In this document: piece after piece, positions 1-64,000 of the stretch
How the letters are laid out: every line of letters begins with the position of its first letter
Position numbering within the stretch: position 1 is the stretch's first letter
Origin: Pirellulales bacterium
Lineage (GTDB): Bacteria > Planctomycetota > Planctomycetia > Pirellulales > PALSA-1355
Assembly: GCA_963733035.1 (NCBI GenBank)
Contig: CAVTBU010000004.1
Location: forward strand, 288,001-352,000
Direction of reading: 5' to 3'
DNA length: 64,000 nucleotides
Notes under the pieces: model-generated
Seen by the model: only the letters and a program-made list of their open reading frames with translations
Database searches by the model: none
What the model was told of the DNA's origin: nothing
Translations under genes and position numbers: made by a program

Positions 1-3000
1 AGGGCCTGCCTCGCGGCATGGAGGTCGATATTTTTCCCAGCCTGAACCTGCCGGTGATCTATGTCTGCCAGCCATATGGCGGCATGGACCCGGCACAGAT
101 GGAAGGGTTTCTGACCAACTACTATGAGTACCACTTCCTCTATATCAGCGGCATCCACCACGTCGAATCGCGAAACGTGCAAGGCACTGCCTTGATGAAG
201 GTCTATTTTCATCCAGGCACCGACATGGCGCAGGCGATGGCCGAGACGATCAACTACGTCAACCGCTCGCAAGCGTTCATGCCGCCGGGAACGGTCTCGC
301 CCTTTGTAATGCGATTCGATACCGGCAGCGTCCCAGTCGGCTACCTGGTGCTTTCGAGCGACACGCGGAGCATTGCCGAGATTCAAGACCTGGCTTTGTT
401 TCGGGTGCGTCCCATGTTCGCGGCATTGCCCGGAGTATCCGCACCGCCTCCGTTCGGCGGCAGTGCACGGACGATTGTCGTCATGGTCGATCCGCAACGG
501 TTGCAGTCTTACGGGATGTCCCCGGAAGAAGTGGTCACGGCGCTGACCAACGGCAATACGATCAGCCCCTCGGGCAACCTGTTGGTAGGCGACAAGTACC
601 CGGTTGTCGCCGTGAACAGTGCTGTCAAGGACCCAGCTACGCTCCTGACCATTCCGATCCGTACTGGCCAGGACCCGGTTTACATTCGAGACGTCGGCTA
701 CGTGAACGATTCCGCCGATGCGCCAGCCGGCTACGCGCTGGCCAACGGCCGGCGAGCCGTGTATATCCTGGCGACGAAACGTGCGGATGCGTCGACGATG
801 AGCGTCATCAGCAATATCAAGCGGGCATTGCCGGAAATGCAGTCGGTTCTGCCTGACGACATCAAGGTGAGCTTCGAGTTTGACCAGTCTCCCTATGTCA
901 CGCGCGCCGTGAGTTCCGTGGTTCTTGAAGGGGCAATGGGCGCTCTCCTCGTGGGACTTGCAGTGCTGGTCTTCCTACGCGATTGGCGCAGCGCGCTGGT
1001 GGTCGTACTAAACATTCCTTTGGCCTTGTGCTGCGCTGTCATGGCTCTCTGGTTGTCGGGCGAGACGATCAACGTGATGACGCTTGGCGGCCTGGCACTT
1101 GCGATCGGCATCCTCGTGGACGAAGCCACGGTGGAAGTTGAGAACATCCACACGCAAATGATGCGTACCGACTCGATTGCGCTGGCCGTCCGCTTGGGCA
1201 ACGCCCAAACTGCCGTGCCTCGATTGCTGGCAATGCTTTGCATTCTGGCGGTCTTCATTCCGGCATTCTTCATGCACGGTGCCGCCCAACGACTATTCAC
1301 GCCACTGGCACTGGCTGTCGGGTTCGCCATGATCGGCTCGTATTTACTGTCAAGCACCTTCGTGCCGGTCGTCAGCGTCTGGCTGCTGCGGCATGCACAC
1401 GTTGCAGAAGACGAAGACACGTCGATCCTCGCTCGGCTGCGGAAGCGATACGAAGTGCTTTTATCGAAACTTGTCGCTGCGCGGTGGCTCATATTGTCGG
1501 CATACGCCGTGACTGCGCTCGTGATCATCGGGTGGCGCGGTCCGCGGATGGGACAAGAAATCTTTCCCGTAGTGGATGCGGGACAGTTTCGCTTGCGTAT
1601 TCGCGCGCCCGACGGCACGCAGATTGCTCGGTCAGAACAATATGCTCGTGACGTGCTGGATCTGGTCACCCAGGAGGTCGGAGCAGACAACGTCAAATTG
1701 ACGCTCGGCTATGTCGGGATGATTCACTCGAATTTTCCGGTGAACGCCGTCTATCAATGGTCGCGCGGGCCGGAGGAAGCCATCCTGTACGTCGAGCTCG
1801 ACGACGAAGGTGGCGTCAACGTCGAGGAACTTAAGGAAGCACTCCGGACGCGCGTTGCAGAGACCATGCCAGAATTGCGAGTATCCTTCGAGCCATCGGA
1901 CATCGTCAATGAGGTGATGAGTTTTGGCTCACCCACTCCGATCGAAATCGCCGTGAGCGGACCGGATCTGGCCGATAGCCGCGACTTTGCCGGGAAACTC
2001 CGCGGTGAGTTGTCAAAGATCTCATCGCTCCGCGACGTGCAGTTTGGACAGTCGATGGATTACCCCACGATCGAGGTTGAAGTCGATCGCGAAAAAGCCG
2101 GCCTAGCGGGATTAACTCCGCTCGATGTGTCGCGCGCCTTGACGATGGCAACGTCTTCAAGCCGCTTCGTCGTGCCCAATTATTGGGCTGACCCGAAGTC
2201 GGGCATCGCCTACCAGGTGCAAGTCGAAGTCCCGCGGCCGGTGCTTCGCTCGCCGGACGACCGAGTACAAACCGTCAACTCCGCCGACGACCTGGCCCTG
2301 CTTCCCGTGGGCAATTCGCAAGGTGAGCAGGTCCTGGTGCGCGACGTGTCGCGCATCGAGTCGGGCACCATGCCCGGACAGTTCGACCGGTACAACATGC
2401 GGCGCCAAGTGAGCATCACAGCCAACATCTTTGACCAAGACCTGGGAAGCGTGGCCGACGAAGTTCAAGCTGCCATCCAACGTGCGGGCGAACCTCCCGG
2501 CGGCGCCAAGATCGAAGTTCGAGGCCAGATCGTTCCAATGGACGAGATGATGAGCGGGCTGTTGGTCGGATTTGTAGTCGCCATCCTGGTGGTCTTTCTG
2601 GTTTTGACGGCCAACTTTCAATCCGTGCGACTGGCTTTGACGGCAATATCCACCGTACCGGCGGTCATCGTCGGCGTGCTGGTTATGTTGTCGCTGACCG
2701 GCACGACCCTGAACATTCAATCTTTTATTGGGGCCATCATGGCCATCGGCGTCGCCATGGCGAACGCGATATTGTTGATCACGTTCGCCGAGCACACGCG
2801 TCGCGAAGGGCACAGCGGAGCAGATGCTGCTGTCGTTGGAGCGTCGAGCCGAATGCGGGCGGTACTTATGACCAGTTGCGCGATGATCGGTGGGATGCTA
2901 CCGATGGCGCTCGGCTTGGGCGAGGCCGGTCAGCAGAATGCTCCTTTAGGTCGGGCCGTGGTCGGCGGTTTGTTGGCCGCCACGGTGGCCACGCTCCTGA

Positions 3001-3137
3001 TTCTGCCAAGCATTTTCGCGATCATACAAGGTCGGGCCCAAACCGCTTCCGCCTCGCTGGACCCAACCGATCCGCACAGTCCGCAATTCACGCCTCAGGC
3101 AGCCAACCTGTTGGCTGGCGTCGGAGACCAGGCATGA
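1..3137 (+). CDS. RND efflux permease subunit (AcrB/CzcA superfamily), 5' end outside the window
   Basis: The frame is open from the window edge (GLPRG-MEVDIFPSLNLP). It has two periplasmic loops and two TM bundles, with motifs INVMTLGGLALAIGILVDEATVEVEN, EIFPVVDAGQF and RMRAVLMTS. Confidence 0.93.
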   Translation, partial: GLPRGMEVDIFPSLNLPVIYVCQPYGGMDPAQMEGFLTNYYEYHFLYISGIHHVESRNVQGTALMKVYFHPGTDMAQAMAETINYVNRSQAFMPPGTVSPFVMRFDTGSVPVGYLVLSSDTRSIAEIQDLALFRVRPMFAALPGVSAPPPFGGSARTIVVMVDPQRLQSYGMSPEEVVTALTNGNTISPSGNLLVGDKYPVVAVNSAVKDPATLLTIPIRTGQDPVYIRDVGYVNDSADAPAGYALANGRRAVYILATKRADASTMSVISNIKRALPEMQSVLPDDIKVSFEFDQSPYVTRAVSSVVLEGAMGALLVGLAVLVFLRDWRSALVVVLNIPLALCCAVMALWLSGETINVMTLGGLALAIGILVDEATVEVENIHTQMMRTDSIALAVRLGNAQTAVPRLLAMLCILAVFIPAFFMHGAAQRLFTPLALAVGFAMIGSYLLSSTFVPVVSVWLLRHAHVAEDEDTSILARLRKRYEVLLSKLVAARWLILSAYAVTALVIIGWRGPRMGQEIFPVVDAGQFRLRIRAPDGTQIARSEQYARDVLDLVTQEVGADNVKLTLGYVGMIHSNFPVNAVYQWSRGPEEAILYVELDDEGGVNVEELKEALRTRVAETMPELRVSFEPSDIVNEVMSFGSPTPIEIAVSGPDLADSRDFAGKLRGELSKISSLRDVQFGQSMDYPTIEVEVDREKAGLAGLTPLDVSRALTMATSSSRFVVPNYWADPKSGIAYQVQVEVPRPVLRSPDDRVQTVNSADDLALLPVGNSQGEQVLVRDVSRIESGTMPGQFDRYNMRRQVSITANIFDQDLGSVADEVQAAIQRAGEPPGGAKIEVRGQIVPMDEMMSGLLVGFVVAILVVFLVLTANFQSVRLALTAISTVPAVIVGVLVMLSLTGTTLNIQSFIGAIMAIGVAMANAILLITFAEHTRREGHSGADAAVVGASSRMRAVLMTSCAMIGGMLPMALGLGEAGQQNAPLGRAVVGGLLAATVATLLILPSIFAIIQGRAQTASASLDPTDPHSPQFTPQAANLLAGVGDQA

Positions 3138-4462
3138 ACAACATTTACGTCACAGTCAGCGCCTATTTGTCGCTGTCAGTACTGTTCGCCGCGACAACAG
3201 GCTGCGGTCAAGGCCCACCCGCGGCGAGGCAGGATAACGGCACTGCCGCCTTGGAACGTGTCGTCGTGGGCAAACCAGTGCGCAAGATTCTCACGCTTTC
3301 CACAACGCAGCCCGGCCGGATCGAGGCATTTGAAGAAACGCCGCTCTTTGCGAAAGTGGCAGGCTACGTTGACAATGTCTTGGTGGATATCGGCGACACC
3401 GTGAGGAAGGACCAAACGCTGGTCAAGCTTTCGATTCCCGAACTGGTGGACGAACTGGCACAAAAGGAAGCACTCGTCGCTCAAGCAGAGGCTGAACTCG
3501 AACAGTCCAAATCGGCTATCTCCGCCACAATCGCAGCTGCCGAAACAGCGGAGTCTAGAATTGAAGAGGCCGACGCCGGGACAGCCCGCGCCCAGGCGGA
3601 TCACAAACGCTGGGAATCCGAGCACGCGCGGATCCAGGAACTCGCGGCCAAAGGGTCGGTGAGCAAGAAATTGGAAGAGGAAACGCTGAATCAACTGCGA
3701 TCCGCAGAGGCCGCAATCCGAGAGGCCACGGCTAGGGTGCGATCCGCCAGAGCAGCTCACTTCGAAGCGCAGGCCAATGTGCGAAAGGCTCGCGCCGATC
3801 AAGGTGCCGCCGAGGCTCGGCTGCGAGTTGCCAATGCCGAGTTGGCCCTCGCGAATACCATGCTGGCCTACACCGAAATTAGAGCTCCTTACGATGGCGT
3901 TGTCACGAGCCGCGACGTGGTTACGGGCCATTTTGTCCACCCGGCCAGCGCGGGCGAAAGCAGACCGCTCATGGCCGTCGCGCGGACGGACAAAGTGCGT
4001 ATTTTCGTAGACGTGCCGGAAATGGAATCGCCTTACGTCGACGCCGACGATCCGGTCCAGGTAAAGGTCCAGGCTCTGCCCGCAAGGGAGTTTGACGCGA
4101 CCGTAGTCCGCACCAGTTGGTCGCTGCTGGAGGTCAATCACTCGCTCAGGGCCGAGGTCGACGTGCTGAACTCCCACGGATTGCTGCGGCCGGGCATGTA
4201 TGCCGCGGTGACGATCCGTCTCGATGAACGGCCCGACGTCCTTACATTGCCGGCAGTTTCGATCGTGCGGAGCGGCCAGGAAACATACTGCATTGGCGTC
4301 GTCTCAGGTAAGATTGAAAAGAGACCCGTTCAACTGGGGCTTCGTAGCGGCAGCGACGTGGAGGTACTTTCCGGTCTCGATGCCGAATCCGAAGTTGTAC
4401 TGAAAGAACCTGAGAGACTGCGAGCAGGACAACACGTACTTCGCACTCCGGCGGCGAAATGA
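3134..4462 (+). CDS. RND periplasmic adaptor (MFP), probable lipoprotein
   Basis: ATG at 3134 overlaps the RND stop (ATGA). Signal peptide ends TTGC. Motifs AKVAGYV..V.VDIGD, an Ala-rich coiled coil, IRAPYDGVV and LRPGMY. Confidence 0.92.
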   Translation: MNNIYVTVSAYLSLSVLFAATTGCGQGPPAARQDNGTAALERVVVGKPVRKILTLSTTQPGRIEAFEETPLFAKVAGYVDNVLVDIGDTVRKDQTLVKLSIPELVDELAQKEALVAQAEAELEQSKSAISATIAAAETAESRIEEADAGTARAQADHKRWESEHARIQELAAKGSVSKKLEEETLNQLRSAEAAIREATARVRSARAAHFEAQANVRKARADQGAAEARLRVANAELALANTMLAYTEIRAPYDGVVTSRDVVTGHFVHPASAGESRPLMAVARTDKVRIFVDVPEMESPYVDADDPVQVKVQALPAREFDATVVRTSWSLLEVNHSLRAEVDVLNSHGLLRPGMYAAVTIRLDERPDVLTLPAVSIVRSGQETYCIGVVSGKIEKRPVQLGLRSGSDVEVLSGLDAESEVVLKEPERLRAGQHVLRTPAAK

Positions 4463-4491
4463 TCGTTGTTGCGTCACAAGAGAATTGCCAA

Positions 4492-5169
4492 ATGGTCCGG
4501 TTACTCGTCATTGAAGATCAGCCAAAGCTGCGGCGCAATCTGCAAGAAATGCTTCAGAACGATGGCCATCACGCGGTCACTGCCAGTACTGGCGAAGAGG
4601 GGTTCTACCTGGCGACGACGCAGTCATTCGACGGAATGATTCTCGACTTGTCGCTGCCGGGCCGCGATGGAATGGAAGTCCTAACGGATTTACGCAGCGC
4701 CGGTTTCGATAAGCCGATTCTCATCGTTACGGCCCGGGATGGCGTCAATGACCGGGTTTCAGGCCTCGACGGCGGCGGCGACGACTATCTGGTTAAGCCC
4801 TTCGCCCAGGCTGAGTTGTTGGCCCGCGTTCGAGCACTGTTGCGGCGCAGTACAAGCGATGCCGCAGTGACCTTGCGGTGTGCCGACGTCGAAGTTGACC
4901 TCTTGCGCCGCCGCGTCGTCCGCAACGGTACGGAACTTGAGCTAAGCCAGCGAGAGTTCGAATTGTTGGAATACCTGCTGCGCCATAAGAATAGCAATGT
5001 TACCCGCGACATGTTGGCTCGCGACGTGTGGAAGGAACCCCACGGCGTATTGAGCAATGCAATTGAAGTGTGCGTCAATGGACTGCGGAGAAAAGTCGAA
5101 TTCTCCGACAGTGGACCACTGATTCAGACGATTCGCGGCGTCGGTTATACCGTGAGGGACCAGACTTGA
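4492..5169 (+). CDS. OmpR-family response regulator (CusR/CzcR-like)
   Basis: REC domain (LVIED, ILDLSLPGRDG, DDYLVKPF) plus winged helix (LSQREFELL, IQTIRGVGY). An alternative start exists at 4459. Confidence 0.93.
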   Translation: MVRLLVIEDQPKLRRNLQEMLQNDGHHAVTASTGEEGFYLATTQSFDGMILDLSLPGRDGMEVLTDLRSAGFDKPILIVTARDGVNDRVSGLDGGGDDYLVKPFAQAELLARVRALLRRSTSDAAVTLRCADVEVDLLRRRVVRNGTELELSQREFELLEYLLRHKNSNVTRDMLARDVWKEPHGVLSNAIEVCVNGLRRKVEFSDSGPLIQTIRGVGYTVRDQT

Positions 5170-6587
5170 GTCGCTTGAGCATTCGCTGGCGAATCGCACT
5201 TTGGAACACGGCGGCCTTCGCCGTCATCCTGCTTGCCTTCGGGCTGGCAGTTTATTGTCTGCTTCGCAAAACGCACTACGATCAAGTCGACCGCCGCCTG
5301 CAGGCCCAATACAATAAAGTGGCCCAGCGCGATCGCGGCGGCTCCCAGTCAGGCGGCGAATTGCTGAGTTCCGGTAACAACCTGGCTTTTGTCATTGATG
5401 ACGGCGGTCAGGTTGTCGAGCACACGCCAACTTTGTCAAAGGCGGACATGGCTGTGGCCGCCTCGCCACGTGACTCCGCGCCTCGGTTTGACACCGCATA
5501 TTTGCCTACCGCCGGACATGTTCGTCGGCTGATCGGCAGGGTACCATCGTCGGCTTCACAAGGCACGATTGTGCTGATGGCACGGTTGGAACACGTCCAC
5601 GAAGAGCTCTGGGAAGTGATTCGTGCGCTCTTGATCACCGCTCCAATCACGCTGGGGGCTGCCGCGTCGCTCGCGTACTTCCTGGCGTACAAGGCGCTGT
5701 CGCCGGTCGATCATTTGCGGCAGATGACCGACGAAATCACCGCAGAACGGCTCGACCGCCGACTTCCGACACGAAATCCGGCCGACGAGCTCGGCCTGCT
5801 CGCGCAAACGATTAACTCGATGATCGCCCGGCTCGAACAATCGTTCAGCGAAATCCGACGTTTCACTTCTGACGCCTCGCACGAACTACGTACGCCATTG
5901 TCAATCATCCGCAGCGAGGCCGAGCTGGGAATGGCCACCAGCGACTGTCCGGACACGGCTCGAACGCGATTCGAGAGCATCGTCGAAGAATGCAATCGCC
6001 TGGCTAAGATGACAACGCAGCTATTGGTGCTCTGCCGCGAGGAAGCGGGCGTTGCGCAAATAGATCAACTACCCGTTCAATTGGGCGCGATCGTTTCTGA
6101 CTCGGTCGACGCGCGTCGAGGTCTTGCCGAAGCGAAGCGACAATCCTTGTCTGTCAATATTGAAGCCGACGTAATAGTGATCGGAAATGCTGACCGTTTA
6201 CGGCAAGTCGTGGACAACGTGCTGGAGAATGCGATCAAGTACACGCCTGAGGGCGGTCGCGTGAAAGTGACCCTGACCCGACAAAACGCGGACGCCGTGC
6301 TTTGCGTGCAGGACACTGGAATCGGCATCGATGCCGAGGACGTGCCGTCCATCTTTGATCGCTTTTTTCAAGCCGCCCAGGGAAGGCAGGACGCTGACGG
6401 CGCCGGCCTCGGCCTCAGCATCGTTAAGAGCATCGTGACTGCGCACCATGGTCGAATCGAGGTTCGAAGTGAACTCGACACGGGTTCGGTGTTTCGCGTT
6501 CTATTGCCTGCCTTCGACGTTGGCGCTTTGTCGCCCGACGATCGCAATACCATGGCAAACGGCAATCGAGCCCTGCCGAAGGAATAG
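5166..6587 (+). CDS. HAMP-domain sensor histidine kinase (heavy-metal-sensor-like)
   Basis: TTG start overlaps the regulator stop. Two TMs, HAMP (DELGLLAQTIN), H-box SHELRTPL, NAIKYT, DTGIGI, GAGLGL. Confidence 0.92.
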   Translation: MSRLSIRWRIALWNTAAFAVILLAFGLAVYCLLRKTHYDQVDRRLQAQYNKVAQRDRGGSQSGGELLSSGNNLAFVIDDGGQVVEHTPTLSKADMAVAASPRDSAPRFDTAYLPTAGHVRRLIGRVPSSASQGTIVLMARLEHVHEELWEVIRALLITAPITLGAAASLAYFLAYKALSPVDHLRQMTDEITAERLDRRLPTRNPADELGLLAQTINSMIARLEQSFSEIRRFTSDASHELRTPLSIIRSEAELGMATSDCPDTARTRFESIVEECNRLAKMTTQLLVLCREEAGVAQIDQLPVQLGAIVSDSVDARRGLAEAKRQSLSVNIEADVIVIGNADRLRQVVDNVLENAIKYTPEGGRVKVTLTRQNADAVLCVQDTGIGIDAEDVPSIFDRFFQAAQGRQDADGAGLGLSIVKSIVTAHHGRIEVRSELDTGSVFRVLLPAFDVGALSPDDRNTMANGNRALPKE

Positions 6588-6742
6588 CTAGTATTTCCCT
6601 ATTGGCCAGTATGAATTTGACACGGTGGGGACTGCGACGAAGGTGACTGGAAGTCCCCTACAGACGGCGCGAGAAGCCTTTTCTGCGGCAGGTTCCCATA
6701 CGACGTAGGCTTGGGGAAAGGGCGAGCAAAGTAGCGTGCGGC

Positions 6743-7408
6743 CTAGACGCGCAGCCAGGAACTACTGCGGGTCTGGCGGATTTCGCCGAGAATGCGATGG
6801 GTGATGGCCATCTCCACCAACTCTGCCAGCGACCGGGTTTGCAGCTTTTGCATAATGGCGGCACGACGCATCTCGACCGCCCGTTCTGAGATTTTCAACT
6901 TCGACGCGATCACCTTGTTCGGAGTGCCGGCCAAAAGCAACTGCAACGTTTCCTGTTCGCGTATCGTAAGTCGCCTGATCCGCTCGTCGATCGTCCCATA
7001 CTCCGATTGCTGCCGACGCCATTTGGCGTCCAGCGCGAGGGCTTTCTGAACGCGGTCGAGCAACAGCTCGCGCTCGAATGGCTTTTCCAGAAACTCGATA
7101 GCTCCGGTTTTCATGGCAGCCACGGCCATCGAGACGTCCGCGTGAGCCGTGATGAAAATCACCGGCAGTCGCTTGCCCTCGCGAATGAGTTGCTCATACA
7201 GCTCAAGACCATTCTGTTGGGGCATCTTGACATCGAGCACCAAGCACCCCGGCATGGAGGGATCATAGTACCGATGAAAGCTTTCCGCCGACGGAAACCC
7301 GCTCGCGACAAACTTCATTGCCCTAAGAAGCGCCGTCAGGGAGTCCAGCATTTGGCAGTCGTCGTCAACGACAAATACAGTCGGTCGATTGGTTGGCTTG
7401 GGAAACAT
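6743..7408 (-). CDS. FixJ-like response regulator (REC + LuxR HTH)
   Basis: VFVVDDD, CLVLDVKMP, FITAHADV, FLEKPF, and HTH LTIREQE..NKVIA..L.IS.RAVE.RRAAIMQKL. Confidence 0.92.
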   Translation of the reverse strand: MFPKPTNRPTVFVVDDDCQMLDSLTALLRAMKFVASGFPSAESFHRYYDPSMPGCLVLDVKMPQQNGLELYEQLIREGKRLPVIFITAHADVSMAVAAMKTGAIEFLEKPFERELLLDRVQKALALDAKWRRQQSEYGTIDERIRRLTIREQETLQLLLAGTPNKVIASKLKISERAVEMRRAAIMQKLQTRSLAELVEMAITHRILGEIRQTRSSSWLRV

Positions 7409-9050
7409 GGATTGCAGATCGTGGTAGACAGAAGCTGACGACAGCACCGCCGATGTTGCGATTGTCGCCCCACAATCGGCCATGATATCGATCGAGTATG
7501 GTACGACTGATGGCCAGGCCCATGCCTAGACCTTCCTGTTTGGTTGAGAAAAACGGAGCAAATGATTCTTCCGCGGAACCGGTTGGGAAACCAGGTCCCG
7601 TATCCGCGACTTCCACAAACACATTTCCGGCCGCGGCGTAGGTACGGATGTCGATCCGACGTTGCTTGCGCGGGTATTCCGTCAACGCCTGTGCCGAGTT
7701 CTGCACTAGATTGACCAACACCTGTTGGATCTCAAGTGGCTCGGCCATGACCGATGTCGCGTTGATACACAAGCGTACCGTTAGCTGGACATCGGCCTGT
7801 TCGAGTTGGGGGCGGCAAAGTTCGCACACCTCGCGAACCAAACCGTTGAGTTCGACGAGGGTCCCCCCGCCCGCTCCGGTTCGCACGAAGTTCCGCATAC
7901 GCCGTACGATCTGGCCGGCCCGCAACGCAGCCCGTTTCAACTGCGCGAGGGTCACACGTGTCTCGGCAACGTCGAGCGTGCCGTTTTCCGCCGACAGTTC
8001 GAGCACGTCGGCGTAGTTGGTGATCGACGCGAGCGGCTGATTGATCTCGTGCGCTAACCCGGTGGCCAGTTGTCCCAGCGCCGTGACGCGCGAAGCGTGC
8101 GCGAGCCCTGCCGAAAGCTCGCGCATCCGCTTCTCGGCAGCTTCGCGTTCGGCGATTTCGTGTTCCAATGCGCGATTCGCCTCGACAAGCTCGCCGGTGC
8201 GCTCGATCACTCGCGTCTCCAACGCGTCACGCGCCTCGCTCAACAGCTCTGCGGTCACGCGGTGTTGCGACTCGCTCTCGGAAAGCTTAGCGATTTGTTG
8301 TCGGATCAGGTTTAGCGCCGGCTGCAGAACGACGAAATAAACACCAATCAACAATCCGAGTACGGCCAGCATCGCGGCCACACCACACCAGCGCAGAAAG
8401 TCGACTTGCCGACGCGACGACGCTTCAAGCATGTCCACGACGCGTTCCATCCGCTCAAGATACAGCGGCTCTGCGGCAAGAACTGTATCCAAATCCGCCT
8501 GTGTCGCGGGGTCCCTCGGCGCGTCGATGGGCGACGCCGAGGCGGCGATCCGGCCGGCCGCTAGTCGAATGGCCTGCAACTTCGGTTCAAGCGCTAGCAA
8601 AGCCGACTCAATTTGGTCATCGGCGACGGGCTCCAAACCCAGTGTCGCGCTACCTTCGAGCAGCCCTTGATGGGCCGCGCTCCACTCGTCAATCGCGATC
8701 GTGAGCTGTTCGCACCGCGTCTCTCGTTCGTCTGCATCCGAATGAGTCGCCAGGGCAATTGCGTTCTTCGCGATCTTCTGACTAAGCATCCGCTGCCGAC
8801 CGGCCACGTTGATCGCCGGCGCATAGAAATTCAGACGGACTAGCTGCGGCTGAATAATTGCTTCGTCGACGACCACCAAGAGTGCCACCGCCAGCAGAGC
8901 CAACAGATAGCGACGCGAAAGCAAACGCACCAGTGCGAGCGGATCGGTTGGCGACGCGACTACTTTCAGGCAGCGGACGGTCGTCGAACGTGGGGTTTCG
9001 GTGCTCTGCGATGTGCGCATCCCCAAGGCATGTAGAAAACCGCGTTCCAT
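7365..9050 (-). CDS. Sensor histidine kinase with NarX/PilJ-type periplasmic nitrate/nitrite-sensing domain
   Basis: TM1 is followed by P-box-like AINVAGRQRMLSQKIAK, then TM2 and a coiled coil. H-box AHEINQPL, DTGPG, FFSTK.EGLGMGL. Exact start uncertain (about 9020-9050). Confidence 0.88.
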   Translation of the reverse strand: MERGFLHALGMRTSQSTETPRSTTVRCLKVVASPTDPLALVRLLSRRYLLALLAVALLVVVDEAIIQPQLVRLNFYAPAINVAGRQRMLSQKIAKNAIALATHSDADERETRCEQLTIAIDEWSAAHQGLLEGSATLGLEPVADDQIESALLALEPKLQAIRLAAGRIAASASPIDAPRDPATQADLDTVLAAEPLYLERMERVVDMLEASSRRQVDFLRWCGVAAMLAVLGLLIGVYFVVLQPALNLIRQQIAKLSESESQHRVTAELLSEARDALETRVIERTGELVEANRALEHEIAEREAAEKRMRELSAGLAHASRVTALGQLATGLAHEINQPLASITNYADVLELSAENGTLDVAETRVTLAQLKRAALRAGQIVRRMRNFVRTGAGGGTLVELNGLVREVCELCRPQLEQADVQLTVRLCINATSVMAEPLEIQQVLVNLVQNSAQALTEYPRKQRRIDIRTYAAAGNVFVEVADTGPGFPTGSAEESFAPFFSTKQEGLGMGLAISRTILDRYHGRLWGDNRNIGGAVVSFCLPRSAIHVSQANQSTDCICR

Positions 9051-9227
9051 TGGCGTAGCGGCATTGTTCGTACGTTGGTCTGAAGTAGACGAACTTGTTT
9101 CCTGGAAAGCAGATGCGCTCGACGGACAAAACGCGGCCGGAGATGGCCGTGCCCACCGACGCGGCAGCGGTTGCCTTGAAGGACAGCAAGCCCGCGGCCG
9201 CCGAGCTGCCCTGCCGGCCCATGGCGC

Positions 9228-9262
9228 TTCGGATCTCCGAAAACCTCCTTCGGGTTTCCGAA
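9228..9262. promoter_or_regulatory. Two tandem palindromes TTCGG-N4-CCGAA; candidate response-regulator operators
   Basis: TTCGGATCTCCGAA (9228-9241) and TTCGGGTTTCCGAA (9249-9262) have a 21-bp period and lie in the divergent kinase/narK intergenic region. Confidence 0.6.
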
Positions 9263-9286
9263 GAATCGCACGGGTCGCGAGGAGGT

Positions 9287-9302
9287 GGGTACGGCGCTTG
9301 CT
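9287..9302 (+). promoter_or_regulatory. Candidate sigma54 (-24/-12) promoter of the narK operon
   Basis: GGGTACGGCGCTTGCT matches GG-N10-GC with TTGC, about 55 bp upstream of the narK ATG. Confidence 0.45.
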
Positions 9303-9356
9303 TCCCGCCGCCAGAACAACTTCCCGTCACCGAATAGCGTCGGAGCGATTCTGGAC

Positions 9357-10730
9357 ATGCAAACTAGCGGCAAGGCCACGCGAATCAGATTGTGCAACTT
9401 TTCTACCCCGCAGATGCGCGCGTTCCACATGTCGTGGTTGGCGTTCTTTCTATGTTTCTTCGCTTGGTTCGGCATTGCACCGTTGATGCCAATCGTGCGC
9501 GAGGAGATGGGGCTGACGAAGTCGCAGGTCGGTTGGTGCGTGATCGGATCCGTGGCGATTACTGTGCTGGCCCGGCTGTTCGTCGGCTGGCTGTGCGACA
9601 AGATCGGCCCGCGCCGAGCCTATGCTGGCCTGCTTGTGGCCGGATCGCTGCCCGTGATGGGCATCGCGCTCTCCAGTGACTTTCAGACGTTCCTCTTGTT
9701 TCGCGTGCTAATTGGCGCGATCGGCGCATCTTTTGTCATTACGCAGTACCACACTTCGCTAATGTTCGCCGGCAACTGCGTCGGTACGGCCAACGCCACG
9801 ACCGCCGGTTGGGGAAATCTCGGCGGCGGCGTGACGCAGTTCGTGATGCCGCTCGTTCTCGCCATGTTCGTCGGCGTGCTGGGATTCTCTTCGGCGGCCG
9901 GCTGGCGACTGTCGATGGTCGTAGCTGGCGTAGCCTGTGCTTTGACCGGCGCGGCGTATTTTATGCTCACGCAGGACACACCCGAGGGCGACCTGAAGCA
10001 GCTACGCGCCGCCGGTAAACTGGCCCCGTCGAAGGATGCCCATGGCGCGTTTCTGGAAGCTTGCCGCGACAAGCGCGTGTGGGCGTTGGCAATTATGTAC
10101 GGCGCCTGCTTCGGCATCGAGTTGACCGTGAACAACGTGGCCGCACTATACTTCGTCGACTACTTCGCCGCCTTTCAGGAAATGGAGACCATTCAGGCCG
10201 CCAAGTACGCCGGCCTGATCGCCGCCTCGTTCGGACTGATGAACCTGTTTGCCCGCACGCTTGGAGGCTTCTTCGGCGACAAATGCGGCGGCGTCTGGGG
10301 ACTCTCGGGCCGCGTCAAATGGCTGTTTGTCACCCTCTTCTTCGAAGGCCTGCTATTGATGCTGTTTTCGCAGATGAACGTCCTGGCGCTGGCAATCCCG
10401 GCGCTAGTCGTCTTCAGCCTCTTCGTACAGATGTCCGAAGGCGCGACGTTTTCCATCGTGCCCTTCGTGAATCGCAGGGCCTTGGGATCGGTGTCGGGAA
10501 TGGTGGGGGCCGGCGGCAATGCGGGGGCGGTAGCGGCCGGCTTTCTGTTCAAGGCCGAAGGGATTTCCTGGCCAACGGCATTCCTGGTCATCGGCGCGGC
10601 CGTGACCACGATTTCATTTCTGAGCTTCGCCGTCCGATTTGGCGAGGGAGCCGAGGCCGCGTTTGACCACCCATTCGAACCGTCCCGACGTCCCACCATC
10701 GCGTATCAGCCCGTCCTTCAGGAGTCCTGA
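9357..10730 (+). CDS. narK: MFS nitrate/nitrite transporter (NarK/NRT2 family)
   Basis: RAFHMSWLAFFLCFFAWFG, nitrate signature GTANATTAGWGNLGGG, FGIELT, ARTLGG, GMVGAGGNAG; about 12 TMs. Confidence 0.93.
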   Translation: MQTSGKATRIRLCNFSTPQMRAFHMSWLAFFLCFFAWFGIAPLMPIVREEMGLTKSQVGWCVIGSVAITVLARLFVGWLCDKIGPRRAYAGLLVAGSLPVMGIALSSDFQTFLLFRVLIGAIGASFVITQYHTSLMFAGNCVGTANATTAGWGNLGGGVTQFVMPLVLAMFVGVLGFSSAAGWRLSMVVAGVACALTGAAYFMLTQDTPEGDLKQLRAAGKLAPSKDAHGAFLEACRDKRVWALAIMYGACFGIELTVNNVAALYFVDYFAAFQEMETIQAAKYAGLIAASFGLMNLFARTLGGFFGDKCGGVWGLSGRVKWLFVTLFFEGLLLMLFSQMNVLALAIPALVVFSLFVQMSEGATFSIVPFVNRRALGSVSGMVGAGGNAGAVAAGFLFKAEGISWPTAFLVIGAAVTTISFLSFAVRFGEGAEAAFDHPFEPSRRPTIAYQPVLQES

Positions 10731-10748
10731 GCGAAGGAAGTCCCCGTT

Positions 10749-13584
10749 ATGGCTAACCCGGTCGAAGTCTGGAAGGCCGAAAAGCACGGGCTAGACGTGT
10801 GGACCGACGTGGAGCGCCACGCGGTCGCCGGCACGCCGATGAAGCAAATCGATACGGCCGACCTGGAGCGCATGAAATGGTACGGCTTCTTCTACCGCAA
10901 GCGCGACGAGCCTGGTCGGTATATGAACCGCATCCGTATCACGGCTAATGAAATGACCGCCGCGCAGGCCAAGGAGATCGCCCGGCTGGCCTATGAGTTC
11001 GGCCACGGCATTGTCGACGTCACCACCCGCGCCAACGTGCAGATTCAAGGGATTTCGATCGAGCGCCTGCCCGAAGTGCGCGAGCGGCTCGAGGCAGTCA
11101 AGCTGACGTCCAAGCAAACGGGCCACGACAACATCCGCAATGTCTTCGGCCACCCGTTCAGCGGACTCATGCCTGAGGAGCTGATCGACACTCGCGACTT
11201 GTGCCACCAGTTGACGGCGTTGTTTGTCGACAGCCGAGAGTACTCCGACCTGCCGCGCAAAATGAACATCTGCATGAACGGCACGAATGAGCACTCGGCG
11301 CATTTCTGGACGCAGGACATTAGCTATCTGGCCACGAGAACGGACAACGCCGAAGTGTTGTTTCGCGTGCTAATTGGCGGGACGCAGGGGCAGAACCCAC
11401 ATCTGGCGTGGCACTTGCCGGTGTTGGTGGCTCCGCATCAAGTTGTGGACGTGACTCGATCGATTCTCGATTTGTATCGAGCGAAGGGTACCCGGGACAA
11501 GCGCAGCGTGGCCAGGTTCTGTTTCTTGATGGATGCCATCGGCGTCCAGGGCGTTCTCGCCTGGCTGGCGCAAGATCTCGACTTTCCGCTGGTACCATGT
11601 CACCGCTCTCCCGCGCCCTCGCTGGCGCACGATGAGCTAGTCGGCTGGTTTCCGCAGGCCGATCGTCAAATGTGGACGATGGGATTGTGCGTTCCCTTGG
11701 GACGCATGACCTGGCAACAACTTGAGGGATTGGGAGTGTTGGCCGAGCGTTGGGGCGACGGTGGGCTGCGAACCACGCACGAACAAGGTATGGCGGTCGT
11801 CAACATACCGACCCGGCACAAACAAGCGGCGCTGACTGACGCCGCCGCATTAGGGCTGAGCATCCATGCCGATGCGCTGGATCGCAACACGATGGCCTGC
11901 ACGGGCAGCCAGTTCTGCAATATCGCGGTCACGGAAACCAAGGGGCACATGTTCCAGTTGCTGGAGAAGCTCCGCAAGAAGCAAGTTCGCCTGGAAGGCA
12001 TTCGCATTCACATGAGTGGCTGCCCTTCGAGTTGCGCAGCACTTCACGGCGGATATCGGATTGAAGGGCGTGCGGGTTCGGCGTTTGCTGGGCACGCGTG
12101 AAGGGTTCGACGTCTACCTCGGCGGCGGTATCGGAGACGGCGTACAGATGGGCCGTACGTTTCGACTCGGCGTTGACATCGATCAACTCCCCACCTTGAT
12201 CGAAGAAGTCGTCACGCAGTACTACCTGTCTCACAAGCCGGGCCAGACATTCAGCGCTTATTGGCGCGAACAACTTCCCGCGGACAGCTCCGTCAAAGTC
12301 TCGGACGACGATTTCAATCCGCCAATTTGGACCTGCGAGAAGTGCCGTCACGAGCATGTCGGCGTCGACCCGCCCGTCTTTTGTCCCTCGTGTGCTGGCC
12401 TGCGACGGTATTTCGCTCGGCTCGAAGATGCAGCTGACCGGAACGGGTCGTCCACCGAGGGGGAAGCTGCGGCTGCGGAAGGCCCTGCCCGCAGTGATGG
12501 ATTCGTGTTCGCCGCCGAGGAATCGTCGATACCAGAGGGTGCGGGATTGGATGTCAAGGTTGGCGGAAAAGAGCTGGCACTGTTTCGTGTCGGTGGCAAT
12601 ATCCACGCGATCGACGCGATCTGTCCCCATGAGGGCGCCCCGCTGTCGCAGGGTGCGCTACAAGAAGGAGTCGTCACTTGCCCGTGGCACGGTTGGACGT
12701 TCAACGCCTGCTCCGGTTGCAGCATCGATCCGCCCAACAACGATGTCGGCCACTACGATACGCTCGTCGAGGAGACAGGCGTGTACGTGAAAGTAACGTC
12801 CGAACGACTCGCGTCCAGGGCCGCGATGTCGGTACGCCGCGCCGTGAAGCCGGTCGAAGCGCTGCTGCGTCTCTCCCAGATCATCGACGAAGCGCCCGAC
12901 GTGCGGACGTTTCGATTTGACAATCGCGCCGGCGTGCTGCCGCTGGACTATCCCGGCAGATTCGTCAAAATTTGCGTGTGCGCCGAATCGCAGGAGGTCC
13001 GGCGCAGCTTCACCATTAGTTCGTCGCCCCATGAACGAGCGTTTGTCGACCTCACAATCAAGCGGAACCCGAGCGGCGTGGCATCGCAGTGGCTGTTCGA
13101 GCACGCTCGAACCGGCGACGAGTTCAAACTAAGCGGGCCGTACGGCGGGTTCTATTTCGACGGCGAACAGCATTGCGAGCCGCTGGTGCTCGTGTCGGCC
13201 GGCAGCGGCATCACGCCGATGATGAGCATCGCTCGTTGGTGGCGAGCCCAAGATCTTGAAAACCCGTGTGCGTTCTTCCATGGCGCGCGGACGGCCGACG
13301 ACATTTTGTTTCACGCCGAATGTACACAACTGGCCAGTGAGTCGGTCAACTTCGCATACCATGTGTCGTTGTCTTGTCCCAACGAATTCTGGCAGGGATT
13401 GAACGGTCGGCTTACCCCAGAAACCTTGATACGGCAAGTCCGTGAACCGATGCTATGCCGCTACTTCCTTTGCGGTCCCAATGATTTCATGGATTGCCTC
13501 CGCAATGGGCTGTCCGCGGCCGGCGTGCCAGCCCATCGAATCCACACGGAACAGTTCCACAATTCCGCCGCGGTCAAGGCATGA
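10749..13584 (+). CDS. nirA: Siroheme nitrite reductase (NirA-type) fused to rubredoxin-like, Rieske [2Fe-2S] and FAD/NAD(P)-binding reductase domains; split by one frameshift near 12035
   Basis: NirA motifs KWYG, TTRANVQ, DNIRN, LPRK, ACTGSQFC and GCPSSC continue as AQHFTADIG in the other frame. Then CEKC-x12-CPSC, CPH..CPWHGW, RSFTISS, GSGITP, LCGP, TEQF. Confidence 0.85.
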
Positions 13585-15317
13585 CTTCGCTTCCCATCAT
13601 CAATGTCGCGATCACTTCAGCGAGCACCTCCGGCGGCCACAAGGCCGAGCTCAGCGGCGAATTCTCGTTGGTTGAACTCTTGCTTCGCGAGCAGCAGGAC
13701 CTAACGGCCGTCGAGCGGTTCGCACGCCACCACGACACGGGCGCCTTTCCAGCAGCCGAGAAACAGTATCGTTCCTTGATGCCAGCCACTTCACCTGGGC
13801 CGGGCCAGCAATACGGGTTTGACGTTGCGCTTGACCGTTGCAGTGGCTGCAAGGCATGCGTCACGGGCTGCCACGTGTTGAACGGCCTTGACGAAGACGA
13901 GACCTGGCGCGACATCGGCTTGCTGGTAGGCGGAACGCGCTCGTCGCCGGTCGCGCAGCACGTAACCACGGCCTGTCATCATTGCCTAAGCCCGGCGTGC
14001 ATGACTGCCTGCCCGGTAAACGCGTACGAAAAAGACGCCCACACCGGCATCGTCAAGCATCTCGATGACCAGTGTTTCGGCTGTCAATACTGCACGATGG
14101 CTTGCCCTTACGAGGTTCCCAAGTATCACGCGGCCAAGGGCATTGTGCGCAAGTGCGACATGTGTGCCACGCGTTTGGCCGCCGGCGAGGCCCCGGCTTG
14201 CGTGCAGGCTTGCCCGCACGAGGCTATCTCCATCCGCTTGGTGGACGTGCGGGAGGTGATTGAGGACGCCGAGGCCGCGAACTTCCTGCCGGCGGCGCCG
14301 GATCCGCAAATCACGTATCCGACGACCACCTATCGAACGCGACTCGTATTTCCCCGCAATATGCTGCCGGTCGACTATTTCCAGGTGAATCCGCAACATC
14401 CGCATTGGCCGCTGGTCGTGATGCTCGTGCTAACGCAACTCTCGGTGGGTGCCTTTGCCGTGGGTATGGTGCTCGACGAAATTCTCCACGGCAGCCTGTC
14501 TGCCACAATGAGGCAGTTCCATGGTCTGACCGCGCTAGTATTCGGGCTCGTGGCAATGGCGGCCAGCACGTTTCACCTTGGCCGGCCTCAATATGCCTAC
14601 CGGGCGATTCTCGGATTGCGGCATTCGTGGATGAGTCGCGAGATCCTGGCGTTTGGACTCTTTGCCGCCTTGGCATGTACCTACGCCGGCGCGTTGATGC
14701 TGCCGGTGCCATGGATGCTGGGCCGTCGAGTGCTGCCGTGGCTCGGCATTGGCGTCGTGGCCGCGGGCGGCGCCGGGATCGTCGGATCGGTGATGATCTA
14801 TGCCACTCTCGGACGCGACTATTGGAGCTACACGCGCACCTCCCTGCGCTTTTTGCTCACGGCGGGCCTCCTGGGCACGGCCACGGCGTGGCTTACTGCC
14901 GCGTTGCTTTCCCTGGTGAATCCCTTAGTAGGAACGGAGGCAATCCTCGCGTCCGTGGGAAGGATACTCTGTCCAACGCTGTTGGTGCTGGCCTCGGTAA
15001 AGCTGCTCTGGGAGGCCTCGCTGCTCCGGCACCGGATGTCGCGCTCCATGACCCAGTTGAGACGCTCTGCGACGCTGATGACGGGAGAGCTGTCGAACTA
15101 TACTTTGGCCCGATTTGCCACAGGCCTGGCAGGCGGCATCGTGATTCCGGCAATCCTGCTCTGGAGAATGCGATCGGGAGACGCACCTGCCGATCCGGTC
15201 GCACTGGCGGCGCTAACGGCAGTCCTCTTTTCGGCCTGCCTGACCGGCGAGCTTCTGGAACGCTATCTCTTTTTCGCCGCGGTGGCCGCGCCGCGGATGC
15301 CGGGAGCCGTTCGCTGA
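13581..15317 (+). CDS. DmsB-like multi-[4Fe-4S] domain fused to DmsC/NrfD-type membrane anchor
   Basis: ATGA overlap with the upstream gene. Cys groups [49 protein letters not shown]. About 8 TMs with [25 protein letters not shown] and [10 protein letters not shown]. Confidence 0.9.
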
Positions 15318-17530
15318 TGGGATCAAATGATGCCAAACCGGGCTCTGGGCTCCTCGGCGTGGCCCGCACGGGACCGCTGACACGAGAGCTGCTGCTCGTG
15401 CCGGGCGACTTCGGACTGGGCCATGTTCCCGCTAAGGCGCAGCCAGATGCGACAACGCGCACAGTGTGCGGCTATTGCTCGACGGGCTGCAGTCTAGACG
15501 TGCACTTGAAGGATAATGCGGCGGTCGCGCTTTCGCCGACGGTCGACCATCCGGTGAACCTCGGCATGGCCTGTCCCAAGGGATGGGAAGCGCTTAGCGT
15601 CTTGCAGTCGCCAGACCGAGCCGGAACGCCGCTGTTGCGCACCGATGACGGGCCGCTGTCGCCAGTAAACTGGGAGCAGGCGGCAAACGCGTTCGTCGTG
15701 CAAATGAAGCGCATTCAGGCAGCCCATGGCAACGAGGCCATCGCTTTTCTCAGCACTGGCCAAATCGCCACCGAGGAGATGGCCCTGCTCGGGGCAGTGG
15801 CCAAGTTTGGCATGGGCATGGTGCACGGCGACGGCAACACGCGGCAGTGCATGGCCACTGCGGTGGTCGCCTATCAGGAATCGTTTGGCTTCGACGCGCC
15901 GCCATTTACGTATGAAGATTTCGAGTTGTCAGACGTCTTGGTCTTCGTGGGCAGCAACGTCTGCATCGCGCACCCGATCATGTGGGAGCGTGTGATGCGC
16001 AATCCGCACAATCCCGAAATCGTGGTGATTGATCCCCGCGCGACGGAAACCGCGATGGCGGCCACGCAACACCTTCCGGTGCGACCCAAATCGGACTTGA
16101 CGTTGCTTTACGGCGTCGCCAGGCTGCTCGTCGAGCGGGGCTGGATTCACGCGGAGTACATCGCCGCACACACCCACGAATTCGAGGCATTTCGAGAATT
16201 CCTGATTGCATTTCCGCTGGAGCGCGTCGCCGCGGAAACCGGGATCGCCGCCGGCAAGCTCGAGTGGCTGGCCCGCACGATCCACGAAGGGCAGCGTGTT
16301 TCATTCTGGTGGACGATGGGCGTCAATCAAAGCCACCAAGGAGTGCGCACCGCGCAGGCGCTGATCAATCTTGCGCTGATGACCGGCAATATCGGCCGGC
16401 CAGGCACGGGCGCCAATTCGATTACCGGGCAGTGCAATGCCATGGGGTCGCGACTGTTTAGCAATACGACGAATCTGCTGGGCGGTCGCGCGTTCGACGA
16501 TCGTGTACACCGCCGTGAAGTCGCCGACATCCTCGAAATCGACGAACGACGCATTCCGCGCAACAAGGGCTGGTCGTACGACCGCATCATGGAAGGAATT
16601 CTCGCTGGCAAGATCCGCGGCCTCTGGGTCATCTGCACGAACCCGGCCCATTCGTGGATCAACCAGTCGCAAGCCCGCGACATTCTCGACCGGCTTGATT
16701 TCCTCGTCGTGCAAGACATGTACACCACGACCGAAACCGCCGAAATGGCCGATCTAGTCCTACCCGCCGCAGGCTGGGGAGAAAAGGAAGGCACATTTAT
16801 CAACTCAGAGAGGCGAATTGGCTTGCACAAGAAAGTCGCGCATGCTCCAGGTGCTGCCCTTTCCGACTTCGCGATTTTCCAATTGTTGGCGGAGTATTGG
16901 GGATGTGGTGAGATGTTTCGCAAGTGGCAGTCACCCGAGGCCGTTTTCCAGATCCTCAAGCGCCTGTCGGCCGGCCGGCCGTGCGACTTCAGCGGGATCG
17001 ATGATTATCAGATGCTCGACGGCGCGGGCGGGATTCAATGGCCGTACCCAACTCAAGACCCGGACGATCGGCCGCAGCGCCGGCTGTTCAGCGACGGGCG
17101 ATTCTACCATCCGGACGGCAAGGCCCGGTTCGTGTTCGAAGAAACGCATGCGATGCCCGAGCAACCAAACGAACATTACCCATTCTTGCTGCTCACCGGG
17201 CGCGGTTCGGCCTCGCAGTGGCATACCCAAACCCGCACGGCGAAGTCCGCCGTGCTGCAAAAGCTCTACTGCCGCGACGCGTATGTTGAAATCGCGCCTG
17301 CCGACGCTTCGGAGCTCTCGATCGTGCGCGGTCAATGGGTGCGCATCTCCTCCCAGCGAGGAAGCATTCTCGCCAAGGCCGTGATCATGCCGACCGTGCA
17401 GCCCAAGCAACTCTTCGTGCCGATGCACTACACTCAGACCAACCTGCTGACCGACGCCGTATTCGACCCCTACTCTCGGCAGCCGGCATACAAAGCCTGC
17501 GCGGTAAGGATCGATGCCCTGGCGCACTGA
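15317..17530 (+). CDS. nasA: Molybdopterin nitrate reductase catalytic subunit (NasA/NarB/NapA family), no Tat signal
   Basis: ATG overlaps the upstream [15 protein letters not shown] [4Fe-4S] motif, NTRQCM Mo-ligand Cys, [46 protein letters not shown]. Confidence 0.88.
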
Positions 17531-17879
17531 CCACCTGGACCAGATTCTTAGACGCGGTTCGTCTTCCGTCGCCACGACTCATAAAGCCCTGCCGCAACGA
17601 GCCTTGCAGCATGGACGCTTTCAAGCATGGGGCAGCCGGTGATCCTGGTGCTGCGCAATTACAATCTGGGGCGATTGCGACCGGCGACTTCCGCTATAAC
17701 TACGAGAAGTGGTGGCTGCCATCGAAGCCGATCGTGATGCGGCTATGGGGTCCCTGGTCCTAAGTAACAAGCGTTCGGTTCGCGCATCGGATTTGATCGG
17801 AATTGAATTTCGACAGGCTGATCCTCGACGGCTAGCCATGCCATAGTTTCCGCAACCCCAATTCGCAGGAGTCGCCAAA

Positions 17880-18311
17880 ATGCAAACAGATCGACGACAC
17901 ATGCTTGCGTTCGTTTTGTCGCTAGTTGTGGTGGCAAGTCCATTGACCGTGGTTGCGGGCGACCCCGCCGAGGCCCCCCTCGCTGATCGTCTTATTGGAA
18001 CCTGGGTCCTGGTCGGCACACCGGAAAAGGTGGGCGAAGTCCCCAAGGCCGGCGGCCGACTCAAGTTCTTCACCGGCAAATGTTGGTGCATCACCCAAGC
18101 CGATCCAGCGACCGGTAAGGTGCGGTTCCATCATGGCGGAACCTACAGCCTGGATGGCAACAAGATGACGTCGGTCGTCGACTACGCCGGCGAGTCGACC
18201 GAATTCCGCTTAAACACGACCAGCAACTTTGAAATCAAAGTCGACGGCGACACCTACACGCAAATCGGCCTCGACAATCCCTACACCGAAGTCTGGAAAC
18301 GCGTAAAGTAA
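17880..18311 (+). CDS. Small secreted hypothetical protein, lipocalin-like beta-barrel
   Basis: Signal peptide, LIGTWVLV, GGTYSLDG, EVWKRVK. Confidence 0.7.
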   Translation: MQTDRRHMLAFVLSLVVVASPLTVVAGDPAEAPLADRLIGTWVLVGTPEKVGEVPKAGGRLKFFTGKCWCITQADPATGKVRFHHGGTYSLDGNKMTSVVDYAGESTEFRLNTTSNFEIKVDGDTYTQIGLDNPYTEVWKRVK

Positions 18312-19249
18312 CTCGTCAAGAGACTAACGCCCTTTACCCCCTTGGAATTTACAGCGCTGCGACAATCGGCTGTCCGTGCCACTCTGCGCCTACGCTGCCA
18401 GTGCGCAACGCGCGGCCGGCGAGTCTTGGTCCGCGGCCGCCAGGCCAGCGTCGTGGGTCTTGCCAATCTGCAGGCGAGTATGCCGCGGCGGCTGGCCCGA
18501 TTGCAAGCGTGCGAGCGCGCGCGAATTCTTCGGCGTCTTGACCAACCTCCAAGTCGGTCGACGACTTGCTCAATCTGTCGTTACTTGGCCCGGTTCGGAA
18601 TTCGCAAAGTTTTCGAGTGGCCTTTTTTCGGGCTGAAAGTTGCGCGCACTTTTCTTTTCGCCTTTTGTAACCTGAAAAATGACATATGTCGTAGCCCGCA
18701 GCTTTCGCATTTTGCCCGAAATGAAACATGACGGTCCTCCGCGCGTCCCCTGTGCAGAATTTGCCGACCGTAGGCTAGCCCAACGGCTGGCTCGATTGAT
18801 AGAGGCAAAGTTTTGGAGGGGCCTACAACACGCGGCACGGCAGGAAGAATACGAGCAAGACGCCGCAATGCAGAGTCGCTACCAGTTGCAGCCGTGAAGA
18901 TCCACTGCCGCCATCGACGTTGCGGCCGAACTGCGCCGAGCGGGCTCGGCGCCACGCAAGCCCGTAGCGCGCGATGCGCAACGACCGCCGCTTCCCGCGG
19001 CTCGACCCTTTCGGGCGACCAACTTTTTTGCCCGGAATTCTCTGGACAAAGCTAGCGGGTTCCTTTACTCTGACGGGTGGCGTGTGGGCCGCCTCCTTTT
19101 GGATCGTTTATTTTTCGCGTGGCCCACGCGGACGAAAATCGGGTCGACAGTTGGCAGGACGAAGAGGCTCGCGAGGGCAACGCGAGAGTCCGGCCGAGCG
19201 AAGTGCGTCTTATTTTCGTTATCGCGTTCCTACGGACAGAGGAAGAGCC

Positions 19250-22200
19250 ATGTCGACCTATCGAACGGTCCTGCGCGGACCAAGCGCGGTTGCGCGCCCC
19301 CAGCGTTTTGCACGTTCCCGCAATTTCGCTTCCAGCCGGTTTTCCAGCCTCAGGCTCGAAGCCCTCGAACAGCGTCACCTGCTGACGGCCACCGTGGTCG
19401 AAGTGACCACCACCCAGGACGTCATCGATCCGAACGACGGCCTCGTCTCCTTGCGCGAAGCCGTGCTCGAAGCGAACGCCTCGCCGAATGACTACCAGAT
19501 CGTGCTCCCCGCCGGCACCTATACCTTGACAATCCAAGGGGCGAACGAAGACGCCGCGCTCACCGGCGACTTGGACATTCTCAACAGCGGCAGCGTCACG
19601 ATCGTCGGCGCCGGCGCCGACACGACGACGATCGACGCCTCGGGGCTGTTCGATGCCGGGCTTGGCTACGGCGACCGGATCTTTGACGTCCAAACCAGCG
19701 CGGCTCTCGATCTGACGGGCCTTACGCTGACAGGCGGGAGTGCTCCAACGGCTAGTACTTCGTCCGGCGCAAGCGGCGGAGCTATCCGAAACGCTGGCGG
19801 CCAATTGACGGTAATCGATTGCACGCTTTCGAACAACGACGCTCCCCTTGGCCTAGGCGGCGTGATCTACAACCTCGGCCAACTGACAGTCACGGGCAGC
19901 ACTTTCAGCGGCAACACCGCGCACTCCGCCGGCAGCGCCGTATACACGAATTCTTCACAATCCAGCTCGATCGGCAGTAGTGAATTCCTGGGCAATTCGA
20001 CAACGGTCGGGAGCGGTGCCCCCATCTACCAAGATGGAGGCCAACTGTCCATCACGGGCTGCTCAGTCTCCGGTACTGATGGCGACGGGATCGCCAATTA
20101 TTATGGTCAGCTGACGATCGTTGACAGCGACGTGACAGGCAATAGTGGGAGTGGACTTCACAACGGCGGCGGAGGCGTCCTAACTGTCGTTGACAGCCTG
20201 ATCTCCGAAAACGCCGCTTCAGGAATCTTCAACGATATGAGCTCGCAACTGGAGGTGGTGGGTTGCACGATTTCCAACAACACCGGCGGCGCCTATGGCG
20301 GCGGAATCTACACGACGGGCCCAACGACCATTACCGCCAGCACCATCACTGGCAATACGGCCCGGGCGGGAGGGGGAATCGCTGCAAACAACGAGTTCCT
20401 TCCCGGAAATGTAGTTTCGATTGTGAACAGCGTGATCTCCGACAACGTGGCGACCGGACATGGCGCCGGGGGAATCTTAAGCGAAGGGGAAATGACGATT
20501 TCCGGCAGCACGATTTCCGGCAACCACGCCGCCGGTGAAGGAGGCGGAATTGTCAAGTTCGTCATAGGGAATCCCACCACCTTGACGATCAGCAACAGCA
20601 CGGTCCAGGGCAACTCGGCCACCACCGGCGGAGGAATCAAAAACGATGGCTCTCCGCTGACCATCACGGAAAGCACCATCTCAGACAACACCGCCACGCT
20701 TGACGGAGGGGGAATTCTCAATAGCGGCGTGTGGTTACTCGAGACGAAAATCATCAACAGTACCGTCTCGAACAATAGTGCGAACCGCGATGGCGGTGGC
20801 GTGTATAGTGGGAGACGGTTGACGGTCTCCAATAGCACCATCACCGGCAATCGTGCGGATGCCGATGGTATCGACGGCGGCCTGGGTGGCGGATTTGCCC
20901 TGACGCCTAACGCCGTTGCCTTGCTGCAAAATACGATTGTGGCCGGCAACCTTCGCGGTGCCGACCCCGGCGCGGCCGACAGCGATATCGAGCTGTCCGG
21001 CGGCCAGGTCGATCCGGCCAGTTCCTATAACCTCATCGGCGACCCCAATACGGCCGGTGGCCTGGTGAATGGCACCAACGGCAACATCGTCGGCGACGCG
21101 ACTGGGAATGCGCTCGACATCAATGCGATTCTCGATCCAAATCTGGCCGACAATGGTGGGCCGACGCTGACGCACAAGCTTGTCGATGGCAGCCCGGCCA
21201 TCAACGCGGGGGATCCGGCGTTCGATCCGAACGCCACCGACCCGCCGACGTTCTTCGACCAGCGGGGCGTGGGCTTCCCGCGGGTCAAGAACGGCCGCTT
21301 GGACATCGGCGCTTACGAGGCCGACGCCAACCTGATTGGGCCGGGCAATGTGATCACGGTGGGCACGTTCGACGACTCGTTGGCCGTCGACGGAGTGTGG
21401 TCGCTGCGCGAGGCGGTGATGTACGCCAACAGCCATCCCGGCGACTTCACCATCCAGCTCCCCGCCGGCACGTACACGCTCACCCGCCAGGGAGCGAATG
21501 AAGACGCGGCGCTGACCGGCGACCTCGACATTCTCAACAACGGCAGCGTCCAGATCGTCGGCGCCGGCGCCGACACAACGACGATCGATGCCTCGGGATT
21601 GTTCGACGCCGGACTCGGCTACGGCGACCGGCTGTTTGATGTACACGGCGCCACGCTAAGCCTCGACGGCCTTACGCTCACTGGCGGTAGCACGCCGACG
21701 TCTGGTGACGACGCGGACACGAGCGGTGGGGCCATCCGTAATTCCGGTGGTGAACTGTTCGTCACCGGCAGCACGCTCTCGAACAACACGGCCAAGGGCA
21801 GCGGCGGTGGAATCTATAGTAGCGAAGCGGTTGTCACCATCGACGGCACGACTATCTCAAGCAACGCCGCCGGAAGTGGCGGTGGAATCTATTGCAATCA
21901 GAGCCAGCTAACGGTTCGTAATTCCACACTTTCTGGAAACTCTGGAGAAGGCGGAGCAATCAGTAGCCACTTAGGCGAAACGTCGATCATTGACAGCACG
22001 CTGTCGGACAACAATGCGCCCTACGATGGCGGCGGCATCCTGAATTTCAGCAGTGATCTTCGTGTCGTCCACACGATGTTCGCCGGCAACACCTCGCAGT
22101 TCGTCGGCGGAGCGATCTACAGCCGTTCAGTTCTGCGACAAGACGTTTCGGTGGTCGATAGCACTTTCGTTGATAACTCCGCTGCCGGCAGTGGTGGTGG

Positions 22201-25200
22201 GATCTGGATCGACAACGGTTCAATATTATTTACAAACACCACTTTTTCGGGAAACTCCGCCGTCCTCGGTGGCGCAGTCTACAACAACGAAGGGCAAATT
22301 ACGCTAACGAACAGCACGGTTTCCGGCAATTCTGCTGGGGGCGGCGGCGGTATCTACAATTTCTCGCGCGGCAACATGACGATCACCGGCAGCACCATCT
22401 CCGACAATATGGCAAACGGCAGCGGAGGCGGAATCTATAGCGGCGGGCAGTTGCTGCTGCAGAATAGCACGGTCTCTGGGAACACCGCGTCTGACGGCGG
22501 CGGAATCTCTGGCTTTGCTTCGGTCATCGCTTGCACGATTTCGGGAAACTCGGCAGTCGCCAGCGCGACCTCGGGAGACTCACTATATGCCGGCGATGGT
22601 GGTGGGATTAGCGGTAGTGTCACACTCATAGACAGTACCGTCTCGGGGAACTCCGCCACGAACGACGGCGGCGGAATCTTTGAAGGTGGAACCATCCGCA
22701 ACAGTACCATCGTCGGCAACCGCGCCGACTCGGATGACGACGGTGCGGGAATCGGCGGCGGAATTTGCGCAGGGTATGGGAGCTTGCAAAACACTATCGT
22801 CGCCGGGAACGTTCGCGGCGCCGCGGCGGCAGAAGAGGCCAGTGACGTAGAACTTGAATCGGCGACCCACTTCACCGGAGGTTCCTATAACCTGATCGGC
22901 GACCCCCACACGGCCGGCGGCCTGGTCGATGGTACCAACGGCAACATCGTCGGTGACGCCAGCGGCCGTGCGCTTGACATCAATGCGATTCTCGATCCAA
23001 ATCTGGCCGACAATGGCGGGCCGACGCTGACGCATAAGCTCCTCGACGGCAGCCCGGCCATCAACGCGGGGGATCCTGCGTTTGATCCGAATGCCACCGA
23101 CCCGCCGACGCTCTTCGACCAGCGGGGCGTGGGCTTCCCGCGGGTCAAGAACGGCCGCTTGGACATCGGCGCTTACGAGGCCGACGCCAACCTGATTGGG
23201 CCGGGCAATGTGATCACGGTGGGCACGTTCGACGACTCGTTGGCCGTCGACGGAGTGTGGTCGCTGCGCGAGGCGGTGATGTACGCCAACAGCCATCCCG
23301 GCGACTTCACCATCCAGCTCCCCGCCGGCACCTACACGCTCACCCGCCAGGGGGCGAATGAAGACGCGGCGCTGACCGGCGACCTCGACATCCTCAACAA
23401 CGGCAGCGTCACGATCGTCGGCGCCGGCGCCGACACAACGACGATCGATGCCTCGGGATTGTTCGACGCCGGACTCGGCTACGGCGACCGGCTGTTTGAT
23501 GTACACGGCGCCACGCTAAGCCTCGACGGCCTCACGCTCACCGGCGGTAGCACGCCGACGTCTGGTGACGACGCGGACACGAGCGGTGGCGCCATCCGTA
23601 ATACTGGCGGTGAACTGTTCGTCACAAACGACACGCTTTCGAACAACACGGCCAAACACAACGGTGGCGGAATCTATGGCATCCAGGCGGTGATCAACGT
23701 CACCGGCACCACGCTTACCACACTCAGCGCAGACCTCGGCGCTCTTTACGCCGACGACCATTCTACCGTCACCGTCACCGACAGCACTATTTCGGACGTC
23801 ACCGGGTTTGGGATCATTTGCAAGCAGTGTCAATTAACTGTCCGCAATAGCACGCTATCTGGAAACTTGGGCGGAGCAATCCGGCTCTTCTCGAGCGAAA
23901 CGTCGATCATTGACAGCACGATTTCTGAAAACAGAGGAAATCTAGGCGCCATTAACAATCAGGACGGCGATCTTAGCATCGTCCATTCAATATTCGCCGG
24001 CAACACCAGCTTTGCGGACGTCGGCGGAGCGATCACTAACTATAATTCCCAGAACGTCAATTCCAAGAAACTCTCGGTAGTAGATAGCACGTTCCTCAAT
24101 AACAACGCCTATTCTAATGGCGGCGGCGCGATAGGTAGCTACGATGGGACGGTTCTCATTGCGAACAGCACCTTCTCGGGCAACTCCGCCTACAATGGCG
24201 GCGGTGCGATCTTCGTGAGCGGCGGGTCCTTTACGCTCACCAGTAGCGTGGTTTCCGGCAATTCCGCCCAACTGGAAGGCGGTGGAATCGAGAGTTGGGG
24301 TTGCCGCATGACCATCACCGGTAGCACCATCTCCGACAATACCGCAGCCAGAGGAGGTGGAATCGTGGAAACCAGAGGCCGCGGGCAATTACTGCTGCAG
24401 AATAGCACCGTCTCTGGGAACACCGCGCTCAATGATAGCGGCGGCGGAATCTGGTCCTCTGGCTCTTCGGCAATCATCAACAGTACGCTCTCGAACAATA
24501 GTACGAAACTTGGTGGCGGTGGCGTGTATAGTACGGGACCGTTGACGATCAGTAATAGCACCATCACCGGCAATCGTGCGGATGCCAATGGTATCGACGG
24601 CGGCCTGGGCGGCGGATTTGCCCTGATCAATAACGCCGTTGCCTTGCTGCAAAACTCCATCATCGCCGGCAACGTCCGCGGAGCCGGTCCCGGCGCGGCC
24701 GACAGCGATATCGAGCTGTCCGGCGGCCAGGTCGACCCAGCCAGTTCCTACAATCTCATCGGCGACCCCCACACGGCTGGTGGCCTGGTCGATGGCGTGA
24801 ACGGCAACATCGTCGGCGATGGAAACGGCAATTCCCTCGACATTCACACGGTTCTCGACACCACGCTGGCCGACAACGGCGGCCCGACTTTGACGCACGC
24901 CCTGGTGCCGGGAAGCCCGGCGGTCAACGCGGGCGATCCGGCGTTCGATCCCAACGCGACCGATCCGCCGACGCTCTTCGATCAACGCGGCGCGGGTTAC
25001 AGCCGCGTCGTTGGACGGCACGTGGACATCGGGGCATATGAATCTGGTGCCACGTTCCAGACGGTCGTGACCGGCCGGCAAATCTTTTACGACAACTCGA
25101 CCTTCAATGGTAACGTTTCCGGCGTTGGTCCCTTCGATGCGTTCGCCATCGCCACCGACAAACAGGCCCTGCTGCCTGGTGGCAGCCTGGCGGGGCCGCA

Positions 25201-26014
25201 AAACGTCACGAGCTACTCGCGTGGCATTAACGGCATCATGGTCGACATCGCCGGTTCGCATCCGGATATCACGGCCGCCGACTTCATCTTCCGCGTGGGC
25301 AGCAACAACGCGCCCGATACCTGGGCGGCGGCGCCCGCGCCCTCGGCCGTGGTGGTGCTGCCGGGCCAGGGAGACGGCGGATCCGACCGCGTGGAAATCG
25401 TCTGGCCCGACGGCGCGATCAAGAACACGTATCTCGAAGTGATCGTCGCGGCCGACGCCCACACCGGCCTTTCGTCGCCCGATGAATTCTTCTTCGGCAA
25501 CCGCGTTGGCGACACGCTGGCAGGCACGCCGGCGAGCTATTTTGTCACCAACGCGGCCGACGAGATCGCAGCCCGCCAGTCGACGGGCGTTGCTTATCAG
25601 ATAAGCAACGCTTTGGATTTCGATCGCAACGGCGTGGTCAACGCCGCCGATCAGATCATCGCCCGCACCAATGGCGGCGTCCTGTCGCGCATTCAGATTT
25701 CGCCCCCGCCCGCCCCGCTCGCGCAGCCGTCAGGCACAAGCGACGCGCTGGCCAGTAAACCAAGCGACGACCTGCGAAACGCCGTGACCGCGTCGCTGAC
25801 AGTGCCGACCGAAAGTGTCCCCGCCACCGCGGAGTCACCTGCTCCGGCCGTCGTCCTGGCGAAAGCCGCTCCACTGAGCGCCGCCCAGGTCGACTGGGCA
25901 CTGGCTGCCGATTGGTCGTACGCCGCCGACAGTCTCGACGAGTTGTTTTCAACTGGCAATGCGAACGAAGTCGACGAACTGGCGCTCGAACTTCTCATCG
26001 GTGCTCTGACGTAG
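19250..26014 (+). CDS. Large secreted protein: three CSLREA / parallel beta-helix / choice-of-anchor-Q-like modules plus planctomycete C-terminal domain with a dockerin-like motif
   Basis: ATG follows a GAGGA RBS. LRLEALEQRHLL export motif, three SLREAV, many GGAI/GGGI..N repeats, three LADNGGPTLTH..GSPA.NAG..DQRG..DIGAYE, then DFDRNGVVNAAD. Confidence 0.88.
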   Translation: MSTYRTVLRGPSAVARPQRFARSRNFASSRFSSLRLEALEQRHLLTATVVEVTTTQDVIDPNDGLVSLREAVLEANASPNDYQIVLPAGTYTLTIQGANEDAALTGDLDILNSGSVTIVGAGADTTTIDASGLFDAGLGYGDRIFDVQTSAALDLTGLTLTGGSAPTASTSSGASGGAIRNAGGQLTVIDCTLSNNDAPLGLGGVIYNLGQLTVTGSTFSGNTAHSAGSAVYTNSSQSSSIGSSEFLGNSTTVGSGAPIYQDGGQLSITGCSVSGTDGDGIANYYGQLTIVDSDVTGNSGSGLHNGGGGVLTVVDSLISENAASGIFNDMSSQLEVVGCTISNNTGGAYGGGIYTTGPTTITASTITGNTARAGGGIAANNEFLPGNVVSIVNSVISDNVATGHGAGGILSEGEMTISGSTISGNHAAGEGGGIVKFVIGNPTTLTISNSTVQGNSATTGGGIKNDGSPLTITESTISDNTATLDGGGILNSGVWLLETKIINSTVSNNSANRDGGGVYSGRRLTVSNSTITGNRADADGIDGGLGGGFALTPNAVALLQNTIVAGNLRGADPGAADSDIELSGGQVDPASSYNLIGDPNTAGGLVNGTNGNIVGDATGNALDINAILDPNLADNGGPTLTHKLVDGSPAINAGDPAFDPNATDPPTFFDQRGVGFPRVKNGRLDIGAYEADANLIGPGNVITVGTFDDSLAVDGVWSLREAVMYANSHPGDFTIQLPAGTYTLTRQGANEDAALTGDLDILNNGSVQIVGAGADTTTIDASGLFDAGLGYGDRLFDVHGATLSLDGLTLTGGSTPTSGDDADTSGGAIRNSGGELFVTGSTLSNNTAKGSGGGIYSSEAVVTIDGTTISSNAAGSGGGIYCNQSQLTVRNSTLSGNSGEGGAISSHLGETSIIDSTLSDNNAPYDGGGILNFSSDLRVVHTMFAGNTSQFVGGAIYSRSVLRQDVSVVDSTFVDNSAAGSGGGIWIDNGSILFTNTTFSGNSAVLGGAVYNNEGQITLTNSTVSGNSAGGGGGIYNFSRGNMTITGSTISDNMANGSGGGIYSGGQLLLQNSTVSGNTASDGGGISGFASVIACTISGNSAVASATSGDSLYAGDGGGISGSVTLIDSTVSGNSATNDGGGIFEGGTIRNSTIVGNRADSDDDGAGIGGGICAGYGSLQNTIVAGNVRGAAAAEEASDVELESATHFTGGSYNLIGDPHTAGGLVDGTNGNIVGDASGRALDINAILDPNLADNGGPTLTHKLLDGSPAINAGDPAFDPNATDPPTLFDQRGVGFPRVKNGRLDIGAYEADANLIGPGNVITVGTFDDSLAVDGVWSLREAVMYANSHPGDFTIQLPAGTYTLTRQGANEDAALTGDLDILNNGSVTIVGAGADTTTIDASGLFDAGLGYGDRLFDVHGATLSLDGLTLTGGSTPTSGDDADTSGGAIRNTGGELFVTNDTLSNNTAKHNGGGIYGIQAVINVTGTTLTTLSADLGALYADDHSTVTVTDSTISDVTGFGIICKQCQLTVRNSTLSGNLGGAIRLFSSETSIIDSTISENRGNLGAINNQDGDLSIVHSIFAGNTSFADVGGAITNYNSQNVNSKKLSVVDSTFLNNNAYSNGGGAIGSYDGTVLIANSTFSGNSAYNGGGAIFVSGGSFTLTSSVVSGNSAQLEGGGIESWGCRMTITGSTISDNTAARGGGIVETRGRGQLLLQNSTVSGNTALNDSGGGIWSSGSSAIINSTLSNNSTKLGGGGVYSTGPLTISNSTITGNRADANGIDGGLGGGFALINNAVALLQNSIIAGNVRGAGPGAADSDIELSGGQVDPASSYNLIGDPHTAGGLVDGVNGNIVGDGNGNSLDIHTVLDTTLADNGGPTLTHALVPGSPAVNAGDPAFDPNATDPPTLFDQRGAGYSRVVGRHVDIGAYESGATFQTVVTGRQIFYDNSTFNGNVSGVGPFDAFAIATDKQALLPGGSLAGPQNVTSYSRGINGIMVDIAGSHPDITAADFIFRVGSNNAPDTWAAAPAPSAVVVLPGQGDGGSDRVEIVWPDGAIKNTYLEVIVAADAHTGLSSPDEFFFGNRVGDTLAGTPASYFVTNAADEIAARQSTGVAYQISNALDFDRNGVVNAADQIIARTNGGVLSRIQISPPPAPLAQPSGTSDALASKPSDDLRNAVTASLTVPTESVPATAESPAPAVVLAKAAPLSAAQVDWALAADWSYAADSLDELFSTGNANEVDELALELLIGALT
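21021..21795 (+). repeat. Intragenic direct repeat, copy 1 (near-identical to 22881-23655, offset 1860 bp)
   Basis: The sequence lines match almost base for base, e.g. 21301-21460 against 23161-23320. Confidence 0.92.
22881..23655 (+). repeat. Intragenic direct repeat, copy 2
   Basis: Matches 21021-21795. Confidence 0.92.
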
Positions 26015-26064
26015 TCGTCCCGGTGCCCAGCTAAGTTGGACGAGGAAGCGCCGCGCACCGAACG

Positions 26065-26709
26065 TTACGATTTGCTCACTTTGTCTTCGATGCCAAATCT
26101 CGCCGTTCGTAACATCAGGTCCACGACCAATCGCGGAAACATGTCGCCGTCTCGGCAGCGGTCCTGCAGCCCGGGAGCCAGGATCTCGATCGCGCGGCGA
26201 TAGGCGAATAGCGACGAGATGATGCCGTACATGACCACGGTGGAGAGTTGGACGCTGTCTCCATCTGGCACGCGAGCGGCGCGGGCAATCAGCTCTCTGA
26301 GCCATTGCAATTCCGGACGCAGCTTTCGATTCAGCAGTTCCTCGAATGCCGGAGAGGGATCGAGGTACTCGCGCTCGATTAGCAAGACTCGCCAATCGGG
26401 CCCTCCGGGCGCCAAGAGATTGGAGGTGTGCTGCTGGACCAGTTGCAAAAGTGCTTTGCGCGGTGGGAGAGACTCCAAAACCGCCAACTGTTCCTGCGGC
26501 AGCGTTTCGCACTGGATGGCCGACTCGAGCACCTCGCGGTACAGGCCGTCCTTGTCTCGAAAATGGTAGTTGAGCGCGCTGAGGCTGGCATCGGCCCTCG
26601 CGCAAATGTCGCGGACGGTTACCCCGTGAAATCCATGCTGGGCAAACAGCTGGCCTGCCGCCTCGATCATGTTGGTGCGGGTGCGGTCGGTGTCGGTTTT
26701 TGTACCCAT
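26065..26709 (-). CDS. TetR/CerR-family transcriptional regulator
   Basis: HTH IEAAGQLFAQHGFHGVTVRDIC..A..S.SALNYHFRDKDGLY; divergent from the P450 gene. Confidence 0.9.
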   Translation of the reverse strand: MGTKTDTDRTRTNMIEAAGQLFAQHGFHGVTVRDICARADASLSALNYHFRDKDGLYREVLESAIQCETLPQEQLAVLESLPPRKALLQLVQQHTSNLLAPGGPDWRVLLIEREYLDPSPAFEELLNRKLRPELQWLRELIARAARVPDGDSVQLSTVVMYGIISSLFAYRRAIEILAPGLQDRCRDGDMFPRLVVDLMLRTARFGIEDKVSKS

Positions 26710-26734
26710 CGCTTGATTCCCTGGAAGACCTGTA

Positions 26735-26768
26735 GTACAACTGTATGGTACGTTTGTACCACAGTCAA
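26735..26768 (-). promoter_or_regulatory. sigma70 promoter of tetR overlapped by an inverted-repeat operator
   Basis: Minus strand TTGACT-17 bp-TACAGT. Inverted repeat GTACAA (26735-26740) ... TTGTAC (26754-26759). Confidence 0.7.
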
Positions 26769-26867
26769 GATGGCACTGCGAGAGCGTGAAAAACTGGCCC
26801 GGAAGCGGCCTTTCTTGCGAAGCGGCAGAGGCGATCTCGACCTTCTCCGATATGAGGAGTTCTTGCC

Positions 26868-28235
26868 ATGGCACGCGCCACGCTACCCCCGGGTCCCAAG
26901 GGTCTTGCCAAGATCCGGACCTGCGTTGATTTCTTTCGCGATCCGCTGGACCTCTTGCCGCGGCTGGCCGAGCGCTATGGCGACACGGTGTATTTAGGGC
27001 TGCCCGGGATGCGGATGTTCATCCTGAATCACCCGCGAGATATCGAGACCGTGCTGCGGCACCATGCCGAGTCGTTCATGAAGGATCGCTTTCTGCAGGC
27101 GAGCCGAACGCTGTTTGGCCAAGGCTTGCTAACCAGCGAAGGCCCGCTGTGGCGTCGTCAGCGAAAGCTCGCGCAGCCGGCATTCCAATTGCAGCGCATT
27201 CAGAGCTATGGCGATGCCATGACGGCGGCGACCCGCAAGATGCTGGAAGTCTGGCGGGTGGGAGAAGAGCGGAATGTTCATGCGGACCTAATGCGTCTGA
27301 CGCTGGACATAGTGGGCCAGACACTGTTCGGCACCGACATGGACCAATATGGCGAAGAGATAGCGACGTCATTCCTGACATTGACGGACTTCTTTGCCAG
27401 TCCGGCGGCGTTGTCCGCAACCTGGCAGCGGGTGCCGACACCCTTCAACTTGCGGTACCGCGGCGCGGTCCGTCGTATCGAGGCAATCATCGCTCAACTG
27501 ATCGAAAGCAGGCGTGCCGGCGGTACCGAGGGAAATGACTTTCTATCGCGGCTAATGGCGGCAACAGACGAAGCTGGCCAGCGGATGACGGATCGGCAAC
27601 TCCGCGACGAAGCAATTACCTTCGTCTTGGCGGGGCACGAAACCACGGCGCTGGCCTTGACCTTTACGTTCCTCTTGCTGGGCCAGCACCCGGAGGTAGA
27701 ACGCCGTTTGGCCGACGAGGTGACCAATGTTTTGGGCGGACGGGTGCCCACGGCCGCGGATGTCCCGCGACTTGAATATGCCAACTGGGTTGTGAAGGAG
27801 TCGATGCGGCTCTATCCGCCGGTCTGGACGATCGGACGCGAGGCGCTCACCGACGTGGAGATCGAAGGTTATACGCTTCCCAAGAAGGCCCAGGTCCTGC
27901 TCGGGCAGTGGGTCGTGCATCGCGACCAACGTTTCTTTGCCGACCCGCTCAAGTTTCGTCCCGAGCGTTGGGGCGAGCCCCAGATGGAGTCGCTGCCGCG
28001 GTGCGCGTATTTTCCTTTTGGCGATGGACCACGGATTTGCATTGGCAATCAATTCGCGATGATGGAAGCGGTGCTGATCCTGGCGACGATGGTCGCCCGC
28101 CACCGGCTCGAACTCGTGCCGGAGCAGCAAATCGATCTGTTGCCGTCGATTACACTGCGGCCAAAAAACGGAGTCCGCATCGTCGTCCGCCGCCCAACGA
28201 AGTCGGCAGCGGCCGCCGTCGGTGTCGGCTCCTGA
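26868..28235 (+). CDS. Cytochrome P450
   Basis: AGHETT, ESMR (ExxR), FRPERW and heme motif FGDGPRICIG; GAGGAG RBS. Confidence 0.95.
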   Translation: MARATLPPGPKGLAKIRTCVDFFRDPLDLLPRLAERYGDTVYLGLPGMRMFILNHPRDIETVLRHHAESFMKDRFLQASRTLFGQGLLTSEGPLWRRQRKLAQPAFQLQRIQSYGDAMTAATRKMLEVWRVGEERNVHADLMRLTLDIVGQTLFGTDMDQYGEEIATSFLTLTDFFASPAALSATWQRVPTPFNLRYRGAVRRIEAIIAQLIESRRAGGTEGNDFLSRLMAATDEAGQRMTDRQLRDEAITFVLAGHETTALALTFTFLLLGQHPEVERRLADEVTNVLGGRVPTAADVPRLEYANWVVKESMRLYPPVWTIGREALTDVEIEGYTLPKKAQVLLGQWVVHRDQRFFADPLKFRPERWGEPQMESLPRCAYFPFGDGPRICIGNQFAMMEAVLILATMVARHRLELVPEQQIDLLPSITLRPKNGVRIVVRRPTKSAAAAVGVGS

Positions 28236-28269
28236 AGCACCACCAAGTTTGTCCCACACAAGAAAACCC

Positions 28270-28314
28270 TTGCCTTTCCGGCCGGCCAACGCTAATATGC
28301 AACCGTTTGGTTGC
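28270..28314 (+). promoter_or_regulatory. sigma70 promoter and ArsR-type operator of the SRPBCC-arsR operon
   Basis: TTGCCT (28270-28275)-17 bp-TAATAT (28293-28298), followed by the palindrome GCAACC-GTTT-GGTTGC (28299-28314). Confidence 0.7.
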
Positions 28315-28343
28315 CTATTAATTCGAACCCGGGAGAACTTCAG

Positions 28344-28808
28344 ATGAGCAAGTCGAGCACGGACCGCATCGAAAAGAGCGTTGAATTAAAGGCGCCCGTT
28401 TCTCGAGTCTGGCGAGCGATCACGGATTACAGGGAGTTCGGAACATGGTTTCGGGTGGACCTCGAATCGCCGTTTGTTCCCGGAAAAGTCACGCGAGGCA
28501 GAATCACGCACCCCGGCTACGAACACCTGGTGATGGAAGTGACCGTCCAGAAAACGGAGCCCGAGCAGCTGTTCTCTTTCCATTGGCACCCGTATGCGGT
28601 AGACCCCAGTGTGGACTACACCCACGAGCCTCCCACGCTCGTGGAATTCAAACTCGAGCCAGCGGCTGGTGGAACTTTGTTGGTGGTCACGGAGTCCGGA
28701 TTCGATGCGCTCCCGGCCGCGCGACGGGACGAGGCCTTCCGAATGAACGACGGCGGCTGGGCCGCGCAGCTAAAGAACATCGAGAAACATGTCCACGACA
28801 ACACATAG
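28344..28808 (+). CDS. SRPBCC/AHSA1-family protein
   Basis: IEKSVELKAPVSRVWRAITD..F..WF, TLVEFKL, ESGF, GW..QL. Confidence 0.88.
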   Translation: MSKSSTDRIEKSVELKAPVSRVWRAITDYREFGTWFRVDLESPFVPGKVTRGRITHPGYEHLVMEVTVQKTEPEQLFSFHWHPYAVDPSVDYTHEPPTLVEFKLEPAAGGTLLVVTESGFDALPAARRDEAFRMNDGGWAAQLKNIEKHVHDNT

Positions 28809-29136
28809 AAAGCTAGTTGGCAGACTCCACAAGAGCGCACCCCTGTTTGCTGCCTTGGGCGACGAGGTCCGGCTCTCGCTGCTGGTAAAGCTTAGCGATG
28901 GGGCGTATCTCTCGATCAAGCAGCTTTCCGAGCACTCGCCAATTACTCGCCAGGCGATCACCAAGCACCTGAGAGTGCTGGAAGATGCCGGGCTCGTGCG
29001 GGGGCTGCGGCGCGGGAGGGAGAACCTGTTTCAGATTGAAGCGAAGCCGCTCAAGGAGGCAAGGGATTCGCTCGACGTCATCTCGCAGCAATGGAATGAC
29101 GCGCTCGCGCGGCTGAAAGAATTTGTCGAGGACTGA
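28789..29136 (+). CDS. ArsR/SmtB-family HTH regulator
   Basis: FAALGDEVRL, ITRQAITKHLRVLEDAGLV..R.GRE, W..AL.RL. Confidence 0.88.
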   Translation: MSTTTHRKLVGRLHKSAPLFAALGDEVRLSLLVKLSDGAYLSIKQLSEHSPITRQAITKHLRVLEDAGLVRGLRRGRENLFQIEAKPLKEARDSLDVISQQWNDALARLKEFVED

Positions 29137-29285
29137 TTCTGGCGATTCCTTTTGATCGACGACCTCGCGCCTTATTGCCTAGGATGTCCTTTTACGAACC
29201 GAGGCTTCATCGAAACGCAACATAGGCTACGAATTGCTGGATATCGCGGTGCACTTCTCCCTCAATCTTCTGGTTGGAGGTTGTC

Positions 29286-29648
29286 ATGCTAAAGATTTCC
29301 AATGAAAGCGGTGGGAACGTTTTGGTCCTCGAAGCTGAACACAAGCTAACGGACGAGGACTACAAGCAGCTGCTGATACCACGGTTGGAAGCGATGCTCC
29401 AAGAGCACGGCAAAGTTCGGCTGCTGCTAGACATGGGTGATAATTTCGAAGGCTGGGAGCCCAAGGCCGCTTGGGACGACGCGCGATTTGGACTCGCGCA
29501 TCGGCAGGATTTTGAAAAGATGGCCGTGATCGCCGACCGCCGCTGGGTGGACTGGGCCCTGAAAGTTGGCTCGCTTTTCATCCATGGCGATATACGATCC
29601 TTCCTCCCAGGCCAACGAGAAGAAGCGCTTCGCTGGATCAAATCATAG
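29286..29648 (+). CDS. SpoIIAA-like (STAS/SEC14) domain protein
   Basis: KLTDEDY, GKVRLL, FEGW...AAWDD, FEKMAVI, F......EA..W; GGAGG RBS. Confidence 0.8.
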   Translation: MLKISNESGGNVLVLEAEHKLTDEDYKQLLIPRLEAMLQEHGKVRLLLDMGDNFEGWEPKAAWDDARFGLAHRQDFEKMAVIADRRWVDWALKVGSLFIHGDIRSFLPGQREEALRWIKS

Positions 29649-29675
29649 CCAATTATTACCAAGGGTGGGAAACAC

Positions 29676-30551
29676 GTGAGTCGAGCGCTCGTCGCCGGGG
29701 CAACCGGTTATCTTGGCAAATACGTCGTCCGAGAGTTTAAGAAACAAGGCTACCGGGTGCGGGCGCTGGCACGCAACCCAGAAAAGCTCAAGACCGAGGG
29801 ACCTTCGCTGGAACCCGCGGTCTTCAATCTCGTGGACGACGTCTTCGTGGGCGAGGCGACCAAACCGGATACGCTACGCGGGCTCTGCGACGGGATCGAC
29901 GTCGTTTTCTCCTCGCTCGGGATTACGCGGCAGAAGGACCGAGTCAGCTACATGGATGTGGACTATCAGGCCAATAAAAACATTCTGCAGCTTGCGGCGC
30001 GAGCGTCCGTACGAAAATTCATCTTTATCTACGGATTCAATGCTCACCTCATGCAGCATCTTGAACCGATGCGGGCCCGTGGCAAGTTCGTCGACGACCT
30101 CAAGCAGACTGATCTGGACTACACGGTGGTTTCGCCGAACGGCTTTTTCGATGATATGTCGGAGTTCCTACGGATGGCCAAGCGGGGAACGTGCTACTTG
30201 ATTGGCAACGGAACCAGTAAGATCAATCCGATTCACGGGGCCGACTTGGCCGAAGCGTGCGTCAAGGCCGCCGATTCCCAGGATCAGGAAATCCCGATCG
30301 GGGGACCAGCCATTTACTCCTATCGTGAAATCGCGGAACTCGCCTTCGACGTACTGAGCAAGCCGCCAAAGATTCGACGAATCCCGGCGTGGCTGATCGA
30401 GTGCGCTGCACCCCTAATGCGTCCCTTTAGTGCAAAGTACTATGCCGTTGCCGCAGGAATGGCAACAATCATGCAGCGGGACTTCATCGCCCCGCGGTAC
30501 GGTACGCACACGTTGAAGGATTTCTATGAGCAACTCGCGCCTCGACTTTGA
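29676..30551 (+). CDS. Atypical SDR / NAD(P)-binding oxidoreductase
   Basis: LVAGATGYLG Rossmann motif, VDYQAN, INPIHGADLA. Confidence 0.85.
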   Translation: MSRALVAGATGYLGKYVVREFKKQGYRVRALARNPEKLKTEGPSLEPAVFNLVDDVFVGEATKPDTLRGLCDGIDVVFSSLGITRQKDRVSYMDVDYQANKNILQLAARASVRKFIFIYGFNAHLMQHLEPMRARGKFVDDLKQTDLDYTVVSPNGFFDDMSEFLRMAKRGTCYLIGNGTSKINPIHGADLAEACVKAADSQDQEIPIGGPAIYSYREIAELAFDVLSKPPKIRRIPAWLIECAAPLMRPFSAKYYAVAAGMATIMQRDFIAPRYGTHTLKDFYEQLAPRL

Positions 30552-30582
30552 GCGGAGCTGCCCGAAACAGGAGTTCAACCCA

Positions 30583-31191
30583 ATGACCAACATTCCCGAC
30601 AAGTCCACTTTTGCCAAAGCCTATGCGGACAAGGCGCCCTGGGACATTGCGGGCCCCCAACCTGCATTCTTGGACGTTGCCGACCAAATCAGGGGCTCCA
30701 TTCTGGATGCTGGCTGCGGCACCGGCGAGAATGCGCTCTTCTTCGCCGAGCGGGGCAACCAGGTGACCGGGATCGACTTCCTGGAGGAACCGATCCGACG
30801 GGCACGACAAAAGGCGGCCGCTCGTGGTCTTTCAATCGACTTCATGACCATGGATGCCCTCGCGCTGGACCAACTGCCGCAAATCTTTGACAACGTGATC
30901 GATAGCGGACTGTTTCATGTTTTTAGCGACACCGATCGGCGGAAGTATGTTGCCGGACTCGCAGGATCCCTTGCGCCGGGTGGCCGCCTCTACTTGCTGT
31001 GCTTCAGCGATGAAGAACCAGGTGAAGCAGGACCGCGACGCGTTTCCAAGTCGGAGCTAACGACGGCATTTGCCAACGGTTGGAAAATCGAGTCCATTGC
31101 ACCGCAACGTTTTCAAGCCATTCCAGAATTCAAGAACATGTTTTCCGACGGTGGTCCCAAGGCTTGGTTTGTCATTGTCCAGCGACAATAA
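30583..31191 (+). CDS. Class I SAM-dependent methyltransferase
   Basis: PWDI..PQP, LDAGCGTG, DSGLFHVF, LAPGG. Confidence 0.88.
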   Translation: MTNIPDKSTFAKAYADKAPWDIAGPQPAFLDVADQIRGSILDAGCGTGENALFFAERGNQVTGIDFLEEPIRRARQKAAARGLSIDFMTMDALALDQLPQIFDNVIDSGLFHVFSDTDRRKYVAGLAGSLAPGGRLYLLCFSDEEPGEAGPRRVSKSELTTAFANGWKIESIAPQRFQAIPEFKNMFSDGGPKAWFVIVQRQ

Positions 31192-31294
31192 GAATCCCGA
31201 CGGCCAGGTTTCTTGGGCCCGTCCCAACAGCCGGCATACGTACGGGGCACAGGGCCGTGCATATTTGCCGCATCCACCCAGACCGAGGGAAACG

Positions 31295-31780
31295 ATGCAA
31301 CTTCATTCCCTGAAGATCGACAAGCCCCAGGACGTCAACTTTATTCTCGGCCAAACGCATTTCATCAAGTCGGTCGAGGATATTCACGAGGCCCTGGTCG
31401 GGGCCGCCGCGGGCATCAAGTTTGGATTGGCGTTTTGCGAAGCCTCGGGAAAATGCCTCGTGCGCTGGTCGGGCACGGATCCCCAGATGGTTGACCTGGC
31501 AAAGCGGAATGCGATTGCGATTTCGGCCGGCCACTCGTTTATCGTCTTCCTGGGCGAGGGCTTCTTCCCGCTCAACGTGTTGAACGCCCTGAAGATGGTA
31601 CCTGAGGTGTGCCGCATCTTCTGCGCCACGGCAAATCCGACGGAGGTAATTCTTGCCGAAACGGAATTGGGCCGAGGGATTCTGGGCGTGGTCGACGGTT
31701 TCACTTCCCAGGGGATTGAAGACGAGGACGGAATCCAATGGCGGAGAGACTTTTTACGTCAGATTGGCTACAAGCTCTGA
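31295..31780 (+). CDS. Adenosine-specific kinase-like protein (DUF355)
   Basis: NFILGQTHFIKSVED, FGLAFCEASG, CATANP, GILGVVDG, IGYKL. Confidence 0.85.
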   Translation: MQLHSLKIDKPQDVNFILGQTHFIKSVEDIHEALVGAAAGIKFGLAFCEASGKCLVRWSGTDPQMVDLAKRNAIAISAGHSFIVFLGEGFFPLNVLNALKMVPEVCRIFCATANPTEVILAETELGRGILGVVDGFTSQGIEDEDGIQWRRDFLRQIGYKL

Positions 31781-31924
31781 CCGGCTCATCCGCCGCTCGA
31801 TGCCGTGGCGAACGAAAACGGATTGGCGATGCTATATTGCGCGTTCGAAAGCGATTCAACCGGCGTCGCTAATGCGCCGACGAAGCGGCTAGGCTCGACA
31901 ATCGTTGCCCTGTAGACCGGAGGC

Positions 31925-32965
31925 ATGCCCATCATGTCGGAACTGCGATTTGACATGGCCACCAACGATTGGGTCGTATTTGCGCCGTCCCGCGCTCTAC
32001 GACCGACGGACCTGCCAAAACACCGACAGCTCTCCGAACAGGCACAGGTACCGGCCAACTGTCCGTTTTGTCCTGGCAATGAAGCCTTGACTCCTCCGGA
32101 AATCTTCGCCCACCGCTCGCCGAATGACCGCGACCCGTCGAATTGGATGGTGAGGGTTTTTGCCAACAAGTTTCCAGCCCTGCGCACGGACGAAACTCCC
32201 GTTCGATCGGAAGACGCGAACCATTTCTCATCGATGGCAGGATGCGGTGCACACGAGGTGATTATCGAATCGCCCAGGCACGACGTCTTCCTGGGTCAAC
32301 AGCCCATTGGACAAGTGGAACTCATCCTGGGCACATTACAGTATCGTTACCGCGCCTTGATGTCCGACAAGCGCTTTCAGACCGTGGTTCTTTTCAAGAA
32401 TCATGGATTGGGAGCCGGCACATCCCTGCAGCATCCCCACTGGCAATTGATTGCCACGCCGATCGTGCCGCGGCTGCTGCGCATGCAGCACTACGAGGCG
32501 GAGTCGTACTTCGATCGCCACGGTGTGTGCTTGTATTGTGCGATGCTCGAGCGGGAACTCGCGGCGGAGCGGCGCATTCTGGCCCACAATCACGACTACG
32601 TCGCGTTTTTGCCGTTTGCTTCCCATGTGCCGTTTGAAACCTGGATCATGCCGCGAAGCGCACAGCCGTCGTTCAATGTTGTCGACGAAAAACAGCTGCG
32701 CTCGCTCGCCGAGATCCTGAAGACGGCCCTGCTGAAGCTTTACACGGGCCTTGACGACCCGGATTTCAACCTCACGATTGACGACGTGCCACGTGGGGAT
32801 GACGACAAGGACTATTTTCGGTGGCACATGCGCATTTTGCCGCGACTGAGCACGCCCGCCGGCTTCGAAATGGGAAGCGGGATGTCGATCAACACCGTCT
32901 TGCCCGAGGAAGCCGCGACCTTTCTGCGCGACGTCTCGGTCGTTCATGAAACGCTCGATGGTTGA
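31925..32965 (+). CDS. galT: Galactose-1-phosphate uridylyltransferase (HIT superfamily)
   Basis: CPFCPGNE, NKFPAL, HEVIIESP, KNHG..AGTSLQHPHWQ, AGFEMGSG. Start at 31925 or 31934. Confidence 0.85.
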   Translation: MPIMSELRFDMATNDWVVFAPSRALRPTDLPKHRQLSEQAQVPANCPFCPGNEALTPPEIFAHRSPNDRDPSNWMVRVFANKFPALRTDETPVRSEDANHFSSMAGCGAHEVIIESPRHDVFLGQQPIGQVELILGTLQYRYRALMSDKRFQTVVLFKNHGLGAGTSLQHPHWQLIATPIVPRLLRMQHYEAESYFDRHGVCLYCAMLERELAAERRILAHNHDYVAFLPFASHVPFETWIMPRSAQPSFNVVDEKQLRSLAEILKTALLKLYTGLDDPDFNLTIDDVPRGDDDKDYFRWHMRILPRLSTPAGFEMGSGMSINTVLPEEAATFLRDVSVVHETLDG

Positions 32966-33324
32966 CACGCTTCGGACTTTTCTCAGGCTCCGCCCAGAGC
33001 CAACCTTTTAGGGGTGCGATTTGCGAAGTGGCATCCTTCTGGGGGCTCGGCAACTGGCGAGGTTCAATCGCCGCACAGGAAACTGACAGCACGCAGGCAG
33101 TGCCCAGCTATCGCTCACAAGACACGGCGACAATCTAGCCAAATTCACTTCTTCCGCCCAATTGCACGACTTCGCACGGCTGCAAACTGGGCCGTCTGAC
33201 GAATTTGAAAGTCGTGCTTAAATTGATGCCTGTCTGGTTTGTATCAGTCCGATAACGGTTTCTAGTGTCACTACGTAGTCGCAAGTCGACCTCAACTTCT
33301 GACCCAGCGAATTCGAGGCGAGCC

Positions 33325-35124
33325 ATGCTGTTCGTACGCCGGTCCATGAGCGTCGCGTTGGCGCTTTTTTCCGCGAGTATTGCCGCGGCGCAAACGGGTC
33401 CCTATCCGGCCGCCCCCCCTGGTGCCCCGCAACGTCCAACTGTCGTTCCCAATTCGGCGCAGCAGGGAGCGGTCCTCCGACCCGTGCCCCAGGCCTTTGG
33501 GCCGGGCGCAGCTCCACAACCAGTGCAGCAAGCGCGCTACACGGCGCCTGGAGTTCAAATCACGCCGGTTAGCCGCGCGAATATGAGTCAGCAGACAGGC
33601 CCGCCGGTACAGCCCGTACCGCCGCCTGAGAATGTGATTGGGGAGCCGACCATAGATCCACTCCCCATCAGTCCGTCAATTTTGAGCGACGAAGTCAATC
33701 CGATTAACCTGGACAGCGCATTTCGGCTTGGCGGAGTGCAGAACCCTCAAATTCGTTTGGCGGGTCAACAGATTTCGCAGGCGGTCGCGGAACGGCAGTT
33801 GGCGGCGGCCGTGATTCTACCGACGATCAACGTCGGTACCAATTACGACGACCATACCGGCGTTTTGCAACAATCAAGCGGTAACATTCTGAATGTCAAC
33901 CGTAGCGCCTTGTATGCTGGGGCTGGTGCGAATGTCGTTGCCGCCGGTACGGTCAACATTCCCGGCATCGTGTGGAACGATAACCTGTCGGAAGCACTTT
34001 TTCGCTATCTAAAGTCACGACAACGCGTTGCGGAACGACAGGCCAATCTGTTCGCGACCAGTAATCACATGTTGCTGGAGGTCGCCGCCGCATACTTTGA
34101 ATTGATGCGGGCCGAACAGTCCCGCGCCATTGCCGCTCAGATCCGAGCCGAGGCGAGGGAAGTTGCCCGCATCACAGCTAGCTACGCCGCGACCGGCCAA
34201 GGCCGCGAAGCGGATGCCAACCGTGCGGCAACGGAGTTTCGCCGCCGCGATGTCCAAGTCCTCGAGTTCGAGGGCAATATTCTCAAGGCGTCGGCCCGGC
34301 TGGCACAGCTGCTCAATCTCGACCCGTCGGTTCGTTTGCACCCGACCGATCCCTGGGCAGTGCCGTTGGGCATTATTCCCGAGTCGATGACGTTGCCGCA
34401 ACTATTGACCATCGGCTTGACCCAGCGTCCGGAGATGGCGGAGCGACAGGCGGCCGTTCGCTTTGCACTCCGGAACTTACAGATGTATCGCTGGCTGCCG
34501 TTTTCACCCACGACACGCGTTGGCTTTAGTGCCGGCACCTTCGGCGGCGGCAGCAATCTCTCGCAACCTCCTTATAACGTTACGCCCTTCTTCGGCAATT
34601 TCTCCTCACGAAGCGACTTTGACGTCTTGGCTTACTGGACCTTGAAAAACTGCGCCGTTGGTAACCGTGCGTTGATCAATCAGGCCGCGGCGGAGTACAA
34701 CATCAGCGATCTGGAGCTGCTGAAGACGCTTAACTTAGTTCGAGCTCAGGTTGCCTCCTCACAGGCCAAGGCATTGGCCCGGTTTGCTCAAATCGGGATC
34801 AATCAGCGGGCCGTTCAAACAGGCCAGGCAGGTTTCGGTGAAGACTTGCTCCGCACAAAAGCCGCGGAGGGACTGCCGATCGAGGTGCTCAACAACTTGG
34901 ATCTGCTCGCGCGAGCGCGATTCGAATTCCTGACATCGATCATCGAGTTCAACACCGCCGAATTCGAACTCTACGTGGCTCTCGGCCAACCACCCGCGAC
35001 TGCCTTAGCGCAGCCAATCGCCGAGCCACTTCCCAACCCGGAGAACCTGCCCCCTCCCGCAGGGCAGAACCAGCCGGGCGCCGCACTTCCTCAGCAACCC
35101 GCGCCGCCTCAAGTAATCCAGTAG
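33325..35124 (+). CDS. TolC-family outer membrane efflux protein with Pro/Gln-rich N-terminus
   Basis: Signal peptide, INL.SA..L....NP, AYFEL, RPE, G..LP.EVL, ALG. Paralogous to the next gene. Confidence 0.8.
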   Translation: MLFVRRSMSVALALFSASIAAAQTGPYPAAPPGAPQRPTVVPNSAQQGAVLRPVPQAFGPGAAPQPVQQARYTAPGVQITPVSRANMSQQTGPPVQPVPPPENVIGEPTIDPLPISPSILSDEVNPINLDSAFRLGGVQNPQIRLAGQQISQAVAERQLAAAVILPTINVGTNYDDHTGVLQQSSGNILNVNRSALYAGAGANVVAAGTVNIPGIVWNDNLSEALFRYLKSRQRVAERQANLFATSNHMLLEVAAAYFELMRAEQSRAIAAQIRAEAREVARITASYAATGQGREADANRAATEFRRRDVQVLEFEGNILKASARLAQLLNLDPSVRLHPTDPWAVPLGIIPESMTLPQLLTIGLTQRPEMAERQAAVRFALRNLQMYRWLPFSPTTRVGFSAGTFGGGSNLSQPPYNVTPFFGNFSSRSDFDVLAYWTLKNCAVGNRALINQAAAEYNISDLELLKTLNLVRAQVASSQAKALARFAQIGINQRAVQTGQAGFGEDLLRTKAAEGLPIEVLNNLDLLARARFEFLTSIIEFNTAEFELYVALGQPPATALAQPIAEPLPNPENLPPPAGQNQPGAALPQQPAPPQVIQ

Positions 35125-35175
35125 GCAGTCCGCTCCGTTCGGTAGGCGGATACCTTCCAGTTACGAGACCCAGTC

Positions 35176-36869
35176 ATGTGCAGAAGTATAGCGCGAATGC
35201 GAAACCTCAGACTCTGGACCATGCGCAATGCATTGGTTGGCCTCCTGCTTTTACCGCTGCTTGGTAGTTGGCTGCTCACAGCCGAGGCAGTCGAGCGTCT
35301 ACCTCGGGTGGCGCCCGCGCCGGCTGGAAGTCGTCCGACGTCCCCGCTGTATCCAGTGCAACAGGCCACGGCAACCGTCGCGAGCCACAGTCAATCGAGT
35401 CCCGGCGCTCCGTCGTCGTTGGGACAACCTGAGGACATTAAAGTCCCTGCCTTGCAGTTGCGCCCGAAGCCTATGCCAACGGCGCGACTGTGGGAGACAA
35501 TGGAGTTTACCCGATCGATCTGCCGTCCGCGCTGATGCTGGCGGACCGCGCGAACCCGGAACTAAACATTACGCGTCAAGAGATCAACGCCAGCCTGGCA
35601 GTGCAAACCTTGGCGCGGACGATTTTGGTACCCAACCTGAACGCCGGTGCGAATCTTCACCTCCACAACGGGCCGCTGCAAAAATCATTCGGTGCCATTT
35701 CAACGCTGGCCGAAAAGTCCCTCTACGTGGGTGGCGGTGCCGACACGGTTGCGGCCGAATCCATTAAGGTTCCGATGGTTCAAATCTCGGCTGCACTGAC
35801 CGATGCGATTTACGAGCCGCTTGCGGCCCGTCAGCGAGTAACCGCCGCTCGCTTCAACAATAGAAACGCTTTCAATACGATTCTCCGCGACGTCAGCACC
35901 GGTTATATCTCGTTGATGGCCGCCGAAGCCACCCTTGCGGTCCTGCAAGAATCGTTCGCAAACGCCACCGAAGTCGCGAGAACGACAAGCAACTTCGCGG
36001 AAGTCGGCCAGGCCCGCCAGGCCGACGCCGATCGAACACAGACGGAGGCCTCGCTGCTGAATTCCGAGGTACAGTTGGCAATTTCGGAACGGGCCGTCGC
36101 CTCGGCCGAGTTGTGCCGGCTGCTCAATCTCGATCCGTCGCTTCGCCTGACGACCGTCCAGGCGCGGCCACTTCCAGTACTCAACCTTGTCGACCCAAGC
36201 TATTCGGTGGAGCAACTGATCGGCGTCGCGATGGGAATGCGTCCAGACTTGATTGCCAGGTCCGCGGAAGTCGCGGAAATGGAAGCGCATTATCGCCAAG
36301 AGCGGATGCGGCCGTGGCTGCCGACGGTGATGTTAGGATTCAGCGCCGGCACGTTCGGTGGCGGCAGCAATTTGCAGCAGGCACCGTACAACGTTCCCCA
36401 GACATTTGGTGCATTTGGGGCACGAACGGACTTTGACGCCCTCGCCGTATGGACGGCGCAAAACGTTGGCGTCGGAAATATGGCACGGTGGCGCACACGA
36501 CGCGCGCAGCGCGATCAGAACTTCTACAGGCGGGTGGCGACAGTGAACCTGCTTCGTGAACAGATCGCGTCCGCCCACGCGCTGTCGACCGCCGGCCGCA
36601 AAGAAATCGTCGTGAGTCGTGCCCGCTTGGCAACCGCCGAAGATGGCTATGTCGAGGAGCTCCGCCGCGTGCAAGGGGGTGAAGGTCTGCCGATCGAATT
36701 GATCGACAACTTGAATCGGCTCGTGCGGGCGCGCGTTGCCTTGATCAAGGCGATTGCCACCTATGACAAGGCACAATTTGATTTGTTTGTCGCCTTGGGC
36801 CAGCCGCCCACGCTAGCGCTCCCGAACGCCCAAGCACTACAAGCACCACCGGCCGCAAACGGACCGTGA
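35176..36869 (+). CDS. Second TolC-family protein, split by a frameshift near 35460
   Basis: ORF 35176-35535 supplies the signal peptide and ORF 35490-36869 the TolC body (IDLPSAL, RPDL, GFSAGTFGGGSNL, VALGQPP). Exact start uncertain. Confidence 0.75.
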
Positions 36870-37195
36870 CGCGCATGCATGCAGGGAAATCATCGCGTCG
36901 GAAATCCCAGTTACATTTTCGTTACCTTAGGTGCAAAACCAGTCTTCCAACGCGTATTGTTTTATAGGGAGGTTGCGTTTTTCGAAGGACGGACAGGATG
37001 AGTCGTTTGACGAAAACTCCTTGTGGATTTTCACTTTGTGAGACTCGCGTGGAACATCGAGCAAGCGGAATGGGAACTCCCAAGCAGCGCAATTTGGACC
37101 ACGCGACGGCTCGACGAAAGGCATATTGCCGAAACGGAAATCGTCAAGTAGAGTATTCAAAGGCGTCAGGCAAGAACGAGACTTTTGGTGCGTCC

Positions 37196-37591
37196 ATGCG
37201 ACGAACAGCGTGCAACTCAATCGCCGTGGTGGCTGCCATCGGTGCGATACTCTCCCCACTGGCAGTGCCCTCCATTGAGATTTCCGCTGGTCATGCAGTT
37301 CGTCCGGTCCGCACTAGCGCCTCGGCCATGGATACGATCGCGGCCGTCTCCGCGGTCATTCGTGCTCAGCGCAACTTCGCCGACTGTACTCAGCCTCATA
37401 ATTGGCTCGAATCGCGATCGGAGGAAGAAAATAAGCTGGCGGTTGCCATCGAAGCCAATGGTGCTTCGCCGGCACTTATTGACACTCCCACTTTTAACGC
37501 ATGTGTTGCTTTGAGCGATTTCGGCCGGCATTTGGCCTGGAATCCGTCGACACGCGCGTTCTCACCCAGCGTTCATCCGCTACGCTGCTAG
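37196..37591 (+). CDS. Small hypothetical protein with hydrophobic N-terminus, ending HPLRC
   Basis: MRRTACNSIAVVAAIGAILSPLAVP is signal-like. It is co-oriented and directly upstream of the MFP. Start uncertain. Confidence 0.45.
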   Translation: MRRTACNSIAVVAAIGAILSPLAVPSIEISAGHAVRPVRTSASAMDTIAAVSAVIRAQRNFADCTQPHNWLESRSEEENKLAVAIEANGASPALIDTPTFNACVALSDFGRHLAWNPSTRAFSPSVHPLRC

Positions 37592-37755
37592 GCCCGAATC
37601 GGGGCATCCTTCTTTAAGACACGCTATGTGAGCGTGAAAACCCTCGTGTGAGGGCGTCATTTTAGCTTCCCTCGGGCGGATGGAAGGTGGTTTTAGGCCG
37701 CGCTCTGTGCGCGTTCACACCCCAATCCGAACAGCAGCCTGCAGGAGTTCAAATT

Positions 37756-39171
37756 ATGCAAGGTCGATTTTCAAAATGGCATCTCGCCCTGTTTCTGGCA
37801 GCTAGCATCGGGGGACTGACAACGTGGTACGCCGTGGCGTCAAACTCGGCGGCGGAAGTCCCTCACGAGGATGACATTCACCAAAGTGCTGCGGACGCAC
37901 CCTCGCATTCGGATGTGGTTCGAATTGAGGCCGTCAAGCCCGAACGGGGAGGCATCGAGCGTACGACGAATCAACCGGGCTCGGTAATCGCCTACGAGTC
38001 GGCTCGGTTGTTTGCCAAGGCGCCCGGATATCTGAAGTCGCAAGCGGTAGACATTGGGGACCACGTAAAGCGTGGACAGGTTTTAGCCGTTATCGACGCG
38101 CCGGAATTAATTCAGGACGTCGAAGTTGCGCAAGCCACGCTGACTCAAACCCAAGCCCAGGTGAAGCAAGCCGACGCCCGCGTCAACGCCGAAAAGGCAG
38201 CTCGCGACGCCGCCGTCGCGGCGATCGCCGAAGCGGAAGCCGAACTTGGTCACACCAAGGCCGTGCGAGATTTTCGCGAGAAGCAGTATCACCGCATCAA
38301 GGGATTGTTCGACCTGAAGTCGATTGACGAGCGACTGGTGGACGAAAAGCTCGACGAATGGGAGGCGGCCAGCGCCGCCGACCGTGCTGCGCACGCCGCG
38401 GTTGCCAGTTCCAAAGCGCTGGCCGCCGCCGCAACCGCCCGAGTCGCCCAGGCCCAAGCGGACGCCGCCGAGGCACGCGCCAAAGTGGCGGTTGCCGACG
38501 CTGAGTTAGCCAAGGCGAAGGTTCTCGCTGCGTACTTGGAGATTACTTCGCCGTACGACGGAGTCATTACGGAACGAAACTTCTTCCGCGGAGATTTCAT
38601 TTCCGGGGCCGACCAAAGTGCCGACAAGCCACTCTTGGCAGTCGCTCGCACCGACGTGGTCCGCGTGGTGGTTCAGGTGCCCGACGACGACGTGCCGTTG
38701 TTGGACGTGAACGATCCGGTTGACGTAACGATCGATGCTCTGCGGGGCCAGAAGTTCGAGGGCAAGATCAGCCGCTTCGCCAACGCCGAAGATACGCAGA
38801 CGCGGCTTATGCGGGCCGAAGTCGACTTGCCCAACCCCGACAACAAATTACATCCGGGCATGTATGGCAGCGCCATCATTCATTTGTCGCCCAACGAGTT
38901 GGCGTTGCGCGTGCCGTCGGCGGCTCTGCACGAGCAGAGTGGAGACGGACATGCGACGCTGTATGTCGCGAAGAACGGCAAAGCCGAACTTCGACATGTG
39001 CGCGTTGGCAGAGACAACGGAGCGCAGGTTGAGGTCATCGACGGCTTGAGCCCCGCTGATGAAGTGATCGTCAGCCAGAGCGACCAACTAACCGACGGAG
39101 CCGCCGTCCAGATACTCAATTCCACGGTTGGCAACGGGCAAACCACGTCTGCCGGGCCGGAACGAACATGA
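37756..39171 (+). CDS. RND periplasmic adaptor (MFP)
   Basis: AGGAG RBS, N-terminal TM, AKAPGYL..Q.VDIGD, ITSPYDGVI, LHPGMYG. Confidence 0.92.
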   Translation: MQGRFSKWHLALFLAASIGGLTTWYAVASNSAAEVPHEDDIHQSAADAPSHSDVVRIEAVKPERGGIERTTNQPGSVIAYESARLFAKAPGYLKSQAVDIGDHVKRGQVLAVIDAPELIQDVEVAQATLTQTQAQVKQADARVNAEKAARDAAVAAIAEAEAELGHTKAVRDFREKQYHRIKGLFDLKSIDERLVDEKLDEWEAASAADRAAHAAVASSKALAAAATARVAQAQADAAEARAKVAVADAELAKAKVLAAYLEITSPYDGVITERNFFRGDFISGADQSADKPLLAVARTDVVRVVVQVPDDDVPLLDVNDPVDVTIDALRGQKFEGKISRFANAEDTQTRLMRAEVDLPNPDNKLHPGMYGSAIIHLSPNELALRVPSAALHEQSGDGHATLYVAKNGKAELRHVRVGRDNGAQVEVIDGLSPADEVIVSQSDQLTDGAAVQILNSTVGNGQTTSAGPERT

Positions 39172-39208
39172 GACCTAACCTGCTAACAGATTTGAGGCAC
39201 GCCCAGCC

Positions 39209-42200
39209 ATGAATGGACTAATACGCGCGTCGCTAAAAAACCCCTACGCGGTTACGGTCGTCGTCCTGACGCTGGTCGTGTTTGGCGTCCTGTCGCTGAT
39301 GATGATTCCCATCGACATTCTGCCGGTCTTCAGAAGCCCGGCCGTGCAGGTGCTAACCTTCTACAACGGGATGCCTGCTGACAGTATCGAGAAGGACATC
39401 ACGAACCGGATGGAACGGTGGACCGGTCAGGCGGCTGGCACCATGCGCCAGGAATCGCGTTCGATTCTCGGCGCAAGCATCATTCGCAATTACTACAGTG
39501 GCGACACGGACCCGAACGGTGCCCTCACGCAGGTAAATTCGTTGGCCTCGGCGGCCATCCCAAACCTGCCGCCGGGCACGCTGCCTCCGGTGATCCTGCC
39601 GTTCGATCCCACCAGCACGACACCGGCCTGCATCATCGCGCTGGATAGCGGCTCGCAGAGCGAATCGATTCTTTATGACGTTGGCCGCTACGAAGTTCGC
39701 AACATGATCATGGGCGTTCCCGGCGCCGTTGCGCCCGTCGTTTATGGCGGAAAGCTGCGGGCCGTGATGGCCTATCTTGACCGCGCGAAGCTGCAGGCCC
39801 GTAACTTGTCGCCAGTCGACGTCATGACGGCGCTCGACAACTACAACCTGTTTCTGCCGACTGGCGACGCGAAGTTTGGCTCGCTGGACTATGCCATCGA
39901 TTCGAATTCGATGTACGACCTGGTGGAGCGGATGGGCGATATTCCACTCCGCACCGAACATGGCAACGCCGCGTTCTTGAAGGACGTTGCCACGCCGAAG
40001 GATGCTTCGTTCATTCAGACCAACGTGGTACGCGTAAACGGTCGGCGTCAGGTATACATCCCGGTGTTCCGCCAAATGGGCTCCAGCACGCTCAGCGTGG
40101 TCAATCAGCTCAAAAAGGCGGTGCCCGACATGACCGCCAAAGTCACTCGCCCCGACATCAATCTTAAGCTTGTGATGGATCAGTCGGTGTATGTCCGGCA
40201 TTCGATCGAGAGCCTGTTCGAGGAAGGTGTGCTCGGGGCCGTGTTGTGCTCGCTCGTGATCCTCATCTTTCTGGGCGAGTGGCGGATGACGATGATCGCG
40301 GTGATGACCATTCCGATTTCCGTTCTGGCGGCGTGCGTCTGCCTGTACTACACCGGCAACACGATCAACGTGATGACGTTGGCCGGTCTGTCCTTGGCAA
40401 TCGGCCCGCTCGTCGACAGCGCCATCATTTGCTTGGAAAACACGCATCGCCATCTCGGGCTGGGGAATTCTCCTGCCAAGGCAGCCTACCTAGGTGCCAG
40501 TGAGGTGGCCATGCCGGAACTCGTGGCCAGCTGTTGTACCCTGTTGGTTCTCGCGCCCCTGGCGCTGATGCCGGGAATGGGCGAGTTTCTCTTCCGGCCG
40601 ATGGCGATGGCGGTAGCCTTTGCGATGATCGCGGCGTACATGCTATCGCGGTCATTCGTACCGGCACGCTGCGCCGCCTGGCTGAGGTCGCACCATGTCG
40701 AACATCCGATCGAAAGCCACAATCCGCATGGGGAAGACTACGAGCACCGTAGCGAACACGAACTGCCGCCCATGAAGAAGAACGTCTTCAGCCGGCTGTT
40801 CGAACGCTGGGAAGCGCTAATCAATCGCGGAATTCAGGCCTACGTATTCCTGTTGGGGCGGGTGATGAAGGTTCGGCTGCTAACGGTCTGTTCTGCCTTT
40901 GTGTTATTGGTGGTCACGGTCGGCGCTGGGGACGCAGCTCCGCCGCGAGTTCTTTCCCGAAGTTGACGCCGGAGCGTTCGAGATTTACGTGCGCGGCAAG
41001 TCGGGCACCCGAATCGAAATCAGCGAGCAGCGCATCGCGCAAGTTGAAGACTTCATCAAGAAGAAAGTCGGGCACGACTTGCAGTTGACCATCAGCGAAC
41101 TTGGCGTTACTCCCGACTGGTCGGCCGCGTATACGCCCAACTCGGGACCCATGGACAGCGTCGTCAAGGTTCAGCTTGATGAAGAACGCGAGAAGTCCGC
41201 GCAAGAGTACGTTGATATCCTGCGAGAAGGTTTTGCCAAGGATCCGGAATTTGCCTCGCTCGAATTTGCCTTTGACGCCGGCGGTATGATCCGCGGAGCC
41301 ATGAACGAAGGCAAATCAACGCCCATCAACATTCGTATCACCAGCAAGAACTTAGAGCTGGCACATAAGATCGCCGAGCAAATTGAACGTAAGGTTTCCA
41401 AAATCGACGGCGTCGTCGACTGTCGCATTTTGCAAAGATTGGATTACCCCAAGTACATCATCGACGTCGACCGCACCAAGGCGGCCGACCTGGGGTTGGA
41501 TCAGTCCGACGTGATGAAGAATGTCGTGGCGGCCCTCAACTCGAGCATCCAGTTCAACAAGCATAATTTCTGGATCGATCCGGTCAGTCACAATCAGTAT
41601 TTCGTCGGTGTGCAGTATCCGGAACGCGACATCAAGTCCGTCGACACGCTGATGGACATTCCGGTTACCAGCCCATTGCAGGAAAAACCGATTCCACTGC
41701 GGAATATCGCCTCGCTGCGGCGCAAACGATCCGGCCGAGATCACACACGCCAATTTGCAGCCAACGATCGACCTGACGATGGGCGTATCGCGGCGCGACC
41801 TGGGTCACGTGGCGATCGACGTCGCCGACGCGGTCCAGGAATTCGGCGAACAGATTGAACCCGGCGTGTGGGCACCATATGACCCCTATTCGGCCGATCA
41901 CAAGACCATATCTGGCAGCAAAATCACGATTACGGGCGAGTATACCCGTATGCAGGACACCTTTCGAAACCTCGGAATCGGCCTGGTGTTGGCATCGTTG
42001 CTTATCTACTTTTTGATGGTCGCGCTGTTTAAGTCTTACATCACTCCGCTGGTTGTGTTGGCCGCGGTGCCGATTGGCATCGTGGGCGTGATCGTGATGC
42101 TGTACTTGACGAGCACCGCCATCAACGTGCAATCGTTGTTGGGAGTGATTTTCATGGTGGGCATCGTCGTTTCGAACACGGTGCTCTTGACGGACTTCGC

Positions 42201-42496
42201 CCAGAAGCTTCGTGTCGAGGACAATCTGTCGCCGACCGAAGCCATCACGCGCGCGGCCGCCGTACGCGTGCGTCCCGTCGTAATGACTGCCCTGGCTGCA
42301 TTCTTCGCGCTGCTACCCATGGCGCGTAGGCCTGGCTCGCGGCAGTGAGGCAAACACGCCCTTGGGCCGTGCCGTCGTTGGCGGGTTGCTTGCCGGGCTG
42401 GTGACAACGCTGCTTGTTGTGCCGGCGCTATATTCGTTGATGGTACGGGATGATCGCGACAAAGAGCCTGTCGACATCGACGCTTTGCTGGCATAA
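39209..42496 (+). CDS. RND efflux permease, split by three frameshifts (near 40923, 41722 and 42324)
   Basis: ORFs 39209-40966, 40899-41858 and 41755-42348, plus the tail RGSEANTPLGRAVVGG..stop 42496, reassemble colinearly with the paralog at 44437-47691. Confidence 0.85.
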
Positions 42497-42790
42497 ACCA
42501 CGAAACTCGCGTAAGCAAATACAGCCGATCAGATCGGTGCGCCAACCGGCCGCGCGGCCCTTTTCGCAGTGCCACGGATCCGTCCCGGTTTTCCGGCGTT
42601 CGGCCAATAATCCGAAAGAGTGCGCAGCGACGCCCCCCGAGATTGAACGACCGTTCAGGGCTCACCTCCCACCTTGCAGGCCGCCCGGCGCCGAATGCGC
42701 CCCATAAAATCGCCAGATCGCTCGAATCCGGACGCGGCGTCTTGTCGCGTAGGGCCGCAACCTGACGATTTTGCAAGGTCGCACGGGGCT

Positions 42791-42807
42791 CGGCACAATA
42801 ATCGCAT
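42791..42807 (+). promoter_or_regulatory. Candidate sigma54 promoter
   Basis: CGGCACAATAATCGCAT (GG-N10-GC), about 80 bp upstream of the MFP ATG at 42888. Confidence 0.45.
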
Positions 42808-42887
42808 AAACTCTAATCGTGCCGCATTCGTTTCCTCCAGGATCCTCGAATGCCGCGCGAGCAGAATCCTCACCGCGGATTGGGCTG

Positions 42888-44440
42888 ATGACCGTACAAC
42901 GCTGGAAGATAGTTGTCTGGGGCGGACTTGCGGCTCTCGTTCTCGTGGTCGGGTTGATATTCAACGCGGTGGGCGGAAGCGACCGGCTGGCTGGCGCCAT
43001 TGGGCTAAACCGCACATCTGACACCACAGCTACCGGTGAGCAAGTATCGCGACGCACGTCCGCCGCATCCGCGCCGAGTCCGCAGGATCCCGGCCGCATC
43101 AAGCAGGTCACCGTGGTCATGCCCACGGCCGGCGGCGGAAGTCTGACCACCACTCAGCCGGCCTCCGTTCACTCATTTGGTATCGTCGACTTATATGCCA
43201 AGGTGTCGGGCTACCTGACGAATCAATCCGTTGACATCGGCGATCGTGTAAAGAAGGGACAAATTATCGCGGAGATCGACGCTCCGGAAATCGTCTCGGC
43301 TGAGCAACGCGCTGCCGCGATGTTGGAAAAGGCAAAAGCGAACGTCATACAAATGACGGCGACGATCGATGCCCGACAGGCGGATTTGAAGGCCGCCGAA
43401 GCCAACCAAGCGCAGCGCAAGCCGATCTTCAGAGCTACGAGGCCGAACTCACGTTTGCCACGCTTCAATACAACCGCATCAAAGCGCTCGCTGATCTGAA
43501 GTCCATCGAACGAGAACTCGTCGACGAAAAGGCCAAGCAGCTTGAAGTCGCCAATTCAAAACTGCGGGCCGCTCAGAAGGCGCTCGATACCGCAAAGGCC
43601 GAAGTCTTTTCCGCGGAGGCCGCGGTCAAGGAATCCGAGGCGACGCTCAATGACGCGAAAGCCCAGGTTCGCGTTGCGCAGGCAGACTTGGATAGTGCAA
43701 AACAATACGTCGAGTACACCCGCATCAAAGCGCCGTTTGACGGCGTCATCACACTGCGCAACTACTACGACGGCGATTTCATTCGCACCGCGACCGGCGG
43801 AGGCAATGTTCCTTCGACCGGTGGGCCCCTGCTGCGCGTGGCTCGGACCGACAAAATGCGAGTCGTCGTGCAACTGCCCGACCGTTACATACCGTATGCG
43901 AATCCAGGGGACGACGTGACCCTTACAATCGATTCGCTGCCGAACAAGACTTTTTCGGGCAGTATCTCGCGGATGGTGCGCGCGGAAGTCTATGACACCC
44001 GATATATGCGCGTTGAAATCGATGAGGAGAATTCGGACGGCCTGCTTCAGGACGGGATGTATGGCAGCGCGACGATTGTGCTGGAAAAGGAGCGGCCAGG
44101 AGTTCAGATTCCTTCGTCGTGCCTGGTCGGTGCTGAGAGTCAGGGAATGCGTTCGGTGTATGTCGTCCGCGACGGCCAGGCCAAGCGTCGCGAAGTCACA
44201 ATCGGAGACGACAATGGGTTGCACGCCCAGATTCTGTCAGGTCTCACGGCGGATGATCAGGTCATTACCGGACAGTTGGGCTCGCTGAAGGACGGGATGC
44301 CAGTCAAGGTCGTTGGCACGAAAATCACCGAGCAAGCGTCGCCTCCACGCCAGCGGGCTTCGACGACGCAAGACACTAGTGCCACTCACACTCCAGAAGC
44401 ACGGACGTCGCCGGAAGATCAGGGGGGACCAACGAAGTGA
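42888..44440 (+). CDS. RND periplasmic adaptor (MFP), split by a frameshift near 43415
   Basis: AKVSGYL..Q.VDIGD is in the first frame. The second frame runs QADLQSYEAEL..IKAPFDGVI..LQDGMYG to 44440. Confidence 0.85.
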
Positions 44441-47400
44441 CCTCCCTCATCCGCTTGGCGTTGCGAAATCCCCGGGCCGTGACCGTAAGTGTTCTGGCCG
44501 TCCTCTTGATCGGCGGCCTGTGCCTGACCCAGATCCCGGTGGATATCCTGCCTGTGTTTGATCGCCCGGCGGTCCAGGTGTTGACTTTCTATAGCGGCAT
44601 GCCGCCCACAAGCATTGCCAGTGCGATCACCAACCCCATGGAACGCTGGACCGGCACGTCGGCGGGCATGCGCCGTCAGGAGTCTCGCTCGATTCTGGGC
44701 GTTAGCGTGATTCGCAACTACTTTCGCAGCGGCGTCGATCCAAATGGCGCGCTGACGCAGGTCAACTCCCTGGCCCTGGCCGAGATCCCCAATCTCCCCC
44801 CGGGCACGCTGCCCCCGATCGTGCTACCCTACGATCCGACCGCCACCACGCCGGCCTGTATCGTGGCCTTGGATAGCAAGGACCAGACGGAATCGACGCT
44901 TTACGATGTTGGCCGATACGAAGTGCGCAACATGATCATGAGTTCTCCGGGAGCCAATGCGCCGGTGGTTTTCGGCGGCAAAATTCGCGCGATCCTGGCT
45001 TATTTGGATCGCACGAAGCTGCAATCGCGCGACCTGTCGCTTATGGACGCGCTTAATGCAATCGAGCAGTACAACGTTTTCCTGCCCACGGGAGATGCAA
45101 AGTTTGGCGACACGGATTTTGCCATCGACTCTAACTCGATGTTCGACGTCGTCCAGCAAATGGAGGACATTCCCCTTCGCCGCCGCCCCGGCGCCACGGA
45201 TTTCCTGGGGGACGTGGCCGAAGTAAAGGATTCCAACTTGATTCAAATGACGGCCGTCCGCGTCGATGGTCGCAGGCAAGTCTATATTCCCGTCTACCGA
45301 CAAGCTGGCGCGAGCACGCTTGGCGTGGTCGATAACGTCCGGTCGTCACTTCCCGAGATGGAATCAAAAATCAGCCGTCCCGGGATCGGCCTGAAGCTCG
45401 TGATGGATCAGTCCGTATATGTCCGTCAATCAATCCGAAGTCTGATAACTGAAGGACTGCTGGGCGCGGTACTTTGTTCGCTGGTGATTCTCGTCTTTTT
45501 GGGTCAATTGCGGATGACGGCCATCGCCGTGCTGATGATCCCGACAGCCATCATGGCGGCAGTTGCTTGCCTGTACTCAGTCGGCGAAACGATCAACGTG
45601 ATGACCCTCGCGGGACTGGCCCTGGCCATCGGACCACTCGTGGATTTGGCAATCGTTGTGCTGGAAAACACCCATCGCAAACTCGTCGAGATCGGGCAGC
45701 CGAGAAAGGCCGCGTTGAGCGGGGCGTCGGAAGTCGTGATGCCCGAGTTGGTCGCGACCTTGAGCACGCTCCTGGTGCTTGCCCCGCTGGCGGTCATGCC
45801 AGGCTCCGGACAATTCCTTTTTAAGCCGATGGCGCTAGCGGTTTGCTTTGCCATGCTGTGCGCAATGCTGCTGGCGCTGTCATTCGTGCCTTCGCGGTGC
45901 GCAACCTGGTTAAAGGCCCCCAAAAACCAGTCGGACGCCGGCGAGAAGCCGGGATTCTTCAGCCGGGCGTTTTCCCGGTGGGAAGCCGCGGTGGACTCGG
46001 CCATTGGATGGTACCGGCGACGCCTGAATTGGGTCGTAGGCCATCGATCGGTGACGATGGCCATTCCTGTCGCGTTACTTATTCTGCTGATTATTTTCAT
46101 TGGACCGTCCATGCGGAGAGAATTCTTTCCGCAAGTTGATACGGGCGCATTCGAAATCTATGTGCGGGCGCCCAGCGGAACTCGACTGGAAGTATCCGAA
46201 CAGAATTATATTACGAAAGTCGAAAAGACGATCCGACAGACCATTGGCCAGGATTTGGAACTCATCCTCAGCACGCTTGGCGTCCGAGCAGATTGGTCTG
46301 CCGCGTACTCCCCTAACTCGGGACCGATGGATACCGTCGTTCAGGTGCAACTTGCGTCCGAGCGGAAGCACTCGGCGCAGCAGTATGTGACTCGACTGCG
46401 GGAGGCATTTCGTGCCGAACCACAATTTGCCAATCTCGAGTTTGCCTTCAACGACGGCGGAATGATTCGCAGCGCGCTGAACGAAGGACGTTCCACGCCG
46501 ATCGACGTGCAGATCATATCCAAGGATCGCGAAAAGGCGCATCAGGTGGCCAAGGGCATCCGCAACGCAGTGGCGGAAATCGATGGCGTCGTCGATGCCC
46601 GCGTCATGCAACGATTGGACTATCCGGAGTATTTGCTCGAAGTCGATCGAACCAAGGCCCACCGGCTTGGACTAACACAACAAGAGGTCATGAAGAATGT
46701 GATCTCGGCCATCAAGTCGAGCATCCAATTCAACAAGCACAACTTCTGGATCGATCCACTCAGCAAGAATCAGTACTTTGTCGGCGTTCAGTATCCGGAA
46801 AAAGATATTACCTCCCTGGAAACATTGCTTGATGTGCCCATTCGCGGCCCGCAGCAGACCACACCCATTCCGCTCAGTAGCATCGTCAGCATTAAGCCCA
46901 CGTCCATTGCCGCCGAGGTGACGCACACCGATTTGCAGACGACGACGGACGTAACCATGAATGTCGAAGGGCGGGATCTGGGGCACGTCGCCGCCGACAT
47001 TACCCGTACGGTCGATCAATTCGGGCAGCGCAACGAGGATGGAAAATGGGTTCTCTTTGATCCGGATGACTCCACCAAGTCAAAACTGATGACGGGCAGC
47101 ACGATGACCGTGAGCGGTGAATACACGCACATGCAAGAAACGTTCCGTGAATTCGCCATCGGAATTGCTTTGACTTCGCTCCTGATCTATTTTTTGATGG
47201 TTAGCCTGCTCGATTCGTATGTCGTCCCGCTGGTCGTTCTGGCCGGTGTCCCGCTCGGCCTGATCGGCATTGTGCCGGTCCTCTATCTGACCGGCACGTC
47301 CATCAACGTTCAGTCGCTCTTGGGCGTGGTGTTTGTCGTGGGAATTATCGTTTCAAACTCGGTGCTGCTGGTAGACCTCGCACAGAACTTTCGCCGGGAG

Positions 47401-47691
47401 GAAAACCTCAACCCCACGCAAGCCGTTTGCAAGGCGGCAGAGCGGCGCGTACGGCCTGTCGTGATGACCGCCTTGGCGGCGTTTTTCGCCTTGATGCCCA
47501 TGGCGATGGCCCTGGAGCGCGGGAGCGAGGCCAACGCGCCGCTCGGCCGGGCCGTGGTTGGCGGATTGGTGGCAGGTCTGTTCGCGACTCTGGTAATTGT
47601 TCCGGCCCTCTATTCACTGTGGGTGCGCGGCCACGTCGAGACCGATTCAAGTGATGAGCCTGACGCAAACGCGGCAGGCGCACTCGCGTAG
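44437..47691 (+). CDS. RND efflux permease
   Basis: Intact 1084 aa with GTGA overlap. IPVDILP, GPLVDLAIVVLEN, REFFPQVDTG, RVRPVVMT. Confidence 0.93.
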   Translation: MTSLIRLALRNPRAVTVSVLAVLLIGGLCLTQIPVDILPVFDRPAVQVLTFYSGMPPTSIASAITNPMERWTGTSAGMRRQESRSILGVSVIRNYFRSGVDPNGALTQVNSLALAEIPNLPPGTLPPIVLPYDPTATTPACIVALDSKDQTESTLYDVGRYEVRNMIMSSPGANAPVVFGGKIRAILAYLDRTKLQSRDLSLMDALNAIEQYNVFLPTGDAKFGDTDFAIDSNSMFDVVQQMEDIPLRRRPGATDFLGDVAEVKDSNLIQMTAVRVDGRRQVYIPVYRQAGASTLGVVDNVRSSLPEMESKISRPGIGLKLVMDQSVYVRQSIRSLITEGLLGAVLCSLVILVFLGQLRMTAIAVLMIPTAIMAAVACLYSVGETINVMTLAGLALAIGPLVDLAIVVLENTHRKLVEIGQPRKAALSGASEVVMPELVATLSTLLVLAPLAVMPGSGQFLFKPMALAVCFAMLCAMLLALSFVPSRCATWLKAPKNQSDAGEKPGFFSRAFSRWEAAVDSAIGWYRRRLNWVVGHRSVTMAIPVALLILLIIFIGPSMRREFFPQVDTGAFEIYVRAPSGTRLEVSEQNYITKVEKTIRQTIGQDLELILSTLGVRADWSAAYSPNSGPMDTVVQVQLASERKHSAQQYVTRLREAFRAEPQFANLEFAFNDGGMIRSALNEGRSTPIDVQIISKDREKAHQVAKGIRNAVAEIDGVVDARVMQRLDYPEYLLEVDRTKAHRLGLTQQEVMKNVISAIKSSIQFNKHNFWIDPLSKNQYFVGVQYPEKDITSLETLLDVPIRGPQQTTPIPLSSIVSIKPTSIAAEVTHTDLQTTTDVTMNVEGRDLGHVAADITRTVDQFGQRNEDGKWVLFDPDDSTKSKLMTGSTMTVSGEYTHMQETFREFAIGIALTSLLIYFLMVSLLDSYVVPLVVLAGVPLGLIGIVPVLYLTGTSINVQSLLGVVFVVGIIVSNSVLLVDLAQNFRREENLNPTQAVCKAAERRVRPVVMTALAAFFALMPMAMALERGSEANAPLGRAVVGGLVAGLFATLVIVPALYSLWVRGHVETDSSDEPDANAAGALA

Positions 47692-47713
47692 CACCGGACA
47701 TGCCGCGGACACG

Positions 47714-49561
47714 TCAGAAGTAGACTTGAGTACGGATCCAAAACAGGTCGTTCGACGTTTCGAATTGACCTGGGCTGAGGAAGACTGGACTGCCGAAGAT
47801 CGCGTGCTCCCAGTCGAAATAGACTTTGACGAACTTGTTCAGGTACCAATTCAGCCCGATGTCGATCAGCTTCGCATTGTTGCTCCACAAATTCGGATCG
47901 GAAATGCCGTTGGTAAACACGCGTTGATCGAGATTCAGTTCGCTGTAGCGCCCCGTCACTTCCCAGGCGCCGAGACCGAAGCGCCCTTTACGCAGGTCGA
48001 AACGGCACAGCGGATCGATGAGCGTTCGATCGCGAATCGTCTCGCCGGTGAGAATATATGCGGCCTGCACAACCCAACCGCGGATCGGAACACGGGTCGA
48101 CGGGCCCCCCAACGCCGCGTAGCTTTCGTGCCCGCCCTCGACGGCGGCCAGCGCGGAGAGCCCGCCGTAGTAATACGCCAGGTGAGCTTCCCACAGCGAC
48201 CGAGTCCCCAGTTCCTGCACGCCCGGGTTGAATGCCAGAAAGGGCAAGCTGGCGGCATTGGCGGCGGCGTTGTCGTTGACGCCAGTCGCACCCGGCGCGA
48301 TGTTCGTTCTGAGCACGGCCGGCACGGTTGGCTGGTCTTCCGTTCCCGCGTCGACCGAACCGCCGAATTGCACGTCGCGCAACCAAAACCCCTCTTCGCG
48401 ATTGTAGAAGGGCTTCAAGTTGACAAACGCCATCGCGTCCTGGCGGTTGCTGAACGGCTGGTATGAGTTTCGTTGCGTATTGAAGGAACCCACGGCGTAT
48501 TCGACTCGCTGCTCCCAGACGCTTCCCCACAGCATCAGGCCAAAGCGTCGGTTGCCCTCGTAGTTGTTTGCAAACAGCGACCGCTCCGGCGCCATCAGAT
48601 CCCAGACGTGCGTCCGATAGTATTCATAGGTAAACGGGGTCTTGTACCGGCCAAAGCGGACCTGCAGCCGCGGGTCGTAGTCGAGGTTGATGTAGGCATC
48701 CAGCAATTTGACGTTGTCAAAGCTGTTCTGATACGAAAATTCGTACTTGATTGGCTTTGTAACGTGGCCCTCGAAGTAAACTCGGGTGCGCGGATTGTAG
48801 ATGCCGCTGTTTGCGATACTATCTCCGGCCGGCGAATACATGCGGGCGTCGATTTGCGACATGCCGCGGATGCCCAGCGTGTATTCCTGTTCTTTGGTCG
48901 ACCAACCGAAGCCATCGTGGTCGAAATCATAATGCGATTCGAGTTGGAGCTTGCCAACATGACGGTTGCCAATGACCTGAGCGCGACCCTGAACCGTCGG
49001 ATCGCCACCGGACGCCTTGGAGCCACCACCGGCGACTTGCGGACGGTCGTAGTCAAACTGGCCACGCCCTAGCAAAAAGGAATCGCCGCGAGCCAGTTCG
49101 GGCACCGGCATCGTCCCGTAGCCTCCTTGGCTGTCGGGCCTCTGCGTCTCACTCAAGTAGGGACCGGAGGCTTCGCCAACGACTGCTTCCTGCCAGTTCA
49201 AGCCGGCCTTCATCACCGAAGGGTCAGCGACCAGGCCCTCGGGTTCACTCTGAAGCGTGCGATGAGCGTCTGGAAGCCGTCGCGAAATGACATCGACCTG
49301 CTTGGCGAGCGCTTGATTGCTTCGCACCAAGTCTTGATTCGCCCGCGTTACTTGATCGAGACGGCGTTCCAAGTCGTTGAGCCGGCTACTCACGTCCGGC
49401 CAAGGCGCGATGGCAACGCTCGGACATGGCGATCCGTCCACGACTCCCGAAGTTGGGGGCAGACGGTCTTGCGCAATCGTCTCGTCGACAAACACGGACA
49501 GGAAACCGACGAGAGCAGCCACGCCCGCGACATATCGTCTGAGTGGAAGCGTGGCTTGCAT
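47714..49561 (-). CDS. OprO/OprP phosphate-selective-porin family outer membrane protein
   Basis: Signal peptide, N-terminal coiled coil, LDAYIN, GRYKTPF..E, GAWEV..RYS, GLNWYLN, terminal aromatic residue (QVYF). Confidence 0.8.
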   Translation of the reverse strand: MQATLPLRRYVAGVAALVGFLSVFVDETIAQDRLPPTSGVVDGSPCPSVAIAPWPDVSSRLNDLERRLDQVTRANQDLVRSNQALAKQVDVISRRLPDAHRTLQSEPEGLVADPSVMKAGLNWQEAVVGEASGPYLSETQRPDSQGGYGTMPVPELARGDSFLLGRGQFDYDRPQVAGGGSKASGGDPTVQGRAQVIGNRHVGKLQLESHYDFDHDGFGWSTKEQEYTLGIRGMSQIDARMYSPAGDSIANSGIYNPRTRVYFEGHVTKPIKYEFSYQNSFDNVKLLDAYINLDYDPRLQVRFGRYKTPFTYEYYRTHVWDLMAPERSLFANNYEGNRRFGLMLWGSVWEQRVEYAVGSFNTQRNSYQPFSNRQDAMAFVNLKPFYNREEGFWLRDVQFGGSVDAGTEDQPTVPAVLRTNIAPGATGVNDNAAANAASLPFLAFNPGVQELGTRSLWEAHLAYYYGGLSALAAVEGGHESYAALGGPSTRVPIRGWVVQAAYILTGETIRDRTLIDPLCRFDLRKGRFGLGAWEVTGRYSELNLDQRVFTNGISDPNLWSNNAKLIDIGLNWYLNKFVKVYFDWEHAIFGSPVFLSPGQFETSNDLFWIRTQVYF

Positions 49562-49759
49562 ATCCAGGCTCGGTTGATGGAAGCAAACGTCGGTGCAATT
49601 GGAAAGTGTCAAAGTTTTGCGCGCACCTTGACCCCATCGATTACATCGACCTTGCGGGCGTACCAGCTTGACTCCACGCACGGTCGGGTGTTAAGCAACG
49701 AAAGCTGCGTCGAATATGGCGACACAGGTCGCCAACATGCGTGGTTCAACTGGTGGCCG

Positions 49760-50124
49760 CGCGGGAAATCTCCGTTCGCTTTGGCAAGAACGCCAGCGCC
49801 AGCATGCAGGCATCGACTGCCTGTGCCCCCAGACGAAATGCGCGTGGCCTGGCTCCGCCTCCGGTGAACCGCTCCATTCGAACCGATCGAGGTGATCGTC
49901 AACCTCCAGTGCCGTACGAGTCCGACCTAAGCCAGGTCGTTGAGGTTTCGGAAGACCGTCGTCTGATCCGTTCCTCGCCCGCCGAGCCCGCTGGCCACCT
50001 CGGCGTGGGTAACCGGCCCGGTCGCCTGTTGCAGCACTTCGCAAACTGCAATTCGGGCCGGCGTGGCACGCAACCCCTTGCCACGAATCAACGCGCGCGG
50101 ATCCAGTTTCTTCTTTCTCTTCAT
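49760..50124 (-). pseudogene. fur: Fur/Zur-family metalloregulator, disrupted
   Basis: GLRATPARIAV..L..A.GPVTHAEV..TTVFRNL, then an in-frame TAG at 49927-49929, a frameshift near 49905 and HAHFV with no following CxxC. 3' end approximate. Confidence 0.7.
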
Positions 50125-50498
50125 GCGCGAAGCCGCCTCTCCCTCCACGAATGCGACCTGCACCCGTCAGTTTTCGTCCAGCTCGGACATCGGTGCATGC
50201 CTCTACCGGGAAGATAGGGCAAATCCACGGCACTTGCGATCTCCGACGCCCGTCCTGCCGTACTGCAACTTGCTCGAAGCGCGGTGGAGTCAGGGGCCGG
50301 GATTCCCCGACCGTTTGCCTACGACGGAACTGGTCTCAAGTGGCCGGGTACAAGGGACCCTTTGCGGCCAGTCCTCCACGGGAGCAAGCATTCTGGTCGC
50401 ACGGCCGACAACCTTCCGAAAGGCGACCGAAGCGGAAATCAAACCGTCAGCGAAATGATGCTGCAATGCGACATATTGCTGAGAATCCTCCATACCAG

Positions 50499-50514
50499 CG
50501 GCACAAAAAATGCT
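50499..50514 (+). promoter_or_regulatory. Candidate sigma54 promoter of the Hpt gene
   Basis: CGGCACAAAAAATGCT (GG-N10-GC), 90 bp upstream of ATG 50604. Confidence 0.5.
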
Positions 50515-50603
50515 CTACGCTATCTCGCAACGACTGCCCCGTGGCATCGAGTTGCCAGGCTTGCCGTTGCGGTTGGTTGCGGGCTCGTAAAGAGGCGATT
50601 CCA

Positions 50604-51023
50604 ATGGATGTCAACAGGAAGCACGAACGGAAGTCCGTGGCGAGAGAGCCCGCCGGGAAGGTCGACAAAGTTTTCGACTACGAGCGCTCACTCGTCCGAC
50701 TTGGTGGCGACCCCTCGCTTTTCTGCGAGATTGTCGCGCTCTTTTTGGAAGATGCGCCACAATTGCTCGAGCGTGCCAGGCTGGGGCTCCGAGACGAGAA
50801 TCTGCCGGAACTCGAAAGGGCGGTACACAGCTTAAAAGGACTTTCGGCCAACTTCGATGCAATGCCGTTTGCATCGGCGGCTTATTGCGTTGAGCAATAT
50901 GCGCACGATCAGGATTTGGCGCGAGTGGCCGAATCTTTTCCGGAACTGGAGCAGGAGTTTGCCCGGCTTTGGACCACGCTGACGACCTTTCGGAATTGCG
51001 AGCGGCATTCGGGCGATCCATAG
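50604..51023 (+). CDS. Stand-alone Hpt phosphotransfer protein
   Basis: RLGGD..LF.EI..LFLED, HSLKGLSANF. Confidence 0.85.
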   Translation: MDVNRKHERKSVAREPAGKVDKVFDYERSLVRLGGDPSLFCEIVALFLEDAPQLLERARLGLRDENLPELERAVHSLKGLSANFDAMPFASAAYCVEQYAHDQDLARVAESFPELEQEFARLWTTLTTFRNCERHSGDP

Positions 51024-51038
51024 CAACGTCGGGGGCTT

Positions 51039-53720
51039 TCAATCCGACGTATCCACGGCCGGCAAAGGCTCCCCCTCGGGCAAAGTTTGCAGAAGCTGCA
51101 TCAGCTGGTCGATGCTCGCCGGTTTGGTCAAGTGATGGTCAAATCCGGCCTCAATCGCCTTGCGACGGTCCTCGTCGTATCCATAGCCTGTAAGCGCCAC
51201 GAGCCGGATACCGTCCAGCTGCTTGTTCTGCCTCAAGCGTCGAGCGACTTCATAGCCGTTCATGCCGGGCATGGCGATGTCTAAAAAAATGATGTTCGGC
51301 CGATCCGCCAATACCCGGTCGACCGCCGCCTGTCCGTCGTGAGCGATGGCCACTTCCTGGTTGATACTCTGGAGCATTAAGGCCAGCGTCTTCGCCGAAG
51401 CATACACGTCGTCGACCACCAAGACGCGATGCCGAGCCAGCCGCTCCTTGTTCGTGCGCGGAGTTGGTCGCTTGTCGCGTCGAATCGCGCCGGCTTCGAC
51501 CAAGGGCAATTTCAGTACGAACTCACTCCCCTGCCCCTCTCCGGCACTGAATGCTTCGACAGATCCCCCATGCAAATCGATGAGTCGTTTGACGAGTGTC
51601 AAACCGAGACCCAGCCCTCCGTGCGATCGATCAAGCGACTGGTCCACTTGTCGGAACATTTCGAAAATCTGATCGAGCATTTCGGTTGGAATGCCAACTC
51701 CGCTGTCCGCGATCCGTACGACAGCTTCGCCCCGCTCACGATTGGCCGAAACCTGGATGGTCCCGCCCCGATTGGTGTATTTGGCGGCGTTTTGCAGCAC
51801 ATTGCCGACAACCTGGGTCAGCCGCGCAACATCTCCATCGACGATCAACGGCTCGTCCTCGACCGTAACGTGGAGATGCTGTTCGTACGAATCGATCATT
51901 GGCCGCACGGCTTCGATGGCGCCAGACAGGATCGTATTCATGTCGACCAGTTGCCTGCGAAGTTGAATTTTTCCACGGGTAATTCTCGATACATCCAACA
52001 GGTCGTCAACCAATCGCGTCATCTGTTGAATCTGTCGCTCCATGATGGCACGTAGCCGATCAACCTCCTCGCGATTATTCTCGACCAGCGGCCACACCTG
52101 CAGCGCGTTGCTGATGGGAGCGATTGGATTGCGCAGCTCGTGAGCCAGCGTCGCCAGAAACTCGTCCTTTCGATGATCCGCCTCTCGCAGGGCCTGTTCC
52201 ATCTCAAGCCGCTCGGTAATGTCCGTATTTGTTCCGAGCCATCGTACAATTTCACCCTGCGCGTTGCGCAAGGGTTCTGCTCGCGAGAGGTGCCAGCGCA
52301 TGGCGCCGTCGTAGCGCCTGAGGGGAAAGGTATCCTCCCACGGCTCACCCGCATTCAGCGATGCCCTCCACTTGTCAAGCACGCGCGGCAACTCGCTGGC
52401 GTCGTGCACGGACTGCCATCCCCAGCCCTCCATTTGTTCGGGCGAGGTGCCGGTGTATTCGTACCAGCGCTTGTTGTACCAGTAGATGTGACCGTCGGGG
52501 CGAGCCATCCAGGCCAACTGGGGAATCGAATCCGCCATATTGTGGAACAACTCCTCGCTGGACTTTAGTTCCGCCAAAAGTTCAACCATCCGAGTGTTTG
52601 CCAACTGAAGCGCCGAGGTATGTTCTAGCAAAGTCGCCTCGTGGGCTCTTCGCTGGCTGATCTCGCGAAATACGAGCACCGCGCCGCTAACCGCGCCGCT
52701 CTTGGTCTTGACGGGCGCGGCGCTGTCGTCAATTGGCCACTGTGTGCCGTCGCGGGAAACGAGAATCGCGTGGTCAGCCGATCCCACGATGCGTCCCTCT
52801 CGGACCGCCTGCGTCGAGAGGTTCTCGACAGGCTGCCCGGTCAGCTCGTTGACCATCTGAAGCACCTTGGGTAGTTCCGTACCGACGGCCTCGCTTTGCC
52901 GCCAACCAGTAAGCTTTTCAGCGATCTTGTTGAGCAGTAGCACACGTCCCTTGACGTCGGTCACAATGACACCGTCGCCAATGGAAATGAGCGTCGCTTG
53001 CAGCAACTCCCGCTGCCGGTGTTCGGCGGCGGCGGCTTCGAGTAGCGACTTCAGGTGCTTGCTCAGCAGCAACAGCAGTCCGACCAACGCGGCGATTCCC
53101 GCCAGCGACGAAATCACAACTCCCAACACCGCGCTACGATAAGCCCTGTCGTCGGCCAGCTGTTGCTCACTCAGAATCGCGTGTTGTCTCTGTCGAATGC
53201 GGTCAACGAGTTCGCGAATCCGGTCCATCGTCCGTTTACCTTCGTCGTTAAGGACGATCCGGCGGGCAGCTTCAAAGTCACCCTGGCGGCCGAGCGAGGA
53301 GGTCGCCGACAATTCGGCGAACTTTTCCGCAACTAGTCTCCTAAGTTGCGCCACGTTGTCGTCGGCTTGCCGATCGTCCTGCAGGGTCGCAGCCAGGGCG
53401 GCCAGTACTTCGTCAGACCGAGCGATCGCCGCTTCGTAAGGTGCCAGGTAGGATTCGTCCCCTGTGATAAGGAACCCCCGCTGTCCGGTTTCGGCATCCG
53501 TGACCGTAGAAGTCAGCGTGGCGAGTCCTTCCAGAACAGCATGGCTGTGAGCGACTTGATGGGCGTCGTGCCGTAGGCGCTGAAGATTGTGGAACGCCAC
53601 GCCACCGTTGATCACGACGAGGCACAACAGCAGACCAACGCCAAAGTTCAGCCAACTTTGCGAACGCAGAGACATGAACTGCTGCGAACTCCAAGACGAG
53701 ACCTTAGCCAAATGTCGCAC
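51039..53720 (-). CDS. Hybrid sensor kinase: CHASE3-PAS-PAS-HisKA-HATPase-REC
   Basis: DAETGQRGFLITG (CHASE3), two PAS/PAC, AHELRNP, NAAKYT, GGLGLGL, REC FLDIAMPGMNG. Start at 53720 or 53675. Confidence 0.92.
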   Translation of the reverse strand: MRHLAKVSSWSSQQFMSLRSQSWLNFGVGLLLCLVVINGGVAFHNLQRLRHDAHQVAHSHAVLEGLATLTSTVTDAETGQRGFLITGDESYLAPYEAAIARSDEVLAALAATLQDDRQADDNVAQLRRLVAEKFAELSATSSLGRQGDFEAARRIVLNDEGKRTMDRIRELVDRIRQRQHAILSEQQLADDRAYRSAVLGVVISSLAGIAALVGLLLLLSKHLKSLLEAAAAEHRQRELLQATLISIGDGVIVTDVKGRVLLLNKIAEKLTGWRQSEAVGTELPKVLQMVNELTGQPVENLSTQAVREGRIVGSADHAILVSRDGTQWPIDDSAAPVKTKSGAVSGAVLVFREISQRRAHEATLLEHTSALQLANTRMVELLAELKSSEELFHNMADSIPQLAWMARPDGHIYWYNKRWYEYTGTSPEQMEGWGWQSVHDASELPRVLDKWRASLNAGEPWEDTFPLRRYDGAMRWHLSRAEPLRNAQGEIVRWLGTNTDITERLEMEQALREADHRKDEFLATLAHELRNPIAPISNALQVWPLVENNREEVDRLRAIMERQIQQMTRLVDDLLDVSRITRGKIQLRRQLVDMNTILSGAIEAVRPMIDSYEQHLHVTVEDEPLIVDGDVARLTQVVGNVLQNAAKYTNRGGTIQVSANRERGEAVVRIADSGVGIPTEMLDQIFEMFRQVDQSLDRSHGGLGLGLTLVKRLIDLHGGSVEAFSAGEGQGSEFVLKLPLVEAGAIRRDKRPTPRTNKERLARHRVLVVDDVYASAKTLALMLQSINQEVAIAHDGQAAVDRVLADRPNIIFLDIAMPGMNGYEVARRLRQNKQLDGIRLVALTGYGYDEDRRKAIEAGFDHHLTKPASIDQLMQLLQTLPEGEPLPAVDTSD

Positions 53721-53789
53721 GATGCGACCGATCGCATTCGGGACAATCGTCGAAGCCAGGCTCCCCTGTCAACCGAATCAATGGTCCCC

Positions 53790-55289
53790 TCAGGTCGCGC
53801 CCACGCCGCCTACGGTAACCACATGGTCGATGGAAAGTCGCAGTGCCCGAATTTTATTCCGCAGACTGCCACGCGTAATTCCCAACATTTTTGCCGCCAC
53901 CGACTGATTGCCGCCCGTTTCGCGCAGAACTCGCGTCAGTAAATAGCGTTCCACCATTTCCAGCGTCTCGGCATGCAGATCGCCGCTGCCAACCTTCAGG
54001 CGCTGCTCGATGAAGGCAGCCAAATCGTGTCGTGGCAAACCGTCTCCTTCAGGAACTTCCTCATCGGTCACGTCAAACGACTCGGCCCCCTCCGGTCCAA
54101 GACAACCGCCCCCACTCCCCTGGAAGCAACTGACTTCCGGCAAACAGTCGGTCGTGATGACTGTTCCCGTCGCATTAATTAGCGCCTGTTTAAGAATGCT
54201 CTCCAATTCGCGAACGTTGCCCGGCCAGTCATAACTCTCCAGAGCCCGCATGGCGGCAGGATCCAACCGCATAACTTTCTTGCCCATGCGCTGGCTATAG
54301 CGTGCCAGGAAGTGTTCGATCAACAGCCGCAGGTCCCCCTCGCGCTCGCGGAGCGGGGGCAGGCAGATCAAGAAACCTTTCAAACGATAAAGCAGGTCCT
54401 CGCGAAACTTCTGCTCGCGCACCAAATCATCTAAATTGCGGTTGGTGGCCGCGATGATCCGCACATCGGTACTGATGGTTTGGTTGCCGCCGACACGCTC
54501 GAACTTCTGTTCCTGCAGCAATCGCAGGATCTTGCTCTGCAGCAAAGCGGGCATGTCTCCGATTTCGTCGAGAAAAATCGTGCCACCGGTGCACTGCTCG
54601 AACTTTCCAATGCGCCTGCTATCCGCGCCGGTAAAGGAGCCCTTTTCGTGTCCAAAGAACTCACTTTCGAGGAGGGTCTCCGGAATGGCAGCGCAGTTCA
54701 CAGCCAGGAACGGCCCGGATGCACGCTTGCTGTGCTGGTAGATAGCCCTGGCGACCAACTCTTTGCCGGTGCCGCTTTCGCCCTGAATCAGCACGGTAAC
54801 ATCCTGAGGCGCCACACGACCAATGGCTTTGAAGACCCGCTGCATGGCCTCGCTTTGGCCCAGCATCATGTCGCTGTCGTCACCATCGGTCGCCTCATGC
54901 TTGACCGACACCGGGATGCTCATCAGTCGCCGCATTTCGGCCGCGCGAGTCACCTGGTCGAGCACTTTGTGCTTTTCGAGGGGTTTGAGCAGGTAGTCGT
55001 AGGCGCCGAGTTTCATCGACTCGATAGCCATTTCACTCGAACCGTGACCCGTGATGAAAATCACCGGCAGTTTCGGATCGATCTCCCGAACGGTCTTGCA
55101 GGCCTCTAAACCCGAAAGCCGCGGAAGCATGATGTCGAGCAATAGCACGTCGGGGCTTTCGTCGCGTACCAGTTGCAGGCCCTCGGCGGCCGTGGCAGCC
55201 GTGACGATGTCAATATTGACCTCGCCAAACCAGCGCTGCACAAGGTGTAGCACGGTACGGTCGTCGTCGATTACGAGTACCTTTGTCAT
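53790..55289 (-). CDS. NtrC-family sigma54-dependent response regulator (REC-AAA+-Fis HTH)
   Basis: GESGTGKE, GSFTGA, FLDEIG, WPGNVREL, GNQSVAAKMLGITR. Confidence 0.95.
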   Translation of the reverse strand: MTKVLVIDDDRTVLHLVQRWFGEVNIDIVTAATAAEGLQLVRDESPDVLLLDIMLPRLSGLEACKTVREIDPKLPVIFITGHGSSEMAIESMKLGAYDYLLKPLEKHKVLDQVTRAAEMRRLMSIPVSVKHEATDGDDSDMMLGQSEAMQRVFKAIGRVAPQDVTVLIQGESGTGKELVARAIYQHSKRASGPFLAVNCAAIPETLLESEFFGHEKGSFTGADSRRIGKFEQCTGGTIFLDEIGDMPALLQSKILRLLQEQKFERVGGNQTISTDVRIIAATNRNLDDLVREQKFREDLLYRLKGFLICLPPLREREGDLRLLIEHFLARYSQRMGKKVMRLDPAAMRALESYDWPGNVRELESILKQALINATGTVITTDCLPEVSCFQGSGGGCLGPEGAESFDVTDEEVPEGDGLPRHDLAAFIEQRLKVGSGDLHAETLEMVERYLLTRVLRETGGNQSVAAKMLGITRGSLRNKIRALRLSIDHVVTVGGVGAT

Positions 55290-55561
55290 GCCTTGGTAAC
55301 TCTAGCATCTAGTGAAATTGTTCTTTTCGAGACAATCCCAACGACTGTCATCATTATCCCAAACCTAGCACCGAATCACAAGCAGAACGCCCTCCGGCAT
55401 GTCGCTGCTTCCGACGCAAGACGCCCCCAGTTCGGCAAGACCTAGTGCGAAACGCGGCTCGCACGTCCCCGACGTCTGGGAACTACCGCCAGGGTGATGA
55501 CTTTGCCAGCCCGCAGCCTGTGCTAAACACGGCTAGCGGCATTGGTCCGAATTTGCCGTCC

Positions 55562-55732
55562 TTAAGGCACAGGTCTGCGAGCAATGCCACCCAACAAGCT
55601 CAGCACGAACAGCACGACGAAGATGAAGAACAGCACCTTGGCCGCCGTATATGCCATGCTTCCAATCACACCAAAGCCAAATGCCGCGGCGACGATTGCG
55701 ATCACAAGGAATACGATTGACCAGTACAACAT
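55562..55732 (-). CDS. DUF1328 (UPF0391) small membrane protein
   Basis: MLYWSIVFLVIAIVAAAFGFG..AAKVLFFIFVVLF; GGAGG RBS. Confidence 0.9.
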   Translation of the reverse strand: MLYWSIVFLVIAIVAAAFGFGVIGSMAYTAAKVLFFIFVVLFVLSLLGGIARRPVP

Positions 55733-55844
55733 GGTGTGCCTCCACCAGAAAAACACTGCCCCTCGCCCGTGACTTTTGCCGCTTCGTTGACCACGAGCAT
55801 TTCCCGAGTGAATTTGAATTGTTGGCTCACTTGCCGGGCTAATT

Positions 55845-55860
55845 TGCACGTTCCATGCCG
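55845..55860 (-). promoter_or_regulatory. Candidate sigma54 promoter of DUF1328
   Basis: Minus strand CGGCATGGAACGTGCA (GG-N10-GC). Confidence 0.45.
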
Positions 55861-56311
55861 AAACAGGGAGTTGGCTTGGACGATCGCGGTTGCGTCCGCC
55901 GCGAAACCCTCGCAGATCGCCGGGCACTTTGCTCCGTCAATTCTCGGTTTCCAAGCGGTTCGGACTCCCCGCGATGTTGAAATTCGAGGAACCGGGACAG
56001 GATTTGAACCGCTGCCACATAATTGCGTTCTGTTGGTCTCGTTTTGACCGCAATGGCCGTCTTTGGATCAGCCGAGACGCACCAGTTCGTCCGATCGCGC
56101 CGCCATTTCGCGATCTCGCTCTCCCACAAGCCCGGCACCAAAGTTGCGGCGTTCGTCGACGCTGCCCTCTGGGGTCTTATGAGTTCGACCTCAGCCTCAA
56201 AATGCAGCGCCGACCCTCGATCTACCAGGAATTGAGTCGCAGCGACCTGGTCATTTAATGCCCGTGTATTCAATTTAGCCTCAGTGTGTTCTCGCAGAGA
56301 CCAGGGCGCAG

Positions 56312-57868
56312 ATGGGCGTAGGTTCGGACAATTCGCAACGGCGGACGGCTGACTACTTGGCTCGCGTCGGGCATGATTTGCGCACGCCGCTCAATGCGGT
56401 CTTAGGAATGCTGGAACTTTCGCTTGCCGAGCCGCTTTCCTACACGCTTCGCGACCATCTGCTGACTGCGCGAAATGCCGCACGCGGCCTGGCCAACACA
56501 TTGGACGACGTGCTGGCTTTGGCGGAGGTCGATGCCGGCAATCGAACATTCGACGTCGCTCCGGTCCGGCTATCAGAGGTCATCCAGGATGCTATGTCGG
56601 CAGCCGAGCAGGCCGCCGGCAAACCGCAACTCAGCTATATCGTCCTGATTTCCCCAACTTTGCCAAACGATCTCTGCGGTGACGCGCGGCGCCTGCGGCA
56701 AATCATCACGCATCTGATTGACTACGCTTCCAACCGAGTGGACCGTCGGCAAATGGTGGTTGAAGTTGCCGAACGGTTGGTCACCGCAGACTGCGCAGCT
56801 GGAACTCGGCATCTCGGAATTTGGTTTGGCTATTCCCGACGGAATAAGGCTTGTACCTTTCCAGCAGGCCAATGAATCGAAATACTGGGCCACTGGACTG
56901 GGCATGTCGGTGGCCGATTCATGGCTCAGGCAACTTCATGGCCAGCTTTGGATTACCCCGGAAACGGCCAACACGGGCGCCGCCTATGCCACGTTCGAGC
57001 TACTCAGATCGACGACATTGCGATCCCCTGACCCCCCCGTCATAAAACGGGCAGAGGCCGATCGCGTTTGGCAGGAGGCGATGTCGAAACGGACAGGGCG
57101 GCCGCTGAACATTCTGGTTGCCGACGACACGCAGGCGAATCAAAAAGTCGTCAAAGCGGTGCTGGCGCGGCGGGGACATCACGTCGAAGTTGCCGACAAC
57201 GGCCGCGAGGCTCTCGAATGTGTGCGCTTGCCGCGTTCGACGTGGTACTTATGGACGCCCAGATGCCGACGATGAACGGACTCGAAGCGGCGACCGCCAT
57301 CCGCCATTTGCCGGACAAGGCTCGAGCGTGCGTGCCGATCATCGCAATCACCGCCCATGCCATGCGCGAGGATCGGCAGCGCTGCCTGGATGCAGGCATG
57401 GACGATTACCTATCCAAGCCCGTGGACGTAGCCGCGCTCGTGTCTCGTGTCGAGTTCTACGGTTCCCAAAGCCGCCGGGGAACTGTCCTCGAAGAACAAC
57501 CCTCGACACCCGCTGCGGATAAGGACAAGAGAGACTTTATTGCCGGAGCATTGTTCCGACTGGGAGGGGACGAGGAACTGCTCAAGGAATTGATTCGCCT
57601 GTTCCGACAAGATGCTCAATCGCTACGAGAAAAGATCCATAGCGGCCTGGCCGCCGGCGATGCCGAAAGCACGGCCCGCGCGGCGCACAACATCAAGGGG
57701 CTGGCGGCCAATTTCGACGCCACGGCGGTCGTTGAAGCGGCCAACGATATCGAACGCCAAGCGGTGCAATCCGATCTCGTCGCGGCGGAGAAACTGGTGC
57801 CGACGCTGGAATCGGAACTAGCCCGGCTGTTATCGGTGCTGGAAAGCTACCAGGCGGACGCGACCTAG
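56312..57868 (+). CDS. Hybrid HisKA - degenerate HATPase - REC - Hpt protein, split by frameshifts near 56795 and 57226
   Basis: [39 protein letters not shown] and AHNIKG are spread over three consecutive frames. Confidence 0.75.
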
Positions 57869-58252
57869 CGCACAAGCCGAGAGTCGACTCGCCGGTTCAG
57901 CATGCGCATCTTTCCGGCCGAACGACGTGGAGAACTGGTGCAGGCTGCAGAACCGGACGCCGAAAAACGTGTCATTGACCCTGGGCCGGATTGATTGCCG
58001 GTTCCCGAGCGTCAAGGGAATTCCCAAGACCGGGCTCGTCTCGCCGCAACCTATCGTTGTATAGGCAAAGTTCCTCCACACCATTTCGAGACTCCGACCA
58101 TGCGTCGCGCTTGGGCGAATAAGACCCGTCGGCTAGAATCCCGCTTGTTGGGCGCGCCAAACTGGCTGCCGGCTCCGTTTGGAGGTCGCCTCGCGACGCT
58201 GGCAATGGGCCTGGCCTCGCTGGCAATTGCTCAACCGCAGGAGGCTCAAGCG

Positions 58253-58741
58253 ATGTCGGATGTTCACGCCCTTGTGAGAATCCTTGAGTCACAGGATTTG
58301 AGCGCGCGCACCACGGCCGCCGAGAAGCTGGCACAACTCGGTGAGCTGGCTCAGCCCGCCGCCGTGGCTCTTGTCCACGCGGTCAATTCGGAAGACGAAG
58401 ATCTACGCGAGTGGGCGGTTGGAGCGCTTGAGGGCCTTGGTCCGCCGGCAACGGACGACGTGCCCAAATTGACCGCATTGCTCAATCGGCCTGAACCGGA
58501 TGTGGCTTACTGGGCGACTACCTTGTTGGGTCGCCTGAAAGGAGACGCGGCGGCGGCGGTCGGACCCTTGATCGAGGCGTTGAATACCCACCCAGCGACC
58601 ACCGTGAGGGAACGGGCCGCTTGGGCGCTCGGTCAGATGGGACCTGCCGCGGCGGCGGCGAAAGACGACTTAGACCAGGCGGCGCAATCCCCTTCGCCCC
58701 GGTTGGCAAAATTAGCCCAAGCGGCTCTGCAACAGTTGTAA
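58253..58741 (+). CDS. HEAT/PBS-lyase repeat protein
   Basis: AGGAGG RBS; repeats of the type VR..AA.ALG. Confidence 0.8.
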   Translation: MSDVHALVRILESQDLSARTTAAEKLAQLGELAQPAAVALVHAVNSEDEDLREWAVGALEGLGPPATDDVPKLTALLNRPEPDVAYWATTLLGRLKGDAAAAVGPLIEALNTHPATTVRERAAWALGQMGPAAAAAKDDLDQAAQSPSPRLAKLAQAALQQL

Positions 58742-58777
58742 CGCCTGCGACGATGTGTTGCTTGCCGTCCTGCCGAG

Positions 58778-59527
58778 TCACACCGCTAGTGTGCTTTGCT
58801 GCGTTTTCAAGTCCGCTTGATACCGCGCGAATGCCTGCTCGTCTCGCCGGCAACTGACGCCTTTGAATACCATCGCGAACGCGCGGCGGTGGCGCGTCGC
58901 CGAACGGTTCGGATCTGCCCGATGAATCAGGTTGCCGTGATGTGCCACGACATCACCAGGTTGCAAATGAATTGCTACTTCCGAACCGGCGTCCGCGTCG
59001 CTGTAGTCAACAATGCCTTGCGAGAAACCCAGCACCGTTGAACGGCCGTGCGGACGCACCCCTTGAAGATGCGAACCAGGCACATCGCGCAGGCACGCAT
59101 TTTCATCATCGACGGCGTCCAGCGCCATCCAAATGGTGACGACACTGGGCGGCTCGAGGCAAAAGTAGTAGTTGTCTTGATGCGGTGGGGTTCCTTGGTG
59201 CGAAAGCGGTGGTTTGTTGAACCATTCGGGAGACTCGCTCATGGCCGCTTCGCCGATCAGCGTTTCAGCCAGTTTTTGCCAAGCCGGATGCCCGCGATAC
59301 CCTGCAAAGAACGGATCCTTATCGATGCGATGCAATTGTTTGAGCCGACTAGCGTCAGCACGGTCGCCGTCGTAGAAGGCATCCGCCGCCGGCAAGCCCG
59401 GTACAACATCGCGAATGTACCGGTCGAGCTCCTGCTGCAGCCGCTCGAACTCAGCGGCGGCCAGCAGCGACGGTACCACGACAAATCCTTGACGGTCGAA
59501 CGTCTGCTTCAGTTCCAGCGCATCCAT
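58778..59527 (-). CDS. Phytanoyl-CoA dioxygenase (PhyH) family Fe(II)/2OG enzyme
   Basis: F.RQGFVVV, FNKPP, TPPHQD, WMALD, PGSH, HHG..IHRA..N.S..RRA. Confidence 0.88.
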   Translation of the reverse strand: MDALELKQTFDRQGFVVVPSLLAAAEFERLQQELDRYIRDVVPGLPAADAFYDGDRADASRLKQLHRIDKDPFFAGYRGHPAWQKLAETLIGEAAMSESPEWFNKPPLSHQGTPPHQDNYYFCLEPPSVVTIWMALDAVDDENACLRDVPGSHLQGVRPHGRSTVLGFSQGIVDYSDADAGSEVAIHLQPGDVVAHHGNLIHRADPNRSATRHRRAFAMVFKGVSCRRDEQAFARYQADLKTQQSTLAV

Positions 59528-59562
59528 TTTCCGTGTACTCCCAAGCCGCGTTTGATGAATCC

Positions 59563-61062
59563 TCAAGCAAATCGCAAGGCATACAAGTCGGCATCCTGCA
59601 GGACGACGCGGAGTCGAATCGGTTGTCCGTTGAACTTCGACAGGTCGCTGCCAGATTTCCACGCAACAACCGCGTCGAGTTCGTCGCCATAGAGCGGCGC
59701 CATGTCGGACTGCGCGTACCCCCGCAGCGGCTGACCGCTGGCATCCTGCAGTTCGATTTGCACGCTTCCGGCCGCCGAGGTGGCGTAGTTGATGGCCAGT
59801 TGCCCGCCAGCGAACGTGATCGGCCGGGTCGTGAATTCGCCGGGCCGAGCCTTTGCCTGCATCGACGCCAAACGATGACGGGGCAAGACCAGCCGCCGGA
59901 GTCGATTGTCGGGCCAGCGATAATGTTCGGAGATGTAGAATGACCACTCGCCCGGCTTCGCTTCGACGATCCCCCAGGCCGGCATGTTGCTGCGCTCGGT
60001 CCAGTTCTTTTGATCGAGGCCCGGCCGAACCCAGGCCTCTAGAAATGGTCGATCCCAGTGCACACCGTCGCGGCTTGACATGAACACCGCGTCGGAAACG
60101 CCGGTGTCCGCGTGTTCGGGATTCTTCTTGCGGTTCGGCAGGAATCGCTTCGGGAATGCCAGCAACAAATGTTCCGCGCCCGGACAGGCAATGGTGGCGG
60201 TCGTGTAGAAATGTTCCATCGGCACGCCATCGGCGTAGCGATTCGGAACTGCGTCGCTCCAATTGAGAAAATCTGACGAGTGCGAGCTTTGCACCGCCCG
60301 AACGCCGTCGGCGAAGATGCGGCTGTAACACGCGTAGCGTCCGCGCGCCGAATCCCAAAAAGCAAGATTGAGCGAATCAAAGGCTCCCTTGGTCATGACT
60401 GGCTGATTGGAAATCTTCTTGAAATGGATGCCGTCGGGAGATCCAAACGCGTAGAGCCCTTGTTCGACCTTTTCGCCCAGCCAATTGGTTCCGGCGGCGC
60501 GAATGCCGCCCAGGGCCTTATAGCGTTGATCCGGTTTGCAATCGGAATTTGTGTCTCGGAATACCGCCAGGTTGTGCGACTCGATCCCCTTCCAAATTAC
60601 GTTGTTCTCGGACGAACCATCGATTTCGATAATTCCTAGGTTCGGACGAGTGAAGTGCACGCCATCGCGGCTCTCGGCCATGCAGGTAACCTGGTTTTCC
60701 GACTTGTCGGAGCCCGACGCATATCCGCGGTAGTAAAGCCGAATGATGTCGCCGTCTTGTGCCACGCTGTAGTAGCCGCTGGTCGGGCCTTCCCAGGGCG
60801 CGTCGGTGACTAGCACCACTTCCGCTCGTTGCGGGTGATTGAGGGCCAGCTCAACTCCGCTCTTGGCATCGACAAGCCACTCATCCACCAATAATTCCCA
60901 GCGCGAACCCAGATCGGCAACCGGTTTTCGCTCGGTCGCTAGCGCGGTCTCTGCTGCGATCACCCGTGATCTGCCCACGGCGTGCGCGGCAAGACCGGCA
61001 GCTCCCAATCCGCATGCCGAAAGAAACCCGCGGCGGGAGGATTTACCACGCTGGCGATGCAT
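59563..61062 (-). CDS. Tat-exported hypothetical protein, glycoside-hydrolase-like beta-propeller
   Basis: SSRRGFL twin-arginine signal and Asp-box-like repeats SRDGVHF, SPDGIHF, SRDGVHW. Confidence 0.7.
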   Translation of the reverse strand: MHRQRGKSSRRGFLSACGLGAAGLAAHAVGRSRVIAAETALATERKPVADLGSRWELLVDEWLVDAKSGVELALNHPQRAEVVLVTDAPWEGPTSGYYSVAQDGDIIRLYYRGYASGSDKSENQVTCMAESRDGVHFTRPNLGIIEIDGSSENNVIWKGIESHNLAVFRDTNSDCKPDQRYKALGGIRAAGTNWLGEKVEQGLYAFGSPDGIHFKKISNQPVMTKGAFDSLNLAFWDSARGRYACYSRIFADGVRAVQSSHSSDFLNWSDAVPNRYADGVPMEHFYTTATIACPGAEHLLLAFPKRFLPNRKKNPEHADTGVSDAVFMSSRDGVHWDRPFLEAWVRPGLDQKNWTERSNMPAWGIVEAKPGEWSFYISEHYRWPDNRLRRLVLPRHRLASMQAKARPGEFTTRPITFAGGQLAINYATSAAGSVQIELQDASGQPLRGYAQSDMAPLYGDELDAVVAWKSGSDLSKFNGQPIRLRVVLQDADLYALRFA

Positions 61063-61310
61063 GTTTTGCACTCCTTTGTACGAGACGCGAATGAATAGGC
61101 CGAGGACCATGATAGCCCAAAAACCGCTGGCAGGTACACGCGGCGCAGGGCTTTCGTCCAAAAGTAGACTGCGCGTCGCAGCGCCGAGAGGTTTTTGCGA
61201 GATGACACTGGCAAGTTGCCGCGCGCCGGCGTCCACAGTAAACTCCTGGAAGTCTTGCGTCCCGCCGTCAGGAATCCTGGCCCTTACCCGCCTCGAAGCG
61301 TTGCGAATCA

Positions 61311-62666
61311 ATGGAACCGGCATCCCAGCTAGAGGCAGAAAACCGAACGCAGGCAGCCTATCGCCGCGCCCGGCAGATCATTCCAGGGGGCACGCAACTG
61401 CTGAGCAAGCGACCGGAAATGTACGCGCCCGAACAGTGGCCCGCGTATTATGCCGAAGCGCGCGGCTGCGATGTTACCGACCTCGACGGCCGCCGCTACG
61501 TCGACATGTCGACCTCCGGCATCGGCGCGTGCTTGTTGGGCTATGCCGATCCGGACGTCACCGCTGCCGTGGTGCGCCGCGTCCAGCGGGGTTCGATGTG
61601 CACGCTCAACTGTCCAGAAGAGCTCGAACTTGCGGAGCTGTTGCTCTCGCTGCACCCGTGGGCCGAACAAGCGCGGTTCTGTCGCTCGGGAGGCGAGGCA
61701 ATGGCCATTGCCGTGCGTCTGGCGCGAGCCGCGACTGGGCGAGACCGGGTCGCATTCTGCGGATACCACGGCTGGTCCGATTGGTACCTGGCCGCCAATT
61801 TGCCGGTTCCTGGAGAAGACGACCGCGACGATCCGTTGCGTGGTCACCTATTACCGGGGCTGCCACCAACTGGCGTTCCTCGGGGTCTCGCCGGCACGGC
61901 GCTGCCCTTCACTTACAATCACCTGGACCAGCTTGAACGACTCGTGCGGCGGTACGGCCAGGAACTTGGCGCAGTCGTGATGGAGCCAACTCGCTCGGTC
62001 GACCCGCAGCCTGGCTTTCTTGAAGGAGTGAAGGAGCTGTGCCGCTCTTGCGGCGCCGTTCTGATTTTTGACGAAATCTCCGCCGGCTGGCGGTTTGCGC
62101 TGGGTGGAGCGCACTTGCACTACGGCGTGACGCCCGACGTGGCCGTGTTCGCCAAAGCTCTTGGTAATGGGCATCCCATTGCCGCGATCATCGGGCGGCG
62201 AGACGTCATGCAAGCCGCCCAGACTTCCTTCATTTCGAGCACCTATTGGACGGAGGGCGTGGGCTATGCCGCCGCAGTGGCCACGTTGCGCAAGATGCAA
62301 CAAGTGGACGTGCGATCGTACGTTCGTCAGATCGGTGAACAGTTTCGCGAGGGTTGGCGCGAGCTGAGCGCCAAGCACGACGTACCAATGCGGCTCGCGG
62401 GGCATCCGGTCCTTCTCTCGCTCGGCTTCGATCACCCCGACGCCGCAGCGTTGAGTACGCTGCTGACAACACGCATGCTTGAGCGCGGCTTCCTCGTAGG
62501 CGTCGGATTCTATCCCACCCTCGCGCACCAACCCGCCCATGTGACTGCCTGTCTGGACGCCGCCGACGACGTGATGGCGGAACTTGCGACGGCAATTCGG
62601 CAGAACGACGTTACCACACGACTTGCCGGTCCCGTTCGACACACCGGTTTCGCACGGCTCACGTAA
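61311..62666 (+). CDS. Class III PLP aminotransferase (GSA-aminomutase-like)
   Basis: SGGEA, GYHGW, LIFDEI..GWR, FAKALGNG (PLP Lys), SSTY. Confidence 0.88.
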   Translation: MEPASQLEAENRTQAAYRRARQIIPGGTQLLSKRPEMYAPEQWPAYYAEARGCDVTDLDGRRYVDMSTSGIGACLLGYADPDVTAAVVRRVQRGSMCTLNCPEELELAELLLSLHPWAEQARFCRSGGEAMAIAVRLARAATGRDRVAFCGYHGWSDWYLAANLPVPGEDDRDDPLRGHLLPGLPPTGVPRGLAGTALPFTYNHLDQLERLVRRYGQELGAVVMEPTRSVDPQPGFLEGVKELCRSCGAVLIFDEISAGWRFALGGAHLHYGVTPDVAVFAKALGNGHPIAAIIGRRDVMQAAQTSFISSTYWTEGVGYAAAVATLRKMQQVDVRSYVRQIGEQFREGWRELSAKHDVPMRLAGHPVLLSLGFDHPDAAALSTLLTTRMLERGFLVGVGFYPTLAHQPAHVTACLDAADDVMAELATAIRQNDVTTRLAGPVRHTGFARLT

Positions 62667-62741
62667 TAACGAAAACATCTGAAATGACTTGTCGCGACTG
62701 CCCTCCGTTTTCCGCAACCCTCTAAAAAGATCGGATCCTCC

Positions 62742-63564
62742 ATGCGTTTCAGTCGTGTAAAGGCGAAGCTTCGCCGTGGCGAACACGCGCTCATTGTGGC
62801 GTGCCATTTCGCCGATCCCAGTGTTTACGAAATGACCAGCCTGATGGGCTTCGACGGTATTTGGCTTGACCTCGAGCACCATTCCACGAGTTTGGAAACT
62901 GCCTCGAATTTGATGCGCACCGCACGTGTCGGCGGGGCGGATATCATCGCGCAATGCGCTCGCTGGGAAAGCATGCGGATGGGCCGCATTCTGGAGGCCG
63001 GCGCAGGGCATCATGTATCCGCGCTGCGAAACGGCAGACGAAGCCGCCGAGGTCGTCCGTTGGGCGAAATTCGGCCCGCAGGGACAGCGCGGCATCGATG
63101 GTGCGAATCCCGATAATCCGTACTGTTCGACCCCCATGGCTCGCTACTTCGAACTGGCCAATGAACACACGCTGCTGGTGATCCAATTGGAGTCGCCGTT
63201 GGCCTTGGAAAATGCTGACGCGATTGCCGCCGTGCCGGGCGTCGACGTGCTGATGCTGGGTCCCGGGGACTTCAGCGTGCTTTCCGGCATCCCGTGTCAG
63301 CTTGACCACCCCATCGTTCACGATGCCTTCCGTCGCGTGTCGCAAGCCGCCAAAGGGGCTGGCAAATTCTGGGGCACCGTCAGTCCCTCGCCTGAACACT
63401 CACGGATGCTGATGGACCTGGGCGCTCAGTTCATTTGTCACGGCGTTGATATTCTCTATCTCAAACAAGCTTGGGAGGGAATCCAAGAGCGATACGGGAA
63501 GCTCGGCTTTAAGTTCGACAACCGCCTGGCGGCCGAGGCCGCCGAGTTGAGCAAGATGTCATGA
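62742..63564 (+). CDS. HpcH/HpaI aldolase family, split by a frameshift near 63002
   Basis: GFDGIWLDLEH, LEAGA joining QGIMYP, G.RG, QLES, GPGD. Confidence 0.82.
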
Positions 63565-64000
63565 CGGACCGGCCACGTGTACTTGTCGTGGGAGCGGGTT
63601 CCATCGGTGAGCGGCATCTTCGCTGTTTTGCCGCGACCGGTCGTGCACGGTTGTCCCTCTGTGAAATCAACGCCACGGTTCGCCGAACCGTCGCCGAGCG
63701 CTACTCGATTGACGACCAATACGAAACGTACGCCGAGGCGTTGACCGGCCAGCCGGAGATTGTCATGCTGTGCACGCCCGCACATTTGCATGTGCCGATG
63801 GCGATTGAAGCGGCCCGCGCGGGTGCCCATTTGCTTATCGAAAAGCCGCTGAGCACCTCCACGGAAAGAATAGACGAATTGACGCGAATTGTCCGCGAGC
63901 GCGGCCTTGTGGCATCCGTTGCCTACGTCTCTCGCTGCCATCCGGCCCTGACGGCTATGCGGGCAGCGCTGCAGGAGGGCCGGTTCGGCAAGCCACTCGA
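63561..64000 (+). CDS. Gfo/Idh/MocA oxidoreductase, runs off the window
   Basis: ATGA overlap; MTDRPRVLVVGAGSIGERH, TP..H, EKPL. Confidence 0.85.
   Translation, partial: MTDRPRVLVVGAGSIGERHLRCFAATGRARLSLCEINATVRRTVAERYSIDDQYETYAEALTGQPEIVMLCTPAHLHVPMAIEAARAGAHLLIEKPLSTSTERIDELTRIVRERGLVASVAYVSRCHPALTAMRAALQEGRFGKPL

Follow-up and report, generated by a model that had tools for sequence, protein, structure and literature searches.

A NirA-type siroheme protein with fused rubredoxin-like, Rieske and FNR-type domains, a candidate NAD(P)H-dependent nitrite reductase of a Pirellulales bacterium

Introduction

Two textbook designs of assimilatory nitrite reduction are established, the ferredoxin-dependent NirA and the NAD(P)H-dependent NirBD. 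A locus within a 64,000-nucleotide stretch of DNA from a Pirellulales bacterium (contig CAVTBU010000004.1; referred to as the window, to which all coordinates apply) raises the question of whether a third, modular design exists, and from where such an enzyme would receive its electrons. The protein family encoded there would combine a NirA core with a rubrerythrin-type iron site, a Rieske domain and an FNR-type flavin module, and in many Planctomycetota and Vicinamibacterales, groups that abound in soils, sediments and waters, it is the nitrate-assimilation operon's sole candidate for a nitrite reductase. If NAD(P)H is used directly, the protein would represent a compact single-polypeptide six-electron reductase of use for enzymology and engineering, and the reading of metagenomic nirA hits, which are now taken as a sign of ferredoxin dependence, would have to be altered.

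Results and Discussion

Two Open Reading Frames Constitute One Gene

The initial annotation had interpreted two overlapping open reading frames, ORF1 and ORF2 (Table 1), as one gene of about 945 aa, with the cysteine motif of the NirA domain straddling a 2-nt frameshift. Both statements hold. At 12030-12042 the window reads AGT TGC G CAG CAC, whereas the genomes G016, G022 and G007 read AGC TGC GC(G/A) CA(G/A) CAC at the same site and therefore carry an additional GC at 12033-12037; what is missing in the window is a single GC out of a GCGCGC run. The gap is located inside a GC-rich 12-nt palindrome (GCTGCGCGCAGC in relatives), directly 3′ of the last cluster-binding cysteine codon, and the CAG CAC TTC behind it lies in the +1 frame. 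Single unbroken frames of 948 aa in G016 and 943-952 aa in G022 read ...GCPSSCAQHFTADIGLKG... across this position, and among 80 related loci in other genomes, 78 are in frame across the site. Two contigs of relatives that span the site, one in X2 and one in X3 (the latter of 904 nt with 55 differences), likewise have GC inserted behind 12033. The best 119 database relatives comprise 939-1035 aa and show the same Pfam set as the fusion gene, which places the unity of the gene far above chance. In relatives the domains also follow each other in the order seen here, within a single open frame of 943-1035 aa. In addition, the 515 codons 3′ of the break are open and conserved (dN/dS 0.12), and the end of the NirA domain encoded there (residues 421-450) reaches conservation values of 0.96-0.99, the highest of the whole protein. 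ORF1 and ORF2 are one gene of about 945 codons.

Table 1. Features of the locus and the evidence for their assignment.
Feature	Position	Strand	Evidence or remark
LuxR-type response regulator	6743-7483	-	Pfam Response_reg and GerE
Sensor histidine kinase	7365-9050	-	NCBIfam histidine-kinase matches
narK-type nitrate/nitrite MFS transporter	9285-10730	+	MFS_1; TIGR00886 285 bits, below the cut-off of 311.7
ORF1	10749-12101	+	450 aa; NIR_SIR_ferr (two stretches) and NIR_SIR
Fusion gene before the break, NirA-type siroheme/[4Fe-4S] domain	10749-12035	+	residues 1-429; Pfam, PDB match, alignment
ORF2	12016-13584	+	522 aa; Rieske, FAD_binding_6, NAD_binding_1, weak PF21349
Break	12033-12037	+	TGC (12033-12035) followed by one G (12036); GCG or GCA at this place in relatives
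Fusion gene after the break, end of NirA domain (QHFTADIGLKGVRVRR...)	12037-12279	+	conservation; PDB matches to residue ~490-505
Rubrerythrin-type rubredoxin-like Cys4 domain, W-x-C-x2-C-x12-C-P-x-C	12328-12414	+	PF21349 (below cut-off in the window), PDB match, alignment
Rieske [2Fe-2S] domain, CPHEG...CPWHG	12505-12792	+	PF00355, PF13806, invariant ligands
FNR-type module	12868-13584	+	FAD_binding_6 12868-13152; NAD_binding_1 13189-13503; C-terminal E-x-F; stop TGA 13582-13584
fer4/dmsC	13581-15317	+	Fer4_11 and DmsC (Pfam); DmsB-, HybA- and NrfC-like NCBIfam matches below cut-off
nasA-type molybdopterin nitrate reductase	15317-17530	+	Molybdop_Fe4S4, Molybdopterin, Molydop_binding (Pfam)

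The 2-nt gap is most likely an artefact of the assembly and not a property of the organism. In the same assembly (G000), rpoB falls into two frames that match model positions 3-326 and 325-1237, both copies of the gene for polIII-alpha (dnaE) are split as well, and the breaks in these genes resemble 1-nt losses in short homopolymers. Moreover, 5 of 16 AcrB-family genes are broken in G000, by at least 8 breaks, compared with none of 12 in G016. Since the essential rpoB and both dnaE copies are also frameshifted, breaks in this assembly carry no biological weight; its frameshifts are not biology. It is very improbable that the frameshift is real, be it as a fresh pseudogene or phase-variable gene of this strain, as the border between two separate proteins, or as the site of a -2 ribosomal slip on GCAG. 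Such a slip on GCA-G would, judged from the sequence, yield exactly A-Q, and lesions at the same palindrome in three other assemblies, one with the same 2-nt gap (P0123, -2) and two with 1-nt gaps (L105 and L036, -1 each), could mark a mutational hot spot. None of the public sequencing runs searched contained this assembly (best share of words 0.15). However, the four lesions are not alike, and their distribution disagrees with the tree, in which P0123 clusters with the intact L028 and not with the window. In addition, the 78 relatives with an intact frame need no slip, ORF1 by itself would end ~80 residues short of a complete catalytic domain, and the gene is the sole candidate nitrite reductase beside intact narK and nasA.

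The Catalytic Domain Is of the NirA Type

The fusion gene starts with the ATG at 10749, preceded by GAAGGAAG, and its first domain is a member of the NirA-type siroheme nitrite/sulfite reductase superfamily. Within ORF1, PF03460 (102.5 bits, in two stretches) and PF01077 (111.8 bits) are matched above their cut-offs; intact relatives contain a second NIR_SIR stretch. The codons of the cluster cysteines (11898, 11916, 12021 and 12033; C-x5-C ... C-x3-C) are all located 5′ of the break. Like all cofactor ligands of the fusion protein, the corresponding residues C384, C390, C425 and C429 do not vary among the 59 homologs aligned. With 370.5 bits, the protein stays under the cut-off of 594 of the ferredoxin-nitrite reductase equivalog NF007125 and is therefore filed as NirA-like and not as an equivalog member; all other equivalog matches in NCBIfam are below their cut-offs as well.

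Nitrite is the probable substrate. The domain matches tobacco nitrite reductase (3b0j) with 223 bits (E 5e-65, residues 3-429), and plant nitrite reductases in the PDB were found at E 1e-79 to 1e-71 over residues 3-490, compared with ~1e-20 for sulfite reductases. The substrate-pocket motif PRKMN, with invariant K171 and N173, aligns with PRKWN of the tobacco enzyme; K-x-N is characteristic of the nitrite type of pocket and K-x-K of the sulfite type. The other siroheme protein of the genome is SiR-like (PRKFK, TGCPNGCARP), and in G000, G016 and G073 the fusion gene is the only PF01077 gene that is not SiR-like. With NirA of plants and cyanobacteria (PDB 3b0g, 2akj) the protein shares the four cysteine ligands, PRK-x-N and an alignment over residues 3-490, but it differs from them by ~440 extra C-terminal residues with three redox domains. 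A sulfite reductase or another siroheme enzyme, which the 'NirA' of M. tuberculosis proved to be, is hardly credible here: the names given by the sources are 'Sulfite reductase [ferredoxin]' for one relative and 'precorrin-3B synthase' for others, the CobG model TIGR02435 reaches 233.9 bits against a cut-off of 234.8 and the M. tuberculosis protein itself (1zj8) is matched at E 6e-50, but plant nitrite reductases match far better, the motif is K-x-N, a separate SiR-like gene is present, the narK and nasA surroundings are conserved and the operon slot is shared with NirB-NirD.

Three Predicted Carrier Domains Follow the Catalytic Domain

The Cys4 domain is tied to the NirA domain by a short conserved segment and has the same cysteine pattern as rubrerythrin, with all four cysteines invariant. 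PF21349 is matched only weakly in the window (16.9 bits, below the cut-off of 26.5), whereas the relatives P0121 (27.0), P0136 (28.3), P0135 (63.7) and P0173 exceed the cut-off. For the homologous domain of G016, the Fe(Cys)4 site of rubrerythrin (1ryt/1b71) was matched at E 5.6e-5 over 31 residues, compared with E values of at least 0.4 for zinc ribbons. In rubrerythrin, this domain passes electrons to the catalytic metal site; here it is placed on a siroheme enzyme, and the similarity suggests that it may bind iron and be redox-active.

The Rieske domain is recognized by PF00355 (73.4 bits, E 1.4e-20, cut-off 20.3) and PF13806 (37.2 bits, 3e-9, cut-off 27), and its ligands C628, H630, C647 and H650 are invariant. 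The NirD/NasG small-subunit model TIGR02378 gives 59 bits, under its cut-off of 74.65, and the nearest structures are the dioxygenase ferredoxins 5bok, 2qpz and CarAc. The domain is flanked by variable linkers (residues 556-585 and 688-706). With pI values of 5.2 and 4.7, respectively, the Cys4 and Rieske domains are acidic like ferredoxins, and the NirA domain is basic (pI 8.4).

For the C-terminal module, PF00970 (FAD_binding_6; 50.2 bits, 3.5e-13) and PF00175 (NAD_binding_1; 47.7 bits, 2.7e-12) are both above their cut-offs, and the motifs RSFT, GSGxTP, CGP and E938-x-F940 are invariant. The nearest named families, all matched below cut-off, are GbcB, Hcr-like NADH oxidoreductase and the reductase domains of flavohaemoproteins. 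A plant-type ferredoxin (Fer2, PF00111) was detected by Pfam neither in ORF2 nor among the 120 relatives listed, and Pyr_redox_2 and BFD-like [2Fe-2S] domains were found in neither ORF. The order of domains originally proposed, including the lack of a C-terminal plant-type ferredoxin, is borne out by Pfam.

A Coupled Nitrate Assimilation Operon

The fusion gene is the second gene of a translationally coupled nitrate assimilation operon, which consists of narK, the fusion gene, fer4/dmsC and nasA. For narK, which precedes the fusion gene in 61/80 related loci, GTG 9285 and ATG 9357 are the candidate starts. The ATG of fer4/dmsC overlaps the TGA of the fusion gene (ATGA), and the ATG of nasA overlaps the TGA of fer4/dmsC (TGATG). 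The product of fer4/dmsC combines a soluble, DmsB/NrfC-like multi-[4Fe-4S] part with a DmsC/NrfD-like membrane domain of ~8 helices according to hydropathy; no signal peptide was found on it, nor a twin-arginine signal on the nasA product. The latter matches the NasA and NasC models with 456 and 449 bits, below their cut-offs, and nasA follows fer4/dmsC in all six genomes fetched. A two-component pair on the opposite strand, whose apparent overlap stems from maximal ORF starts, is kept beside the cluster in G016, G022, G001, G019 and G006 and is likely to regulate it.

In G001, which belongs to the same genus, as well as in G006 and G019, the slot between narK and fer4/dmsC is occupied by a NirB-NirD fusion composed of Pyr_redox_2, BFD, NIR_SIR and Rieske domains (1032-1033 aa in G001 and G006; the listed ORF of G019 is longer, with the same domains). 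This fusion and the window protein contain the same inventory of cofactor classes in a different order, and the shared slot speaks in favour of assimilatory nitrite reduction with NAD(P)H. The earlier comparison of the window protein with NirBD therefore gains real support. Besides the presumed reaction, NirBD and NasB-NasG share with the window protein a flavin with an NAD(P)H site, a small Fe-S centre, a [4Fe-4S]-siroheme and a Rieske-type domain. In contrast to the N-terminal Pyr_redox_2 fold of NirB, however, the flavin module of the window protein is FNR-type and C-terminal, a rubrerythrin-type Cys4 domain is found where NirB has a BFD-like [2Fe-2S] domain, and the catalytic domain falls into the NirA clade (nirB model TIGR02374, 41 bits vs a cut-off of 578). 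With the NirD domain of G001, the Rieske domain shares only 27% identity. The window protein may work like NirBD without being a member of that family.

Possible Routes of Electrons to the Siroheme

We consider it probable, with moderate confidence, that the gene encodes an assimilatory nitrite reductase of ~945 residues with its own electron supply, in which electrons pass from NAD(P)H via FAD and the carrier domains to the siroheme. The NirA-type domain with its siroheme and [4Fe-4S] cluster would reduce nitrite to ammonium. The C-terminal FNR-type module would transfer a hydride from NAD(P)H to FAD, from where single electrons would reach the [4Fe-4S]-siroheme via the Rieske [2Fe-2S] and Fe(Cys)4 domains, in either order. 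The Cys4 domain would be fixed at the end of the NirA domain, at the expected docking place of ferredoxin, and the acidic Rieske and FNR domains would shuttle on their flexible linkers. NAD(P)H as donor, the order of transfer and the 'self-sufficient' status suggested by the initial annotation are predictions from the domain make-up, and the fused carriers would argue against a dependence on free ferredoxin.

The distribution of the FNR module complicates this picture. It is absent in 36 of 80 related loci, 28 with a NirA-Rd-Rieske and 8 with a NirA-Rd form, which mostly have the same neighbours; a remnant of 45 residues in L058 shows that the module was lost. No close copy was found elsewhere in the three FNR-less genomes searched, one of which has a match of 31% identity (E 2e-18). 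NAD(P)H is therefore a dispensable input in this family, which must have a further donor, and the fused FNR module may not be the main one. One conceivable donor is the quinol pool: the Cys4 and Rieske domains would then mainly plug NirA onto Fer4/DmsC, an NrfCD-like quinol dehydrogenase feeding both NasA and NirA, with the FNR module as an optional second entry or as a valve linking this pool to NAD(P)H. That NrfCD can drive nitrite ammonification with quinol is well known from biochemical work, and Fer4/DmsC resembles DmsB, NrfC and HybA plus DmsC. The repeated loss of FNR without a copy in trans, the overlap of stop and start codons and the position of fer4/dmsC directly downstream of the fusion gene in 62/80 loci, including 20/28 NirA-Rd-Rieske and 3/8 NirA-Rd loci, fit this idea. 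Nevertheless, Fer4/DmsC is present in 15/31 relatives and likewise next to NirB-NirD fusions with an NADH site of their own, it fits as a partner of NasA alone in the A-B-C layout usual in the DMSO-reductase family, and an intact FNR module with invariant motifs is kept in 39/80 loci. Quinol as the main source is regarded as unlikely.

An equally tentative and rather doubtful proposal would unite both donors. The four-gene cluster would form a membrane-tethered nitrate-to-ammonium machine with two entries, NAD(P)H via FNR and quinol via the NrfCD-like Fer4/DmsC, and with a shared hub of Rieske and Fe(Cys)4 domains from which both NasA and the siroheme of NirA would receive electrons. Such an arrangement would account for the constancy of the Cys4 domain and of the fer4/dmsC neighbour within the family, for the dispensability of FNR and even of the Rieske domain without a substitute, and for the presence at the same place of NirB-NirD fusions, which have a true Rieske domain at their end. 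We know of no described cytoplasm-facing, quinol-linked assimilatory nitrate/nitrite reductase supercomplex.

It is improbable that the FNR-Rieske tail mainly feeds the nitrate reductase via the Fer4 domain, with NirA using soluble ferredoxin and the Cys4 domain being a structural zinc ribbon. NasB-NasG delivers NAD(P)H electrons to NasC in Paracoccus, and both the similarity of the Rieske domain to NirD/NasG-type models and the long variable linkers of the Rieske and FNR domains would suit such a role. Yet the Cys4 domain is closer to the rubrerythrin iron site than to any zinc ribbon, and in unrelated Rieske-less fusions (P0164, P0173) it again stands precisely between NirA and the flavin module. 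NirA-Rieske fusions also occur outside a nitrate reductase context (P0141, P0163, P0254), and NasA already has a dedicated Fe-S/membrane partner. A nitrite reductase supplied by its own NAD(P)H module remains our preferred reading.

Distribution of the Family and Comparison With Known Systems

The fusion family is common in Planctomycetota and Vicinamibacterales, with hundreds of database entries; Maioricimonas and Thalassoroseus (names as given by the sources) are cultured carriers. The series NirA-Rd, NirA-Rd-Rieske and NirA-Rd-Rieske-FNR represents a natural domain-deletion set for the study of electron delivery to siroheme enzymes. The NirA domain of the window protein groups with the other Rd-bearing forms in a distinct clade on a long branch (support 100). 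The same kind of Cys4 domain is found between NirA and a flavin reductase in the independent fusions P0124, P0135, P0136, P0164 and P0173, whose domain order varies: the Rieske domain stands ahead of Rd in P0136 and at the N-terminus in P0124. The linear order of the domains therefore says nothing about the path of the electrons.

The FNR module is nearest to those of GbcB, Hcr-like NADH oxidoreductase, MmoC, PaaE and BenC, and the succession of NAD(P)H, flavin, Rieske ferredoxin and terminal enzyme is that of Rieske oxygenase chains. In contrast to PaaE/Hcr/PDR-type reductases, the window protein contains no plant-type [2Fe-2S] domain and has the Rieske domain fused in front of the reductase; unlike in the oxygenase chains, the acceptor is a siroheme enzyme.

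That this would be a third architecture without a characterized example can be upheld in part: in the literature searched, no biochemical characterization of NirA-Rd-Rieske-FNR proteins, NIRFU or related fusions was found. The architecture is, however, not rare, and an analog is in print. An in silico description from 2017 presents NIRFU, a fusion of NIR, rubredoxin and an FNR/cytochrome-b5-reductase-like domain, in Micromonas, Ostreococcus and Bathycoccus; it is purely sequence-based, with 'structure and function not known' (PMC5344333). NIRFU and the window protein both carry a rubredoxin-like domain and an FAD/NAD module behind a NirA-type enzyme, but NIRFU is eukaryotic, plastid-targeted and devoid of a Rieske domain. 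P0164 and P0173, which have a NIRFU-like domain make-up, belong to a different NirA clade beside a NirA-Fer2 form, which indicates that the NIRFU-type fusion arose independently. The second-nearest Atlas cluster of the window protein, to be taken as a lead only, is from Chlorophyta (812 aa, NIR_SIR and FAD_binding_6, score 0.88).

Domain architecture and occurrence of the fusion protein

In the window, the gene for the fusion of NirA, a rubredoxin-like Cys4 domain (Rd), a Rieske domain and an FNR-like flavin reductase module is read from two overlapping plus-strand frames, ORF1 and ORF2 (see table). Rd was matched on ORF2 only weakly by the Pfam model of the rubrerythrin rubredoxin-like domain (PF21349; 16.9 bits, below the cut-off of 26.5), and a plant-type ferredoxin domain, whose absence had already been stated in the initial annotation, was found by Pfam in neither frame. 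A relative of the same family (G016) contains one open gene of 948 aa across the site that is split in the window, and a relative of the same order but another family (G022) likewise contains one open gene (943-952 aa), with both intact frames reading ...GCPSSCAQHFTADIGLKG... at this site. The initial description of a frameshift, two ORFs and their domains is right in all checkable detail.

With the G016 protein as query, a word-indexed search yielded 824 matches. Of the best 120, 119 share both size (939-1035 aa) and the expected architecture (NIR_SIR, NIR_SIR_ferr, Rieske, FAD_binding_6 and NAD_binding_1); the exception is a partial protein. Named carriers include Pirellulales, Maioricimonas rarisocia, Thalassoroseus pseudoceratinae and Thalassoglobus. 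Among the carriers of an intact ortholog, Maioricimonas and Thalassoroseus have cultured strains. The source annotations are generic, such as "Rieske 2Fe-2S domain-containing protein", "Sulfite reductase [ferredoxin]", "ferredoxin-nitrite reductase" or "precorrin-3B synthase". The fusion family is widespread, generically annotated only, and its function is a predicted one. Across an alignment of 59 full-length members (numbering of the reference protein P0001), the NirA cysteines C384, C390, C425 and C429, the cysteines of the small domain C530, C533, C546 and C549, the Rieske ligands C628, H630, C647 and H650 as well as the flavin and nicotinamide motifs RSFT, GSGxTP, CGP and E-x-F are all invariant. 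Very probably, the fusion gene is a single intact gene in the organism.

The interruption of the reading frame

At the break the window reads AGT TGC G CAG CAC (12030-12042), and three relatives read AGC TGC GC(G/A) CA(G/A) CAC. Since the relatives have GC(G/A) where the window has G, two bases, i.e., one GC unit, are missing, directly behind the codon of the fourth cluster cysteine (12033-12035). For this gap, the initial annotation had pointed to the reads at 12030-12040. Contigs of relatives bridging the break do carry the extra GC (one in X2 and one in X3, the latter of 904 nt with 55 differences). The assembly's own reads were in none of the public runs searched (best share of words 0.15), and no RNA run containing it was listed.

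Further genes of the window's assembly (G000) are interrupted as well. The AcrB-family RND transporter gene of the window is cut into at least three frames (profile positions 2-542, 546-803 and 844-981), and genome-wide 5 of 16 AcrB-family genes are cut, with at least eight breaks, compared to 0 of 12 in G016. Outside the window, essential single-copy genes are also hit: rpoB falls into frames that span model positions 3-326 and 325-1237, and each of the two polymerase III alpha genes is broken, with rpoC being whole; the breaks in rpoB and dnaE resemble one-base losses in short homopolymers. Split genes anywhere in this assembly are therefore likely to be artefacts, and with high confidence the same can be said of the 2-nt gap in the fusion gene.

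Of 80 related loci (the best 80 of 152), 78 are in frame at the break site, which in relatives is a perfect 12-nt palindrome, GCTGCGCGCAGC. Four assemblies contain small deletions inside this palindrome, namely the window (12028-12040), the loci L036 and L105, and the one encoding P0123. In P0123, a protein of another assembly with 87% identity to ORF1, the same two bases are missing as in the window, and this protein groups with the intact locus L028, not with the window; L105 and L036 lack one G and one C, respectively, within the same few bases. The recurrent deletions might stem from an error of sequencing or assembly that is specific to this site, or else mark a hot spot of mutation. A programmed frameshift or phase variation, considered since four assemblies break at one palindrome, was rejected as leading explanation because the lesions differ, do not follow the tree, and essential genes are broken too. 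The GCGCGC/GCGC ratio was uninformative as a genome-wide error signature (0.071 in G000, 0.084 in controls of higher and 0.054 in those of lower G+C), the approximately 11 kb syntenic between G000 and G016 were too little for a frameshift count, and dN/dS gives no date for the break because dS is saturated.

Assignment as a probable nitrite reductase

Residues 3-490 match the ferredoxin-nitrite reductases of tobacco and spinach with E-values of 1e-79 to 1e-71, M. tuberculosis NirA with 6e-50 and sulfite reductases with about 1e-20. The window's DLPRKMNICMNG aligns with NLPRKWNPCVVG of the tobacco enzyme; K-x-N versus K-x-K is the signature that separates nitrite from sulfite reductases. The sole other siroheme gene of G000 encodes a 578-aa protein with PRKFK and TGCPNGCARP, and apart from a SiR-like gene, G000, G016 and a further genome, G073, have no siroheme gene but the fusion gene. 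The protein has a NirA-like core that differs from ferredoxin-nitrite reductase NirA in falling below the equivalog cut-off (370 versus 594 bits), and since all NCBIfam equivalog cut-offs were missed, it is NirA-like but stands outside the curated families. There is good reason to regard it as an assimilatory nitrite reductase.

Genomic context

The genes narK, fusion gene, fer4/dmsC and nasA occur in identical order in all six genomes fetched, and both junctions 3′ of the fusion gene in the window are stop/start overlaps (ATGA, then TGATG). The best 80 of 152 related loci, all from species-representative genomes, were compared with flanks of just 1.5 kb, some of which end with the contig: 61 have narK upstream and 62 have fer4/dmsC downstream. 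A promoter and terminator scan of 8900-18400 gave nothing above shuffled sequences, and an Rfam search of the whole window gave no match. The sequences suggest that the nitrate reductase encoded here may be a cytoplasm-facing, membrane-anchored, possibly quinol-linked assimilatory enzyme.

Features in the window, its assembly (G000) and related genomes
Feature	Location	Strand	Description
narK	9285-10730	+	nitrate/nitrite MFS transporter; first gene
fusion gene	10749-13584	+	NirA-Rd-Rieske-FNR; second gene of tight operon
ORF1	10749-12101	+	450 aa; two NIR_SIR_ferr stretches and NIR_SIR domain (Pfam)
ORF2	12016-13584	+	522 aa; Rieske (E 1.4e-20), FAD_binding_6 (3.5e-13), NAD_binding_1 (2.7e-12) (Pfam)
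fer4/dmsC	13581-15317	+	multi-[4Fe-4S] domain (DmsB/NrfC-like) fused to DmsC/NrfD-like membrane domain, about 8 helices; soluble part 13581-14414
nasA	15317-17530	+	NasA-type molybdoenzyme, without Tat signal
beta-helix protein	18974-26014		2346 aa; probable giant surface protein with right-handed beta-helix, NosD-like and Chlamydia PMP repeats
divergent pair	26065-28235		TetR/CecR-type regulator and cytochrome P450
AcrB-family gene	39209-42348		RND transporter
rpoB	G000, C5:2072557-2076212		outside window
polymerase III alpha	G000, C5:2556813-2559928		outside window
polymerase III alpha	G000, C5:291238-294149		outside window
828-aa protein	G000, C4:277969-280455 (L023 1469-3955)		Fer4, SCP2, FAD_binding_6, NAD_binding_1, Fer2
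NirB-NirD fusion	L107 2991-6089		1032 aa (G001)
NirB-NirD fusion	L109 2708-5809	-	1033 aa (G006)
NirB-NirD domains	L108, within 2046-6749		ORF listed longer in G019: 1567 aa, runs upstream over narK

Homologs of Fer4/DmsC are found in 15 of 31 relatives and the fusion gene in 4 of 31, including G000. Three relatives without the fusion were inspected, one each of the same genus (G001), family (G006) and order (G019). In all three, the slot between narK and fer4/dmsC-nasA is occupied by a protein with Pyr_redox_2, Rubredoxin_C, Fer2_BFD, NIR_SIR_ferr, NIR_SIR and Rieske_2 domains, which by this domain content is a NirB-NirD fusion; the Rieske ligands of its NirD part are complete (CPH...CPLH). 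Because NirB-NirD fills the same slot, the fusion gene is a replacement, not an ortholog, of the classical NAD(P)H nitrite reductase gene, and this slot sharing is the strongest clue to its function. Both proteins share the cofactor classes, i.e., flavin with a nicotinamide site, a small Fe-S centre, [4Fe-4S]-siroheme and Rieske, whereas folds and domain order differ. The fusion protein may be likened to NirBD in its working, yet it does not belong to that family, with neither a Pyr_redox_2 nor a BFD domain found.

Electron supply

The initial annotation had proposed a self-sufficient enzyme, and this could hold for only part of the family. Among the same 80 loci, 39 are full-length NirA-Rd-Rieske-FNR (30 Planctomycetota, 8 Acidobacteriota/Vicinamibacterales, 1 without named phylum), but 28 are NirA-Rd-Rieske (18 Acidobacteriota, 10 Planctomycetota) and 8 NirA-Rd (4 Planctomycetota, 3 Acidobacteriota, 1 Myxococcota), both lacking FNR; 5 are truncated or odd (4 Planctomycetota, 1 Myxococcota). 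The short forms, such as that of L059, are scattered across the tree, in which the Acidobacteriota form one nested clade. In L058 (Vicinamibacterales), whose protein ends after the Rieske domain, an FNR C-terminus of about 45 codons (CFLCGP...HTEQ) survives in another frame at about 3560-3740, and for this reason the FNR must have been lost there. A close FNR copy elsewhere in the genome was present in none of three FNR-less genomes examined. Both narK and fer4/dmsC are neighbours of 20 of the 28 NirA-Rd-Rieske and 3 of the 8 NirA-Rd forms. Since FNR-less forms exist, mostly in the same neighbourhood, the family does not need the NAD(P)H entry through FNR.

For the full-length protein, NAD(P)H drive via its own FNR-Rieske-Cys4 chain is moderately probable as the main route. 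The obvious alternative donor would be Fer4/DmsC, which by sequence resembles a quinol dehydrogenase module of the NrfCD/DmsBC type. In Paracoccus, according to two reports, the Rieske protein NasG relays NADH electrons from NasB also to nitrate reductase (PMC5424462, PMC4724949). By analogy, the Rieske domain may serve NasA as well.

In the G016 ortholog, the Cys4 domain has a match to the Fe(Cys)4 domain of rubrerythrin (1ryt, 1b71) with an E-value of 5.6e-5, the best zinc ribbons reaching 0.4 or worse. It is joined to the end of NirA via a short conserved segment, and the Rieske and FNR domains are set apart by linkers that vary in length and are little conserved (residues 556-585 and 688-706). 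NirA is basic (pI 8.4), unlike the Cys4 and Rieske domains, which like ferredoxins are acidic (pI 5.2 and 4.7).

Related fusions and previous reports

Searches of full-text literature, mostly open-access, turned up neither a paper that describes a NirA-rubredoxin-Rieske-FNR protein nor biochemical work on such NirA fusions; the initial annotation, too, knew of no characterised example. NIRFU of Micromonas, Ostreococcus and Bathycoccus is an analogous fusion, but without Rieske; it was described in 2017 from sequence only, with "structure and function not known" (PMC5344333). In the Atlas, a Chlorophyta cluster of the NIRFU kind is second-nearest (score 0.88, a lead only).

In a representative library clustered at 50% identity, in which P0066 and P0121 are the only full-length members, other combinations are NirA-Rd-FNR (P0164, P0173), NirA-Rd-Rd-Pyr_redox_2 (P0135), NirA-Rieske-Rd-Pyr_redox_2 (P0136), Rieske-Rieske-NirA-Rd-Pyr_redox_2 (P0124), NirA-Rieske (P0141, P0163, P0254) and NirA-Fer2 (P0142). 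In a FastTree phylogeny of 119 NirA domains, the fusion family together with P0122, P0126 and P0124 forms one long-branched clade (support 100), and the remaining Rd-bearing fusions lie elsewhere, so that Rd between NirA and a flavin reductase arose more than once. Such a repeated origin is expected if Rd is the carrier that touches NirA.

The library also holds further NirA-type fusions (P0166, P0211, P0177, P0249, P0240, P0137), of the types NasA-NirA, formate/nitrite transporter-NirA, rhodanese, NirA-ThiS-PAPS reductase and cNMP-binding-BFD-FAD-NirA. P0127 (372 aa, Rieske-FNR only) was discarded as a free-standing reductase, as it starts with Leu in mid-domain and is probably a fragment. 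An FNR-like match about 8 kb upstream of the window (G000, C4:279448-280146) belongs to the unrelated 828-aa Fer4-SCP2-FNR-Fer2 protein, the FNR part of which is 35% identical to that of the fusion gene.

Follow-up and report, generated by a model that had tools for sequence, protein, structure and literature searches.

The window analysed here is a 64,000-nucleotide stretch of a Pirellulales bacterium genome (contig CAVTBU010000004.1, positions 288,001 to 352,000), and all coordinates given are positions within it. On its forward strand, narK (9285..10730) encodes a NarK-type MFS nitrate/nitrite transporter (MFS_1, 98.7 bits; TIGR00886, 285.5 bits against an NCBIfam cut-off of 311.7) and is followed by a gene for a siroheme nitrite reductase that also possesses a Cys4 motif, a Rieske domain and an FNR-like FAD/NAD(P)H module (10749..13584; Pfam and NCBIfam). 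Further downstream on the same strand lie a gene for a 578-aa fusion of an iron-sulfur domain and a membrane domain (13581..15317; Pfam Fer4_11 and DmsC) and one for a 737-aa protein, assigned by Pfam, NCBIfam, motif and tree as the Tat-less catalytic subunit of a Nas/Nap-clade Mo-bisPGD nitrate reductase (15317..17530). The ATG of the fusion gene (13581-83) overlaps the stop codon of the preceding gene as ATGA, and its own TGA (15315-17) overlaps the ATG of the Mo gene (15317-19) as TGATG. The first-pass annotation had reported this second coupling, which is thus borne out, and had placed narK in the same operon; narK does lie on the same strand, but a nitrite reductase gene that went unmentioned separates it from the pair. 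The anchor gene is situated upstream of the Mo gene, which corrects the order given earlier. All other features described in that annotation were also found in the sequence.

In this assembly the nitrite reductase gene is split over two frames (10749-12101 and 12016-13584), with two bases absent near 12033. The related loci have one uninterrupted frame, and the homologue in locus L003 is a single 947-aa ORF with all domains. In contigs from three of the four public runs, 'GC' follows position 12033 and the frame is restored; the nirA frameshift in the window is probably an assembly error. Divergent to the operon, on the reverse strand, are genes for a LuxR/NarL-type response regulator (6743..7483; Pfam Response_reg 90.8 bits, GerE 55.1 bits) and a sensor histidine kinase with a PilJ/NarX-type N-terminal sensor domain (7365..9050; Pfam PilJ 49.9 bits, HisKA, HATPase_c). 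As the listed regulator ORF overlaps that of the kinase, its true start may be further downstream. The kinase is probably the nitrate sensor of the operon, and a PilJ-type kinase also adjoins the cassette in the related locus L048.

The Mo subunit is composed of Molybdop_Fe4S4, Molybdopterin and Molydop_binding domains, and the Pfam search gave no Fer2_BFD domain, in agreement with the earlier observation that a C-terminal BFD domain is missing. Its FS0 motif, C51-x2-C54-x3-C58-x27-C86, has all four cysteines invariant in 21/21 sequences, and the active-site stretch N174-T-R-Q-C178-M179 supplies Cys178 as Mo ligand. These are the Nas/Nap motifs recognised on first reading: NTRQCM agrees with annotated Nas/Nap genes (N-x-R-x-C-M), whereas annotated fdhF genes have C-A-R-x-C/Sec-H. 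In an alignment with Desulfovibrio desulfuricans NapA (2jim), C140, M141, M308 and R354, which we take to be active-site residues of that enzyme, pair with C178, M179, M334 and R379, and all four are invariant in the 21 relatives. A tree in the DMSO-reductase family, as had been proposed for placing this subunit, grouped it with Nas/Nap nitrate reductases and set the FdhF clade apart (IQ-TREE, 26 rows; support 100/99 and 99/98, respectively). Motif, aligned residues and tree thus identify the catalytic subunit, at the level of prediction, as a nitrate reductase. It falls below the NCBIfam cut-offs of NasC (NF047855; 448.8 vs 1100) and NasA_Halo (NF041323; 456.3 vs 1000). A periplasmic NapA was rejected because there is no twin-arginine motif ahead of FS0, no nap genes occur in the operon and the NapA models score only 325 (cut-off 904) and 313 (cut-off 931). 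NarG of a NarGHI complex was likewise rejected, as none of the subunit's 25 NCBIfam hits is a NarG model and the anchor is of DmsC type. Across the family a loose Tat pattern upstream of FS0 was seen in 2/147 Mo subunits, consistent with the previously noted lack of a twin-arginine leader.

The fusion protein starts with a conserved N-terminal extension (residues 1-75), continues with a four-[4Fe-4S] DmsB-type domain (about 76-260) and ends with an 8-helix DmsC/NrfD-type membrane domain (276-566). Its 16 cysteines, arranged in four DmsB-type groups, are all kept in 156/156 loci, and eight transmembrane helices are found both by hydropathy and in an AlphaFold model (pLDDT 89.3, pTM 0.88), matching the four iron-sulfur groups and about eight membrane spans counted in the first-pass annotation. 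The best NCBIfam hit of the iron-sulfur half is TIGR02951 DmsB, below its equivalog cut-off (126.8 vs 214 bits), while the membrane half matches Pfam DmsC above cut-off (47 vs 22.3 bits). In Foldseek searches the top match of the iron-sulfur half is PsrB (2vpw_B; TM 0.74 on the target), and those of the membrane half are ActC and PsrC (2vpw_C; TM 0.63). Aligned to E. coli DmsBC, H332, S349 and E354 of the membrane half correspond to His65, Ser82 and Glu87 of DmsC, and all three are kept in 156/156 loci. According to a review (PMC8076601), the quinol site of DmsC and SoeC involves Ser82, His65 and Glu87, and mutants cited there are blocked in quinol oxidation. From the conservation of this DmsC/SoeC-type site we infer that the anchor can bind quinol. 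Conserved quinol-site residues by themselves give neither the direction of electron flow nor the donor.

The loops of the fusion protein hold 13 Lys and Arg residues on the inner side and 4 on the outer side (family means 13.4 vs 1.4); inner exceeds outer in 70/70 relatives, and a Tat-like start occurs in 0/70. By the positive-inside rule, the iron-sulfur domain and the quinol site are predicted to be cytoplasmic, so the topology check suggested earlier came out in favour of the cytoplasm-facing arrangement that had been proposed.

Related loci were counted in two sets (n = 80 and n = 76; 156 in all). In 73/80 and 75/76 of them the fusion gene is followed by a Mo gene with an identity of 55% or more. 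Of the eight loci that deviate, seven stop no more than 253 nt from the fusion gene, and the remaining one (L058) has a Mo gene at this place with 41% identity. Wherever a related locus contains enough DNA, a Mo gene is hence found downstream of the fusion gene. Coupling and synteny together indicate a predicted obligate partnership between the two proteins. Nitrite reductase is present within the flanks of 69/80 and 64/76 loci, and a NarK homologue in 51/80 and 30/76. The synteny survey called for on first reading found the gene pair conserved in Planctomycetota, and in addition in Myxococcota (Sorangium), Acidobacteriota, Poribacteria and one MAG labelled Elusimicrobia. At E <=1e-30 the fusion protein forms 857 clusters at 50% identity; it occurs in 25 of 300 sampled Planctomycetota genomes and in the cultured Sorangium and Alienimonas. 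Two of five complete carrier genomes have a second Nas-like gene, indicating that the pair is not always the sole nitrate reductase.

In the genome from which the window derives (92% complete), we found no match for NarG or NrfA, no NirB, NirK or NirS above cut-off, and neither Nap nor a second Nas/Nap gene. Two MqnA/D-family genes score above cut-off, and the organism is accordingly predicted to make menaquinone. As judged from its gene content, the context of the pair in this genome is purely assimilatory; a role in respiration or DNRA is a possibility.

Taken together, we favour as the probable explanation that the pair is a cytoplasm-facing menaquinol:nitrate oxidoreductase used for assimilation, comparable to an inverted DmsABC or SoeABC, with quinol binding, donor and role all deduced from homology and context. 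The product of the overlapping genes would be a DmsABC/PsrABC-type molybdoenzyme with three modules that faces the cytoplasm, and translational coupling and constant synteny suggest that the three modules may form one physical complex. NarK would bring in nitrate, and the DmsC-type site of the membrane domain, on its cytoplasmic face, would oxidise menaquinol. From there electrons would travel via the fused domain, with its four [4Fe-4S] clusters, to FS0 and on to the Mo-bisPGD centre of the Nas-type subunit, which would reduce nitrate to nitrite, while the neighbouring siroheme nitrite reductase, with its own NAD(P)H module, would convert nitrite to ammonium. Because quinol oxidation and nitrate reduction would both take place on the cytoplasmic side, the nitrate-reduction step should be electroneutral, and energy would be conserved upstream, at quinone reduction. 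Quinol as donor, electroneutrality and the physiological role, presumably nitrate assimilation in the main, are parts of this proposal. By pairing a cytoplasmic nitrate reductase with an iron-sulfur wire and an inward quinol-binding anchor, this widespread design probably lets the respiratory quinone pool supply the electrons that reduce nitrate for growth. Each in-silico test that was run (clade, orientation and quinol-site residues) favoured the interpretation put forward in the first-pass annotation, namely a nitrate reductase facing the cytoplasm and drawing on quinones.

The strongest competitor, which we nevertheless regard as unlikely, is that NAD(P)H and not quinol feeds the enzyme, either via the FNR-like flavin module or via NirB and a Rieske protein as in Paracoccus NasB-NasG-NasC. 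Electrons would then enter the iron-sulfur chain or the Mo subunit directly, leaving the membrane domain as a tether or a secondary outlet to the quinone pool. In Paracoccus a Rieske protein presumably feeds NasC, and a Rieske domain occurs in every annotated cassette type. The FNR-like FAD/NAD(P)H module in the window ends 0 nt before the fusion gene, but it sits in the nitrite reductase polypeptide, which requires it. Gimesia has a stand-alone FNR-like gene between a complete nirBD and the fusion gene, immediately upstream of the latter; since NirB there already has its own flavin domain, this arrangement hints at NAD(P)H input into the iron-sulfur chain. The Mo subunit of Cetobacterium somerae, the nearest relative in the plasmid collection (L088, 44% identity), has as its partners an FAD oxidoreductase and a 4Fe-4S protein that is small and soluble. 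However, the stand-alone FNR-like query was matched in only 19/80 and 6/76 related loci, so that most cassettes lack such a gene while all have the membrane fusion, and quinol-site residues that are invariant in 156/156 loci are hard to square with a mere tether.

Less probable still seems a dissimilatory role, in which a non-electrogenic, cytoplasm-facing quinol:nitrate reductase serves as an electron sink that lets complex I run without oxygen, with assimilation as a by-product. Fumarate reductase is an analogous sink of this kind. The architecture of the complex is indeed that of respiratory enzymes, and Lacipirellula parvula PX69, which can grow without oxygen, gave a positive API 20NE result for nitrate reduction; its genome paper lists the operon under anaerobic respiration (PMC6995999). 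The NarX/NarL-like two-component system beside the operon, together with the PilJ-type kinase at L048, points in the same direction. However, many nas operons are also nitrate-induced, and the cassette is present in Sorangium, a strict aerobe. Moreover, an assimilatory-type nitrite reductase almost always accompanies the cassette, and in this genome the cytoplasmic siroheme enzyme is the only nitrite route. Finally, a formate dehydrogenase identity for the Mo subunit, or activity on some other substrate, is highly improbable: the subunit's top NCBIfam model is the broad TIGR01591 Fdh-alpha, its top PDB sequence match is an F420-dependent formate dehydrogenase (329 bits vs 323 for NapA) and JGI uses the label 'formate dehydrogenase iron-sulfur subunit' for many fusion proteins, but the TIGR01591 score of 493 lies below the family cut-off of 666, the active site has Cys-Met and not Cys/Sec-His, the tree separates the subunit from FdhF with the support given above, and the constant neighbours are narK and nitrite reductase.

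According to textbooks, bacterial nitrate assimilation draws its electrons from two sources, ferredoxin/flavodoxin and NADH, and the nitrate reductases linked to quinol are Nar and Nap, both of which are dissimilatory. If the menaquinol-fed reading is true, a cytoplasm-facing, quinol-fed enzyme of Nas type would be a further combination. Whether it represents a third, quinol-dependent class of assimilatory nitrate reductase, wired into the respiratory chain in several phyla and possibly able to act as an oxygen-independent electron sink, appears to us about evenly balanced. In such a class the first two electrons for nitrate would be delivered at quinol potential, after energy conservation by complex I, and use as a sink would amount to a non-Nar, non-Nap nitrate 'respiration', or to DNRA together with NirBD. 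The energy cost of growth on nitrate would have to be recalculated for the carrier organisms, and the sharp divide assumed between assimilatory and respiratory nitrate reduction would be weakened. Metagenomic 'nasA' counts would also call for another reading, as the partner gene now bears the label of a DMSO reductase anchor or formate dehydrogenase subunit. The idea is already in print at annotation level and hence not wholly new, since the L. parvula genome paper names the operon in one sentence (PMC6995999). We found no biochemical study of the design in the literature.

Among the known systems, NarGHI resembles the pair in being a cytoplasm-facing, membrane-bound nitrate reductase that is quinol-fed (as we propose for the pair) and served by NarK. 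Nar has Asp as its Mo ligand, and its dihaem NarI anchor oxidises quinol at the outer face, generating a proton gradient. The pair differs in its unrelated catalytic clade, its haem-free anchor and a quinol site predicted on the inner face. NasA, NasC and NarB share with the Mo subunit a predicted cytoplasmic location, the absence of a Tat signal, a Cys-ligated Mo and the clade, and with the operon the partners, a transporter and a siroheme nitrite reductase. The known enzymes of this type are soluble and receive electrons from ferredoxin/flavodoxin or from NADH through NasB/NirB; a MopB review lists them as cytoplasmic. Unlike them, the Mo subunit of the window has no BFD-type C-terminal domain and always occurs with a predicted membrane quinol module. 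The C. somerae Mo-oxidoreductase is sister to the window clade (support 100/100), and its soluble partners lack a membrane domain; this set presumably resembles the clostridial NarABC type.

E. coli DmsABC and Thermus PsrABC have the same module order, fold and quinol-site residues as the pair. They are, however, Tat-exported, periplasm-facing and quinol-oxidising, with separate subunits and catalytic subunits of DMSO or polysulfide type, whereas the complex in the window appears to be inverted, is fused and has a Nas-type catalytic subunit. PMC8076601 assigns only one NrfD-type molybdoenzyme, SoeABC of Allochromatium vinosum and Aquifex aeolicus, to the cytoplasmic (N) side; its anchor is inverted, and its quinone site faces the same side. 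SoeABC has no Tat signal, combines a Mo-bisPGD subunit with a four-cluster protein and an 8-helix anchor, and is listed in that review with the same quinone-site residues Ser82, His65 and Glu87, all of which liken it to the pair. SoeABC nevertheless works in the opposite direction, from sulfite to quinone, and has a catalytic subunit of another clade, and SoeB and SoeC are separate proteins where the window has one chain.

The pairing of a Nas/Nap-type molybdoenzyme with a membrane-anchored iron-sulfur protein in the window was confirmed, and sequence analysis, within its limits, supports reading it as a cytoplasm-facing, quinol-fed nitrate reductase. The genes form a tight row on the forward strand that begins with narK (9285-10730) and continues with a nitrite reductase gene lying in two frames in the assembly (10749-13584), the gene of a 578-aa iron-sulfur/membrane fusion protein (13581-15317; Fer4_11 and DmsC in Pfam) and that of the 737-aa molybdoenzyme, the Mo subunit (15317-17530; Molybdop_Fe4S4, Molybdopterin and Molydop_binding). 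The last three genes overlap one another. The ATG of the fusion gene (13581-83) overlaps the stop of the preceding gene as ATGA, and its own TGA stop (15315-17) and the Mo gene's ATG have one base in common, giving TGATG, the coupling of anchor and Mo genes already seen in the first-pass annotation. The operon content described there also holds, with two amendments: within the pair the anchor gene precedes the Mo gene, and the nitrite reductase gene that follows narK had gone unmentioned. A scan of 8900-18400 returned no promoter-like sites, and terminator-like sites in this stretch were at chance level (12 vs 9.0 ± 3.1).

In the fusion protein, Fer4_11 and related 4Fe-4S families cover residues 125-218 and DmsC covers residues 274-565 (47 bits against a cut-off of 22.3). 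Its 16 cysteines follow the DmsB pattern (C-x2-C-x2-C-x3-C, C-x2-C-x4-C-x3-CP, C-x2-C-x2-C-x3-CP and C-x2-C-x11-C-x3-CP) in four groups spanning residues 87-211; 15 of them are invariant and C90 is nearly so in an alignment of 70 fusion proteins (A1), and all 16 are conserved in 156 of 156 related loci. Eight membrane helices are found by hydropathy, and the AlphaFold model built on A1 (mean pLDDT 89.3, pTM 0.88) has the same eight long helices plus two further short ones at 336-345 and 492-501, in line with the four iron-sulfur groups and about eight DmsC-type transmembrane segments initially proposed. In Foldseek searches of the PDB, PsrB (2vpw_B, TM 0.74 on target), ArrB and FdnH lead the matches of the N-terminal half, while the C-terminal half matches ActC subunits of alternative complex III (TM about 0.5) and PsrC (2vpw_C, TM 0.63, E = 4e-3), indicating that the fusion represents two non-catalytic Psr/Dms-type subunits in one chain. 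By sequence search of the PDB only the iron-sulfur half was matched, and the anchor had no match. In DmsC the two termini are both on the side of DmsB, a geometry that lends itself naturally to a direct fusion of DmsB with DmsC. Residues 1-75 (13581-13805) make up a conserved extension with the consensus L-I-x-x-L-L-x-E-Q-Q-x-L-T-A-V-E-R-F, predicted as three short helices (pLDDT 50-60); a contact with the Mo subunit is possible.

After E. coli DmsB+DmsC (from NC_000913.3) were added to A1, DmsC His65 (LHLGSP) aligned to H332 of the fusion protein (FHLGRP), Glu87 (LSNEI) to E354 (MSREI), and the arginine of GELIGR to R561. H332, E354 and S349, which aligns to DmsC Ser82, are conserved in all 156 loci, and R561 in all 152 that cover its position. 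According to the NrfD review (PMC8076601), Ser82, His65 and Glu87 are quinone-site residues of DmsC and SoeC, mutants of His65 and Glu87 are cited as blocking quinol oxidation, and Arg271 is named as a conserved mid-membrane residue.

Neither the fusion protein nor the Mo subunit of the window has a signal peptide or twin-arginine motif, and no Tat-like motif occurs in the first 60 residues of the 70 fusion proteins in A1. Upstream of FS0, the N-terminal [4Fe-4S] motif of the Mo subunit (C51/C54/C58/C86), a loose Tat pattern was detected in 2 of 147 Mo genes, where the scanned stretches extend back into the preceding gene. The N-terminus of the fusion protein is predicted to be inside, with 13 Lys+Arg in the cytoplasmic loops against 4 in the outer loops; the A1 means are 13.4 and 1.4, respectively, and the inner count exceeds the outer in 70/70 sequences. 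Both the missing twin-arginine leader and the cytoplasm-facing orientation of the first-pass annotation are upheld, the latter by topology prediction. H332 and E354 are carried by an inner loop, which puts the predicted quinol site and the iron-sulfur domain on one side of the membrane. One NrfD-type enzyme, SoeABC, is thought to be inverted likewise (PMC8076601).

Homologues of the fusion protein number at least 7943 among 8000 candidates scored, and a library clustered at 50% identity yielded 9942 matches at E ≤1e-3 and 857 at E ≤1e-30. The 80 closest genome loci are labelled Planctomycetota or 'bacterium' except for L068 (Actinomycetes); in 73 of them the fusion gene is followed on the same strand by a Mo gene with ≥55% identity. 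The same arrangement (Mo gene ≥55%) is seen in 75 of the 76 further loci of a second set, whose alignment was led by a Myxococcota protein and whose flanks comprise only 4 kb; some contigs are common to both sets, and the loci are thus not all independent. The median gap between the two genes is 21-24 nt. Seven of the eight exceptions end within 253 nt of the fusion gene, and the eighth, L058, has a Mo gene of 41% identity. Nitrite reductases of NirA or NirB-NirD type occur in the flanks of 69/80 and 64/76 loci, and narK in 51/80 and, within the 4-kb flanks of the second set, 30/76. Members of the second set include complete Sorangium genomes, Polyangiaceae, Candidatus Poribacteria, Vicinamibacterales (Acidobacteriota), one MAG labelled Elusimicrobia, Phycisphaera, Isosphaerales and the cultured Alienimonas chondri, and TRQCM(A)(T/S) is present in 74 of these 76 loci. 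Ten distant cluster representatives named Myxococcota once and Planctomycetota once. Of the two phyla in which the first-pass annotation proposed to survey synteny, Planctomycetota show it. For Verrucomicrobiota there is a lead only, as the commonest phylum of clusters added by the Atlas. In an even phylum sample, 25 of 300 other Planctomycetota genomes match at E ≤1e-60, and one family does so in 16 of 16. NarG is above cut-off in none of the five complete carrier genomes examined, two of which possess a second Nas-like gene (G146:C1:4799985-4802087 and G042:C1:1274019-1275866, with 781 and 493 bits against the NasC model), suggesting that the membrane-anchored enzyme is able to coexist with another nitrate reductase. 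In the plasmid collection, none of 849 matching records covers ≥80% of the fusion protein. A Chelatococcus plasmid match consists of an FdnGH-like dehydrogenase and a separate NrfD, the 'FqoABC' type of PMC8076601, and belongs to a different system.

The commonest cassette has the gene order of Lacipirellula (L048): narK, a NirB-NirD fusion, the iron-sulfur/DmsC fusion and the Mo gene. In Gimesia, a stand-alone 267-aa FNR-like protein (FAD_binding_6, NAD_binding_1) is encoded between nirBD and the fusion gene (L076:7140-7943), and, given that NirB already contains a flavin domain, the additional flavoprotein may serve the nitrate reductase as an entry point for NAD(P)H. We nevertheless regard it as unlikely that NAD(P)H feeds the iron-sulfur chain of the nitrate reductase, because most cassettes lack such a gene (FNR-like matches in 19/80 and 6/76 loci) and the quinol site is intact in all of them.

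The HMM scores by themselves left the identity of the Mo subunit ambiguous, with 493 bits against Fdh-alpha TIGR01591 (cut-off 666), 456 against the haloarchaeal NasA model (cut-off 1000), 449 against NasC (cut-off 1100) and 325 against NapA (cut-off 904). Its sequence matches in the PDB are also near-equal for an F420-dependent formate dehydrogenase (329 bits) and Desulfovibrio NapA (323 bits). The active-site stretch NTRQCM is present in the Mo subunit of the window and in 10/10 planctomycete neighbours. The pattern N-x-R-x-C-M is found in eight of nine Nas/Nap-type reference genes (annotated or in Nas context, from plasmids and chromids), the haloarchaeal NasA being the one without a match, and C-A-R-x-(C/Sec)-H in three of four annotated fdhF genes, where that of Niallia did not match. 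C140, M141, M308 and R354 of NapA (2jim), which we take to be its active-site residues, pair in the alignment with C178, M179, M334 and R379 of the Mo subunit, all four invariant in 21 aligned Mo subunits (A2). In an IQ-TREE phylogeny of 26 rows (LG+C20+F+G4 by PMSF; Synechococcus NarB, Bacillus NasC, Klebsiella NasA and clostridial NarA left out), the window's Mo subunit, 10 planctomycete Mo subunits and a Cetobacterium protein form one clade (support 100/100), nested in a 20-row nitrate-reductase clade of Nas, Nap and haloarchaeal NasA (100/99). This agrees with the Nas/Nap affiliation first proposed, and the four FdhF rows stand apart (99/98), so that no grouping with formate dehydrogenases is seen. 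A formate dehydrogenase is ruled out by the Cys-Met active site together with the tree. Pfam detects no domain besides the three molybdoenzyme domains, and the C-terminal BFD domain is absent, as had been noticed earlier. Residues 1-48 of the Mo subunit (15317-15460) form a conserved extension before FS0 without a twin-arginine motif, and an L-[TS]-R-E-type motif occurs in 73 of 147 relatives. In NarG, a vestigial Tat motif is kept as a chaperone-binding site; by analogy, the extension may have retained one in the same role.

Of the two frames of the nitrite reductase gene, the ORF at 10749-12101 covers positions 12-443 of 513 of ferredoxin-nitrite reductase, and the ORF at 12016-13584 encodes the NirA C-terminus and, behind it, a Cys4 motif, then a Rieske domain and finally an FNR-like FAD/NAD(P)H module. 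Both parts are in one frame in related loci, for instance as a single 947-aa ORF with all domains in L003. Judged by its domains, the NirA-type siroheme enzyme with its Cys4, Rieske and FNR-like modules is an NAD(P)H nitrite reductase that is complete in itself and unusual in construction. The frame breaks near 12033, in ...AGTTGCGCAGCACTTC..., and contigs from four public runs of two studies were compared over 11500-12600. A 'GC' is inserted behind 12033 in three of the four (depth 3.6 of 3.6 in X1, 4.1 of 8.16 in X2 and 3.05 of 3.05 in X3), and X4 has no depth entry at 12033; two extra bases behind this position restore ...SSCAQHFTADIG..., as worked out by hand. The run contigs are 90-99% like the window and therefore derive from close relatives or the same population. 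Most likely the frameshift arose in assembly, at a short GC repeat; otherwise it represents a strain variant.

The genome (6.65 Mb, 10 contigs, 92% complete) gave no match to NarG or NrfA, none above cut-off to NirB or NirK and no convincing one to cytochrome cd1, and the NasC model matched only the window's Mo gene and a YdeP-like protein. In view of these searches, the operon looks like the only route from nitrate to ammonium in this organism. Two MqnA/D-family genes lie above the Pfam cut-off, indicating that the futalosine route to menaquinone is present. Upstream of narK and divergent from it, a PilJ/NarX-type histidine kinase and a LuxR/NarL-type regulator are encoded on the reverse strand (6743-9050), and a PilJ-type kinase also adjoins the Lacipirellula cassette; the pair beside the operon suggests control by nitrate sensing. 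Further out, the window holds an RND efflux pump (AcrB-type, 1039 aa) with a membrane-fusion protein, an OmpR-type regulator and a HAMP histidine kinase (18-6587), and an ORF of 2346 aa (18974-26014), probably for a giant surface protein, in which right-handed beta-helix, NosD-like and Chlamydia PMP repeats occur.

The genome section on Lacipirellula parvula PX69 describes the operon, with NarK and an NAD(P)H nitrite reductase close to it, and gives a positive API 20NE nitrate reduction test for the strain (Dedysh et al. 2020, PMC6995999). Beyond this paper, a full-text literature search with subscription journals outside its reach returned no mention of the arrangement and no biochemical work; PMC10949509, PMC5673643, PMC10892978 and bioRxiv 10.1101/2020.10.19.345819 deal, in the parts available, with other enzymes. 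The arrangement is not mentioned in the available part of the MopB review (PMC10100899), and the term 'nitrate reductase' does not occur in the NrfD review (PMC8076601). The design is common, has been named once in passing in print and is not entirely new. If true, the proposed reading would give the assimilatory nitrate reductases a further class, fed by quinol, which makes it worth a bench test.

In such a quinol-fed nitrate reductase, menaquinol would be oxidised at the DmsC site on the inner face, electrons would pass through the four [4Fe-4S] clusters to FS0 and on to the Mo-bisPGD, and nitrate imported by NarK would there be reduced to nitrite. The path is in all its steps an inference from homology, topology and synteny. 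Because protons would be taken up on the side on which they are released, the step is expected to be electroneutral, like that of E. coli fumarate reductase. Menaquinone has a potential of about -74 mV. The nitrate/nitrite couple lies at about +433 mV (PMC10100899), and the step would thus be thermodynamically easy. In its working, the proposed enzyme would resemble SoeABC operating in the opposite direction or a DmsABC turned inwards. Its Mo subunit groups with Nas/Nap, yet scores under the equivalog cut-offs of both NasC and NasA. Unlike Nap, the system has no Tat signal and no Nap partners, and it differs from Nar in a Mo subunit without NarG hit, a genome without NarG match and an anchor of DmsC type instead of NarI. 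Of the catalytic subunits in the plasmid collection, that of Cetobacterium somerae plasmid p1 (L088) is the closest, at 44% identity; its partners there are a small 4Fe-4S protein, an FAD oxidoreductase and a transporter of the TDT family, representing a soluble sister system.
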